This document shows, one piece after another, positions 1 through 64,000 of a DNA stretch of 64,000 bases. Made by a program: the position numbers and the translations under genes. Each line of letters opens with the position of its first letter. Position 1 is the first letter of the stretch. Under the pieces are notes generated by a model. It was not told the DNA's origin and did not search any database. It worked only from the letters and a program-made list of their open reading frames with translations. The stretch is from the NCBI GenBank assembly GCA_004022145.1, contig RCNU01000010.1; one strand, written 5' to 3'. This DNA is from Paecilomyces variotii (lineage: Eukaryota).

Positions 1-3000
1 ACAGCCAACGTGCTATTATTGTTTTCCCCGCGCTAGACTCTCTCCGGAAGCATCCGACATTTCCCGGGAGCTCCCTTCATTCCCCGGTTCTCCCCGCGCC
101 CAACCCCTTTGGTTAAATTTGGCCAGCTCTCCGCCAGTATACGTGTTCGGCCATTTATGTCTTGCTGTAATAAGAGATACCTGCGATAAGACGTGCTTCC
201 CAGCGGTTATTATTGCTCCCATTGGACCAAGAAAGACCCGGATTGACTTGTCGATCCAACAATATCAACTACTAGTTCTGGTGTCTTAATGGGGCTGCAG
301 AATCAGCTGACGGAACGAGTTTTCATTATGAACTACCTACTTAGTTATCGTGAAGCGGTCCCGTCTCTAACGCATTAATAAGAGGTTCTAGGCCGGACTC
401 CTGAATATAATAATAGTGGACGGGGCACAGCGGAATTACTAAAGTTAGGAGTAGTCTACAGAGTCAAAAAAAATAATAATAATTATCATAATAATAACTA
501 ACTATTGAAGTAAACGCGCTTCCACATCGATAGCGCTGTCCTAATTGCGGGAGGCAAATGGTCTCGTGATGTGATGTGCCTGAGGCGCGTTGTTAGACTC
601 GGATTAGATAAGCACAATATTCGACCATCCCGATTAGGAAGGACTGTTCTAGCCCGATTTGGGTTAGCATCTCGGCAACCACGACGGGCCGTAGCTCGAA
701 AAAAGTTCCTCACTATTTCACGCGCCCTCACCTTCTAATTTTTCTCTTTGCTCGATCATCAGTCAACAGATATGGTGCACTGCACAGATGTCGTGTCAGG
801 CACCAGCCATCTATCTCAAAAGATGGACCGATACAATGATCATCAATCTTGCTTCTGACACTAACAAGCAACTGTTCGCAGCAGCAAGCGAAACTGTAAG
901 TGCTTTCCAGAAATTTTTGTTGAGCCACTCCTTCCGCACCCTGCATCATGATGATTTGTATCACCGCTAAACTAGAGTCTTTGACCCCCAGGGGCATGAA
1001 ACTCAATTTGCACGTCAGGCTGAACCTGCATCCTTGACATGATTTGTGTGATGGATCTAATTGCGTTGCATGATGCTAACTGCGTTGCATTTAGTAGGGC
1101 TTATATCTATTTATCTTCTAGGACCTTGAATCCAAGGTCCCAGTATCATGACAGTATCCGGTACGTTGTCATATTTGCTTTATTTCTCATTTTCCAAATG
1201 GCTTCTGTGATGATTATTCGTTTAATATACGCTGGAAATTACCGACTGAGACCTTCGGGTCGTTGGCGATAACTTTTATGGCACATAACTGAGCAGCCTT
1301 TCGGAAAATTGAGAAATTTGTTTCAATCTCTCTCGGAGACATTGCTAACATTTGTGAAGATATGTAGGCGCTCACTGTAGCAGATCTCTGCTCTGCCCAC
1401 AGATTCCATCATTATTGGTAAGCGCACAGACTCCCACAGAAGTCTTCCGAAAATATCACTTCGAAGATGAAACGGCACTGGGCTCCGACGGCGTCAAAAG
1501 GCGTTCGGTCGTGATGGACATGCCTCTTTGCGACAGGCCTAGAAAACCTCGTCCACTGAGATCTACCATTGATGTTTTTTACATGTCACTCGGATTTCGC
1601 AATAAAATTCTGACTGTGGATCCTATTTAGATCCTAAGCGAAGCTATTCTTTGTGCGCTCTAGTAATTCAAAAGGTAATGAAAATCCTCTTATGCCCCGC
1701 ACAATATGTTTTTATGATGAACACCTAGATGACGAGTCTTATTCGAGTTTTCGATGCAGACAACCTTTTTAATTTTAACCATTCATGCTTTCCTGACAAT
1801 CATTGTTGCCTCTATAATCATGGAATTTTTTCCAGAGCTAGTGCTGACTTCGGATCCATAGGTGGGGCCTCGATTGAATAGTCGACCATGCTGGAACCAA
1901 GACATCAGCCTTGAATCCTCGATGTAGGTTACAGTTACGACATCCTTCCTCTATCGCACCCATGTGATGATTCGACGTTATTTATAAAGACAAGCATATG
2001 TCCAAGCTAGCTTGCTAGCGAAGACGACAACCGTCATGACTGATGCCTTAGCCTATGCCGTCTACATTGAGGACTGTATGTGACTAGGTACTGACGGTTT
2101 GATCTTCAGGACTGCTACCTTTGGGGAACGAACACCGGTTATCTTGACAAAGGGTAAGTCCATAACTGATTTCTTATCCTCTCACCCCATTACATGATGA
2201 TTTACTTTATATTTTATCACGACGGTCAACATAACTTTAACATTGATGACCATTGCCTGTGACAGGGCTATATCTGACACATTTCCCTTCAAAGTGCATT
2301 CTCTGAAGATGTTTTTGGTGCCGTTCAATCTTGCTGACGTTCGGTCTATAGTAGGTATACGAAACCCTTGCCAGCTTGGCTTTATTGCAGTAGGGCCTTT
2401 TTGTCCCTCGTAGGATGCTTTTATACGAAACATGAAGAATAAATAGCCAATCCAAAGATCATTGTCTCCAAAATTCCTTTCATAATTTCTCGCTCCCTAG
2501 CATCGAGTTTAAGTAGCCGCTAGAGATTCTGTTTGTATGGCAGCCTTGGCGCCTTTGAGTTAAGCCCCGCACGTCGGTTGACTCGTAATCTGAATATGGA
2601 AATGGACAACTCATCTGTCTTAAAAGTTGATGGCAAGAAGCGCTTTAGTCGGGAAAGCTGTCTCTTGATTCAAGTTGATTGAGATGTAGCCGATCGATTC
2701 TCCGCAGCAGAATATCCGCTGTGCATACTTGCAGCCGTCAGAGTATTACATTAGGTGGTAGACGTGTTGGTGTTGCCCCACGACGGTTCATATCTCATTA
2801 TCGCCAGATGGCCAGCAGGCGAGCATTCCTTTGATTGGCACCAGCTATCAAGATGGATCGTTTGGCGAGCTCTGAGCTCTCGCGTCAGAACCAGAAACGC
2901 CGCTCGTGCGGAAACGTGATTGACGATCTCGATGATCGATCGGGATCATGTGGACTTGTAACCAACCAGGGAACAAGAATGCCCGCTCTGATATACTCGG

Positions 3001-3234
3001 ATCAGCTCGTCTACCGTGGGCTGCGATCATAAATACCTTTCGAGACAGCGACAGCGGCCCATAGAGCTTGAACTAAAGAGGTGGGGAGTAGATAGAGTAG
3101 GCATCCGTAGAAATAAGTAGCAGATAATAACCGCAGGATCCCTGGGATCGATCTCATCTAATATCTAAACATCAATAAATCATCCTTGCTCGTGGGAGAT
3201 CTCTAGTTTAACTTCCGTGCATCGTCAACCCAGT

Positions 3235-4095
3235 ATGCCGCGTCTCGACGAAAGCACCGACGCCCTCCTGCGCGTCGGTTCAGATGCCCAGAAGCACGTC
3301 CGACGTGTCTGGCACGGATTCTCCGACTTCGTCCTCCGTGACAATGTGTTGGAAGTCTCTATGGGTTTGATGTAAACACCTCTTGCCCCCCTGATACGCA
3401 TAGCCTGCAACTGGAAGCAGCTTTGAGTAACGTTCTCTCCGCCCAATTTTACTAGTATCGCCGGGGCGTTCACCAAAGTAGTCACGTCGTTCATATCCGA
3501 TATAGTGCTCCCGATAATCTCGCTGCTTCCTTTCCTAAGTCGGAATTTGGATGACAAGTTTGCGGTCCTGAAGCCAGGACCGAGCTATGTGAGTGATGGG
3601 TATAATACGCTACAGCAGGCGCGCGATGATGGTGCCTTGGTTATGGCTTATGGGTATGTGAATAATATCGAAACTATACACTCTCGCTCCCCAATCCTTA
3701 AAAAAAGATACACACTGCACATACTCCAACTTCCATGAGACGGCATATAGAACGAACGATAATATACTTACTAATTCCCCTTTTCTGATTACCAGTGCAT
3801 TCCTAAACCAAATTGGCGGCCTCTTCGGTATCTGTCTCGCCTTATACGGCGTCGCGAAACTTCTGATGTCTCTCAGTCATGATGGACTTATCAAGAGTCT
3901 GGTTCCATGCAGATATTGCGGGAAGAAGATCCACGAAGCGGTAAGTTAAAGACCCTAAAAAAAACGATTGTGTTCCCTATATGTAGGGTCATGTATCAAT
4001 GATGTATGGTGTTGATAAAACGCATATAGGCCAAGCGGTGTATTTTCTGCTCTAGTTGGCAGGATGGAAGAGAAGATCTTCCACCTTCTCAATGA
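3235..4095 (+). CDS. Fungal MscL-like (large-conductance mechanosensitive channel family) protein, 4 exons
   Basis: The spliced model (introns ~3372-3455, ~3654-3795, ~3941-4029) reads MPRLDESTDALL...GFSDFVLRDNVLEVSMGLIIAGAFTKVVTSFISDIVLPIISLL...VMAYGAFLNQIGGLFGICLALY...CRYCGKKIHEAAKRCIFCSSW. This matches the MscL N-terminal F..F..R.NV motif, the TM1 and YGxFL TM2 pattern, and a C-terminal CxxC...CxxC. Confidence 0.85.
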
Positions 4096-5942
4096 GCGAG
4101 TCGGTGATGATTGCGGGTGCTTTAGAGAGAGATCATGGTTTTGCCAATAAAGCCAATGGCTGGCTATCGTCGAATTCGAGAACCACGGAAAAGTGAGTTC
4201 CCATTAAGTATTGGGAGGATCCTGAGATCGAACGGCAGTCCTTCAAATTTCGATATATCTCACAGATGCAGGGAAGATGGAATTGTACGAAACCTATACG
4301 GATACTGGAAGAGCACGCACGATTCTCTCTATCCTGTGGCATTTTCTGATTATTGTTGATGTCATCTTCTATGTTCCTGCTTGGTTTGCTAGGACTTGGT
4401 TTCTCTTTTTCCATTACGGTTGTTTTTGTCTTGTTTTCTGATGAGTCTTTGATTTTAGATCATGATGGCTGGGGTGATGTTGTATCTAGGGAGTAATGGA
4501 GTTAGTTCTTTTTGATTATTTATTTATTTATTTTGCAAAGTTGACTTTCCAGCTAATTATAGGCAATCTTCATGGTTCCTGTCAGAAATCCAGGCAGACC
4601 AACAAGGAGTTCTCCTTTTTGGTCGACTGGCAGAAAGCCATCAGTTTCTAAATGTCCTCAATGTTTAAGGTCATAGTCCAGTATCCATTCTATTGGGGCC
4701 GCTGTCGAACATTTACTGGAGTATCTGAAATGGTCAGACTGAGAGATGTCTATATTGATTTCTAGCTGTTTTAATTCAAAGGACTATGCAAGACCAACAT
4801 GGCATTTTTTCTTTTCCACTCTTTTCTAAAAGCCTCGTCTCGAAAAAAACGGCTTGAGCCCTATCTCTGACTTCAAACTGATCCTCCGACACAATGCTGG
4901 TGATGTTATCAGGGACCCGTTCTGTACGCTTCCTTAGACGACTTCATGCGCTCTTCACTACTGTCGAACGCTAGCTGCATCTTTAGCCTTTCGAGTTGTC
5001 CTTGCTGCGACCTTTTCTGGTAGAATTTACTCTCTGTGTTGCTAAGAATAACCATCGTGAGGGGTTGCGATCGTCCGAGGTTTGACTGGTTCCTAGCCCC
5101 AACTAAGTATGCAACAACTTCGCGGGGATCCGAGCCAAATGTCCGGGTTGTTACAGGCGGGCTCCTGTTGGACCAGGCCTTTGCCCACACCGATGGCTAT
5201 CACTGCTGGGGAACGACCTGTCAGAAGGAGGAGATGGACAGCTGTAAGCGCCGATGGTTTGTGACGGACGGCACGACTTGCAGCGGCGGCACAGGGGCTG
5301 GAGGTCGCTTCACGTTGGGCCGTCGACTTCGCCATCCTCATTTGTTCTCTCGCGACTTGATGATCGGACTCGACCAGCCAGTCCTGGACCAAGTCCCGGC
5401 AGATGCTCGACTCCAGGGCCCCGATGTCTACTCAGAAACACGCGCTTGTTGACTCCTGCGCACCATGGACCTATCTTGTGCCCTGTCCGCCAGAGGCTCC
5501 GTCGTCGCGCCTTGGCGATGATTGTTGCAAAGCATACAAGTCCACATCTTCTTTCAACGCGCGATGGCTTTTGACTTGTTTCTATCTGGAAGCCAATGAT
5601 ACCTTCGTATATTGCTTTTGCTTGATGAAATACGCCCGCATGTTACCCTGATTCGTATCCTGTTGCTGCTTCAAGCGCATGTACTGGGCTATGGCTTGAC
5701 AGCCTGCCCTCGTCCTGATATCGCGCCAATATGAATAGGTTCGCCAGTCCTTTTCTCCTGAGAGTTTTTAAATCCAATCTTTGTCTTCTCGAGATCCTTT
5801 AGGATACTGACAGGTCATTTCATGCTGAAGCCGGTATACTGCGAGTAATGCAGGTGCAGAGCCGCCGCAGAGTCCTTATCCTGTTGGCCTCTCACCAGCA
5901 TCTGCCGGCGCCTGGAATCAGCCGTCTCGACGACGCCGTGAT

Positions 5943-8900
5943 GTGGTACAGCCGCCTGCACTGACGACATCATTCAATGGTCCTCTGAATCCAGGGCTGG
6001 GTGTTGCGCTGAATGTTGGTTACACGCCGACGCCGCTGTCGACCACTTCCCTCTCCAGTCCGTTCTCTCAAAGCCAGTCCACGTACCTGCCTTCACCTGG
6101 AGGGGCCACACGAGGGTCTTCACCGATGGCCCCGAGGAATCTGTCCTCCTACACGGCGCCCTATAATCCTCGCGAATGGGGACCGGTAGGCAGTGCATTA
6201 TCCAATGCAGGGTCAGCTGCATACTCTCCAGACAATGGGAACCGAGCGCCGCAGCCTCCGCCGCAGCAGTCGGCCTCAGGTCTGTTGTGAATACTTTTTC
6301 TACGTACCATATAGACATGCGCCCGCCATGAGTACTTGTACACAACCCAGGATCAACTATCTGACTTGTGGTCATAGATGCCCTGCCATCCCCTCCTCCG
6401 CCATACTCACCTCCTGCCCAACGTCAACCATCTAGGGACTTGGTCAATCAAACTATCTCACCGGCGGATTCAACGTCCTCTGGAGCAGGGACGTCCCAGT
6501 ATTATACGCCAACAAGCGCTACAACTGCTGTGTCCGCAGAGACACTTTCGGAACCGCGACGACCAGGGTCTCGTTCTCGCCCGCTTTCTATGGTCCAAGC
6601 GAACAATGCGAGTAGTAGCATGCAGATGTCGTTTCCCCCTCCTCCGCCAGGTACGCCGGGTCCCGGGCCGTCCTCACGACCTGGCTCCGATAGGCAGCGC
6701 AAGGGGTTCAATTTTCCGTCTTTTGGACTGAGATCGAAATTATCATCTGGGCCAGCAAGGGCAGATGTGTCTCAGTCGCCGTCACCAGGTCCTAGCTACT
6801 CGACAACTGGAGCTCCGTACGCTGATAGCTCGTTGCGCCCGCCATCTGCCAAAAGAGCTGCCTCCACTGGAGCTATAAACAGCACTCCAAGTTCGTCAAG
6901 AGCGACAAGTGCGTCACGCAGCGGATCACCTCCTGGGCGGGGCTGGGAACCTGGCATGCCTCTGCCCCCGCCTCCTCCAGGACCACCACCAGGGAGAAGG
7001 TCACATAGTACGGGTAGGACTTTGAATTCGCAATCAAAGCTTCCTGCCCACGGTTCGCCGAGTAATTGGCAATCGCCGGTGATGGGTACTCGTCTAGGTA
7101 CTGTCCCTCCCACGCCAGCAGACTGGGTAGACGAGGACTCCGCACAGAACCACATTGCTGGAAATGGCGGACTATCTCATATTGACGTGGAAACTGATTC
7201 TCGAGAGCTAAATGAGCCAAGTGGTGACGGTATCGGTGAGCCCCAGGATAGCATTACTCGCCCTCGTCGATCTTCAAATGGAGGTCTGTTCCGAACGCCA
7301 GCCGTTAGGGACATGAGTGCAAGAGGTATTAGAGAGAGGCGCCTCGAGAGTTGGCATAAACGTCAACAAGCCTCCGAGCCCTCAGGTGCTGTGTCTAGCA
7401 ACGGTAATCCGTGGGCTGACGCCATGCCCCAGGTTAGACCATCGAACCTTGTGCTCTCAGGGGCAGAGAGCCGTGAGATACATATGGAATCACAACAGTC
7501 TATTAAGTCTGCTCCTCTCAGCTCCACATATAGCACAGGCTCGGAGGGCGCAGGAGATAGCAGCCGGACCAGAATGTCTTCTGGCCTCTTTTCTAGCCGG
7601 TCTTCTTTCTCAACTCCTAGGCAAGAGCAGAGCTCTGCAGTTTCCCATCAGGACAGATTTGCTCATACGCCACCGTTCTCACCACACGGAGATCTTCATT
7701 CATCGATGCATCCAAAGGGCACTGGACAGGCTGTGCCTCCTAAAGCTCTTCCAACACCACCGCCGCAGTCAGCTCATGATACGTCCGCGACGGGGTTAGA
7801 GATAAGAGCCGAGCAGCGGCCTGTATCTCATATCCTCCATCTGCCCAATGAACCACCTATGATACCTCAACCCTTGAGTCCTCGGCGAGCCTCTGCCGAA
7901 CAGCCGCCATCTATGGATCCCATTCTCAGGAGAGATGACCAATTCATGCGTGGGGCCGTGCAAAGACACCAGAGCTTCATAGAAAAGGAAGCAGTAGCTT
8001 CGAGCGAGTCTGAAGCTTTGCGGCTTTTCACTGATTATATCGTCTCTGAGTCTATCATTAGGAGTGAGCGATACTCTACTGCTTGGGAATCGGCTAACCT
8101 GGATATTCAACGCGTACGGGAGACCCTCTTTCAACCTCCGGCGGAGTCAGCTACTGGCCAAGAAAGTAGCACCGCTAGACTACTATCTACCGGGAATCGA
8201 CCTTTGAGAGGAGAAACACGAGAAATGCGTATCGATACTCCACAATCTCGTCCTGAGTCTGCATGGTGGGCTAACTACCAGCCCTGTCTCTCACCTATTG
8301 CGAGTCTCAGCATGAGCAATGATGAGATGAGCTCGAGGGGTCGTGCACCAAGCCGCTGGTGGGAATCAAAAACAGGTTCTAGTAGCGAAGGAGGCGAACG
8401 CAAAGTGCAACGATCGAAGCGAGAGTCGAAATATATGGGTTTACAGCGGGAGCTGCGTGAGGCTATGCAATGGAGCAATGGACAGTCAGTTGCTGAGGTT
8501 CAGGAGGAGATTGGCACTATCAAGTCGAGTTCGCAGCCCGTCGTCTATGGGCCTGATGAGTACCCTCCCGAGAAGGTGGGTTGGCACGAGCAGCCACCGC
8601 AGTCCCGTCCTGACCACTCTTTTGGTGATCCAAGCGAGGAAGACCGGAAAATGGATATCTCAAGGCTCATTACACTGCCGCCCCCTTACCCACGTCATTA
8701 CCCAGCTGTCAACAACAGTCATCCGGACATGGTGACTTATCGAACCACGGTCAGATCTATCACAGACCTCTCTGAGATCAGGACGACCAGAGAGCGGCAC
8801 AAGGCCCAGATGGAAAAGACTCGGGCAGACCACCAGGATAAGATACAGCAGAACCGTCTCCAGTTCAGATCAAACGTCCAAAATGAGATCCAGCGAGGCA

Positions 8901-9934
8901 ACATTACATTCGCGGAGGCCGCCCAAGCTGAAGCTACTCTAGCCGACGAAGAGAAGCTGTTAGAAAAGGAGATGATCAAAAATGATTTTGTTTCTTTCCA
9001 GGAATCTGTTCTCCGGCCCATGCATACCATTCTCACCGAACGCATCAACAGGGCTACTGCTGGTATTGAGGAGCTGAGGGCTAAGTTGTCCGACGCTGCG
9101 CAGTATGGGACACCGGATCAAGCGCAAGAAGAAGGCGACGGGAAGCCAGAATTGCTTGAGATGCTCACACAGTTGAAGTGGCTGTTTGAGGCCCGCGAGC
9201 AACTACACCGGGAAGTCTACGATCTCCTCTGTGACCGAAACGAGAAGTATCGAGATGTGGTATCGTTGCAATACAGACAGAGCAATAACGAAGAAAAAAT
9301 TCGTGAAACCGATTCCTTCTTCATCCAAGATGCGATGGATCGCCGCGTGCAGTATGAAACTGATACCCTCTCTCGTCTGGAGTCCTTTATGGATATTATC
9401 GAAGAGAATGTGGCGCGAGGAGTGGAGATCCAGCTCTCAGCATTTTGGGATATCGCTCCTTCGTTACTTGAACTGCTGCAGAAGTTCCCCGACGATCTGA
9501 AACGCTTGGAAATCCAGATACCAGCCAGTGAATACGAGGAGAGCCCTAGCTACCATGAGCACCCGCTGCAGTATCTCTACTCGCTGCTTACTCATGCGGA
9601 AAAATCCACATATCAGTATATAGAGTCGCAGACGAACCTTCTTTGTCTCTTACATGAAGTCAAGTCTGGTGTCATGGGCGCCAACTGCAAATTAATGGAA
9701 GCCCAACGTATCCGGCATGGCGAGGCGGAGGATGTGGTCCGGCACGAAATGCGTGAATCCCGCGCTCAAGAAGAGCGAGTTTTGATCACGGATCTGAAAG
9801 ATAAGGTCTCCACAGTAGAAGGGCAGTGGACTGAGGCATTGGGTAGTCAGATCCAAGAATTACGAGAGCGTGTGAGAGACTTGCTCATCGCTGAAGGTGG
9901 TTGGGAAGAGGTAGAGCAGTTGGACGGGGTCTGA
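5943..9934 (+). CDS. Large hypothetical protein with a Pro/Ser-rich N-terminus and a helical/coiled-coil C-terminal domain; true start is probably upstream (~5731-5850)
   Basis: The 1188-codon ORF 6368-9934 joins ORF 5943-6290 through intron ~6281-6378 (GT...CATAG). It has a PPPPY motif and an ordered C-terminal half. The 5' exon is not resolved. Confidence 0.8.
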
Positions 9935-10230
9935 GGACTGCTGGTGTTCGATTTTGTTCTTTTTTATGCAAGATGATTTGCGATATTTACTAGATACCCC
10001 ACATTCGTTTGTTATGCTGAATCTACCATAGATATACGATTATTATTGTTTTCTTATTCGCGACAAGCAATCAGACGATACATACTACACGCTGGAGGGC
10101 GCAATATATGCTGTACCAGTATATGTTTCTTATGAAGCTCTCTTGATTCGCCTCAGTAGTTAGCTCTAAAGAGCCATGTCCATAAGTAGCCTCAGTCGCT
10201 TTACCATAGTTCAATGCAATGAAGTGACAG

Positions 10231-10315
10231 TTCTAGAATCAGAGCTTCATTGCTCCATCAGGGCCGCTGGGGCAACGGTCACGTGACGCAAGCGCGGAGT
10301 CCTTCTAGAGCTTTC
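10231..10315. promoter_or_regulatory. Candidate heat-shock elements and a CACGTG palindrome upstream of AHA1
   Basis: TTCtaGAA at 10231-10238, GTCACGTGAC at 10278-10287 and TTCtaGAGctTTC at 10303-10315 (one mismatch from a three-unit HSE) lie upstream of an Hsp90 co-chaperone gene. Confidence 0.5.
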
Positions 10316-10957
10316 CTTCGGCTCTCGCAACAATCTCTCTCCTCTCCAATATTAATCGATAACTCCCCGCCGTCGCAACGGTAACTCCCTCTCTTGCTCA
10401 CCCCTCCTGACTGGCATCGTTGATATACTCTCAGCAGAACCTCTTCTGTGGACAATCTATTTTGCGTGAACTGTAAGTGTTGTGTGATTTTTTTTTTCTG
10501 CCTTTGCCTTTTCACCCAACCCCAAGCTTGAATTTTCGCGACCTGTCATCGTGAACACGAGTGTACATGGTCTGCATTTTATGATGAGAACTACAGCTGG
10601 CACCAGTCCTAGAAAGACTTGTACTCTTTTTGCTGCGGATTAGCTTTGCAAAGGGCCTCGAGCCCGAAATCTGACTTTGTGTGCGATTTTTCAATTGAAA
10701 AAACTCTGCGCTTTGGCTTTTTGAAAGTTCTTCGATGAGGATTCATTGCTAACATGATCTCTCTCTGCGCAGAACATAGCTTTCGGAGAGGATCTCTCCT
10801 ATATCGAATCAATCGTTCAGTGTTGACAGCATCGTTGCTACCGTCACTGTCGCCGTAGACCAGAAAAGCTCTTCATACAGCTTACTACACAAGACAAGGC
10901 TCCCGAGTGCAGGATAATTTTTTTTTCTTTGCTCTTTAAGATCTTTTCTACTACAAA

Positions 10958-12232
10958 ATGGTTCTTCACAACCCCAATAACTGGCACTGGGTGAACAAGG
11001 ATGCCTCCGCCTGGGCCAAGGACTACCTGCAGGAGAATCTCTCTACCATCTCCGCTGAGGAGGATGGCGTGACTGCCAAGGTTGAGAAGGTCCTTAGCAT
11101 GGATGGAGATGTAGATGTGAGCCAGCGGAAGGGAAAGGTTATCACGTTATTCGATGTTAAGCTACAATTGGAGTACGAAGGTACGTCCTTGTATATCATG
11201 TTATCCAGCATAGATTATTGTAATCCCTAGCACGATTCCTCGGAATTGTACTGATCGTATGCTGCAGGTAAGACGAAAGAAGGCGAGGCCGTCAGTGGCA
11301 CCATCAACATTCCCGAGGTCGCTCACGACACCGAGGAGAATGAGTACGTCGTATGTTCCCTTTTGACCCCGTTCCTCCCGCCTTCCTAGGCCGAGAGCAT
11401 GTAGCTTATGTCGCGTTGTTAAATAGTTCGACATCGACATCTATTCCGAGTCTTCTTCCAAGCAGCCTGTGAAGGATCTCGTTCGTGCGAAGATTGTCCC
11501 CCAGCTGCGAACGGCGCTTGCCAAGCTTGGGCCTGCTCTGATCACTGAGCATGGCAAGGACCTTCAGCATGCGCCCGGCTCCAACCCATCCAGCGGATTC
11601 GCGACTCCTACCTACATCCCTCAGACGAAGAAGGCTGCTACTCCTGAGCCTCCCAAGACTACCACCACCAGTACTGGTAAGGTGTCGGTAAACACGACAA
11701 CTCTGAACACTTCGGACGAGTTCCGCACCACTGCAGAGGAGCTGTACACCACGTTCACAGACCCGCAGCGTATTGCTGCGTTCACCCGTGGCCCTCCCCG
11801 TCAGTTTGAGGGCGCGCATGTTGGAGGCAAGTTCTCTATCTTCGACGGCAACGTCAGCGGCGAGTACGTGAAGCTGGAGAAGCCGACGTTGATCGTGCAG
11901 AAGTGGCGTCTGGCTCAGTGGCCTGAAGGTCACTACAGCACTCTGGAGATCAAGTTCGACCAGAACGATGTTGATCGGGTCACCAACATGCGGGTCTCTT
12001 GGACTGGTGTCCCCATCGGCCAGGAGGAGGTCACCAAGCACAACTGGGATGGCTACTATGTGCGCAGCATCAAGCAGACCTTCGGGTACGTTACTCCTTT
12101 CTCTTGCACGCTCTCTCCATCACTCACACTGGCTTTCCCGCGAAGCTCTCCCAGATCACCATTTTCGTGGACGCGCTGGCTAATATGTATCCTTGTTCTC
12201 TTGCTCGCTATAGGTTTGGCACGATTCTCTGA
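10958..12232 (+). CDS. AHA1: Activator of Hsp90 ATPase (Aha1), 4 exons
   Basis: It has the N-terminal NPNNWHWVNKD motif, RKGKVITLFD and a C-terminal START-like AHSA1 domain (IVQKWRLAQWPEGHYS; NWDGYYVRSIKQTFGFGTIL*). Introns lie at ~11181-11267, ~11351-11426 and 12086-12213. Confidence 0.96.
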
Positions 12233-12942
12233 GCGACTTCATCTGCATGGATATAAATCTCCCCAAAGGCTTCAGTAGACTTTGGCTGTTCTCCTTCACG
12301 ATACGAAGCTTGTACCAAATAGCCATCCAAGCAGTGACGGGCGTTGGTTGGGGATGTTCGTTCTTGCTTCCTTTTTCCTTTCCTTGGGGATCCGATTCGG
12401 TTGGGGCTTGATTGCTTATTACATCTGTATCCCTGATCCTTACACAACCATATTACAGCATGGCCTTGCATCAGTGTGTACTTCCTGATTGCTTGTGTCC
12501 TTTTCTACGATGAATGATAGACAAAAGATAAGAAAATATAATGAAAGACATTAAGATCTGATACACTTTTCGAATTCAAACTGCATGTTCCTTTTTCCTG
12601 TAGAGTCGACCCGCCAAATGAGCGCTTGCTTTTATAGAAACGTTTGCAACTTCCCGCTCTAACATGAGTACTCCATATGAAATGGTGTGTTGAGCATATT
12701 GAAGTATTCAGCAAGCGTCGACCATGAGTCTTTGGTGCTGGATGTACTTAGTGCTGGGGGAATGTTCGAGAAGTAAATATCAATTAGAGAAGGATAAAAT
12801 TGCTAAACTACTAAGTTATCTGCTGCAGTACTAATATATGTGCCCCCCCCCTTTCGACAAGGGAAAACAGCGTCCGCGCTGTTATGCTGTCTAAATACAA
12901 AATAATTGTTGAACTTTTCGCTGAGCTCCCGGTCTGATAGGA

Positions 12943-13890
12943 TCAAGTGAGAGAAAAAGGACAGATTCCAGCAGAGATAGCAAGGTCAAATCCGTAAGCT
13001 CGTTCGAAGACGAAGTTTAGAGATATTCGGTAGTCTCCTGCAATCCACAGTAAGTATAGGGGCAGATGGTCTTTGGAGCCTTGGGAAAAGTTGCAAGAGA
13101 CAGAGACGTGGCTATCCTCGACGGATGATGGAGGTTCACAAAGGATGAAGGAGGAAAAAATAAGAAGGGGAAATAACAAATAGGCAGCAACAAAGAACCT
13201 GGCAGACATTTCGAGGAAAACCCATCGTTTCCCAGAATATAGGGCGTTTCCTTGTCGGTCCCGGAAGGGAGTTTCGATTTTTCGACTTGGTCCCGTTAGG
13301 GCTAATTCCCATGTGAATCGTTGTATTTGTCAGATTGTAGATTGGACTCGGTCCTACCATTGCTGCTCCATCTCTAGGAATTTGAATCTGGTTGACATCT
13401 TGAAGAATTGAAGAGTAGATATCCGGTTGTGTACGGCTTCAGAAATCTAGCAGAAGTTCCAGAAGAGGTGCAAATAGGTACTCTGAAATTCTTGTGGTAT
13501 TAGACAGAAGATACACAAGGGGATCTAGCCAGATACACAAGCTTCAGTCTAAACAGAGAAAGGCAGCGAAGATTACTTAGAGCTTCAGCAAGGCTAATTC
13601 CCAAGCTTGAGTAGGTGGAGCAGTCATGGCTGTCTTGGCTTTCCCTGACCCAGGACAAAGGGGACTGATCAGCCACCTGCGACTGATAGAGAGAAAAACT
13701 GAAGATATTTATACACTTCCGAGGTGTAGGTATATCTTTCAAGCTCGTAGCAATAATTGGGGAAACTAGCCATCGTAAGGCCCATAGCATCTAGATACTC
13801 GACGGGTGGTCGTTGACGTTGAATAGTATTGGGCAGTTCGGCATGCTCTGGAGCCTTGCGCTTTGGCCGATTGGAACTTCGCGGTGGCAT
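12943..13890 (-). pseudogene. Fragmented hypothetical gene relic
   Basis: Consecutive minus-strand ORF fragments start MPPRSSNRPKRKAPEH... and are broken by stops and frame changes. No family is recognised. Confidence 0.35.
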
Positions 13891-14008
13891 TATAATTTCG
13901 ATATATATGGTTGCTTGAGAAGTTATCGGTAAGATATGACTGAGAAGAATGCGGAGGTAAGAGATAAGGAATAAATGGGAAGATTCAGAAAGAAGTCCTA
14001 TCACACAT

Positions 14009-15053
14009 TTAATGATAGGAGAAGTTACCAATATCTAATAACACAACCAATGGCCCCCTATAGTGCGGGAGACCTCTACTTTCCCAGTCAAGCTCCCGAT
14101 CTCCATGCTCGTGAAGAAAATTCCTATTACAGTTCTTCAAAGTATCAATGAGCGCATGAACGAGATCGTCTCCTTTCGCGAGCCGGTCTGGGAACTCCTC
14201 CACGTGTCGTATGTGGTCAGCTTTAACGGAGAGATGGTGTCATCGAGATTTCGGCCCCAATAGCCTAAGTCTGGCTCTTTGCTCTCCTCGTTATAGAGGT
14301 AGTGGGGGTGGTAGGGTACCGACAGCGGGAAGAAGCATGGTTTCGAAGTGATAGGTTCGATGAGGGTACTATAGGAGATGGCAAAGCCGAAACTTATAAT
14401 CTTTAGATGGCCTGACAAAAGTAGAGAGAGAAATGTTAAAATGAGCTTGTCATGAAGAACCTGAAGTAACTCGTAATTTTGAATTGCTCGTTTGAGCATC
14501 ATAAGTACGACTGCTAAGACCGTTAGTACTTAAGCAGTTGCTCAGGTCATCTGCAACCACACTTGATACTGAGGTTATAATCAACAGTCCCCATGACAGC
14601 AAGGCAGACGGGAGGCGGAGACAGGACAGGCGCAACAGGAACAGAGACAGGAACCGGCGCGGAGCCAGGGGCGGCAACAAGCACCAAGGCAGGGGAACCG
14701 TCTCGACGGACAGGCGCACCAAGAACTGAACATCGGCCGGGGCCGAAACAGCTGGGGTTTCCCCAGTGGCTTCCCCAGAGGTGTCACAGTGGGTTGTTAT
14801 TATTTTCCTTGGTAAAGGCTGTAAGTAGTCTATCGACATAGGGGCGAGGATCGCGTCTATAGAGGCATAGGGTAAGTATGCCGCTGCGGAGGATGGAGTT
14901 AAGATATGCCCTTAAACTGTCGACCTCAGCGGATTGGTCGCTGTATATTCTGGTGTTGAATAGATTGTAGGCATGTTTTTGGGTGTTGTAAAGTTTAATC
15001 ACCAACTTCCAGAGCAGATTGGTGCGCATGGTTATTGATGTAACTGTCTGCAC
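14009..15053 (-). pseudogene. Fragmented hypothetical gene relic
   Basis: Protein-like segments in different frames (MRTNLLWKLVIKLY..., an APVPVSVPVAPV low-complexity tract, ...EPDLGYWGRNLDDTISPLKLTTYDTW/EEFPDRLAKGDDLVHALIDTL) are separated by stops and frameshifts. Confidence 0.4.
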
Positions 15054-15977
15054 TTCTGATATAAGGTAGACAGTTCTCAGTGGTTATGAGGTTAATGTCT
15101 GCACGCCGGACGTGGTCCCTATAGAGGAACAGCGAGGCTTAGGTATATTGCAGAGCTTTATCCTCTCTAAATGCTGCTGTGCCCGCAGTCCAGCAGATTA
15201 TGAAGCATAGACAGAATACAGACCCATGGCTGGGAAGTTTGTCCACAACCAGCCTCAACTTCAGACCTGATGCGGTTGAGGTGAAATTGCAATAGTTCCG
15301 GTGAACAGAGGCTGCAATGATCGATGGAAAGGAGATTCCGTTCCTTGAACTTTTGGAATCCTTTTCACTCATTGTGACATACTCAGAATTCGGACCGGGG
15401 ATTCAAGTCAGAGAAGCCTGTCGAATGAAAATCTCCGTTCTGTCCGCTGCTTCAGCAGCTTAAGCGCGCTATTTAATGTCAGCATATGCAGAGTATATGA
15501 CCTCTATAACTTACTTTTCTCCTGCAATTATCTCTGAGTGATGTTTCTTGCATTCGGATTCTCAGCTGCTGTCAGTAGTTCTGACCATCATTCGCATCCC
15601 AAGGTATGTACAATTCGCACTCCCAGTGGCCATGGCCGCGTCTCTTGCACTAACTGCACTGGCTTCTGTTACGCTTCTATAGATCTATATTAAATCATAT
15701 CCAGTCATGTGTTGATGGGAATAAGGTATATACGTACGGCTTTCTGGATCCCCGTAGGGCAACTAGACCACGCCATTATCGAAGCAGGAAGAACTTACCC
15801 AGGAGAAAACAAAGGCAGCCTTATACTGTCTCAGCTCCGCAAACCACATTTCATAAGATCCTTTGAGATCGTCTCGTGTTCTCTCCAGTCTGCCGTGGAT
15901 ACAGCAGATTCTCCTCTCTTCATTCGTGAGGCATTTCGGAAAGGAGGACATGACTATCTCTCGTGCCGTAAGGAAGG

Positions 15978-16454
15978 TCACATCTTGTTTTTATGTCTGT
16001 TGGCGAGCGTGGCTCTTTGCCTTTTTGCCGCTGTTGCCTTTTGCCCTGTCGTTTCCATCGGGAAGATCAGGTTCTTCCGGTGCGGTGCTGATAGCGCGGT
16101 GTAGATCGGTTGCATAGTCGGGTGAAAACAAGTATGAATCACACGACTGTATTGGGGCGGGATATCATTTCCAATCTTGCGCTTGCTGCCAAAAGGAATA
16201 CAGGAGAACAATGTGCGACGTATCATACACATCCCCATAACCAGGCCGATCAAGACACCAGCAGCAAGGCTGTCAACATCAGGAGAAGCAATAAACTTCT
16301 CAATAGTAGAGTGACTTAGCCGAAGGATCGCTGCAGGATCGTCATAAGGGACTTGGAAATGTTCCCAGCTTATAACCACCTCAGTGATGCTACCCGTGTT
16401 GTAGTAATCCTTGATGGGACTGATAGAGCGGATTAGAGTGAAAAAGGCGTTCAC
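15978..16454 (-). CDS. Hypothetical protein or fragment with one hydrophobic segment
   Basis: 158-codon ORF containing SLAAGVLIGLVMGMCMI. There is no clear ATG start, so it may be a relic. Confidence 0.3.
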   Translation of the reverse strand: MNAFFTLIRSISPIKDYYNTGSITEVVISWEHFQVPYDDPAAILRLSHSTIEKFIASPDVDSLAAGVLIGLVMGMCMIRRTLFSCIPFGSKRKIGNDIPPQYSRVIHTCFHPTMQPIYTALSAPHRKNLIFPMETTGQKATAAKRQRATLANRHKNKM

Positions 16455-16580
16455 TGAATTGTAGAAAGGCGTTGCGGCTTTTCCATCAACCGTGTTGTGA
16501 CCATGGTGTCAGTCGAATACTTCTGTACCCCATCTGATGGGGGCTATATAGTCATTTCAGTAATCATCGCCTGTATCAGC

Positions 16581-16874
16581 GTATGCTATCTGAAAGCTCG
16601 AGATTTCCGTTGCCATCAAGCCTGTGTATGGCTGCAAGCTCACGATCTGTGAGTAGGAAGCCATATCGTGCCTTATGCTGGACCATATACCAGTTCACTT
16701 GCGCTAAGGCCTATCTGAACTCTTTCCTGTCTTGATTACTGCCATACTCTAGTAGTGTGGACCATTTCCATGATGGCTTTAAGTCTCCAGGGGCGCGATT
16801 GGGCCTAGTAGATGGTGGGTCCCGATATACTTGGAAAAAGGCCGTGTTAGGGGTAAATCCATCGCGTATAGCGG
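16581..16874 (-). repeat. 294-bp internal fragment duplicated with the pseudogene at 61424-62218 (direct repeat of 61531-61824)
   Basis: An ungapped manual alignment shows 23 mismatches in 294 bp, of which 22 are transitions. It encodes the ...NRAPGDLKPSWKW...QVNWYMVQHKARYGFLLTD segment with an internal TAG. Confidence 0.95.
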
Positions 16875-17266
16875 TTGCAAAATATGTATATGAACAGCTT
16901 CAGAGAAGAGAAGAGAAGTTTCAGAGAAGAGAAGACAGTATAAAGATAAAGATCTTCGCAATGAAGTTAGAAGTCGCTTTTACCAAAATGAATGATGTTT
17001 AGTGTGATGTGTAGGTCCATATGCGGCCGTTATAAAATGATAGCTGAAAGTACCTGTTGGCAGGTACGGAAATACCTCGAGGATATAATACTTGTAGACC
17101 CCTATCTGTGTATAGTTCCGATAATCCCATCTCGAGGACAACAATGAGAAAGAAAGTAGTTGCGCTGGACCTAATAAAGAGCCAGGCTACTTATAGGAAT
17201 CAAACCAGCATAGGATAGTGTGAAAGTTCCATATACTAGTGTTAAATGATTAGCTGACAACGTTAA

Positions 17267-17743
17267 CTATCGGAACAATATATAGAGCGACTTACTATCG
17301 CCGACTGCAATGACTCGTGATGCACTTTCGGGAACCGCTGCAGCACACAAGCAACCTCGATGTTTCCGTTGAGTTCTGCCTTCAGGAGTCTTAGCATGGG
17401 CTGCCACCGCCTGGCTCTGTTCGAGCAGAAGCTCGGACAGAGCAGCGCGGCGGTGCTGGCCCGCTTGCAGAACGGGTTTCTTAACTGACTCTGGCCATTC
17501 AGGGAGATGTATAAACATATCTTTCTCCGCCCCGTTTCTGGAGCGTGCAACACTCAGCGCCTCCTTGAACGCCGCCTCCAAGTTCGCGGCACTATCCGTA
17601 TCGTCCTCAACAAAGGTCTTTAGGACTTTTTGAAAGTCATTCAAGTCCATGGTGGGAGTATAGGGGTCTCGTGTCTGAACTGTTAGGTCTAAGACCTCAT
17701 TGTGCCAGGGATGGTTCTGGTGTGTGGTCTGCACAGCACTCAA
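17267..17743 (-). CDS. Hypothetical protein (likely ATG ~17650)
   Basis: The ORF has helical, protein-like composition (MDLNDFQKVLKTFVEDD...AAFKEALSVARS). No family is recognised. Confidence 0.4.
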   Translation of the reverse strand: MSAVQTTHQNHPWHNEVLDLTVQTRDPYTPTMDLNDFQKVLKTFVEDDTDSAANLEAAFKEALSVARSRNGAEKDMFIHLPEWPESVKKPVLQAGQHRRAALSELLLEQSQAVAAHAKTPEGRTQRKHRGCLCAAAVPESASRVIAVGDSKSLYILFR

Positions 17744-19200
17744 AAAGCCCGGCTATTGCTGAAGGCCACCAGGAAACTCCAAATCGTGTATGGCGCTTGA
17801 TTGTGTATGGTACGGGCTGGTTTCGAGATTCGGCGCCGGGGATTCGACTAACTTCTTCGGGTCGACATGAGGCATTTCGAGAGATTTGTTTTTCTAGACG
17901 ATGAAGCATCCTGAGTTAGCAGGCTATCCTACTACAGATTATAGAGAGCGTGTACGGACTAAGGAGTGAGCAATGAGAGCTTAGCTTGAAGGCTAAGAGC
18001 AGGGCCAAATGATGAAGACGATTGCGTCGTCTATGTCCGTGGTACATTGTGTATAACTTATGATTGAGCACGACTCGGAATAATAGTTCATAAGACACAG
18101 TATAACTGCGAGGATAGATCAAGAAGAAGATAACAGACACTCCTGTGCAGACCAAGTCCGTTCCACTATAATACGATTCACAAATTTCATCACTGCAGAC
18201 AGTAGAAAGGTCATCGATACATAGAGACAACCCGTTGAAGACGGTGGCCTTCAAATATGCGTTCAATATCACTAAATATACTAGAGGCTATATCGGAAGA
18301 AATATCTTCTAGATCCGACACTACTTCGTCTTTATCGGCCGTTTATGGATTGTTCAATGAACATGGAAGTAAGTTCTGCTTGCTGCTGTTTTAAGAAGTG
18401 GGAAGGACGAGAGAAGCAAGGGAAGAGAAGGGGGGGGGTAATACTACGAAGATAAGTGCCGATTCCATCTTCTTCTCCCTTGTGAATGTCATCATAAGGG
18501 GAATGGACTTTCCGGCTGAATCAATTACCCACGCCAGCAATTCATCTCCATCTAATGGTGGGGTTTCCGTGAACAAAGATGGTAAATGAATGTCGGGTTT
18601 CAATCTGGCAAGGTTCTACCGTCGGAATACTCCGATATGTAGAGTTTTCTCAATCAATTCAATGCTGCACTCTTTGGTGAAGCAGTTGCGCCATGTTTAG
18701 GATACTACTACAGAATCAGCTGGTGAATGATCATGGTTATGAGGTCTGGAGTACTCCCGAGCTGAGGACCGTTACGTATCTACTTACACCACGCAGAGTG
18801 GTACTTAGTTTTAAGTAAAAAAGTAGATAAGTTCGCCTAGCAATTTTGGACTGTCGGCTTCCTCATTGTGGCGCAATCCGCCCGAATGACTATCTACAAA
18901 GCAGATAAAAGTGATTTCGGAGGGAAAAGATCTCGATTTACATGCTGGTAGTATATTACTGGGAACCGACATGAAAAAGTTAGACAAACGAAATCATGCC
19001 CCTGTTGTCTTGCTGACAGTGATGCTTTGAGCAGTGGTATGATGATGCTGAGAAGGATAATAATAATGATAAACCGCCGACCTGCGCGAGCAAAAAGTCC
19101 ACATAACCCCATACACCGTTGCTACATATAAAATGAAACGAAAACGATTGACTTGTTGCAATGGGAAAGCAAGGACTCGGGAACTGCCATCTATAGACGG

Positions 19201-20543
19201 CTACCGGGCCTTGATTTTAGAGCCTTTGCTGGCTGCTGTTGCGATCGCATCGTCGTCAGAGACCTCGGACAGATCAGTCTCGAGTCCTTCCTCTACCTCT
19301 GCCTTTCCCTTTCTCATCTTGGTGATGCGTCGCTGCCAGCCCCACAGAACAGGCAGGAAGTGCCAAAGATCGAACTCTGGCCACAGGACCTCTAGAAAGA
19401 CGATCTCTGTGTTCTGGTGACATTGCCATAGCATAAAATCACTCAGGCGCTCCACACCGGACGTGCGAATGAGCAGGTCCAGCGGCGGATCATCCTTGGT
19501 AAACATATGGTCTGTAAGAGTTTGGGGCGTGATAGTCTCTGGTGAAACATACACAGCTGTCTCCAAATCAGAGCCTTTACCGGAATTGGCCTCTTGCTGG
19601 CCCGAAACGAGATGCAGCGTCGTGGAGGATGAGAACGAGGATGCGGACTCGTAGATAGTCTCTTGGGCGAGATCGCGCTTGGTGTCTTCTTGAGAGGACG
19701 TGGATGAAGAGGATTCAGCGTCGCTATTTTGATCTTGCCCTTTGGAATTGAGAGCATGTGCGCGGATGTTGAATGCAATATGAGACTCTGAGAAGGGAGT
19801 GCGCGGGCTTTGAGCGGAACGGACGGGATCTAGGGGCTTGCTGTAGTCGACAACGGTGTCTCGGATAGCAGACGTAATTTCGTCTCTCGACGTATACGGG
19901 AAGCAGATATTCAGAATCCGGTCTCCGTTGCGACTGGTCAGTTCAACAGCCCGGTCGACAGCCGCGAGGACGTCCGGCTTGAGCATCTCTCGTCGACCCA
20001 GGACCCGAACCTTAGCTCCGTAGCGGTCGAGGAGGTCTCCATGCTGTGCTAATTGCGACAGCTTTATCTTGGCAATATCCATCAATGCGTCGACTTCGAA
20101 CTTTGAGCGCTTGAAGTTCTCGATACTGAATGCGTATATAGTTACCACCTTCACACCGCTTTTATAGCACACTTCAAGGATCTAAGTAGTAGGGATTGTC
20201 AGCGCAGGCCAAATAAATTATACAAAGGTCGGATTTCGAGAATTCGACCATCCTTTGCACGCTCTGCAAGAAAAAAGAAATTCTTGTACGGTAGCAAGGG
20301 CGACAAGGACCAACTCACTCTTGCTAGTGATTCAAACCCCAGATTGTGACCTTCGACTGTCTCGATGCGGTGACTCCTAGCAAATCTTCGATTCCCATCC
20401 ATCACAAATGCAACATGTTGTGGGACAGGGCCCTGCTTGACAGCGCCGATCAACAGTTCCCGGAGGTTGGAAAGCAGAAACTCGATAGGCGGGGAGGCTA
20501 GAAACCATTTTCGCAGCTGCGACAGATGCAGAGAGGCAGCCAT
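19201..20543 (-). CDS. RER2: cis-prenyltransferase / dehydrodolichyl diphosphate synthase catalytic subunit, 2 exons
   Basis: Motifs PQHVAFVMDGNRRFAR, VTIYAFSIENFKR and DLLIRTSGVERLSDFMLWQ; intron 20182-20318. Confidence 0.93.
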
Positions 20544-23317
20544 TGTGTTGAATAAAATATAGAGACGATGCTATTGCTTCAAGGGCGACGTTCGACGAGC
20601 GGTGTGCGCTGAAGAAGGTAATGGAAGGACGGAATAAAGAGGTAGGAAGTGATGCAGGCAGTTGCGTACACAGCTCCGTGCAATTGGATTGAGCGCTGCT
20701 TTCTTCACCAAGAGCTATAGTGAATCTGAGTGATTGTAATTATCTCTAGACAACAACTGTCTGCTGGAGTAGTATTAGGTCGGGCGAGTCGGAGAAATCA
20801 CGCGAGATGGGACGGAAAGAAAAGGTCGACGGAAGGGACCGTAACGATGGCTAGCAGAAAAACCAAGGTAAAAAGCGCTATGCCAGTATAACGGAGGAAA
20901 AGGGATTGACTGCTAAATAGAAGATATTCGAGGAGCGTCCATCCGTTGATGGAGCTGGGATCTCGAGGGCTGGTTGATGTCGAGCAGCGCAAGTGTGAGG
21001 CTGATGGATGATGTACCGCCGTTTCGGAGCGTCACTACGTGTTCCTTCTACGGTCTCGGCTCGACGTCAGCTGCCGCGCTGCTCGTCTTTGAATTTAACA
21101 CGAGAACGAGGTCATGGGGACTGGTTTTCCTTTACATATAAAATGTGAGTACCTGCGAATTTGACGCTGAAGGCATTTTCATGTCATTTCCATCACTTTA
21201 CTATCGTCTACCCACGTGACTTTCCGGTCCCTCCCAGCGTCATCTCGACATTCAACGTCCAACAGGTAACATTCGTTTCTGAGAGGTTCTGGTTCCAGGT
21301 CATGATATGGATGATGGATGTTCCTGCAGATGAGGTTGTGCGGAGGGAGGGACAATACTTGCTGGAATAGTTTCTTGAGGTCTGGTCGACACCGCATTGG
21401 ACATGCAGAGGAGTGGCTGTATTCCAAAGCACATGTAGTTGGTGTATCCCGAGAAAGAGAAGCTGCCACAGTCTGCTTGCTGCCTTGTCCACTATCGTAG
21501 TACGTACTAACAAACATCGGAAGCCTTGGAGGTACATACATAGTAAGTAGTCCTGCCAGGATCTTAATAATGGTTACACTAGTTTACTTAGATACTGAAG
21601 CTCAAAGCCGGCGTTGCTGATGCTCAGACGCCACGGCCCTGTGGCAGGCTCCTGCATGGTGTGTAATTATGTGATCTGCTTTACATGTGAGCATGGAAAC
21701 ACCAAGGTGGTGTTCTGAAGTTGGTACGTACCTCTGAGTGCTATAGGAACAGGTTCGCTTTTTTATCCTCGAGATACGACCGTGGATTATTCGCGTGACT
21801 CGAACGCGATGCCTTTCAGCTAGCTAATGGGAATCATAACCATTCTACACACGCAATTTTAGCTATAATTTTGATTTGGGATCTTCATTAGACTGCAACT
21901 AAGATCTAGAATAGCACACTACCTGGTTTGATCTAGGTCTTTTCATGTGAAAACCACAGAGTGCAGACAACAGAGCGCTCTAATTCTAAACGGCAGTAGT
22001 AGTTATCAGACGATCTCTCTCTCTCTCCAACTAACTGCGATGCATAGTTATGAAACACTTCTTCCCCATTAGTGTCCCCTAATGAGAAAGGCATAGATAA
22101 GAATAGTATCACCTCGGTAAAGGATGCTGCTATATGAAGCCATCCAGAGGATTGTGAACGATCGGGAATTCAGTATTATGATATAGAAGGCCGAAATTAG
22201 TCTTCGCTTGGCTAGTGAAGGTCAATAGTAATACATATTAATACATATTTGTCTTGGTTGGCCTCCTTTTAAACCATGGTCGACTTTAGTTCTGGCTACA
22301 TACACTTATGTTGATAGAGAATAAAATCATGATATACTTACTTCGTAGATATTGCCCAAGAATCAATCTTTACTGGTTCCTAGGCATGAACCTGTGAATA
22401 AACAATAAAAACCATTTGAGCACCAGAACCAAACCGGATGGAGTGTGATCCCTATACCAAGCTTCTATTCCGGACTCCAATCCTTGACAGTTACATCTTT
22501 CAAGCACTAAATAACAGCCGACATGATTTGTGCCCGGTTATCAATTCCGCTCGGGTGGCTTCAGCGGGCCGCTCCCCTTGTGCCAAGGCCTCAATCTGTA
22601 CTACAATTACATGGCCCCAAAATCGCCTCTATCTCTCTCCGATATAAAACCGAAGAGTAACTTATCCGGGATTTCCCTTAGACTATCCCTCTCACAGGGA
22701 AGTAGTAACTAGAGAAACTGGCGTCGTAATGCAGTTACGTAGCTCTCATGTCCGAACCTAGCTAGCTAAGCTCTGAAACTTACGATTCAAGCTTCTGATG
22801 AATCGAGGCACCGACTCGGATCTAATGCAACCTGCAACCTGCAACCTAAAAAAAAGGCGAGCATTCATCAGCCGATGGCGCAGACATAAAATCATAGTCT
22901 AGCCCCCCCCTCCCCTCATCTAGATCATTCTCTCTCATCCAATTGATTGAGAATGTGTCTGGGTTGGTAGGGATTTAGGACACCTTCAGGGATACATACT
23001 ATGGAGTTATCTTCTATCCATTGCAGGGTTTGATTGATAGCGATTCAGCTCCTAAGAGGAGGGATTGAAATGTGATATAGCATCATCAGACGGTATGTCA
23101 ACGCCAATTATCAGGCGTAGATATGGTCGAGCTAGGATGGTAGTGTGATAGGAAATGACGTCGGTAAATACCTAGAGGGAATTAACTGGGCTTCTTGAGC
23201 TATAAGATATGGGGTTTTTGTTCTGCTGATATTCTCGTTATTCTTTTGCATCGAGCAATTCCTAGAACCAACCCCTTGACTTAATTGAGTGAAGTTATTG
23301 TAGTATCTGCTACAATC

Positions 23318-23981
23318 ATGTCTGCTGAGATCTACTACCTGCCCTCGGTAAGTTGGTACCAATACGCAGAAAGAGTTACTTATCACCCCACGTTTCGCTA
23401 TCGCTGACCCAATACTTAAATCGCAGGGCTGCAACTGCGATGGTAAGTGATTTCAACAGCAAAACACAACAAGAGGGCAAGAAGAAAGAACTAGACTCGA
23501 GATCTATCATCCAACTATCCAAAACATGCATAACTAACTAACAACTGAACTTCTCACAGGAACCGGCTACACTCGCACCGACATCCAAAATGCCGCCGAT
23601 AAAGCCCTCTTTCTAGCCTCTCAGCACCAAACTCTAGGTCGCGACAAATATCCTCATGCCTACAACGACTACGAACATTTCAGCTTCAAGCACGCTCAGA
23701 AGCCCTATCTCGAATTTCCCATCGAGCGAAACGGAAAGACCTACGATGGCGGTTCTCCTGGTGCCGACCGCGTCGTGATCGGTAGTATTGCCGAGGACTA
23801 TTCCAGCGCGGTCTTTTGCGCTGTTATTACTCATGATGGGTCGACGAATAATGGATTTACGGAATGTCAGGATGACACGATGAATGTGCGGGGTAAGGGC
23901 AAGTATGAGCCCAGCGAGAGCGAGTACGACAAGAAGCATCATCATCACCACCGGAAGCTGTTAGACAGAATCGATTTGTAA
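23318..23981 (+). CDS. Fungal guanyl-specific ribonuclease (RNase T1/N1 family), no signal peptide, 3 exons, ~155 aa
   Basis: Exons 23318-23347, 23427-23442 and 23560-23981 give MSAEIYYLPSGCNCDGTGYTRTDIQNAADKAL...KYPHAYNDYE...YLEFPI...SPGADRVVIG...FCAVITHDG..NNGFTEC. The residues equivalent to RNase T1 Tyr38, His40, Glu58, Arg77 and His92 are present. Confidence 0.9.
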
Positions 23982-24365
23982 GGGTCGTGGGGATGCTGGG
24001 GAATTCGCTGTGAAAATGACTTATTACGGACTTTTATGAACCTAGTCCGGAGGCTGAAGGAGCTCCAGAGTAACAGAATATAGGGGGCTATGCACGTTGA
24101 ACTAGAATAAACTTGCAAATTTAAGATCAATTAATCTCTCCCTCTGCTGGTTATGACACGATCCCTAAAACTCAAGAGGTATCGGATTTCAATATTTCTT
24201 CAACCATCCAAACATCATCAGCGTAAGCTACCGCATTTACATAGAACGCCGAACACCACCGCTATGACTTGAGCGCAAGGAAATGTTTCCCCGAAACTCA
24301 AAAAGTAGAAGTGTGAAACAGTACAAGCAGCGGTAGGAAATTTTGACACGCTCTGCCAGAACCCA

Positions 24366-26813
24366 TTAGATATCTTTTTTGCCTTCTTCGCTTGGCGGCG
24401 TGTCTGTCCCGGAACTTGCCAACTCCCAGCCGGCATCCTCGCTGCGTCTGCGCCTCCGCTGGCCACGCTCTCTCATGGCATCGCGGATCTTCATGCTCAC
24501 GTCCTCAAAGTTATCCTTTGTGGTGAATGCCTTCAATTGGTGACCGGAAGACCCAGGCCGGCCGCCCCTAGAACTGCTGCGGCTGCGGCTGCGGCTAGGC
24601 GGGCGTGTCGAGAAGAAACCAATATGAGAGAAGTTATGGAAAGACTCGTTCCTCGGGAGAGGTTCTTGTGACACGGTTCCTTCCCCGATGTCACCAGTGG
24701 TAGCACTCCTCTTGATCGTAGGTACATTGGGCAATCGGCGGTCCGGTCTCTCCACATCAAGCCTGTGATCACCGTGGGAGTCACGGAAGGGGTCTGCTAC
24801 AATACGCGCAGCATCGAAGTCGGGGAACAGCTCAGGACCCAGCGTATTGATGAGATCCGTGACTTGCCGGGAAAGTTCTTCTCGTCGCTGTCGGAGTCTC
24901 ACCAAGGTGTTCGCAGATGTCGGGTTAAGGGATAAGACGAGAGGCCGTATGGACTTGAGGATATCCATGCCAATCTCACCGATTCGCAGAGCTGCGAATG
25001 TTATCGACGGGAAGAGGACGACCCCAATAAGAACAACAAGCCACAACGGGACCCATTCCGGCACATATCCTTGAATACGGTTCCGATATGTCCAGTATGT
25101 AAACATGGTGGTGTAAAACGCATAGAGAGCTGGAGCAAACGCCAACCCGACGAGGAGCTTCCAGGTCGCCATCACGTCACGACCTTGTAGCTTGACTGTA
25201 GATGCTGCCAGAGCCTCCTTGGATTTCTTCGCTGAAATTACTTTCGTGGCCACGAAGACGGGAGCAAACAGAAGTAAACCAGGCAACGTGCCGATAGCCA
25301 TGATGGCGATCTTGATCAGACGATAGAACAGAGTGAAGACCACCTGGAGGATCGAGAACTTTGCATACTGGACTTGATGGTCACGAATGCCAAGGAGGCG
25401 CAACTGTTTGTTATAATCCGCAACGCCTTTTCTCAAGTTCACAACCCGTGGATCATCCTGGAAGTGCGTATAACCCTTAACGAGACGGCGATTAAGCTCG
25501 ACCACCATTGGGAGAGGCATCTTCTTGCCTTTGGTGTTGTACAAGCGGCGCGCAGCTTGGATAACCTGGTCCCAGTTAGCGCCTAGTCCCAAAGTCCACT
25601 TCAGAGAGATCATACCATCAAAGTTTCATAATCCGGGCTAGTGACAGTGACTGCTAAGAGAGACTGATAGATCGTGTCCAACAACGCACTGACGGCTTCA
25701 CGTCGCTCTCCTCTCTTGTATTGGTCGACCATCTCCCGTGGAATCTCAATGGGGTTTCCAAACTCGACCACGGCCCTGGAACGAAACTTGTGCGCGTGGA
25801 AATAATTCATTCCGCAAGGTACAATCTTCAAGCCACAATCAGGATCCTCCGCGAGGGTACCAAGTGCCATGAGGGCCACACCAGCTGTAAATCAAAGATC
25901 AGTAAGAGCTATCTTGGCGAGAGTAAACCGTTAAAACGTGGCGAAACGTACCCTTCAGTGGAAGCAGCTGCGGACGATCATGACTACCGCCCTCGGGAAA
26001 GATACCGACACAACCACCTGCACGGAGCCTGGCAAATACTGCTTCGTAGACCGCAGACTGATCCACATGAGGAGCAACCTTGAACTTCGTCCCTTTGAAC
26101 TCCGAGATGTCTTGGCCAGACTTATCATCCGTGGACTTTCCATCATCTGTGATATCGTTCTTGCCTGTCAATTGGAACAGAGCGTCTGGGTGCGTGAATG
26201 GTTTCTTAATGACAAGTTCCTCCGGTCCGCGGATTTCTGCAATATGTGCGGTGTGTGCTGTGCCATTGATCGTGGGCAAAGTGATGGTTCCCTCTCGCTC
26301 GTACTCGGGTGCTTCGAAGTTGGTGCCGATTCCTCGGATTAAGGTAGGTTGGTTGACGGGGTCCGGCATATAGATGGTGCCCTGACCAGGCTTCATGCTG
26401 TCCATTGCTCTAGCTACCGGCACTGCACCGATTCCTCTCGACAATAGTCCAATGAACTTCCGTTTGAAGGACTTCTCCGCAATGAGCCATGAGATGCGAC
26501 GATGCGCTTCACTGCGGACCACACGCATCAGGATCAAGGAATCGACAAACTGGTGGATTTGAGGTCAGCAATTCTAGTTTTCACATATAGCCACGTCGAA
26601 ACTAAATTATTGCTGCTTGGGGCGAGGAGGAATATCTACCTGGTTCGCATGAGGAGCCGCAACAATGATCATGGGTCCTCTTCTGGGGATCTTCCACGAA
26701 CCCCGTGGATGGACCTCCCGGAAGAAAAGATCCACGAGTACGGAGAATGTCCATAGCACAAGATCATACACCCAGCCAATCTGGCGTGGGATGTACGGTT
26801 GTTTCTTCGCCAT
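24366..26813 (-). CDS. SCT1: Glycerol-3-phosphate/DHAP O-acyltransferase (Sct1/Gpt2 family), multi-exon
   Basis: Acyltransferase motifs APHANQFVD (across an intron), IFPEGGSHDR and IVPCGMNYF, plus C-terminal TM helices. ORFs 26607-26813, 25899-26537, 25610-25879 and 24366-25613 join through GT-AG introns. Confidence 0.93.
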
Positions 26814-28135
26814 CTTGAGGTGATAACGTTATAAACTTCAGCAGGCTGCCAGCATCCGTACGAGCGTGCAAACAGGCAACTACTGACAGACTCGCGCCCA
26901 CAGTGCTCCCCCGGATGCTATGTGTGGGTTGATATAGTCTGGTAATACACCGGTGAGGGCGAGCGCAGGCGCAGATGGCGTTATCTCTGCTGTGAAAAAA
27001 AGAAGTATGATCGATCAGCCTAAGCTCTGGTCACGTCATAAGCGCGATCTGACGTATTCCCAACTTACCTGAGACACAATTGGCAGCAATCAGAAGACGT
27101 GCTTCCAGCGAGAGATGGGATCTGGACGATCAGCTCATCAAGAGAGCTAATCAATCTTGCAGAATTGCTGTTGTGGGAGCGACGGTCCAGCGGAGAAGAC
27201 GCGCGCTTGGTGAGAGGAAAAAGTAACTGGTGGTGGGGGGCGAGAAGTAGTTAGTAGTAGAAGCCGCCTGTCGCCGGCCGCTGTGACACTGCGACGCTGC
27301 GACGTTTCTAGAAAACCCGATCGATCTTACAGGCGCTCACCCGACTGTCAAACTACTAGACTCGGAGCATCAACCCCAGATAGATGGATAGACGACTGGA
27401 AAGATCGAAACTGTTGGGACCGATCTGCCGCAGCCCCAGGCGTTTTCCGGATACGCATAGCTCGGTTTAGCTTCGTTCCGCTCATCCATGGATGATAGTC
27501 ACTGCATCGACTGGGCGAACCACTGAAACACCCCGGATTTCTGTCTCCAGCGCGGGGCATTTTGTCAGCGAGATAGACGAAGGAACTAACTTGGAATCGA
27601 CAGATTGCGGGGAGTGCAAAAAAGTCACAGCTGATCGATGACTCTAAATGAGAGCTTCGCTAGTTGCGCTGTCGCATGACAATCGACACATTATACATAA
27701 TATGACAGGCAGATCAGCATCCCGCAGTATGCTAGTGAACATTATTAATGAACCTTGCATTGCTGCTAAGCGAGCATATTCTTGCTAGCTGCATGGCTGT
27801 GTCCCAACATTTCTTTGACAGTCATCTACGGAGTACTGGCGCAAGTTTACGGAGTTATTCGAGTCTGACATACGGCGTACTGAGTGATAGCGATGCATTC
27901 AAAATACGATGCGAAAGAGAGCGCCCCATTCCACGCCAGCCATGTCGCAAGAATGTTGTTGGCTTACTTCTGGGAGTGCGTTGGCGTTGGCGCCCTTGTC
28001 AGTTGGATCACCCTTTTCCTGTTGAAACGAACGAGTCCCATTGACAAGGACATGTCAACAAACAGTACGTATCTATAAATGGCTATGTACAGTGCATCCG
28101 TGGAGACGAAGAGCGGACCGCGGATTACCATGTTG

Positions 28136-29737
28136 TCATGGAAGGACCGGATCTTGCTTAGCCACATCTTGTACCTGCTGGAGTTGTTGTGCTAACAGCT
28201 CGTTCTTTTTCTCCCACGTGGCTCTCCACTCTTCATCGCGTTGTGCAATTGCTTGCTCAATATTTCGCTGACAATCCTGTTCAATGCGGCGCATCCGCTC
28301 AACCAGATGCCTGTCGCGGTCTTTCCAACGCTTTTCCCACATGTCCTCGACTTCATGTTGGGCACGGTGGATTTGGGTTTCTACGCTCTGCTCAAGGGCT
28401 GTCAGCCGTTGACGGAGGTCTTCGATTGTGAAGTCTCGTGCCCGCAGTTGTTGTCGGTAGACCTGATCAACCTCGTTCAGACGCTCACGCATAGCTGCGA
28501 GCTCTTTATCACGCTCGTGGAGTGCCCGCCGATGATCCCGATCAATGCTCCGGATTACCCGGGTGTAATGGATGCTGATGTCATTTTCAGTATCCATGGG
28601 AGGCGGCTCCGCTCCTGCATACCCTTCCTCTATGTGCACTGGGCTTCCCAGAGTCCCAACTGGTCGATCATTACTATTAACCGCAGTCTTGACATATAAA
28701 GACCGACCAGGAGCAGATGTCGACGCAGAATCACTCTTGACGGAGATAGCTGGAGATGGGATCCTACCTGTCGCAGCGAGTCTGACAAGAGATGGAGATG
28801 ACGAAGAGCCTTTTGATGACATGGTACTCCCTGCATGTGGTCCTGCGGAGCGGGTGACACGGACTTGAGTAGACATAGGTATTTCCTCTCCATGTTCGGA
28901 CAGACTTGGGGAACTCCTACTGAACCTTCCTCCTGAGAGGGTTGTAAATATCCTGGGGAGCTGGGCGCCCGTTTTGCGGCGAATAGTATTTATAGGAGTT
29001 GACTGTAGAAAATCCCCAAGGTTGCCATAAGAGAGGGAGCGCCTCGTCGCCGGAGAAGTTCTTAATGTTTCACGGGACGTATCGATAGAATTGCTTCTCC
29101 GTGCCACATAAAAATTCCCCCTCTCATAATCTAGACCAACGGCTGGCTGGTCTCTCGTGGTCAAGCTTGAGGGCTCCGAGATAACACTGTTCGACTTTCT
29201 GTGCGCATGAGGCCTTCTGTCAGTTTGTAGACCAGAAAGCTGGCCCCACGTAGAATGAGACAGAGAGTAGCCCTGTGACTCATTACTTCGACCGTAGTCA
29301 GGGAGTTCAAAAGGCCGGCCAGTTGGAGTTGTAGGAGACGACAATTCAGAACCGTCAGAGTCCACATTTGGAGCATTAGCCACTTCAGCTATCGGAGGGG
29401 AATATGGCGGGAGACCATCATCGACACTGGTCACCCTTGAGCCGTCTCGATTTATATGGAAGGACCTGCCTCCCAGCACGAGATCGACACTCCGGGCACT
29501 CCGTGCATCTTCCTGGAGAGTATTGATGCTTATTCGCGTCCTTGTCGACACGATACTGGAAGCTCTGCTAGTTCGACCCGTAACAGGAATATGTGCATCC
29601 CGCGTTGGTTTTCGCATTGGAGTACGTTCCGAATCAACGACTGCGGCTGACAACGCGGGGGACTCAACGGTCGGGAATAAGACACTTCGTAGTCGTCTTT
29701 GTTCGTCTGACAGCTTTCTTTCTTCCATAGAGAACAT
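28136..29737 (-). CDS. Hypothetical protein, Ser-rich with a PPY motif and a C-terminal coiled coil
   Basis: 533-codon single ORF with LPPYSPP and a heptad-rich C-terminus (DHRRALHERDKELAAMRERLNEVDQ...). Confidence 0.85.
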   Translation of the reverse strand: MFSMEERKLSDEQRRLRSVLFPTVESPALSAAVVDSERTPMRKPTRDAHIPVTGRTSRASSIVSTRTRISINTLQEDARSARSVDLVLGGRSFHINRDGSRVTSVDDGLPPYSPPIAEVANAPNVDSDGSELSSPTTPTGRPFELPDYGRSNESQGYSLSHSTWGQLSGLQTDRRPHAHRKSNSVISEPSSLTTRDQPAVGLDYERGNFYVARRSNSIDTSRETLRTSPATRRSLSYGNLGDFLQSTPINTIRRKTGAQLPRIFTTLSGGRFSRSSPSLSEHGEEIPMSTQVRVTRSAGPHAGSTMSSKGSSSSPSLVRLAATGRIPSPAISVKSDSASTSAPGRSLYVKTAVNSNDRPVGTLGSPVHIEEGYAGAEPPPMDTENDISIHYTRVIRSIDRDHRRALHERDKELAAMRERLNEVDQVYRQQLRARDFTIEDLRQRLTALEQSVETQIHRAQHEVEDMWEKRWKDRDRHLVERMRRIEQDCQRNIEQAIAQRDEEWRATWEKKNELLAQQLQQVQDVAKQDPVLP

Positions 29738-31409
29738 ATTGTCAGGATTGAAAAGAGCTCTCTATCTTGTCGTGTTGCAAGTGATGAGAAAAATCCCGAT
29801 CATGAAAGAGCATATCCCATGAAACTCAGATCGCACCCAGAAACCTCAGTCTGACAAGCCCGCAGCGGCAAAAGAGAAAAGAAAACTCGAAAATGAAAAT
29901 TAGAATGATTTTTTGTAGTGAGGCTGCAAAGCAAGGAGAAGTCCTATCAGTAAGTTTGGATGCGAGACTAGACTAATACGAGCACAACGGAGAGAGCATG
30001 GAACAAAAACCAAGCAGCATTCGCGAATTCAACAGAACATCAAGGCACTCCAGGATACAAACCGTATGCCAAATTGAACATTATACACAAGGCTAAAAGC
30101 CAGGTTGTCCTTGGAATTCTACTAGACGATAGAAGATGCTGACTTGTCCACAATGAATGTGGTTTGCTTTTTGGCAGGCAGCAAAGATAATATGTACGTG
30201 AGGGGCTGATGAGGCTGAGCGCCGAACAGCTCACAACCCGCGATCTTGTAATCTTGTTCATTGGTAGAAGTTTATCAACCCGACGATCTAGAGAATTGTA
30301 GAATTCGTAAAAAACAGAAATGCTTGGCAGCAATATTCTCAGCAAGGCGTTAATATGATTAATTCGAAATTTACGGTCGGTGTCACGTCGCATCTAGACT
30401 TGAGCATCCTCGGCCAATTAAATAGTCCTACGGGGCTATTTAGAGGTCCAATGGACCTGGCTAGAACTTCTTTTATTTTCTTTCTCTTTTTTAAGATATA
30501 TATAAGCTATGTGTGCTATAATTCCTCAGCGCGAGGCAATCAATCTATAGTCTCGAATTTATGTCCCATTTTCAATGGAGAACGTCAGGGGACACAGGGA
30601 AATTATCGTGGATATTATGGGAGCCATTTGTTTGATAATAGCAGGTCTCTGATGGTATCGAAACTGCAGCCATGTTCGATTTACGGGGTCACTTCCACAT
30701 TTCTCATTCTCCATATAAATACGTTGCTTCCATCCAGGATATCATCTGACTGTTTTCCATGTCTTCGGGGAAGCCTGAAACTTAGATGCAGTCAAATCAT
30801 CGCTTGCAACAAATGCTTCAGACATCACCGATCGTATAGACCAGGAAAGCTTCTTTGCATAATAATTAGAAGCTAAATGTGCGTTTATATATAATCTATA
30901 GCTTAGACCCAAGTAAACACCTACTCAACCAGCTAGAAAGCTCAATCCACTATTTGCTTCCGTGCCGAGGATTCACAACTTGCCTGAAAATGCTGGCTCT
31001 CTGATCTTCTCTAGTGAATTCATGAGAACAGGCTTCAGTTCAGACGAATACTCGGCCGCCGGGCGGATTCATAATCACCATTGGTGTGTTGTACGGAGGG
31101 ACCTTTTTCCAGGTCAGCTGAGGTACTTTTGACTATCTGATTACTATTAGTACCGATGTCCTACCCTTAGTTTTAAAATTTACTTGATCTCAGGGTACAG
31201 ACTCCCATGAAAAGAGATATCTCTCTTTCATCCACTTCAATGACTGATATCAACGGATCAGGCCCACTGATCCGTTTAGCCCCGAGATTCAGAACTCACA
31301 AGTCTTCAGGGGCTTGAAAGGCGCATCGTCATACCTAAACAAGATTTCACAGTCACTGTGGTCCTTCTGCAATCAACGAGACATCAGACTATCATCGAAC
31401 AAAGAGAAC

Positions 31410-32561
31410 ATGGATCCCTTTGACCGTCTCCCTTGGTTTGTGATCCGAGATATTCTCTGTCTCCTACCCGACCTCCCAACCCTGCACAGGCTTCATGATG
31501 CATCACCGGCAATAGCTGCCTTCCTTCGACATGAGAATGGACTCTTTTCCCAGATTGTGGAAACAATTATCTCCCAAGAGCGCGAGTTTGGTCTCCTGCC
31601 ACAGGTTCAGGCATTACTACGCATACTTGTCTTCATATGGTGGCGGACTTTCCCTAGCGAATCCAATAGTGAGCTAAAAAGCGAGACTAATCCGCTACCG
31701 AGTTCATACAAAGATTTCTTTGAGCATATCCGTTCCACTGTGCAAGCGACGTTGAAAGACGGCGAGTGGTTTGAACCTTGGGACCTTGGTCCTAGCTATG
31801 CCGACGCACCTCTACCGAAGTCGACACCCTCCATCATTCTCTGTCGGCTCCTCGCTTTCTCTAGCAGGTTCCGTCAAATAATACATGTATACTTTCATGA
31901 GATGATCGCCCGCTGTATGGCACTCAAGCCTGGGTATGATCCGGACGATCTCCCATTTATGGACATTAAACCCGATAAACGCTGTTCGAGACTACCTGTC
32001 AAACCACACATGCCCAGAGATATTGGACCGCCATCTTGGATTGAAGAGCAGCGATTGTTACGATGTTTTATTCGCATATTTCTATTTTTGGAGCTCCAGC
32101 ATGCGATTCGCACCCGCGGCCTCTATACTACGGAGAAAGCAGCGCTATCGGTACAAGAAGATAGCGTGGATAGCTTTTGGGACAAGATAATGGACATACC
32201 TGGTGAGAGATACCAAATGAACTCACTCATAGTATGGTTGGTTCGTGAAGCGGGGTCTGTGGACAGTATAGAGCACTGGATGATTTCTGCTTCCGTTTCA
32301 GAGACGCCAATTTACTGCTGCCCCAACTTGAGACCGCTGACACCAATCCAATTAAAGTGGCGGGAAACGAAACTGTATAAATTGGTTCAATATATTCCCT
32401 TTTGTCATCACAGCTACTATTGCATATTGCCTAATTTTCCCAATAACGGTTATCCTGAACATTCTGTCCTCTATCCACTCGGTGTCTTCTTCTGGGACGG
32501 AATTAGGGTCGAGGCTCTAGGATTTCTGCGAGAGAATCATAATCTTACCTTAGAAGCATAG
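31410..32561 (+). CDS. Hypothetical protein with an F-box-like N-terminus
   Basis: The intronless ORF begins MDPFDRLPWFVIRDILCLLPDLPTLHRLHDASP, matching the F-box-like LP.E/F...I...L pattern. Confidence 0.7.
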   Translation: MDPFDRLPWFVIRDILCLLPDLPTLHRLHDASPAIAAFLRHENGLFSQIVETIISQEREFGLLPQVQALLRILVFIWWRTFPSESNSELKSETNPLPSSYKDFFEHIRSTVQATLKDGEWFEPWDLGPSYADAPLPKSTPSIILCRLLAFSSRFRQIIHVYFHEMIARCMALKPGYDPDDLPFMDIKPDKRCSRLPVKPHMPRDIGPPSWIEEQRLLRCFIRIFLFLELQHAIRTRGLYTTEKAALSVQEDSVDSFWDKIMDIPGERYQMNSLIVWLVREAGSVDSIEHWMISASVSETPIYCCPNLRPLTPIQLKWRETKLYKLVQYIPFCHHSYYCILPNFPNNGYPEHSVLYPLGVFFWDGIRVEALGFLRENHNLTLEA

Positions 32562-32776
32562 TCTGCCCACTATTCTTCTTATTGGAAAAGAGTTGAAACT
32601 TATATCGTAATGAATTTATGCAATCTCATATGTTGGTCTCCCTCGATCATATCCTCCCATGATCCTTCTATCAAAGCCTCGCACTATGCAGACCTAGTCT
32701 GCCCATTGATGAATTTCCTTTCTAAGATGGCAGTGTCTTCGGACTTCACCATTAATACACTATAGGAGCTCCATAC

Positions 32777-33791
32777 TCAGCTTTCAGGAACAGCGTCGAT
32801 CTTCAGATAGAGTGCTGGCTGCCAATTCGCCCCGAACGTTGTAATCTTGGAGATTATTCTTCTGCCTAATTGCTGCTTGTGCTGGATTAACAGCCAGGCA
32901 ACACCGCGCACATTTGGGGTATAGAGCAACGCATTGAACTCATCACTCTGGGGGTAGAATGATCTCCACATTGAAGGATCACGTAATTGATTCCAATCGT
33001 CCCAATCATCAGCTTTTCGCAGAACCCTTCGCATGATAGTTTGCGTATCACGATTTGTAATGGACTCTTGGAAAACGTGGTTCAGGTTCTGGACGTTCCC
33101 CTGCGCCATATGTTGCCATTGAAGGAAGGTCACGTCGGACCATTTTCTACATTTCGGGTACCTATCAAGGTTGGGAGTCGCATACTCAGGGCTATGAGCA
33201 CTGTGCGAGATAATTACGCCGTCTTGGAGGTTATAGGCGCTTCCATACATAGCGCCAGTGGACTGATGAATAATTAGTATACGGGACATCAATGGATTGT
33301 ATTAAAGATTACCATACCTGATATTCCTCGCCATCAACATTAACTGGGGTATACTGCTTAATCTCGATATAAATATTCTGTGCCGAATCTATGTTCAAAG
33401 CTCCGAATGCTGTGCGGAGGGCACGGTTGATGTCGTACAGGACGCCCGGCTGTGTCTGCGGCTCCCATCCCCAGGTATTCAAATCACCGTAGTCAACCCA
33501 CGGGCTGTTAACGGGGACATCGGGCCGTATGTATTGACGAGCACCATCTTCAGTGGCTTGCATGGCACAGGAAAGAGCTGCACCATTTCGAACATATGTA
33601 TCCCAGTCAATGAGGACTTTCGGGGCCACTGTCGTGTTATTGCTGAGAGCTCTTTCCCTAAGATGGCCATTTTGTTCTTCTTTATCGACATGGACAATAG
33701 ATGATATTCGAGTAAGGGTAAAGAGAAAGGTTGCTAAGAGTAGTGCAAGGAATGATCGCCGAGGCAGATCTCTAGATAGTATTTCCATCAT
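32777..33791 (-). CDS. Uncharacterised secreted or membrane-anchored protein, paralog 1 (2 exons)
   Basis: N-terminal hydrophobic segment SFLALLLATFLFTLT and intron 33263-33317. Conserved blocks WSDVTFLQWQ, ITNRDT and ALLYTPNVRGVAWLLIQHKQQLG are shared with 35251-36271. Confidence 0.88.
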
Positions 33792-35250
33792 TTTGAAGTC
33801 GAATAGAGTCTCCTGGTGTTCAAAAAAAGAGACCAAGTATGCTTCAGCAATGAGTTCCAGTGACTGTATATCTCGAGTAGGTTTTACCCTTTATACAACG
33901 AGGGGGATGACTGCATCATACTCGAGAACAATAGGCTATGCAAGGTAGATACGCATCAGGAGATAGTACTACTGCTTTGATGTATCTCCCCGATACTAGA
34001 AGTATCAGTTCCCCGGCCGTGATACCAACCAGCCCACTCCCCGTACACACCCAATTTCGAACCCCTACTGGAACATAAGTACGATTTCATAATATCCTAT
34101 CTGATTGGACGTGATGTATCATATTACTCGTTTCGATCGACATTATTCAAAGCGGGAACTGAAGAGACACAGACATAGGACTTTAGACGCACTCGTTATA
34201 CTCTGTGCATGCTGATAAATGTCTTGTTATGTCAGGATCTAATCATTTGGTACGCATACGGATAATAATTTCTATTTCACGTACTTGGTTTTCATTACGT
34301 AGGAATCTTTATTAGCCCTGACTTAGGTCCTCGTTGGCTCTAATAAGACTCGAATTCATTGTTTTGTCAAAGAACAGAAAATGTCCCGCTGGTGCTTTTG
34401 TTCAACCTGATTCCTTAGTTCAGTAAGAGATGGCCTTCGTCTATGCTCCTTATTACCTTTACGGATAGACAGATCGTCTGGTTAGCGAAGCTAGTAGTTG
34501 CAGTTTCGAGTCAGTGCATTAAATGGTAATTATTCTGGCATACTTGTGACATATCCGGATGCGTTTCACGAGCTCGTGCAATGCACATACCATTTCTGTA
34601 AGCAGAGGTAGCTGCCATAGTCAGCACACGCAGGTAATGTCTATTTATAATCCCTTTACCAATCAAGTAAGCTACAGGGGTCTCTTAGAAAGACCGTACT
34701 TGTGCATGTACGTACTTTGTTTGTATTCATCTACCATGTTCAAGAAATCTGTTAGGGTGTGCAGGGAACAAAACATTCACGAGTGAACCTGTTGTGTCTC
34801 AGTACTTCGAAGCTATTCTGTATGTGACATGGCTCGGTTGACACCATACTGTTTCGGTAGTCAATCATCAGACATTTTCTGCAGGTGGATCGGATATGAG
34901 GAAATTTCGGAACTATTGCCGCCTCAATTGGACAGTCTGATACACTGTCTGTAAATTTATAGACAGCTTTACGCGTGTAACACCTCATTATTGCGAAGGT
35001 AATGCTGTTTGTTCACTGTTCAACTATGCGCTCCTACAGGGCCGCGCTACGGAATTGCTGGCTCATTTCGGTATACCATCTGTCGTGAGAAACTATTGAT
35101 GGAAGCCTCGGTATGTAGTTGACCTTTTTGATAGTATCTTCCGCTAGCGGAAAATTCATTCGATCACTTGAGGATCGCTCCCAGACATTAAGTAGCAGTA
35201 ACAAGAATCGCAATTCACAGGTATGCCTAAATTATGCAGCCTCTTAAGAA

Positions 35251-36271
35251 TCACGAAACTTCTTCAATCTCCAAGTAAATAGCTGCATAGCACACTTCAG
35301 TTGTTCTTTTCCCGAAAATTGTAATCTTAGAAATCCTTCTGATACCAAGTTGTGGTTTATGCTGAATCAGAAGCCATGCCAAACCCCGTATATTTGGGCT
35401 GTATAGGAGGGCTTCATACTGTTCTTGTCCTGGAAGGAATGATTTGCCTTTAGCTAGCCCGTCATACTCAGATTCGTAGTACCATTCTTCCTCCTTGTCT
35501 AGTGCCGTTGCCATGAGTTCCAGCGTATCGTCATTTGTAACTGCACTGTAAAAAACATGCTTGAGGTTGCCTATGTTCTGTCCCGCAATTTGTTGCCATT
35601 GAAGGAAGGTCACATCGGACCATCTTGCACATTTGGGGTATCGGGGTAATTTGTGATCTGCACTATCTTCTGGGCTATTCATATTTGCTACTATTATAGC
35701 ACCATCCTGGGTGTTATAGAAGTTATAGTAGCGTCCCCCAGATGGCTTTTCATAGTCAGCAAATATGAAACCAAGTACAAATACCTAAGAGTCATAATCA
35801 ACATACCGGATATTCCTGTTCGTCCACTGTTCTCGGTTGATCATGATCAAGCTTGACCATGATAAAGTTGTCAGGGTTTATGTCTATACTTGTAAGGTCC
35901 TTTTGGAATGCCTTCACGATGAAATTTTCATTTTCATCGCCACTGCTGGAACTCCATCCCCAGGCTGCCAGATCGCTATATTGCACAAATTGACTGTTGA
36001 CAGGAACGTTTTTAGGCATGTAGTGAGCAGCGCCGTCCACGGTATCATCCATAGCACATGAAAGTACATAGCCTTTCTCAATAGCATCATCCCAGTTGAT
36101 AAGAACCTTTGGGGTGACTGTGCTGTTGCGGTCGATATCTCTCGTCCAGAGAGTCTTATGCTCAGCTCTCTGAAAATGAAAAATGACAGATAAAAGAGTG
36201 AATATCAGAGCTGACAAAAGCAATACGAGGCATGGTCGCGGCCGCAGGATTATCGAAGATGTTCTGGTCAT
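35251..36271 (-). CDS. Uncharacterised secreted or membrane-anchored protein, paralog 2 (2 exons)
   Basis: Hydrophobic segment CLVLLLSALIFTLLSVIF and intron 35746-35806 at the position homologous to paralog 1. Blocks WSDVTFLQWQ, VTNDDT and ALLYSPNIRGLAWLLIQHKPQLG. Confidence 0.88.
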
Positions 36272-37523
36272 TTTCGAGGCAGATCGATTGTGGTGACTGA
36301 AGATATCGAAACAACCGATACACTGTTCGAGTGCAGTTAAATGTTTGTTGTCGGATCAGGAAAAATGATAAAGTCCTTACGGAAATGCGAACTTTATACA
36401 ATCATGCAGCCTTTCATCTGTATCAAGAATCCTCTGGCGCTACTACGCCTACAAATGTATTTCTCGAACACGCCGTAAAACTAGTTACCTACCTTGCCGC
36501 CCGAAAAGAGATACGAATGTAATCCGCACCCACACTGTTTTAGAATAAGAGCTTATTGTTACGCCTCCTTTTGCATGTCACATTCGATATGAAAAGCAAA
36601 AAGTACCGTGCTGTCATCCCTTTGATCAAACGAAAAGTCATGTTGGGATTTCGATCGACATTCTTGAGCGCTGGGTTTGAAGAGGCTGAGTGATGTAGAA
36701 CCTAGGCGGGTTCCAATGTAACTTAGCATCAGTACCTGCTAGATCATGCCGTGCTTCTGTATCATCACGTACGCCGTGGAGTTTCAATTTCTCCTTTTGA
36801 TGCTATCACATATAGCCCAATCTGTATACTTAGTCGACCAGCGCTAACCGTGTATGGCAATGGTTCGCTCCGCTCCCCCCGGCATTGTCCTTTATTGTAG
36901 AACAAAAAAAGCCAGTGGCGTTTTGTTCAAAGGATTGATCAGGGCAGGGAAAGTCTATGCTAATCATATTGTCCCCTACGACTAAACAAAATAATCATGG
37001 ATACTAGCAGAAGCGGTCCAAAGTGACCACTTTGAATGGCGATTATACTTGAGAATATGATGTATGGCATATCTTCAGAAATCATATAAGCATTCAAGAT
37101 GCGTGCTTGATTTTCTCTACATGACAGCCTAGTCGATGAAACAAACAGAAAACAATTTTAGTTATACCCATATAGTACCTAGTATAACATACGTGGCGTT
37201 GATTTATAATCTCTACTAAGCATATTGTATCTGCTACAGGGAATCCTTTGAAGGGAAGTGTCGCAAGTACGACCTATCCGCGTATATCTATAATCCAAAG
37301 AGAAATAAGACTACGACTGTCGAGAACAAAGGATAAAATACGGATCTCAGGTTTCACTAAATTTCTCGTAGTCATGTTTTGTAAGCTGCATATCAGAGCT
37401 CATGCGGTGACGACTCGGTGGCTCATGATCCAACGGTTATATCTATTCATGCCCCGATTGTAGGCTCTATTTTGACGCGCACGAACTCTCGTATATGCTT
37501 ATCAATTAGTGTGGCATAGAGTC

Positions 37524-40500
37524 ATGCTTTTTACTATCTTCACAGTTCTGCTGTGCGCCTTCCAGGCCCAGGCCAAGGCAGTATTTGCTCATTTTATGGT
37601 ATACCATTCGTTTTTAGTTTTTTTCATATTTATACAAAAGATCAGATATGATTAACACAGTTCCAGGTTACGAATACGGCTGAATATGTTTGGGACGATT
37701 TCGAAAATGACATTAAACTGGCCCAAGAAGCTCATATTGACGCGTTTGCGCTCAATATGGCAGCTGGTGATGATGCGAATACTGTTGTGCCGCTATTCTT
37801 TCAGGCAGCTGAGAGCCTCGGGTTCAAGTTGTTTTTTTCATTCGATTATGCTGGAAACGGCGCGTGGGAGATAAATGACGTGCTAGGTTATATCAAGCTA
37901 TTTGGATCAAGTCCGGCTTATTACCAATATAATGGCCAGCCGTTTGTGTCGACATTTGAAGGCCCTGCCAACGCGAAAGACTGGCTTTTGATAAAGGCGG
38001 AGACAAATTGTTTCTTCATGCCTGATTATTCTTCCCTGGGGGCCAAGCCTGCTGTGCAACTGGGTGTCGCGGACGGACTATTCAGTTGGGCAGCATGGCC
38101 TTGGGGTAATGAAGATATGAACACATACGTTGATGCTTCATACTTGCAGTATCTGGGCGACTTACCCTATATGATGCCAGCGTCACCCTGGTTCTTTACC
38201 AACTTACCTGGGTACACGAAGAATTGGTTATGGAGGCAAGTCTCCCACTCTGCTAAATCTCCAAGTCTAACTGTTGCAGAGGGGATCATCTCTGGTATGA
38301 CCGATGGCAAGAGATCCTATTCGTGAAACCGCCATTTGTGGAGATAATTTCATGGAATGACTATGGAGAATCTCACTACATCGGCCCTTTAAGAGACTAT
38401 GCGATGGACGCTTTCTCAATCGGCCTTGCTCCCTACAATTATGCCACTGACATGCCACATGATGGGTGGCGCCTATTTTTACCCTATCTGATCGACACAT
38501 ATAAAAATGGAATTGCTACGATTACAAACGAGGGCCTTATGGTTTGGCATCGCTTACAGCCCGGCAGAGCCTGTGCCACAGGTAACACCACGGGTAATAC
38601 GGCCAGCCAGTTACAGGTTAGTCCTTCCTGTCAATACATAGTGTTTACGGATCCAGCCAAATGACCTTTGCTGCAGATTGAGTTTCCCCCTTACGAAATA
38701 GTGGAAGACAGGATCTTTTATTCCGCTCTTCTCTCTTCACCGGCAACTGTCACAGTCAGCATCGGCGGCAAAAGCCAGCAGGGAACATGGCAGTGGGAAC
38801 CAGATGGCGGCATTGGCATCTACCATGGAAGCGTGCCCTTTGGAAGCAGTGTGGGAGATGTGGTAGTGACACTTTCCAGATCTGGGTCTCAAATTGCCCA
38901 AGTTAAGGGAAGTTCAATAACAACTTCTTGCAAAAACGGAATCGAGAACTGGAATGCTTGGGTTGGCAGTGATTCTGCCTCTAAGACTATCTCGGCGACC
39001 CCAAAACTTGCCCTATATGAGCAGAAATGTATTAATGGCACAGGTGCAAATAACTTCGAAGGAATTTGCAACTTCGCTTGTGAGTATGGATACTGCCCTA
39101 TTGGCGCATGTCTCTGTCAGTTACAAGGAAAGCCAAAGCCCACGCCGAAGGCGACAGGGAAGATGGGTTATCCTTTAGCTGGCGAAGATGCCAGCTATAG
39201 TGGACTCTGTGCATTTGACTGCCCCTTGGGATATTGTCCCGACAATGCCTGTGGCACAACTTCCGCACCGTTATCGACGCCGACTGTTTCTGATTTCCTG
39301 CCTCCAGCATGCGTTGCCGGAACAGGAGAGGGAAACCTTGAAGGCCTATGCAACTTCGCCTGTAATTATGGATACTGTCCAATTGCTGCTTGCAAGTGCA
39401 CAAAACAGGGAGCTCTGAACCCTTTGCCTCCAAAGAAAAACGTGATCGGCCATGTGGCTGCAGGTTTGGATGCAACTATATACGGAGGTCTCTGCGCTTT
39501 CACCTGTGAGTACGGATATTGTCCGGAGGGTGCCTGCTATGCCGTTAATGTTACTGGCTCTGGCTCTGGCCCTGGCTCCGGCATTGTCTATGTCGATCCT
39601 GTCATCTTTGTGACTCCAAGTCCAGTCATCGGTTGCTTCCCTCCGTGCACCTTGATAATACCTCCATCGACAATGCCTTCTCCGACGACAATTCACTTCC
39701 CAACTTATCATACCACCTTCTCTGTGGGCTCTTCATCATTTCAATATGTTGTCCCCTCCCCTGGTAAGTGTCTCCAGCCCGGAGGAAACTATCTCGCTAA
39801 TCAAAATGCAGTTACGACTTCCGTGATAGACTTCTTTCCTGTGCCTATTGATCCTACGCAAACGAATCCGTTCTCCTTTGCATTAACGCCGAGTTATTCT
39901 CCACTACCTCTCGTCATTAGTGCTGGAACGGCTACAACAACTCTCTATCCGCCGCCAGTCACTGCTCCATCTCAGACATCATCAAGCACGACTGCCCCAG
40001 TTTACATATCCTTGGGGACGACCGACTACGTTACAAATGGTATTACTCAAAAATTCTCTGAAGCTCAGGATATCGCACTTCGAACCCTTAAAACTCCAAC
40101 TGTATTAACAACCACGATTCCTGGGCCTACCTCAGGAACCACAACGCCCTCGCCTGTGGTCATCTGGTTCCAAAAGGGTGGCTTTTACTGGTCTCCAGTA
40201 CCTAATCCGACACCGCCACCTATCCGGATCCCAACACTGCCAAAATTTCCCCCGATTCCATCTCCAAAGTGCTTCAAGTTGTTTGACATTTTCTCGATCG
40301 ATTGTCCACCAAATAAGCACCTTCCTACCACTACGTTCGAAAGTCACAAGCCGGAGCCTACTTGCACCGGTAAAGGCTGTGGTAAGGTATGTTCTCACAA
40401 TTGCGATACAAGCACCAGCTCAGAATGCTCCGAGCGGACTGCAACAGACTACTGGGTGACATGTTCCGGTACTTCCTGCAAGACCACTATGAGTGCCACT

Positions 40501-41531
40501 ATAACCGGCTGCTCTGTTACTGGTACCGCTACTACTACTGGGAGGTACTGTCCTACTGGTATTACTCTTGATCCTAATGAGGATCAGGGGCAAGATGGCC
40601 CGGCACCCTCGAAGACAGTCATGGTCACGACGAGTATTCCCGAGGTAGCAATTGTCAGTGGTACTCCAGTCACTGTCAAAGGCGGCTCCATCACCATTGG
40701 TGGCAAACCATTTGCCATACCGGCCGTTACTGGCTCGGAAACCACCATGACTATCGGAGGTGTACCTGTTGTGGTTGTACCAGGATATACAGGTACAGTG
40801 CCATCATACGCTTACCCTACAACTCTGGCACCGGGAACAATTACCTCTACGTTCCTTACAACCGTGCATCCTACCACTATTGTCACTACTGTAACAGCTA
40901 GCATCCCTCCCTACCCGACCAAGTACAATTGTAAAGGGTCAGGTCTATGTGGCTTTTATCCTCATTTCGGAACATACTGCAAGGCAGCACCCAAGAACAT
41001 CGTGGACAGCGAAATATACGGGCAAGTAATTCATTTTCTTTTTGCTCATCTTCTATCCGACCTACATTTGCTCCCTCATAACCTACGGTTGAAATATGCG
41101 CATCCCAAAAAGAGCCAAACTAACTTGTACCTTAAAGCACAACTCATAACGACAGTAACACCGGTGTTTGCGCTGGTGCGGGTGATACTGCCAAATTTGG
41201 AGACGGTTGCGGAGTATTTGTTAAAGGAACGGGTTGTGAGATCACCGGAGCCGTATTGAGGAAGTAAGTATAACCACCAACAACCACAAGCCCACACACA
41301 TCTGCTAATGCTATCTATCCATCTCATAGAGCCGCTGATGACTTGTGGAATATTGAACGTTGCGGGGCATGTGGCAATGTTTGGCTCTCCAACGGTTGCC
41401 GTGTCATAGTTGATTTCGTCTCCCATTGCAAATCCCCGTCACCGGATACAATGGCACCACTATCATGGAATCGAACAAGCTCCGATATACTTATTGGTGT
41501 CGTGCCAAACAACTATACTATTTCTGACTGA
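37524..41531 (+). CDS. Secreted GH71 alpha-1,3-glucanase (mutanase) with Cys-rich repeats, Pro/Thr-rich linker and C-terminal KP4-like domain, 7 exons
   Basis: Signal peptide MLFTIFTVLLCAFQAQA followed by KAVFAHFMV, then HIDAFALN, FKLFFSFDYAG, FVSTFEG, PASPWFFTN, KNWLWRGD and EIISWNDYGESHY (GH71). Introns are 37599-37666, 38236-38279 (GC-AG), 38617-38676, 39764-39811, 41022-41137 (GC-AG) and 41264-41329. Confidence 0.92.
39025..39545 (+). repeat. Four Cys-rich repeats (G[IL]C.F.C..GYCP..AC) within the GH71 protein
   Basis: GICNFACEYGYCPIGAC, GLCAFDCPLGYCPDNAC, GLCNFACNYGYCPIAAC and GLCAFTCEYGYCPEGAC. Confidence 0.9.
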
Positions 41532-42999
41532 GTCATGGCGGCCAATGAAATGCTCATGATACAAACAAGGAAGACTCCATGGACTAGGGCTTAGTATAAT
41601 GGGAGACTGTCGACCTCTCTCTATCTGTTATTCTGAATTGAAAGCGCTAGTATAATTATGAAATCCAGATTTGATACGACGGTAGTGCGCAGTGAAGCTT
41701 CTTGAGATATTAGCTATCAAGGACCTAGTATTCCCCGTATTTTTACTGGCATGAAAGCCGTGGAATATTAACTGACTGAGTTGGCTGATAGCGATAAGTC
41801 GAGTAGATATCACTATATAGTATACAGTAAGATGAGGCTCTTATGAGGCGTCCGTCGGATTTTGCCAGTATAGAGATCTGAGCCAGAAAGTTCTTATAAA
41901 GAAGCTGGAAACAGATCGTCACTTGCTTACATAGCTCTAGGATCCTAACTAACTTTGTTATGAGTCAGAATAAATAGTTACATCGATCGGGATCGGGACC
42001 GGGTGCAAAGAGCGCTTCATGGCACCCCCGTCGTCGGTTATAGTTACGGCAAAAGCCATATTTCTTGTATACCGGAAAGGCACGACAGCATTGGTTTTCT
42101 TTTACATGCTCAATCTAGATCACACGCTAACATGATTATACTTTTAGAAAGCAAGGCGCCTTTTCAAGTGCATATTAATCTAACTACTGGCAACTTGGCA
42201 CATCCGATTCTCTAATTGATTGATTCCATGATCTCACTCCAGGCTTGGTTAGGCGAGGACTATCATAGTGCTTTACTGACAAAGGAGAACTCCATGCGAG
42301 GTGACAGTTAGGTATTTACCAGATGATCAAACTGTTTTGAAGATCTTAAAAAAGGTGTAGTAGTAAGATCGCACACTAACCAGCTTATAATTGGAAGATT
42401 GAATGAAACTGGATAGTGGATCAAAAGAGAAACAATGTTTACTTGAACATAGAAGGCTTCTAGCAAAAGTAGGTCCTGACCCCTGAGTAGAATCTAGACC
42501 ACGCGGAGGATTTTTCAGACCACGATGGGATCGGCACGCTAAGCTTCAGTTCCCAGTGGGACCACCGAGCTTAGCATTATTAACTTCATCTTGCCACTTA
42601 TACATGTCAATATCTGAACGAGAAGGGATATAAGGAACGATATACTCCGTAGGATTCACACCATTAACTCTTGGTATTACCAGTGCTATTCTTCCAAGCC
42701 TTTCGATGACGAGTCAAGTTGCGTAAGGATGTAACTAAATGCTCCGCTAGGTACTGTATACCGTTTGCACTTTCCCTTCTCCCATCCCTTGACCTATCCT
42801 GCATCGACTGTGATCGCTAAAAGGGGAATTTAACCTGTCAATCAAGATGTCCCGGGTTCAGCCTTGTTCATGAGTACCGTACAGCTCGGAGGTGTGCTCC
42901 AGATTGATATAAATGTTTCAACGATCAGCAGCTCTCTAGATCGTTTTCTCGATCGTCCATTATTTCACTCGTGACTGCTTCTTCTCCTGCTTGCGTTCG

Positions 43000-44637
43000 A
43001 TGAAGGTTTCCAACCTCAAATCCGGGCTTGTGCAGGCCATCCTGGTCCATGCCGCTGCCATCAATGCCTACCTTTACAACACCACTATTCAGACCAAGTA
43101 TGGCGCTGTGAAAGGCATTCCTGCACTCAATGCTACATGCTGTTCCTACCTTCCAGGTTATGAGAGCGTGACCGTCTGGAAGGGTATTCCATTTGGCGCA
43201 ACCACGGGTGGCGCGAACCGATGGAAACCTCCGCAGCCTCGTCCTGGATGGAATGGCACCCTTGTGGCCGACACCTTTGGTTCCGCGTGCCCAGCAGGTA
43301 CCTCGCCCACTGGTGCAATTGACGATGTCTACGACGAGGACTGCCTCAATCTCAACATCTGGACTTCAGCCAACTCAACCGCTGAAAAGCGGCCAGTAAT
43401 GATCTGGAGCTATCCCGCGGGTGCCAACGGCGCATGGAGCATGTTTGATGGAGGTGGCCTTGCGCTTAAAGATATTGTGGTTGTCACTTACAATTATCGG
43501 ACGGGCCCCTATGGCTGGCTTGCGTTGCCCGAGCTATGGGAAGAATCCGGCAACATCACTACGGGGAACTATGGGCTCTTGGACCAGATTGCGGCATTGA
43601 AATGGGTGCACGAGAACATCGCAGACTTTGGCGGCGACCCAAACCACATCACGACTGTTGGCCAGTCTGCTGGTAGTGCCGCTGTATACCACACTGTTAA
43701 CAGTCCTCTTGCTAAAGGGCTGATTGTCGGTGCTATTGCGGAGAGTGGAATTCGCGATCCTCATGATCCGGCGGCCACCGAGCTGGCCGAAGGCTACAAC
43801 AACATGACGACTTCTCTAAAGCTAGGAGCTGAATTGAAGTCCGTCCTGAACGTTACCACACTCGAAGAGCTACGTCAAGTCCCTGCGGAGACTATAAGCA
43901 AGTACAGCGATTTCACTTCGTTCCAGAACTGGAGAGCCACTCTGGATGGCTATGCCCTTCCTGAGACATACTGGGAAGAGCTGCAGAAAGGGCCGGCCAA
44001 TGACGTCCCACTGATTACTGGTAACACGAAGGATGAATCTGGCGCTGCATATGGCACGAATGTGACGGTATCACAGTACTTGAGCACGCTCAACTCTACG
44101 TACGGCTCCTTTGCCAGCCGCTTTTTGGAAGAATATCCGGCCGCAAACTCTACACAAGCGTCCATGAACTCCAACCTCATCGCGAGAGATACGTCTCTTG
44201 TCGGTTCCTGGAACTTTGGCAATTATTGGGCAAAGTCGGCTTCTTCACCGTTCTACACCTATTACTGGGACCACGCTCCTCCAGGTCAAGACCAAGGTGC
44301 CCATCATATGTCTGAAATCACATATGTGTTTAACAATCTCTACGGCACTGATCTCCCTTGGGAACCAGTAGACTACGAGATTGCGGAGACATTGAGCAGC
44401 TACTGGGCCAACTTTGTCAAGACGTCGAATCCCAACACAGGTGGCAGCTACCGCGGCAATGGGACTCTGGCATACTGGAGGCCAAGCACCAGTTCCAACG
44501 CGACAACCTTCCACCTTGCGCCGCCAGCCCCGATCAACAAAAACGGGCTACCTGTTGGATATGCGCAGGTCCCTGTTGCTAAGAAAAGTCACATCACGTT
44601 GTTGAATGACTTCTTCCAGAGCCGGGTGCCACTCTAA
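43000..44637 (+). CDS. Secreted type-B carboxylesterase (alpha/beta hydrolase), intronless
   Basis: Signal peptide, WKGIPFG, EDCLNLNIW, NYGLLDQIAALKWV..NIADFGGDP, nucleophile GQSAG, acid GNTKDE and catalytic His in GAHHMSEI. Confidence 0.95.
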   Translation: MKVSNLKSGLVQAILVHAAAINAYLYNTTIQTKYGAVKGIPALNATCCSYLPGYESVTVWKGIPFGATTGGANRWKPPQPRPGWNGTLVADTFGSACPAGTSPTGAIDDVYDEDCLNLNIWTSANSTAEKRPVMIWSYPAGANGAWSMFDGGGLALKDIVVVTYNYRTGPYGWLALPELWEESGNITTGNYGLLDQIAALKWVHENIADFGGDPNHITTVGQSAGSAAVYHTVNSPLAKGLIVGAIAESGIRDPHDPAATELAEGYNNMTTSLKLGAELKSVLNVTTLEELRQVPAETISKYSDFTSFQNWRATLDGYALPETYWEELQKGPANDVPLITGNTKDESGAAYGTNVTVSQYLSTLNSTYGSFASRFLEEYPAANSTQASMNSNLIARDTSLVGSWNFGNYWAKSASSPFYTYYWDHAPPGQDQGAHHMSEITYVFNNLYGTDLPWEPVDYEIAETLSSYWANFVKTSNPNTGGSYRGNGTLAYWRPSTSSNATTFHLAPPAPINKNGLPVGYAQVPVAKKSHITLLNDFFQSRVPL

Positions 44638-45641
44638 GTAAATGGCTACTCTGGAAAGCATGCTAAAAACGTGCTTGCCCTGGGCAGTCTGACATGGTAA
44701 ACTGCTATATTTGACTCACAATAGTACTCATATTATGTTCATAGTTCTATTGTCTTCAGTATTCATTGCATTCTCCCGGGTCTCTCAGCTGAGAAGAGTC
44801 ATATTCTTATATTATACCACGTGAATAGCTGATTACGCACGGAGCATGGCAGCAGGTCGCTTTAATGCACCAAAACTCAGACTTATCTATCCGAACTTTC
44901 TCCGGATTTGATATGAAATGTATAAGATCAGAAAGTCAACTACGAACGCTTAATGCTATATTAAGACCGGGTAACAGATCCATACTTCTAGTTAAGTGTT
45001 ACATATTAATAATAAGATTAACTATAAGCTGATTTAAGCTCTTTTCAACCCATGTCTATCCCGCTAAAACAATTATCTTTGATACTAATGCAGGGGACCG
45101 AATAATTAGTCCCGCATGATCTGTAAGTATCCTTGCCCGTTCGTGATATGTAGATGACGCGGCGTTATAGCTTTTGACTGGCAATTTCACTCATGAATTC
45201 ATGCCTCTATGAGAATGCTAAAAATGGCAAGGTAGCGCGAGCCGTGAATAGTCGGTCACCGGCCCGGATTCTGCAATAGATCTGCAAACAATTTGTATTT
45301 ATCTAGGTCCGCGTGGGTCTTAGCAACGAACGTATTGCCCCCACAGTCAAGCCAGGGCACCCGGCACAGCCATATGGGCGACGCGGAGAATGAAACTTGT
45401 AGTCAACAGGGGAGTCCCGATTATTCTTGTGTCCTTCATATGATTATCTAGGTGGGGAGGATCGAGAGTCATGGGTTTAGCTCTTGTGCTTGCAACGTCA
45501 TCACCCTCTTTTGATAGAGACCTCTATCTAGGGGAAACACGGGTTAAAGGAGTTATAAATGTCAGCGTCTCCCGTCTCTTCGGTGGCACGTTCTTGAGGT
45601 CTTGAGTGTGCCAATTACCTGTATGTAGTTGGTCGTTCACC

Positions 45642-47342
45642 ATGATCATTCTCGGTCTTCTCTGGCTCAGCCTTTTTAGGGCTGAAGCGGCATTGAGCAA
45701 AAAGTCAACAACAAGCTCTTCCCTCTCAGCTGCGTCACCAACGGTTTCTATCCAGCACTATGGAACTATTCGCGGCGGTCGTTCAGAATACATAGATACG
45801 GTCTATAGCTTCAAGAACATTCCCTATGGAGGCGCCCCGACTGGGGCGGAGAGATGGAAGCATCCGCCGCACCCGACTCCCTGGATAGGAATTCGTGATG
45901 CTACAGCTTTTGGTCCTCCCTGTCCGCAGCCAGGTGTCAGCAATTATAGTGAAGATTGTCTGAGACTCAATGTCTGGACTCCTGAAAACGCAACATTCAA
46001 CGATGTCACGAACAGCACAGGACAAGCTGGGGTTGTGCCGTCGAAGACCAATAGCAAGTACCCCGTATACGTGTGGATCCATGGCGGACGCTTTACCGGC
46101 GGATCTTCCAGTGATCCTCTCTATGATGGATCTGGACTTGCGAAAAAGGGAGTCGTGGTTGTCAGTATGAATTACCGTCTCGGTGCTCTGGGATTCCTGG
46201 CCCATCCAGAACTGAGTGCCAACTCCTCCAGTGGTACTTCTGGCAACTATGGGCTGGTGGATCAACAAGCTGCTTTCCACTGGACATATGAGAACATCGC
46301 ATCCTTTGGTGGTGACCCGTCTCAGATCACCATTGGGGGTCAATCAGCTGGTGCAGCATCAGTTCTCGACCATGTCAACAGTGACCTAGCCGCGGGCCTC
46401 TTCAACCAAGTGATTGCAGAAAGCGGAGCAACCTATCCCTCTAATCCGCTCATCGGGAGTCTGGCACAGAGTTATCGCCATTTACCGGAGGCTGAACAAC
46501 AAGGTGCAAGTTTTTTGAAAAGCCTTAACATCAGCTCCATTGCGGAAGCGCGAGCGGCTCCTGTTGAGCTGCTTTTGGCGGGTAGTTCCCTGAACGACAA
46601 CACATATGATGACACAGTCTTCCAAAACGATTCGGTATATATGGAACCGCCGCTCTTTCGCCCAGTTCTCGATGGCTACGTCCTTCCTGCCACTTATGAA
46701 GAGATGCTCCGACGAGGGAACCATTCCATTGTTCCTGTCCTGACTGGAGTGAATAAGGACGAAAATGGGGCGTCACCCAACCCAGGTCTCGACGTTAGGA
46801 ATTACACCTCATTACACACTGAGGAATTCGGAAGCGTCGGTTTGGCCAACGAGTTCTTTAAACTATACCCAGCAGGAGCAAACTCCACCACTGCTGATGA
46901 GGCCAGTAACGCTTTCTATCGAGACCAGTCTCGAGTGTCGACTTGTCTTTGGGCTAATGAATATGTTGCTGGCTCTTTGCTGAACACATCCGGTAACGGT
47001 ACATATTCGACATATACATACTACTGGACCCATGCCCCTCCAGGCCAAGACCAAGGCGCATATCATATGAGCGAGATCAACTACGCGTTTAACAATCTCT
47101 ATGCCACAGAGAGACCGTGGACGCAGAAGGATTACAAGATTGCTAACATCATGTCTGATTATTGGGTCAACTACATACGAACTGGGAATCCCAATGGCAA
47201 GGGACTTCCATATTGGCCTCGGAACTCTGTCAATAGTTCTATGATCATGGAGCTAGGAGATGCGTGGGGTAGAAGGCCTATCGCGAGTAAGGAAAGGATC
47301 TCTTTCATCCGTGACTGGTTCTCAAAGTGGCCGGCCTATTAA
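45642..47342 (+). CDS. Secreted type-B carboxylesterase, paralog of 43000-44637, intronless
   Basis: Signal peptide MIILGLLWLSLFRAEA, SEDCLRLNVW, WIHGG, GQSAG, GVNKDE and YYWTHAPPGQDQGAYHMSEI. Confidence 0.95.
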   Translation: MIILGLLWLSLFRAEAALSKKSTTSSSLSAASPTVSIQHYGTIRGGRSEYIDTVYSFKNIPYGGAPTGAERWKHPPHPTPWIGIRDATAFGPPCPQPGVSNYSEDCLRLNVWTPENATFNDVTNSTGQAGVVPSKTNSKYPVYVWIHGGRFTGGSSSDPLYDGSGLAKKGVVVVSMNYRLGALGFLAHPELSANSSSGTSGNYGLVDQQAAFHWTYENIASFGGDPSQITIGGQSAGAASVLDHVNSDLAAGLFNQVIAESGATYPSNPLIGSLAQSYRHLPEAEQQGASFLKSLNISSIAEARAAPVELLLAGSSLNDNTYDDTVFQNDSVYMEPPLFRPVLDGYVLPATYEEMLRRGNHSIVPVLTGVNKDENGASPNPGLDVRNYTSLHTEEFGSVGLANEFFKLYPAGANSTTADEASNAFYRDQSRVSTCLWANEYVAGSLLNTSGNGTYSTYTYYWTHAPPGQDQGAYHMSEINYAFNNLYATERPWTQKDYKIANIMSDYWVNYIRTGNPNGKGLPYWPRNSVNSSMIMELGDAWGRRPIASKERISFIRDWFSKWPAY

Positions 47343-48457
47343 GTAGTACTGTACATATTTACCCTATATCTATTTCTTGTCGATTCTTCTTGCTTTCTAT
47401 CTCGAGTTTTCTTAGAGTCCTCGTAGATCCAGGCTTGGTAATGATTGCTGCACAGGCGTTTTTATATTGCCTTTTGAGTCCTAGTATAGTCGTCGGAATA
47501 TGAACATGTAGTAACCTTCGAGATTTTCAATGACCATTCGTGTCTCTTCCCGACTATTGCACTGACTTGTAGCGTCAAGAGCAAATGTATTCAATTCATA
47601 TATTGGTCATCACGACTACCTTAGGTTCCCGCAAACCACAAAGCTTCTTGCTCCCCACCGCATCGACTATAGCCTGGGACAGCCGATGTTGAACGAACCT
47701 CTATCAACACCTGAAGCCTTCAAATTACTGTTATTATTATCGTGATTCCTCAGGCTGGCCCAAGGAATCACTGCAATTGCTAATCCTGGCGTGTGCGTCC
47801 CAGCACTAGACTCCCACCTTGCCGCCGCTACCGCGGTCATCTTCAGCCACAAGGCTGCTTGTCGTCTCCTCGCGATCCCCGCCCCCCAATCCCCCCTCAT
47901 AGACCCCTCCCGAAGCTTCCTCTGCGAAACGAAAGCGAACGAAGCCGTGTTCACCGTGGGACCTCTTCAGACGACCCAGCTCCGTGTGTCGATTGCTATC
48001 CAGACTTTGGGTAGAAGCTCAGACCTGGATACTGTACGCTTTACTCCACCGCTATACGATACGCAACCCCCGCGTCTGGCCTACGATCTCCGTTCATACT
48101 TCGATACTATTCGTGGTTAGCAGTTGGCAGGGGTTATTGTCTTCGCCCCCGGGACGATATTCAGGAGATACTTTACGTTCCTTCCAACCTTTAGTGACGA
48201 TCGTATCAGAACGGTTTCTAGGAGTCTACTCGTCCGATATCACTTGTCAGTCAAGGGTGGTCTGCGTTACCAGGAGGAGCATCTTGGAAATCGGAAAACT
48301 GTCGACTGAAAGGCACTACTGAGGTCGGCCCGGTCGACGATCCTCCCTAACGGCTCGTTATCATCGACTGCAGCAGAATCTCCCGCCGTCCAGCACTCGT
48401 TGGAAGTAGCCACACCCGCCGTGTGCGCGCCTTCGGGGCCCCCGGTCTGTCTTCAAA

Positions 48458-49473
48458 ATGTCTATAAAGTGCGTCTCTACCCCCCCATGCTGCTGGTTTG
48501 ATCGTTTTCTTGTTCTTGTGTGTTTTGACACCTATTCTGTCATGATTCCTATGCCTTATTGCTTGGTTTTCTTGAATGTTGATACTTGCGAATCGCTTTC
48601 AATATGGCGTATAAGACCAAACAGAAGTCAATGCTAAACAAATTGCGCCTTTCTATGAACAGCTGGGTGATGCTTCATGAGAATGAGGCTTTCATCCGCC
48701 TTCCCAATGAACGCCTTATTTATACATCCCCGCCACGGACGAGCTTCTCATTACAACCTCCAAGCGGCTACTCGGGGCGAGAATCTCTTTCTCTTCAGAG
48801 CAATAGCGGCCTTGTCTATCTCACAAACCAGCGTGTTAGTTCCTCTTTGCGTTACTGAATTTGTGCATCTGGCATGCTGACGCGCTTTGTCCAGATTGTC
48901 TATTTACCATCTCAACCCAGTCAAGAACTCCAGTCATTTTCTGCTCCGCTGTTGAATCTTCATGACACGCATGTCTCTGCGCCCTTTTTCGGACCAAATG
49001 TGTGGACTGCATTGGTGCAGCCCGTCGCGGGAGGCGGCATCCCGCCGTCGTTTCCGGCTGTTCAGCTGAAGATGAGTTTCAAAGAAGGGGGAGCATTCGA
49101 TTTTCATTCCAATTTCGAGCGGGTCAAGGAGCGTTTGCAGCAGGCAGTCGAGACTTCTCAGGCTACGAGCAATTCGCAAGCATCACGCCGGGGCCATATC
49201 GACTATTCAGCCGTTCACCTTGAGGAACTTCCTGCTTATGATAGTCCTGGTCACGCGCCTGCTGAGCCCAATCGTGCCTCACCAGGCTCTGTTCCTTTGT
49301 CGGGATCAGCAGTACACCCTCCGGGTCAAGACGAGATGCCACCACCTCCCGTAGACAATATCGCGACTGAGGACAGATTCGAACCACCTACGGAACCGCC
49401 GCCGGGATACGAAGAAGTACAGCAGCAGAGTGTGGCGCACGAGCTAGAAAGCCGGTTACGTAGCGCGAGCTGA
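48458..49473 (+). CDS. WW-domain-binding protein 2 (WBP2)-like GRAM/PH protein with PY motifs, 3 exons
   Basis: Spliced MSINWVML...GLVYLTNQRIVYLP...SAPFFGPN...FKEGGAFDF with LPAY and PPPGY motifs; introns 48469-48662 and 48835-48894. Confidence 0.88.
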
Positions 49474-49979
49474 TGCCGCGAGGATATCGCTGGGATGGAG
49501 AACATCATCATCATCATCCAGACTTTTTCTGTACATTAGCTAGGGACCAGTGGTTGTATGCGGGTGGAAACGGGTGGACATTGCGCGCGCTCACACACAC
49601 ACAGTGTCGGTCTTTCGTCCTGCAGTTGTCAGCGACGAAGGAGGAGAAGAAGAAGAAGAAGATAATGACTGAAACGAGCTTAATAGATATTATAGAATAA
49701 TGAACAAACAGAAACCATCCTCGAGCGCGCATTCCATTGTCTCTGCTTATAACTAATAATAATAATAATCATGAATGTTGGTCGGGCATCGGCCAATCAC
49801 GTGGGGGGTAATTTAAGCCAGTCGCGGGCCGCCGGACAAACCACCGCAGCGTTCCGTTTTTCCCTTGGGAACGGCGAGCTTCCCAAAACCACCCGAGACC
49901 ATCAATCCCAACCTCTCCTGCCAACGTCCCTGCGCATCCCCCACGTCCTCTCCCAACTCAATTGCAAAACCTTTCCGCC

Positions 49980-50821
49980 ATGGGTTTCTCCGATCTTTTC
50001 GCCGACGTGATCTCCTCCCTGGGCTTCGCCGAGGCCCAGGCTGAGGCTCCCCCAGCCGAGGAGACTCAGAACACCGAAGAGGAATCGACCCAGGACAAGT
50101 CGGCGGACGCTGAGGAAGCCCAGGAGCAGCCCGAGGAGCAGCCCGAGGAGGAAGAGGCCGGAGAAGAAGAGGAGGAGGAGGAAGAGGAGGAGGAGGAGGA
50201 AGAGCCCGAGGACCCCATGCCCAGACTCGTGCAGGGTAAGTGGATGACGACCTGCTTTCAGTCTTCGCGGTGGTCTCCAATGGGGCCAATTGAGCACCCG
50301 TACTTCCCTGCAGATTGCGATATGCGCGCTTTCACCAACATATTTACGTTGAGATACGACGTCTCTTCTCGTTTCCGCTCAATTGGCCCTTTCCAACGGA
50401 CCCGGCGGAGATGCATCTCCCTTCCGCCGCACGCGGAGGAACTAATGCCAAGACTGAATACTGACTGAATATTCAAACAGAGTGCACCGACTCCCAACAG
50501 TGCGCTGCTGCTAAGCACCACTTCGACGAGTGCGTTGAGCGTGTCACCAGAGCCTCGGAGGATCCCGACTACAAGGGCCCCAAGGAGGACTGTGTCGAGG
50601 AGTGTAAGTGTGGTCAATTCCTTGTCCAAAACGGAAAACTGTTCCAAGTTGTCCCAATATGGCGACATTTGGAATCGGTTTCTCTATATCCCATATCTCA
50701 ATTCGTCATGATCCGGGGTTGGACATCAGCTAATCCGTCTCTTTACCGCTGTACAGTCTTCCACCTCCAGCACTGCGCTACCCAGTGCGCCGCTCCCAAG
50801 CTCTGGCGTGAGCTCAAATAG
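49980..50821 (+). CDS. QCR6: Ubiquinol-cytochrome c reductase hinge subunit (complex III subunit 6), 3 exons
   Basis: Highly acidic N-terminus, then EDPMPRLVQECTDSQQCAAAKHHFDECVERV...KEDCVEEFFHLQHCATQCAAPKLWRELK*. Confidence 0.96.
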
Positions 50822-51505
50822 ATGGCTTAACAGGCCATCAGCGATCCTATCTACGGTTTTCTTCTCTTCGATCGACAACGGAACGACCGCGCGGGCGAGA
50901 CCTGCCATTTTGCTCGATAGTGGGATACACCGAAATCGTTCGAAAGAGATATGGGGATGGTGGAAAAGGATCGCAGCGAACTCGATGGTGGGATAGATTC
51001 GTCCAATTATCTCTCTCCCAACCTGCCAATTGTATGCGTTATGATCTCACGCTCTGGTCAACGTGTTGAGGGGTATGGTCGAGCCTGTGCTCTCTCAGTC
51101 TTACGTGGGTCATTCTCGTGGGCGCAAGAAAACGTCAAATCACCTTGTCTGTACAGATAGCTAGTCACCGCTGTGCTTTTATTCCTTTTTTTGTTCTCTT
51201 ATGTTTAGACAAATGGTTTCATGCTAGATTTCCTCCTTCTCCCGTACGTGTGAAAGCCATGTAAGATGGTTATTCTTGACGGTCATTTTCGATTAAACGA
51301 AATCATCATTCATAACCGCCTACATGAAAATGTACAACGTAGTATGAACGTATAGCTCATAGATACAGCAATAAAATCAGCAAGAGTGACATTATGTACA
51401 TACAGGTCATAAAAACAATAATAACAACAAATAGACAGTCAAAAGGGGGTATCCGAAAGCAAGATTAGTTAACAGATTAATAAATCACCATATCGATGCA
51501 GGTGA

Positions 51506-53282
51506 TCAACGGCCATTCTCATCATCGTTCTTATTGGCCGTGACAGATGATGTGGTTACTTCTCTGTTAGCGTCTGATGATGAGCTCTCACCGTTGATTC
51601 CAGTAGTGATGGTAGTAGCATCATTGACACCATAAGTGCTGCGATCCGCTCGCAGCCGACGCCTACTCACTTTCCGACCGAACAGGCCCAAGGAGAGCGG
51701 TAGAGGAACGACGACGGCCGAAATGACAGCGGAGAAGATTAGTGCGTTTCTCATATTATACGGTGGATGAGCGTCCGAGGGGGCCTTGAGGGCGTCTTGG
51801 ACGATGATAAAGATAGCTCCGAGGAGTTGGCCACCTGTCCAGCAGATGGTGCTTCCGATTTCTGGAGCGAAGGGGTATGTGATCTCCACGAGGTATTCGA
51901 GGGTGACTGGGAGGAGAGAAAAGGAGGATGCGCCTAGGATTGCGCAGACGACGTAGGATGGAGCGATGCCCGCCGGGCTTGACGGGGCGAAGATCAGTCC
52001 GATGTATGAGGCGGCGACGATGGGGATGAGGATTTTGATTGTAGTTAGGTAGTGTTTGAAACGGTCTGTTAAGGGAGATACGATTGCGGAGGCGATCAGT
52101 CCGACGATGATCAGGATTCCACCGGCGATTCCGGCGTCGGTTTCGGAGAAGTTGTAAGGCGATAGGATCTGGTTCAGAAGGGAAGAGACGCTATTGAAGA
52201 AGCCGACGTAGATGGAGAACGGGATGAAGATGAGGTAGAACTCGACGGTGCAGAAGAGTTGTGTGATTTCCTTCCGGAGAGAGCCTCGTGATACCGTTGC
52301 TTGGGAGGAAGCACTGGGAGGAGTGGGAGGCGCGGCAGGGAGGAAGATTGAGGGAACTGTTGCAACCGTAGACTGCGGTTAAGGATCATGATATATTAGA
52401 TTCCATCGTCTAGATATCTATGTCGATTCCAATCGGGTATGGTGCTAATCACTCACGATGATGGAGATATAGAGCACCATATTCGGCACATCACTAGGCT
52501 CCGTGGCCCAGACGGAGTCGACCAATTGGCCGATTGCTGCACCAAGAGGATTCGCAAGCGTCGCTAATGCCGTCGCGCTGGTGCGTCCATGGTCTGAGAA
52601 CCATAGATCACTGTATCGTGTGGGAGCGCTCAAACAGAATGGCTGCGCAAAGCCGATAAGAATCTGACCGAGCATCGCGAGCCCAAAGATGCCTCCGTTC
52701 GCTTTGGTTCCAGCATAGCGTATCCAGTTTCCGACAAGAATCAAGGCAGAGGTCGCTAGGATGGCAGGTTTCGGGCCTCCTTTGTTGAGGGTAAAGATCG
52801 TTATACTGTATGCGATGCGATAGTCAACACTTCTATCTCAGCACAATATAGGAATACGTCATCTTTTTTATTTTTTATTTTTCCAACTGGGGCCTTCCAC
52901 TCACGGCGTCACCAAGCAAAATGCAAAGAGAAAAGCAGTGCTCATCCAATTTATTGCGCCCTCAGAAACCTGGAAATACGCCGCGGAGGTTGTCGAAATC
53001 GCAGAAAAAGTCAGCCACTATCGAGCAGTTAGTCGCATTGCTCATAGTATGCGCTTGGGGAGAATGACGACGGCATACATCCCAGCTGACCACGATGTTG
53101 AGCAAAACGAGCTGAACCAAGCCTAGAAATCGCCTCTTGTACACCTTGTATTCGCCCGTCGTCGTGATGCCTCTTTCTTCATCCTGAAGACTGGACTGGC
53201 TGTGGACGTGCTGTGTCATGTCGGCCGTTTCCGAAGCTTGCCGGATCGCAACGGCCTCTTCGACTTCAGCGGGAGAACGCAT
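51506..53282 (-). CDS. MFS transporter, FLVCR/SLC49-like, multi-exon
   Basis: YKVYKRRFLGLVQLVLLNIVVSW, GNWIRYAG, GQILIGFAQPF..SAPTRYSDLWF and EITYP, with multiple TM segments. Confidence 0.9.
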
Positions 53283-55570
53283 CGTGTTGCGGGACGGTAA
53301 TTTGAAGCTTCACATGGCCTCAGGGAATCCTAAATCATCTTTGCCAGAGGAAGAACTTATTGTATGGCGTCCGGGTTCTATGCCAAGTGTTGGGGGCAGC
53401 AGTAGCAGGCGGATGATGGAGCGATAAGGTAAATTGCCCGATGCGGACTCTGCGACAGCCCCGCAAGTGAATACTTAGTCTCTTCCCAGCTGGTTTTGTT
53501 GCGCAAGGTCGTACGAGTGTCAACAAAGAATTATTGAGCTTGCTACAGATCAGCTTTGTATTCTCGTGATCAGTTGGTCCTATGGTTCTGGCACTGAGTG
53601 GCTGAAGTATATTAACTAATAATAGTCTTTCAGTCTTTGCTCCTGGACTGGTCGAGGCTTCTCAAAGTATTTAGTATAGATGACTACCTCGGTCCTCGAA
53701 GGACGTTTGACGGTCCAAATTGATAATCTAGGAGGGGCCGTGAAAAAGTTGTGAGCTTCTGAAGAAGTCACAGTTTTCTCTTGTAGCACCATTTCTAGAG
53801 TGCTCCATCTGCGGCGCAGTGTTGATGTCGGCCCAGCTCGCCGGTGCCAGGAAACAGCAAGTTTGACTTATATAATAATAATGTCTGGATGCTCTCCGGT
53901 TGACGGAAGAGCACGGACGTGATGTAACTGATGAAGTCATTTGATCAGTTAGGCAGTGTCACAGAAGTTGGTAGCACGGATCGTCAGGGATGAGATGCGT
54001 TTTACCAATCTCAGTTTGGGACCTGTATTGGCTAACCAAGACGATTGACATGGCAGCTGTCCCATTTATTATTTATAACTAGATCTGCTGGCTTGAGTAG
54101 GCATTGTCAAGAGGTCGAGTATTCACGAGAGAGGTTCTAGAGGTTATTTATCATCGTAGCGGCCTACAAACGCTTTGGTCAGTAATAGTCCTTGTCTGGG
54201 CAAAAGCGTCAACCCCAGGGATTGTGCTCTTGACAGGAATGCGGCCAAGGCGTGGATTGCACGTTGGTCCCCTGAATAGACGATATGAGCTGGATATGAT
54301 CTTTTATCCATGCTGTTGATCACCGTTTCTCAAATCCCAGTCAGGCATCCTTGTCTAGGCAGGTATGGCTGTGGACCCGTGGCTGACGTAGGAACTCGGA
54401 AGGTTAGTTAGATAGTTATATGAGTATAACTCAAGTCTATCTCCGTATCCTGCGCACCTTTAGCCAGTCATGAACTTGCTCCGTACTCCGGAAGCAGCAA
54501 AACATGACGGATGGAAGATCGGTCCCCGCAACCGAGGAACAGGTTCACGGCAATTTCGGGAGGGAACCTTGGGCCAGTGAAGGTGAGGCGTCGAGCAGTG
54601 CCTATTAATGTCCGGGGCGTGGAGACGGATGTTCTCGTTGGTAGAACCAATCTTTCCTTTCTGACAGCCTGTTTCACCTATAAACAAACACGATAGAGCT
54701 GAGAAGGATGCCATCAGCACGGCAAATGGATGTGAACATCACTGGAAGCCATTTGCCATAACTCGTCACTTCAACACGTCTATCTGTCTGCCTCTTGTCA
54801 TTGTTTTAATGGCCGGTGACTCTCGGAAAGTAGTGTTAGCGTGAACTGGCAGGGGTTCGTGCAGAGCCAGCAGGATGGTTCCAAGTACTCCGTACGGAGT
54901 AATTAATTAACTATCTAATACATAGGTTAGACCTGTTTTCATATTAATGTCCGATGCCATTGCAAACCGGATCGTAGCATGGAAATTAGTTACCGGACAG
55001 CATCCGGATGACGGACTGCGGAGCGCGGTGGATGCCATTTCAGGGGTTCGTTCCATGGGAGACGTTCATCGCATTCGCAGCATGAATCTCCATCTTGACC
55101 ACGCGATGGAAAATAACAAGGGGATCGTGGAGATCGAAAAAGGAGGCTAGGGTCAGCGGCGATCTCCTCCGGCGCTGCGCTACGGCGGGAGAAGTTCGTT
55201 TTGCGCTGCCACGAAGAGCCCGCTAGGACGAGGCGCAGTCGATCTCGACTTTCTTCGGGCTGTCCAAGATAGAATAGACTGTCGTTTTCTTCTTTTTTTC
55301 TCTTCGTGGTCGCTGTCCTCCCTATTATTGATTCTTATTCACGGTTGCGCCGTCTGGGTGTTCTGCCTGTCCACGTTGTTTCCTGTGAGCAGCTGGAGTC
55401 GGACTCCCTGGCGATTTCCCCGCTGGGCAATCGATCGATCCTAATAATCACCACCCGCCATCACATACAGCCTCTCTTCTACCATCCACAGATCGGAATG
55501 ATGTCTCCCTCGCGTCCATAGATAGTTATTATTTCCCCTTGCTGCCGTCGCTCTTTCACCGCTCGCAGCC

Positions 55571-58143
55571 ATGATGAACTTCGCGAGTCTCCGCTCCAGC
55601 CAGTCCTCCTACGGGGACTCCAGGTACATCTCGTCCGCTTCGTTTCCGATCCCTCCGCCGCCGTCCAAGGCTCTATTAGATGGTTATCGAGATTCCCTGG
55701 ACCCCAATAATGAAGAAAAGCCGCGCTTCAATCCGGTACGTGTCGTCCGCCCCCGATTATCTCGCGTGGTTGGACATGGCTGACACCCAGCTTGTCTGCC
55801 GCATAGCTCAATGCCTCTCATCCTCGCAGTTCTGCCTTGCTGGACGTCACCGACCCGGTGTCCATGCACCTTCTCACAGAAACAGCTATAGGAGACAGCC
55901 TGGGGTATGAGGTTTTGTCTTTTGAGGAGGTCGAAGAGCTGAAGAAAGAACATTCACTACTGTCAACCCGCGTGGAGGCTACAAAGCGAAAACTGGCCCT
56001 GGAAACAAAACTACGCGATGCAGCTAGATCACTGAGCAGACTGCACAGCCCGAAAAGCTCGAGAACGAGTGAGGACTATGGTTCAGATCCGTCGCCCGGG
56101 TCACATCGCAAGCGCCGCAGCATTTTTGGACGCAACGGCGATGACTATTACGACAAGGCGGACGAGGAGCTGGCGGCGAGCACTCGAAAGTGCGAAGAGC
56201 TCGCCCAGGAGCTTTGGAGGCTAGAACGCAGGACGCAAGACATTCAACGGCGACTGCTCCAGCATACCGCGGGTATCTTACAGATGACACACAAAGGTCT
56301 CAAGAAGAACTTGAACAAGAATGGCGCAAATTCCAGTCATGATTCGCGGAACGGGGAGAGCATTTACGGAGTCAACGGTGGCATGGACTTTGATGATCGC
56401 AGCTTGTACAGGCCGGCGGACTACCTTGACGAGTCTAATGGTGGCTACGGCAGGAATGGGCATCAGTCCATGGGTGTTGACCTTAGTGCTATCCATAATA
56501 CGGAGCGCAAATTGGAGGAGCTAAGCGGTCGCATGCGTGCCATGATTCTTCAGAATAGCACCGACTCCGACGTCGATCCCGTCCCTCAGTTTTCCAGCGA
56601 TGGCGGCCCAGTCAATCCCACAGCGGCTGTCGAAGCACATATTGCATACATAGAAAACAGTCTCCAGACATTGAGTTTCCAGCAAGAGCGGGGACCCGGA
56701 GGGACTGGAGACTCGGATTCTGAGACTAAGCGGGAGCTGGAGGATATCAACAATCGTCTTCATGAAGTCTTGGGAGTGTCAGGCGCTGGTTCAGCTCGTT
56801 CTCCCACTATTGCGCCCCCTCCTCAGTTTTCGGATGAGAATACTCTGCAGGAGCACATGCGCTACCTCAGTGACGGTGTCGATACTCTGCAGAGGCGCGT
56901 TGAAAGCCTTGTTGAACAGAAGAGCATCCTGACCACACAGATCCAACAACAACGGGAACTGAACTCCAAATCTGATGCCGAAAGAGATTCCCACATAGCA
57001 GATCTGACGCAGCAGCTTATGGAAGTTAGAAGAGACTTGGAACACTCTGAGACCAACCACCAGAGCACTAGAGAGGAATTAGCTTCGGTAGTGGAGCAGC
57101 TCGAGGCTGCTAGACAGGACCTGTCCCTCAGGGACCAAGAGCAGGGCAAAGACGATAGCGAGGCCGTGGAGATTGAGAGGCAAGCACGCATCCAGGCGGA
57201 GGAACAAGTTTCTCACCTGGAAGATGTCCTTCAGCAGATTCGTGACGAGGCGGATGCCCAGATCAAGCAGGCCAACGATCTGCGGTCCCACGCAGAGGAG
57301 AATTCGAGCCGCTTAGAGGAAGCGCTGCAGCGACTCCGAAACGAAGCGGATGCCGAGGTCAAGGAAGCCACCGAAGCTCGCTCGCAGGCTGAAGAACGTG
57401 TTACCAGGCTAGAAGGGGAAATGAGAGAGCTGGAAACTGACATAGTCAGAGCTCAGACTGAACTGACCGTTGTAAAGGCGGAACTCGACGGTGCCTACGG
57501 CACAAGGGCAGAGCGTGCAGCGGCAGTCGCTGCTAACCCCGCTATCCAGAAGGAAATTGACGAGCTGAACCTGAGGAATATCAACCTTTCTGAAGAGCTT
57601 GCGGCACTCAAAGCAGAACAGTCATCGAAACATGCCGCAGGCAACAGCGGACTCCAGCAACGTGTGCAGACGCTTGAGAACGAACTCCGAGAGACGATCG
57701 AAGATTATGAAGCCATGACTAAGGCTAGCATTGAGTTTGAAAAGGAACGTGACAAGCTCGAAAGTGTTATTGACAGCCTGCGCGAGCGCTGTGAGAACCT
57801 GGAGTCTCAGCTGAACGATGAGCGTATCAAGTGGATGGGCATTAAAAGTCCTATTCCACTGACTCCCAACGGCCCCGCAGAGACGACTTCTACGATGGTA
57901 CTCAAGAATGAGTTCAAGAAGATGATGCGAGATACGCGAGCAGAGAACTTGAAACTCCTGAAGGTGAGCAACTGGCATCTGCGAAAAGATCTTGACCTTT
58001 GTTGTCACGCGTTCTTAAGCTAATTAATCGACACTTAGGCCGAACAAGAAGAACGAAGAAAGCTGGAGGCTTTGGTTCGTACTCTCCGGAAAGATCAGAT
58101 GAATGGCAAACCGGAAGAAGGCCAGAGTGCTACGGCTCTATGA
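55571..58143 (+). CDS. Uds1 (up-regulated during septation) domain coiled-coil protein, 3 exons
   Basis: MHLLTETAIGDSLGYEVLSFEEVEELKKE...KLALETKLRDAARSL...RLLQHTAGILQ followed by a long coiled coil; introns ~55736-55806 and ~57964-58038. Confidence 0.88.
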
Positions 58144-58431
58144 TCATGAAGCTTTCGGACTTTTCTTCGGCAACTATACCCACATACCCCTTTGCGTATT
58201 GTATACTTATTCTTGCATTGTATTTCTTTTTATTATGGTTGAACCTTCAACCCCGGGACTGCATACTATTCAGACCGTGACGCTGGGAGTGTATATAGAA
58301 TTATCCAAAGTGATTGCATCATTTTCTTTTTCCTTTGCTCGCAAACGCCTTCCCTAGGACGTACGAGGACCTGTCTCTTGCGTTACCTTGGTGGGAAGGT
58401 ACACCCGCGTTCATAAAAACAGATATATCAC

Positions 58432-60282
58432 ATGGAAACTGCGATATGCCATAATTTTCCGATGGCTATCTCGTGTATTTTCCTCTCGATGCATGTCTAT
58501 CCTCCTCTCCCTCTTCTTTTCGAGGGCTCAGGGGTTGTCGTTCGTTTGGCATCCACCCAGGTGGTTTATTTCGCTTCATCGTTACTCAACATGGATAATA
58601 GTAGGTATCTGGATCGGACTGCCGACAAGAAAGCTGTCGGGAACATACGCTTCCCATTTCAGTCTCACTTTGTCGACTGCAGTGGCAGTAGCGAAGACAA
58701 TACTCGACGTACAGCCTCCCTACTCGCCTTCGGGAGAGATCTAGACTCGTCGGAGTCTATACCAAGCGAGCACAGTTCCATATACGATGCTGCTAGGGCA
58801 AGTTCTGGATCCGACGCGGGTGATCAGACGTACTATGATAGTCTCTCAAGGCAGCCCACTGCAGACGAGCAGCATAGCCTCAACCTTGCCATTTCCGATC
58901 AACCTATTTATACTATGACATCTTCCCACAGCAAGTGGCCGGTCAACACCTTGGCAACCATTATCGAACGGAGGAGCACGTCGACCTTGCGCCATTCACG
59001 CTCAATGTCCTGCCTGTACGAAAGCTTCTCTGGCGAACGTCTGCAGTTGTCGAGGACCTCTCGATCAGATCTCAACACGTCTATCCCAAACCCTCAAAGG
59101 CGTAAGGCTCTCTCTTTCAATGATGCTGACAGCCGTTCTGGGTTATCCGAACTTCTGGGAAGTGACCTATCGCTTGGCAGTCCAGTACAGCCTATGTATC
59201 CTCCTCCAATCCGGTCGCCCACTCCTCCTGGTCTTCCATCCTTCGGGACACAAGAAGCCCTCTTCTGCGCATCTCGCTTTGCGATAGAATCCCCTACTCC
59301 TGGGCCATCGACATCTGGAGACGGTCGGGGGAACAGTTATGACAGTAGTCTCTCGGGCTCTTATAGCGAGGCATTACGAAGACTGTTCGGCTTTACTGCT
59401 CTAGAATCTCGTCCTGCTCGACTCCCTCTACACGCTATCGCAAGAGCTGAGGATGGTACAGCAGTACGTGGACGATTTCCGATTCGGCAGAGTGGACATG
59501 GCATGGATCTATCACGCCCTCTAGATAGCCATCCTTTCCACCGCATGACTCTTCCTGTAGCCCAGCCTCAAGTTGAGCGTCTTCACTCCACCGAAAAGCG
59601 GCGTAAGCCAGGGAGAAAAAGAAACAATAGTGAAGTCCGGACCTCTTCTCAAGGATCGGAAGTCGTGCTGAATTCCAATCAGCCTTCTTCTCTTCAGCGG
59701 GCGTTAACGGCCACCATGCGCAGGACAGACTCTACAACTCCTATCGGTAATTTGCCTTCTCTCCCATCTGCCCTGACTTCCGACGCCCAGTCGAACGGGC
59801 CACAGAAAAATTCTCGCGTGCATGTTACAGGCCCTGTCCAGGATGCCTCGGGATCCCAGAATGCCTCCACAGAGGGTAACCGCCCCGTTTCCTATCAACC
59901 CGTGTCAACACTATCCTCTTCAGGTGCCTCGCCGGAAGATGGCTCTCTTGATGTTGACGATGCCGAGGAACATACCATGGCTGCATGGTCAGAGCTCCTG
60001 AGAATGTATATCTTGGCCTGTTGCTGCTGCTTGGCAGAGGAAGATGATTATGATGGAGTTCAATTGGAAAACCAACCGAGTCCTTTGGTAGCTACGAGAA
60101 ACGAGACTGGAACTGTCTCCGAAGATGTAGCTTCTTCGACACCTGACTGTGCCCCATTGAGACGTTCAACTACCGGTAAAAGCTCAGACGCGCGACGAAT
60201 CAAACGGTCTTCAAGACCATGGAGACCCGCCTACGGATTCTCTCCTCAGACGACTGATGCGACCATGTCAGCAGTAGGATAG
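58432..60282 (+). CDS. Hypothetical Ser-rich protein (start uncertain)
   Basis: 616-codon ORF with a conserved-looking RSPTPPGLPSFGTQEA segment and a CCCC cluster near the C-terminus. Confidence 0.75.
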   Translation: METAICHNFPMAISCIFLSMHVYPPLPLLFEGSGVVVRLASTQVVYFASSLLNMDNSRYLDRTADKKAVGNIRFPFQSHFVDCSGSSEDNTRRTASLLAFGRDLDSSESIPSEHSSIYDAARASSGSDAGDQTYYDSLSRQPTADEQHSLNLAISDQPIYTMTSSHSKWPVNTLATIIERRSTSTLRHSRSMSCLYESFSGERLQLSRTSRSDLNTSIPNPQRRKALSFNDADSRSGLSELLGSDLSLGSPVQPMYPPPIRSPTPPGLPSFGTQEALFCASRFAIESPTPGPSTSGDGRGNSYDSSLSGSYSEALRRLFGFTALESRPARLPLHAIARAEDGTAVRGRFPIRQSGHGMDLSRPLDSHPFHRMTLPVAQPQVERLHSTEKRRKPGRKRNNSEVRTSSQGSEVVLNSNQPSSLQRALTATMRRTDSTTPIGNLPSLPSALTSDAQSNGPQKNSRVHVTGPVQDASGSQNASTEGNRPVSYQPVSTLSSSGASPEDGSLDVDDAEEHTMAAWSELLRMYILACCCCLAEEDDYDGVQLENQPSPLVATRNETGTVSEDVASSTPDCAPLRRSTTGKSSDARRIKRSSRPWRPAYGFSPQTTDATMSAVG

Positions 60283-61302
60283 TGGATCTTGGACGAGGTG
60301 GTGATGTACCATATAGAGGCCATGTACCGCGTCTGCAAATATAGACCGTTCCTTGTTCGGTACCATGCCGGGATGGAGGCCATCTACTTGTACAAAGCGC
60401 TACATTCAGGGGATCCCTCGAGTGTTAACGCTTCAGTGAGGCCCTTCATCGGCTGCTGTCAAAGGTGCTTGGCAGAAGCAGGACTGTGGGTTTGATGGCG
60501 ACGGAGATGCGCTTAGCATTGACCCTGCGGGAATATATTCTTACTGTAAAGACGGCCCTCTTACTGCACAGTTTGGATACTCTTATCCTGTGATTGGCTT
60601 TGCCTTTCCTCACTCTCCGCACCCTAGATAGCTGCATCTCCGCCAGTATAGTCATAATTCTCCTTAGCCTATCGCGAGCCTAGCTCAGACACAACTACTA
60701 CGGAGTATACTATTCATTATTTCCAGATAACCTATAGGGTCTTTATGGCTATTCCAAGTCATGTTTTATCTTGTAAGGAACCTCATTTTCCTGACTTCTT
60801 GTGATACTTCTTTTTTTTTAATTTTGCATTCTTTTTTATTAAATCTTCTTAGCCTAGCCCGCCCCTCTTTTTTCTTTTCTTTTCACATTAGCTGTGCTTG
60901 TGTTTTATTTTAAGAACCGCTATTACCTATTCCTTGTTGCCAGTGTTAACCAGTCTCTATGTGACCTAAGGGCAATGCCAATAACTAATATGGAGTAAAC
61001 CTCCACAAGTGTAGAATTGATTAATCGGGAGTTAATGGGCAGGAAGGGTATAGATAAGACCCTTACCTCACAATAGTGAGGACTGTAATAGAACAAAAGA
61101 ATATATCCCAGAAGAAGCAATTAGAAAAAGCGAGAAGCTTCTATAAGAATATTATGAATTTCTTCCCCTATTTTCTCTTCTCTTTCCTTTTTTAAGCTTA
61201 AAGTTTTTATTTAGTATTACCTTTAGATAAATCGAATGTAGCTTCTTTCTAGAGACAGAGTCTTACACTACACCTTTACGGGATAACCGTAAAACCGTAT
61301 TA

Positions 61303-61303
61303 G

Positions 61304-61343
<40 letters not shown>

Positions 61344-61366
61344 AAAAAAAAAGAAAAAAAAAAAAA
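61303..61366 (+). repeat. ~64-nt poly(A) tract with two G interruptions
   Basis: A-run seen directly in the sequence, preceded by the hairpin TTTACGG-gataa-CCGTAAA. Confidence 0.95.
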
Positions 61367-61423
61367 GCCAAGCTAATGCTAATGCTAATATAACCGATAA
61401 AGAAAAGTGGCCAGTTAATACTA

Positions 61424-62218
61424 TTATGGTAGAAACCAGTTCCGGTTGTCAGACGCGAGCATTCCAATATACCACAATGCCAATGCTACGGTTAGCACCG
61501 GGTGGGTTGCACTACCATGCGTCTCCCAGGGTATGCTATCCGAGAGCTCAAGATTTCCATTGCCATCAAGCCTGCGTATGGCTACAAGCTCACAATCTGT
61601 GAGCAGGAAGCTATATCGTGCCCTATGCTGGATCATATACTAGTTTACTTACGCCAAGGCCTGTCTGAACTCTTTCCTGTCTTGATTACTGCCATACTCT
61701 AATATTGTAGACTATTTCCATGATGGCTTTAAGTCTCCAGGGGCGCGATTGGGCCTAGTAGATGGCGGGTCCCGATATACTTGGAAAAAGGCCGTGTCAG
61801 GGGTGAATCCATCGCGTATAGCGGCTTGGTTCCCTTCCCCAAATCATACAACAGAGTTTCCATCAATGGAGTTCTGACTGAGAAGCCACTGGAAGCCTGC
61901 ACGAAGGCTGCGCCTTATCCTAGAATCTAGGTACAAGGTGAATCGGTTTCGAAAGCTCGTCTCCGAGGTAAGCACCTGCGGAGGAGATGCTGGCATAGGC
62001 TCGGATGGTAGGGTTGCTCCGGCAAGAATGTTACCGTATTGGGCGGTTATTTGGGCGGTTATAGTGGCCAAATTGAAGATGCTCCAGTAACCCACACTTG
62101 TAATGTCCCGAGCATTGTATTTAGCGTTCTTCGTGTTTTCTTTCGAGTAACCTGGATTCGGTGCTATTGGTAGCAGTGGGGGGCCGACTTGCAGATATTC
62201 CAATAGACTGACGTTCAT
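61424..62218 (-). pseudogene. Pseudogene of a fungal protein with PD-(D/E)xK-like motif arrangement
   Basis: One reading frame runs MNVSLLEYLQ...VV*FGEG...TPDTAF...NRAPGDLKPSWK*...EFRQALA*VN*YMIQHRARY...LALWYIGMLAS with 4 in-frame stops. The paralogous copy at 16581-16874 has TGG, CAA and TGG at three of them. Confidence 0.88.
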
Positions 62219-62824
62219 CGTAGTGGTCTGCACGAGATGTTTGTAAATAATATGGAAAGGTCGGCATACAAGTATGATAAGGTATGTTTGCTGAGATGGT
62301 TGATGTGATTCTTTAGAAAGCTCAGGCTATTATCTTTACGGGGTGGGACTTGCAATATAAAGTCATCGGAGAGCTTCACCAATAACTTTACATTCATACA
62401 GTGAATGACATGCAGAGTTATTGATATTTGCCGTACAGTGATAGGTAATAGATGAGTCTTCTAAATTTGTCAGATTCTAGGTACCTGAATAGTGTGAGCT
62501 GCAACCGCAGCTGTTGCTATGCGAGACAACAAATAGGCAGGTTTGCCTACATCTTGAAGCCATACTGGCGATTTGACTCCATTTCATGGGTAGGAGGCGA
62601 AGCAATGAATTCTAGATGTAAGCTTCAACGAGGATACAAAAATGAAAACCACATAGTTATTCACATTTTGTGAACAGTTACTAGGCTACAATTATTGTAG
62701 AATTTCGATCTTATTATAAAAAGTATTTGAAGTACAAGCTAGAGTGGCCAATCGATAATTAATGGAAGTTAATTAATGTGAACAGTAGCTAATCATGATT
62801 TTAAGGAGATCTATAGGTAACTAA

Positions 62825-63555
62825 TCACGAGTAATACCAAGACCGCGCACGAGACAGTTTGCCATCCTTATAATCTTGTGCCTGGGCAGAGGTTAGTGAG
62901 AAGAGAAAAAAAATAATTTCTGCAATAAACGGAGGCAGATTGTATATACCAAGTCGTCAAAAAACTCATCCGCCAGTGCTTTTTCATCCCTCATCCACTC
63001 TAATTTCCGCTCAGGAACAGCCTCGTTCTCCGGAAAGGTCGGCGCGCGATCAAAATCGATCCATAGGACCCTGTCTGTGTGGTTTTGTATCATCATGTTT
63101 CGAGGGTAGGTATCATCATGTATAATGCCTGCGTATACGCTCCAGGATAGCACGAAGTTTGGCAGCGCGGGAGATCGAGTAATTTGAAAGATCTATTTCA
63201 TGTATATCTGGAATATATTCAATAAGAATAGCATTTGGTGGTGATTTATCATTTAGGAACCGATCTAGAAAAGGCCGATATGAGTTTATCACGCCATGGA
63301 AGTCCGGTACTATTCCTTGTTGGCATAGCCTATGCTCTTTGAGGCGAGCGTACGCAGTGCTCTCACAAATAAAAGGTTGAAATTCCCGCCAAGTGGGATC
63401 AGCATGCGATCTCTCAAGGGTATGATACTAGGACTATGGTTAAGTACCACCTTGAGAACATACAACTTTCCCTGCAAAGTCACTAGGAAAACCGAGGAAT
63501 AGTCAGACTCTTGGAGGATATGGAGGAAAGTAATATCGGAAATCGTAAATTCCAT
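62825..63555 (-). pseudogene. Protein kinase-like (atypical fungal family) pseudogene
   Basis: SSVFLVTLQGKLYVLKV (subdomain I-II like), IHDDTYPRNMMI (catalytic-loop like) and VLWIDFDRA (DFG-like), split across frames by frameshifts and stops. Confidence 0.75.
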
Positions 63556-64000
63556 GGCTAGTATCGTACGAGAAATACTGCGAGTACAAGAGATCTGACA
63601 AATTGCTATGTAGTTGCGGGTTAGTTGAGGTTGAGTCCAAAGAATATCGACACACAAACCATTGAGTGGCGCCGGATAAGTATTCCCAACAAACCGTTAA
63701 TTACCATGTGAAGGAAGCGGTGAGAAGCTTGCTTGAGACCTTATGGCTTGGCATAGCTATATAAGTTCGCACAGATCCTAGATACTTGCAATTAAAAATC
63801 AAAGATATATTAATATATAAAATTCTCCTACTAAAAATTCTTCTTAGAGAAAAATAAAAAGGATAAACTTAAAACTTAACAATTAGAATTTATTTATTAT
63901 GGGACACTGGTGAAAAATGAACAACTGAGATGCATTGAACGCTCACGCAACATAGATGCTGAAGGAGTTCCCTCTTATACATGATCATGTTCCATAGACT

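Follow-up and report, generated by a model that had tools for sequence, protein, structure and literature searches.

A putative modular GH71 glucanase carrier with an MU117 tail beside a tandem gene pair in Paecilomyces variotii

The stretch of Paecilomyces variotii DNA analyzed here (the window; 64,000 nucleotides of contig RCNU01000010.1, assembly GCA_004022145.1) carries three genes at positions 32777-41531 according to our gene models, namely one GH71 gene and two neighbors. A preliminary description made from the letters of the window had given coordinates for all three genes, and these were borne out by the models. The divergent orientation of the GH71 gene and neighbor 2 across about 1.25 kb was likewise recovered, with an ATG-to-ATG distance of 1252 bp. 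Sampled words of the stretch were 99-100% present in 6/6 runs with the same species label that are likely DNA runs, one of which may be the source sample. The gene models and associated features are:

32777..33791, minus strand: neighbor 1, exons 33318-33791 and 32777-33262, 319 aa (splice model)
34131..34166: 36-nt upstream element (repeat D2), present again at 36649-36684 with 78% identity and a spacing of 2518
35251..36271, minus strand: neighbor 2, exons 35807-36271 and 35251-35745, 319 aa (splice model)
36272..37523: divergent intergenic region of 1252 bp between neighbor 2 and the GH71 gene (gene models)
37524..41531, plus strand: GH71-CBM24-stalk-MU117 gene of 7 exons (37524-37598, 37667-38235, 38280-38616, 38677-39763, 39812-41021, 41138-41263 and 41330-41531 with stop), 1201 aa, translation P0001
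38236..38279, plus strand: GC-AG intron of 44 nt, demanded by the reading frame and the identity to P0001
41022..41137, plus strand: GC-AG intron of 116 nt, with an RNA contig joint at 41020/41137 and one letter of play

The exon model of the GH71 gene translates into a protein letter-identical to P0001, a P. variotii GH71-domain protein of 1201 aa. A spliced contig in RNA run X4 (record 28) confirms the three 3' introns and runs to 41650. The contig spans the stalk, the MU117 domain and the 3'UTR, joining stalk to MU117. At the neighbors, X4 provides just two low-depth contigs of 151 nt touching gene edges, and the contigs of this run cannot rank genes by expression. A local gene at the X4 depth peak of 41827-42227 was considered and rejected; the contigs match only 41981-42038 and diverge on both sides. 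Runs X1-X3 are food-fermentation metatranscriptomes with contigs over genes, introns and intergenic DNA alike and no splice joints. They are uninformative on expression. Inspection of open reading frames (ORFs) recovered no additional ORF with a leader in the divergent intergenic region and none with a start codon and leader within 41532 to 42940, 3' of the GH71 gene. The search for a further small secreted gene adjoining the GH71 gene found none, and there are no tRNAs within 30000-45000. GH18 or LysM domains are absent among the 41 ORFs of the window, and the GH71 protein is the carrier candidate of the locus.

The GH71 protein is composed of five consecutive parts, all on the plus strand:

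37524..37574, plus strand: signal-peptide-like leader, residues 1-17, hydrophobic and ending in AQA (judged by eye)
37581..38901, plus strand: GH71 catalytic domain, residues 20-402 (Pfam PF03659, 466 bits)
39013..39570, plus strand: four Cys-rich repeats with a 47-aa period, residues 457-620, CBM24-type by source names
39571..40827, plus strand: conserved stalk containing Ser/Thr/Pro and Cys, ~400 aa, residues 626-1028
40924..41429, plus strand: MU117 domain at the C-terminus, residues 1061-1168, interrupted by two introns (PF15474)

The N-terminus, MLFTIFTVLLCAFQAQA, resembles a signal peptide by eye. The catalytic domain far exceeds the curated Pfam cut-off for PF03659 of 34 bits. The catalytic pair D242/E245 (P0001 numbering) is intact within the motif WNDYGES at 38359-38370, and the motif is identical in the alignment to PDB 9fnf (E 4.5e-56). 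In AnGH71C, D265 is described as the general base and E268 as the general acid, with mutants of GH71 catalytic residues reported to lose activity 6142- and 15427-fold (PMC12394665). Regular expression matches to the Cys-rich repeats start at residues 457, 504, 551 and 599, and the same motif is found in 118/120 GH71 hits. The repeats match no Pfam model. The CBM24 assignment stems from the source names "GH71 and CBM24" carried by relatives such as P0024 (649 aa), which consists of GH71 and such repeats alone. The stalk is less widespread, with phmmer matches to residues 641-1020 in 16/121 sequences, and no family covers it in the Pfam scan. Leader, catalytic domain and four repeats together uphold the secreted alpha-1,3-glucanase with Cys-rich repeats of the preliminary description.

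The MU117 match covers profile positions 1-105 of 105 at 55.1 bits (E 1.5e-14; 49-55 bits across scans), above the Pfam cut-off of 30.4 bits. A co-linear match to Kp4 (PF09044) remains below threshold (E 0.14, 12.7 bits against a cut-off of 27.8). The tail had been called a KP4-like toxin domain. This holds insofar as the domain is small, Cys-rich and a member of the KP4 structural superfamily by literature, but not as a Pfam Kp4 domain. In a 2025 paper, kcl38-A, a representative with PF15474, is assigned to structural Group 3 of the KP4 proteins, a group established by clustering of predicted structures and described there as of unknown function, while two members of other KP4 groups are reported to inhibit fungal growth (PMC12382754). 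Our own AlphaFold model of the tail was built from a 3-sequence alignment and is unusable for fold comparison (pLDDT 40.9). The predicted placement of the tail in the KP4 fold has PMC12382754 as its single source. A word-indexed homologue search with the tail retrieved a single relative, P0126. The PDB sequence search with the tail returned no match, and the ESM Atlas returned no usable match for the tails of P0001 or P0003. The sequence contains no dibasic processing site between stalk and tail and so gives no indication that the head is released. Our literature search found no paper on a GH71-MU117 or GH71-KP4 fusion.

Relatives of the GH71 protein differ most strikingly at their C-termini. 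The Aspergillus alliaceus orthologue P0003 is 64% identical to P0001 over residues 1-1028 and shows no alignment beyond. The tails of nine stalk-bearing relatives comprise MU117, a doubled CWxKC..PWCW module and three unrelated tails; three tail classes are represented by a single gene prediction each, with mis-annotation possible. The doubled module occurs in A. alliaceus, A. flavus and A. oryzae at 44% mutual identity. LysM14_C occupies the position of MU117 in an A. filifer relative, and A. fumigatus relatives carry an M35 protease and a GDSL lipase. The tail of P0063 has a weak fungal-lectin match (PF18647, E 5.6e-4). Among the 59 GH71 hits of at least 900 aa, the last 170 aa fall into 27 unrelated clusters including 19 singletons, a count that pools paralogous GH71 subfamilies. 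The preliminary description had proposed a test for exchange of C-terminal domains among GH71 orthologues, and both the break after residue 1028 between P0001 and P0003 and the 27 clusters among 59 proteins give a positive answer. Because orthologues share enzyme, repeats and stalk but differ in their end modules, the chassis acts in the manner of a carrier whose heads can be exchanged.

The two neighbors are paralogues with 44% identity and an N-terminal hydrophobic helix each, confirming the pair with hydrophobic leaders proposed earlier. The best representative for neighbor 2 is P0133 (81% identity). Three P. variotii proteins of 319 aa (P0121-P0123) share 85-89% identity with neighbor 1. 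Between strains, neighbor 1 varies to an unusual degree, and residues 223-256 form a surface hot spot of this variation; such polymorphism would suit a conflict gene. Neither protein is an orphan as had been suggested; the pair belongs to a family of 1132 representative clusters at E<=0.001. The family includes a Dothideomycete, and one protein has up to seven copies. No Pfam family is common to more than one of 79 members, no acetyltransferase family is matched at E<=1, and 0/47 long members carry a fused Pfam domain. PDB sequence and profile searches with the family gave chance-level matches only and no GNAT, and a motif scan of prokaryotic genomes with one pattern found nothing. Our literature search recovered no paper describing the family or its function.

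The structural model of the neighbor is confident, and the top matches to residues ~99-317 are nearly all GNAT or GNAT-like. The best match is 2arh_A (Z 6.0, rmsd 4.1, 136 residues aligned), with four chains at Z>=5 and none at Z>=8. Foldseek gave a best E of 0.01 and nothing at E<=0.001. The Q/RxxGxG/A motif was not seen in the loop preceding the helix at residues 199-211. Ser200, Asp201 and His286 are near-invariant in the family. The neighbors are a tandem pair of a very large unnamed fungal family, secreted or membrane-anchored, with a predicted alpha/beta fold that is weakly GNAT-like. The 36-nt element lies ~340-410 nt upstream of the ATG of each neighbor. The spacing of this repeat (2518) together with the spacing of the coding direct repeat D1 (2480) indicates a tandem duplication unit of ~2.5 kb.

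Linkage of the neighbor family to GH71 was assessed in 18 related metagenomic loci on short contigs of 97.5 kb in total, several of which are near-duplicates. At least two tandem copies are present in 11/18 loci and GH71 in 0/18. None of the 57 flanking ORFs encodes GH71, GH18, LysM, Kp4 or MU117. The flanks are heterogeneous and include DNA ligase, ferric reductase, GH62, thioredoxin and methyltransferase genes. The expected linkage of homologues to GH71, GH18 or LysM genes was hence not recovered in these loci. The proposed role of the pair as cargo or self-protection factors is likewise not supported, given the loci without GH71, the lack of fusions among 47 long members and the secretory leaders. 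The position of the neighbors beside the GH71 gene is quite probably coincidental, and a three-gene delivery locus is not supported.

We suggest that the locus is best explained by a modular secreted GH71-MU117 carrier with exchangeable heads next to an unlinked tandem neighbor pair, with a probability of roughly 60%. Such a carrier might be exported via its leader and bind alpha-1,3-glucan through its repeats, as suggested by the CBM24 naming. The intact catalytic pair would permit a local cut of the wall polymer, and the terminal module might then be displayed to the bound cell at its wall or membrane. A glucanase-toxin fusion is plausible and has published parallels. An antifungal or otherwise antagonistic effector function of the head is a more tentative proposal, for which we consider the odds to be somewhat below even. 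GH71 enzymes of A. nidulans are reported to cut wall alpha-1,3-glucan, but not from outside on intact cells (PMC12394665), which weakens the idea that the enzyme opens a competitor's wall. Of the antagonism module originally envisaged, the glucanase fused to a KP4-superfamily domain and the exchangeable tails are supported, while the role of the neighbor pair is not.

The GH71 protein could instead be a self-directed enzyme for wall remodeling or autolysis in development or starvation, with stalk and tails serving to anchor or bind in a lectin-like manner. We regard this as unlikely overall, yet several observations fit. Among GH71 enzymes, Agn2 of S. pombe and MutA of A. nidulans have developmental roles. 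According to Pfam, the name MU117 comes from an S. pombe gene up-regulated in meiosis. The weak lectin match of the P0063 tail, the absence of a processing site before the tail and the inactivity of A. nidulans enzymes from outside intact cells also fit a protein that acts on the fungus's own wall. However, the tails are small, Cys-rich and mutually unrelated, a pattern characteristic of effectors or toxin modules and not of a single conserved anchor, and other relatives carry a protease and a lipase. The structural grouping of MU117 with KP4 proteins, including the growth-inhibiting members of other groups (PMC12382754), also speaks against a self-directed role.

Two further explanations give the neighbors a part in antagonism. 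All three genes could form a single module, with the pair either delivered by the glucanase as cargo or acting as self-protection factors. The pair is indeed arranged head-to-head with the GH71 gene over a shared region of 1252 bp, both neighbors have secretory leaders, and neighbor 1 is strongly polymorphic among strains with its surface hot spot. At one A. flavus locus, a toxin candidate is reported to adjoin GH71 (Heneghan, Salzberg and Wolfe, bioRxiv 10.1101/2024.10.25.620242). A single module is very improbable nonetheless, given that related loci have heterogeneous flanks without GH71, that tandem copies are the norm in the family, with up to seven in one protein, and that long members show no domain fusions. 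The duplication also brought its own upstream element, and known zymocin immunity proteins are described as not secreted (bioRxiv 10.1101/2024.10.25.620242). The neighbors could also be divergent zymocin-type gamma-toxins, i.e., anticodon nucleases, with the GH71 protein in the place of the chitinase carrier. Secreted proteins beside a wall hydrolase match the candidate criterion given in the preprint (bioRxiv 10.1101/2024.10.25.620242), and a Glu could fall near mature position 8 in both neighbors depending on the leader cut. Yet the first 60 residues lack conservation and are disordered in the model, and the 24 invariant columns of nine close family members contain no Glu or Cys corresponding to Glu-8 and the C-terminal Cys of gamma-toxins. 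In size, the family far exceeds the 50 candidates reported, and it has a member in the Dothideomycetes, a class for which no clusters are reported (bioRxiv 10.1101/2024.10.25.620242). With fold matches that are GNAT-like, a gamma-toxin identity is extremely unlikely.

If the heads are effectors, GH71-CBM24 proteins would add to the zymocin and C-II chitinase systems, which target chitin, a second carbohydrate-targeted carrier of fungal killer modules, this one aimed at alpha-1,3-glucan. This polymer shields many pathogenic and food-spoilage molds. The tails would then supply a set of small domains as antifungal candidates, together with a natural targeting scaffold. A bolder and rather improbable extension sees the GH71-CBM24 enzymes of Ascomycota as eukaryotic equivalents of the polymorphic toxins of bacteria, with a glucan-seeking chassis and dozens of exchangeable heads used against alpha-1,3-glucan-walled fungi. 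The heads could include the KP4-like MU117, LysM14_C, doubled Cys modules, lectin-like modules and the protease with lipase. In its boldest form, the hypervariable secreted neighbors could be strain-specific partners of the weapon. Independent of these readings, the neighbor family combines over 1100 sequence clusters and a confident predicted structure with no Pfam model and offers a well-defined subject for structural and biochemical studies.

Characterized GH71 alpha-1,3-glucanases (A. nidulans AnGH71B/C, PDB 9fnf; S. pombe Agn1, PDB 8yfh) align with residues 17-428 over the catalytic domain and beta-sandwich, and the catalytic Asp and Glu are conserved. These enzymes have ~400-430 aa, whereas the P. 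variotii protein has ~770 aa more in repeats, stalk and tail. Like Ustilago maydis virus KP4 and fungal KP4-like proteins (PF09044), MU117 is a small secreted disulphide-rich domain, and it joins them by predicted structure (PMC12382754) and a weak co-linear profile match. In contrast to a free KP4 protein, MU117 makes up the final 9% of an enzyme of 1201 aa, and its structural group has no known activity. The neighbor family is weakly alike GNAT-fold acyltransferases in fold, without a Pfam or PDB sequence match, and differs from them by its secretory leaders.

Nuclear zymocin-like clusters contain C-II GH18 chitinases, some of which are reported to end in Hce2 (bioRxiv 10.1101/2024.10.25.620242), a domain described as KP4-fold (PMC12382754). 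Such chitinases and the GH71 protein each combine a secreted wall glycanase, repeats that bind or would bind carbohydrate and a small Cys-rich end domain assigned to the KP4 superfamily in PMC12382754. The C-II GH18-Hce2 clusters sit in variable, movable loci, and the GH71 locus may be of this kind too. The P. variotii enzyme differs in being GH71, predicted to act on alpha-1,3-glucan, rather than GH18, in its CBM24-type modules rather than LysM or CBM18, and in its MU117 rather than Hce2 tail. Unlike in zymocin-like clusters, no gamma-toxin or LysM-only homologue was found near the GH71 gene. For bacterial polymorphic toxins, the nearest eukaryotic counterpart named in the cited account is fungal killer plasmids and not wall hydrolases (Zhang et al. 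2012, PMC3482391). P. variotii is a eukaryote in which export would take the general secretory route, the GH71 heads are putative toxins, and downstream of the gene no candidate for a cognate immunity gene was found (no ORF with start codon and leader in 41532-42940). What the GH71 proteins share with the bacterial systems is a conserved N-terminal targeting part followed by unrelated, exchangeable C-terminal modules, with homology breaking sharply at the junction as between P0001 and P0003.

The gene models rest on an ORF listing and a three-frame reading of 31-43.5 kb, across which intron-split fungal genes are present. With the largest GH71 exon as query, a homologue search retrieved P0001, a 1201-aa database protein labelled as a Paecilomyces variotii GH71-domain protein, and a seven-exon model translates to P0001 exactly. 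GC-AG boundaries occur in two of its six introns.

37524-41531, plus strand: GH71 gene, seven exons
38236-38279, plus strand: GC-AG intron of the GH71 gene, donor GCAAGT
39764-39811, plus strand: 48-nt intron of the GH71 gene
41022-41137, plus strand: GC-AG intron of the GH71 gene, donor GCAAGT, backed by an RNA contig

In X4, a sequencing run with a P. variotii label, a 1760-nt contig extends to 41650 and has splice joints at 39762/39811, 41020/41137 and 41263/41330. The run is taken as RNA because of these splice joints, its own record merely guessing so. One spliced contig thus places the stalk, the C-terminal domain and the 3'UTR on a single mature mRNA, and the fusion therefore does not stem from faulty annotation. 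The glucanase fusion reported in the preliminary description, whose tail probably belongs to the KP4 superfamily, is a genuine, expressed gene product with its catalytic pair preserved, and the limits set there for the locus, 32777 and 41531, fall on its two outer stop codons. The protein (P0001 residues) is arranged as follows.

20-402: GH71 domain (Pfam, 466 bits)
C-terminal to the beta-sandwich: four Cys-rich repeats of ~47 aa each
626-1028: Ser/Thr/Pro-rich stalk with conserved cysteines (phmmer)
1061-1168: MU117 (PF15474; Pfam, entire 105-position profile covered)

The GH71 domain aligns to the solved A. nidulans 9fnf (E 4.5e-56) and S. pombe 8yfh structures with the motif WNDYGES kept. 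In the accessible part of PMC12394665, the Asp of this motif is the general base and the Glu the general acid, and their mutants lose 6142-fold and 15427-fold activity; the equivalents in P0001 are D242 and E245. The Cys-repeat motif is found in 118 of the 120 GH71 matches listed. Proteins made of GH71 and Cys repeats alone are named 'GH71 and CBM24' at source, and by these labels the repeats are putative binding modules of CBM24 type. No Pfam family was found for stalk residues 626-1028, which have counterparts in 16 of 121 sequences by phmmer. In Colletotrichum, the 610-aa protein P0126, which lacks GH71, has a weaker stalk copy (26% over 146 aa) ahead of its MU117 domain.

Against a cut-off of 30.4, the MU117 match reaches 49 bits when the full protein is searched and 55 bits for the tail alone. 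Describing this tail as KP4-like, as was done initially, would hold at the level of the superfamily and fails for Pfam Kp4 membership, where the cut-off is 27.8 and the co-linear match reaches 12.7 bits. Superfamily placement is probable from the literature: among predicted fungal KP4-like structures, the PF15474-bearing representative of cluster kcl38-A belongs to structural Group 3, and no function is known for Group 3 or Group 4, according to the sections of PMC12382754 at hand. A word-indexed search returned one relative of the tail, and the model predicted from a three-sequence alignment was unusable, at a pLDDT of 40.9.

The C-terminus appears to be the exchangeable part of the protein. 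P0001 and P0003 of A. alliaceus share 64% identity over residues 1-1028 and do not align beyond residue 1028. Nine stalk-bearing relatives with tails of at least 60 aa were sorted into classes, listed here with further relatives.

MU117: P0001, P0095 (partial), and P0002, interpreted as P0001's gene in a mis-spliced prediction
Doubled CWxKC..PWCW module: A. alliaceus versus A. flavus and A. oryzae, 44% identity
Unrelated tail: Stromatinia cepivora
Unrelated tail with a weak lectin match: Penicillium egyptiacum
Further unrelated tail: P0020 of Sclerotinia nivalis, outside the nine, stalk match shorter
LysM14_C, 1061-1179: a more distant A. filifer relative
M35 peptidase and GDSL lipase: more distant A. 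fumigatus relatives

Two more predictions stop at the stalk and carry no tail. The last 170 residues of 59 matches of at least 900 aa form 27 clusters, including 19 singletons, in a set that mixes paralogous subfamilies and in which the 3' ends of single predictions are possibly wrong. RNA confirms the MU117 tail, and the doubled Cys module was annotated independently in three species, which confirms it too. The GH71 protein belongs to a clade with exchanged C-terminal modules, and the suggested check on whether GH71 orthologues carry interchangeable C-termini has a positive outcome in the break at residue 1028 and the several tail classes.

An antagonistic function of the GH71 protein is plausible (probability about 0.4), and we infer a possible toxin activity for its tail. 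A self-directed role in the cell wall is a serious, if rather unlikely, rival. The GH71 partner domains reported in the accessible part of PMC12394665 are CBM24, CBM96, GH18, GT4 and a DUF, which are not toxin-like. Among genes with excess non-synonymous variation, the available part of PMC5324198 includes a Mug117-domain protein of F. graminearum (884 aa), which has a 'Yes' in a column taken to mean secreted.

The two minus-strand genes beside the GH71 gene were initially seen as orphans completing a three-gene delivery locus.

32777-33791, minus strand: neighbour 1, one intron, 319 aa
35251-36271, minus strand: neighbour 2, one intron, 319 aa

They are 44% identical and sit in a ~2.5 kb tandem duplication that copied a 36-nt upstream element along. 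P0121, a P. variotii protein of 319 aa, shares 89% identity with neighbour 1 and was the query of an exhaustive phmmer search of 1.84 billion representatives. This search dispels the orphan status of the pair, with 1132 relatives at E<=0.001, 355 at E<=1e-10 and 22 at E<=1e-30. Among these are several long proteins with 2-7 domain copies. One, P0127 (2213 aa), has seven tandem copies, a clear signal peptide and dibasic sites (RR/KR) in several inter-copy linkers; this may reflect a polyprotein that is processed, or else the annotator's merging of tandem genes. No Pfam family was found at E<=0.001 in any of 47 long members, nor one common to more than one of 79 single-copy members at E<=1. A family model from the 79-sequence alignment (pLDDT 90.7, pTM 0.80) predicts the following.

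Residues 11-30: hydrophobic N-terminal helix
Between helix and domain: disordered linker, one N-glycosylation sequon in each neighbour
Residues 61-319: alpha/beta domain

Foldseek gave no match at E<=0.001, its weak top rows being nearly all GNAT acetyltransferases. With an exhaustive structural aligner, 2arh_A came first (Z 6.0, rmsd 4.1, 136 residues aligned), followed mainly by GNAT-like domains; four chains reached Z>=5 and none Z>=8, scores that the tool itself counts as background. The predicted fold might be called weakly GNAT-like. Near-invariant positions include Ser200, Asp201 and His286, and no CoA-binding motif was seen. Three other P. variotii proteins share 85-89% identity with neighbour 1, and 13-15 of the differences between strains are concentrated in the 34 residues 223-256. 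This hot spot lies within 32777-33262 and falls on a helix-loop-helix predicted with high confidence. The variability, which contrasts with a GH71 protein identical to a database entry, would fit diversifying selection.

Linkage to GH71 was sampled in metagenomic contigs, where a pattern scan confirmed 18 family loci (97.5 kb total), of which several recur as near-duplicates in sister samples; the shortness of the contigs makes this a weak test. None of the 18 had a GH71 match. At least two family copies occur in 11 of 18, and the 57 flanking ORFs of the six longest loci include DNA ligase, an ERG4-like protein, ankyrin, ferric reductase, GH62, Vma22, thioredoxin and methyltransferase, with no GH71, GH18, LysM, Kp4 or MU117. 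Tandem copies are therefore a family habit in heterogeneous surroundings. These loci point away from a conserved module and give no support to adjacency with GH71, GH18 or LysM genes. The pair is most likely an unrelated tandem duplicate from a large unnamed secreted family, and a three-gene delivery locus is very improbable.

Other features of the window were recorded alongside. Upstream, an open frame of 1189 aa (6365-9934, plus strand) has no Pfam family, and an ORF at 23538-23978 (plus strand), ~9 kb from the locus, matches Pfam Ribonuclease (PF00545, RNase T1/N1 type; E 3.6e-20) and may be another candidate secreted nuclease. Beside neighbour 1, a 383-aa ORF without a Pfam family (31410-32561, plus strand) is covered by a 1194-nt contig, the deepest in run X4; the ORF's 3' end and downstream spacer differ by ~3% from the strain in X1, a food-fermentation metatranscriptome. 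An X1 contig ends at 33828 in a plus-strand run of 19 A, just upstream of the opposite-strand start codon of neighbour 1, and may reflect internal priming or the end of a transcript that is antisense or read-through. In four of four runs, a contig matches no more than 41981-42038 (58 nt) and goes on at either side with the same unrelated sequence (loose ends of ~255 nt). This stretch, in which no tRNA was found, is a short element common to another, highly covered sequence elsewhere. Two tandem carboxylesterase (PF00135) genes (42940-44637 and 45606-47342, plus strand) follow directly downstream of the GH71 gene, the first at high depth in X4.

Nuclear zymocin-like clusters of filamentous fungi combine a C-II GH18 chitinase with a small secreted gamma-toxin and, in some, a non-secreted immunity protein, as described in the available part of 10.1101/2024.10.25.620242. 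Among the 41 window ORFs there is no GH18 or LysM gene, and no further small ORF was found flanking the GH71 gene. The neighbours also differ from gamma-toxins, as nine close family members share no invariant Glu or Cys and their N-terminal region is unconserved and predicted to be disordered. The same portion of that source reports the clusters as absent from Dothideomycetes, whereas one named neighbour-family member is a Dothideomycete. It also describes some cluster chitinases that end in Hce2, a domain of KP4 fold (PMC12382754, in part), and an A. flavus locus where a toxin candidate adjoins a GH71 gene and a chitinase is absent nearby. GH71 and GH18/LysM are among Starship cargo in A. fumigatus, according to the accessible part of PMC12153272. 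No description of a glucanase with a KP4-superfamily tail was found in the literature searched, and the combination of GH71 with such a tail represents a fresh version of the known theme of a wall hydrolase plus a killer-type domain.
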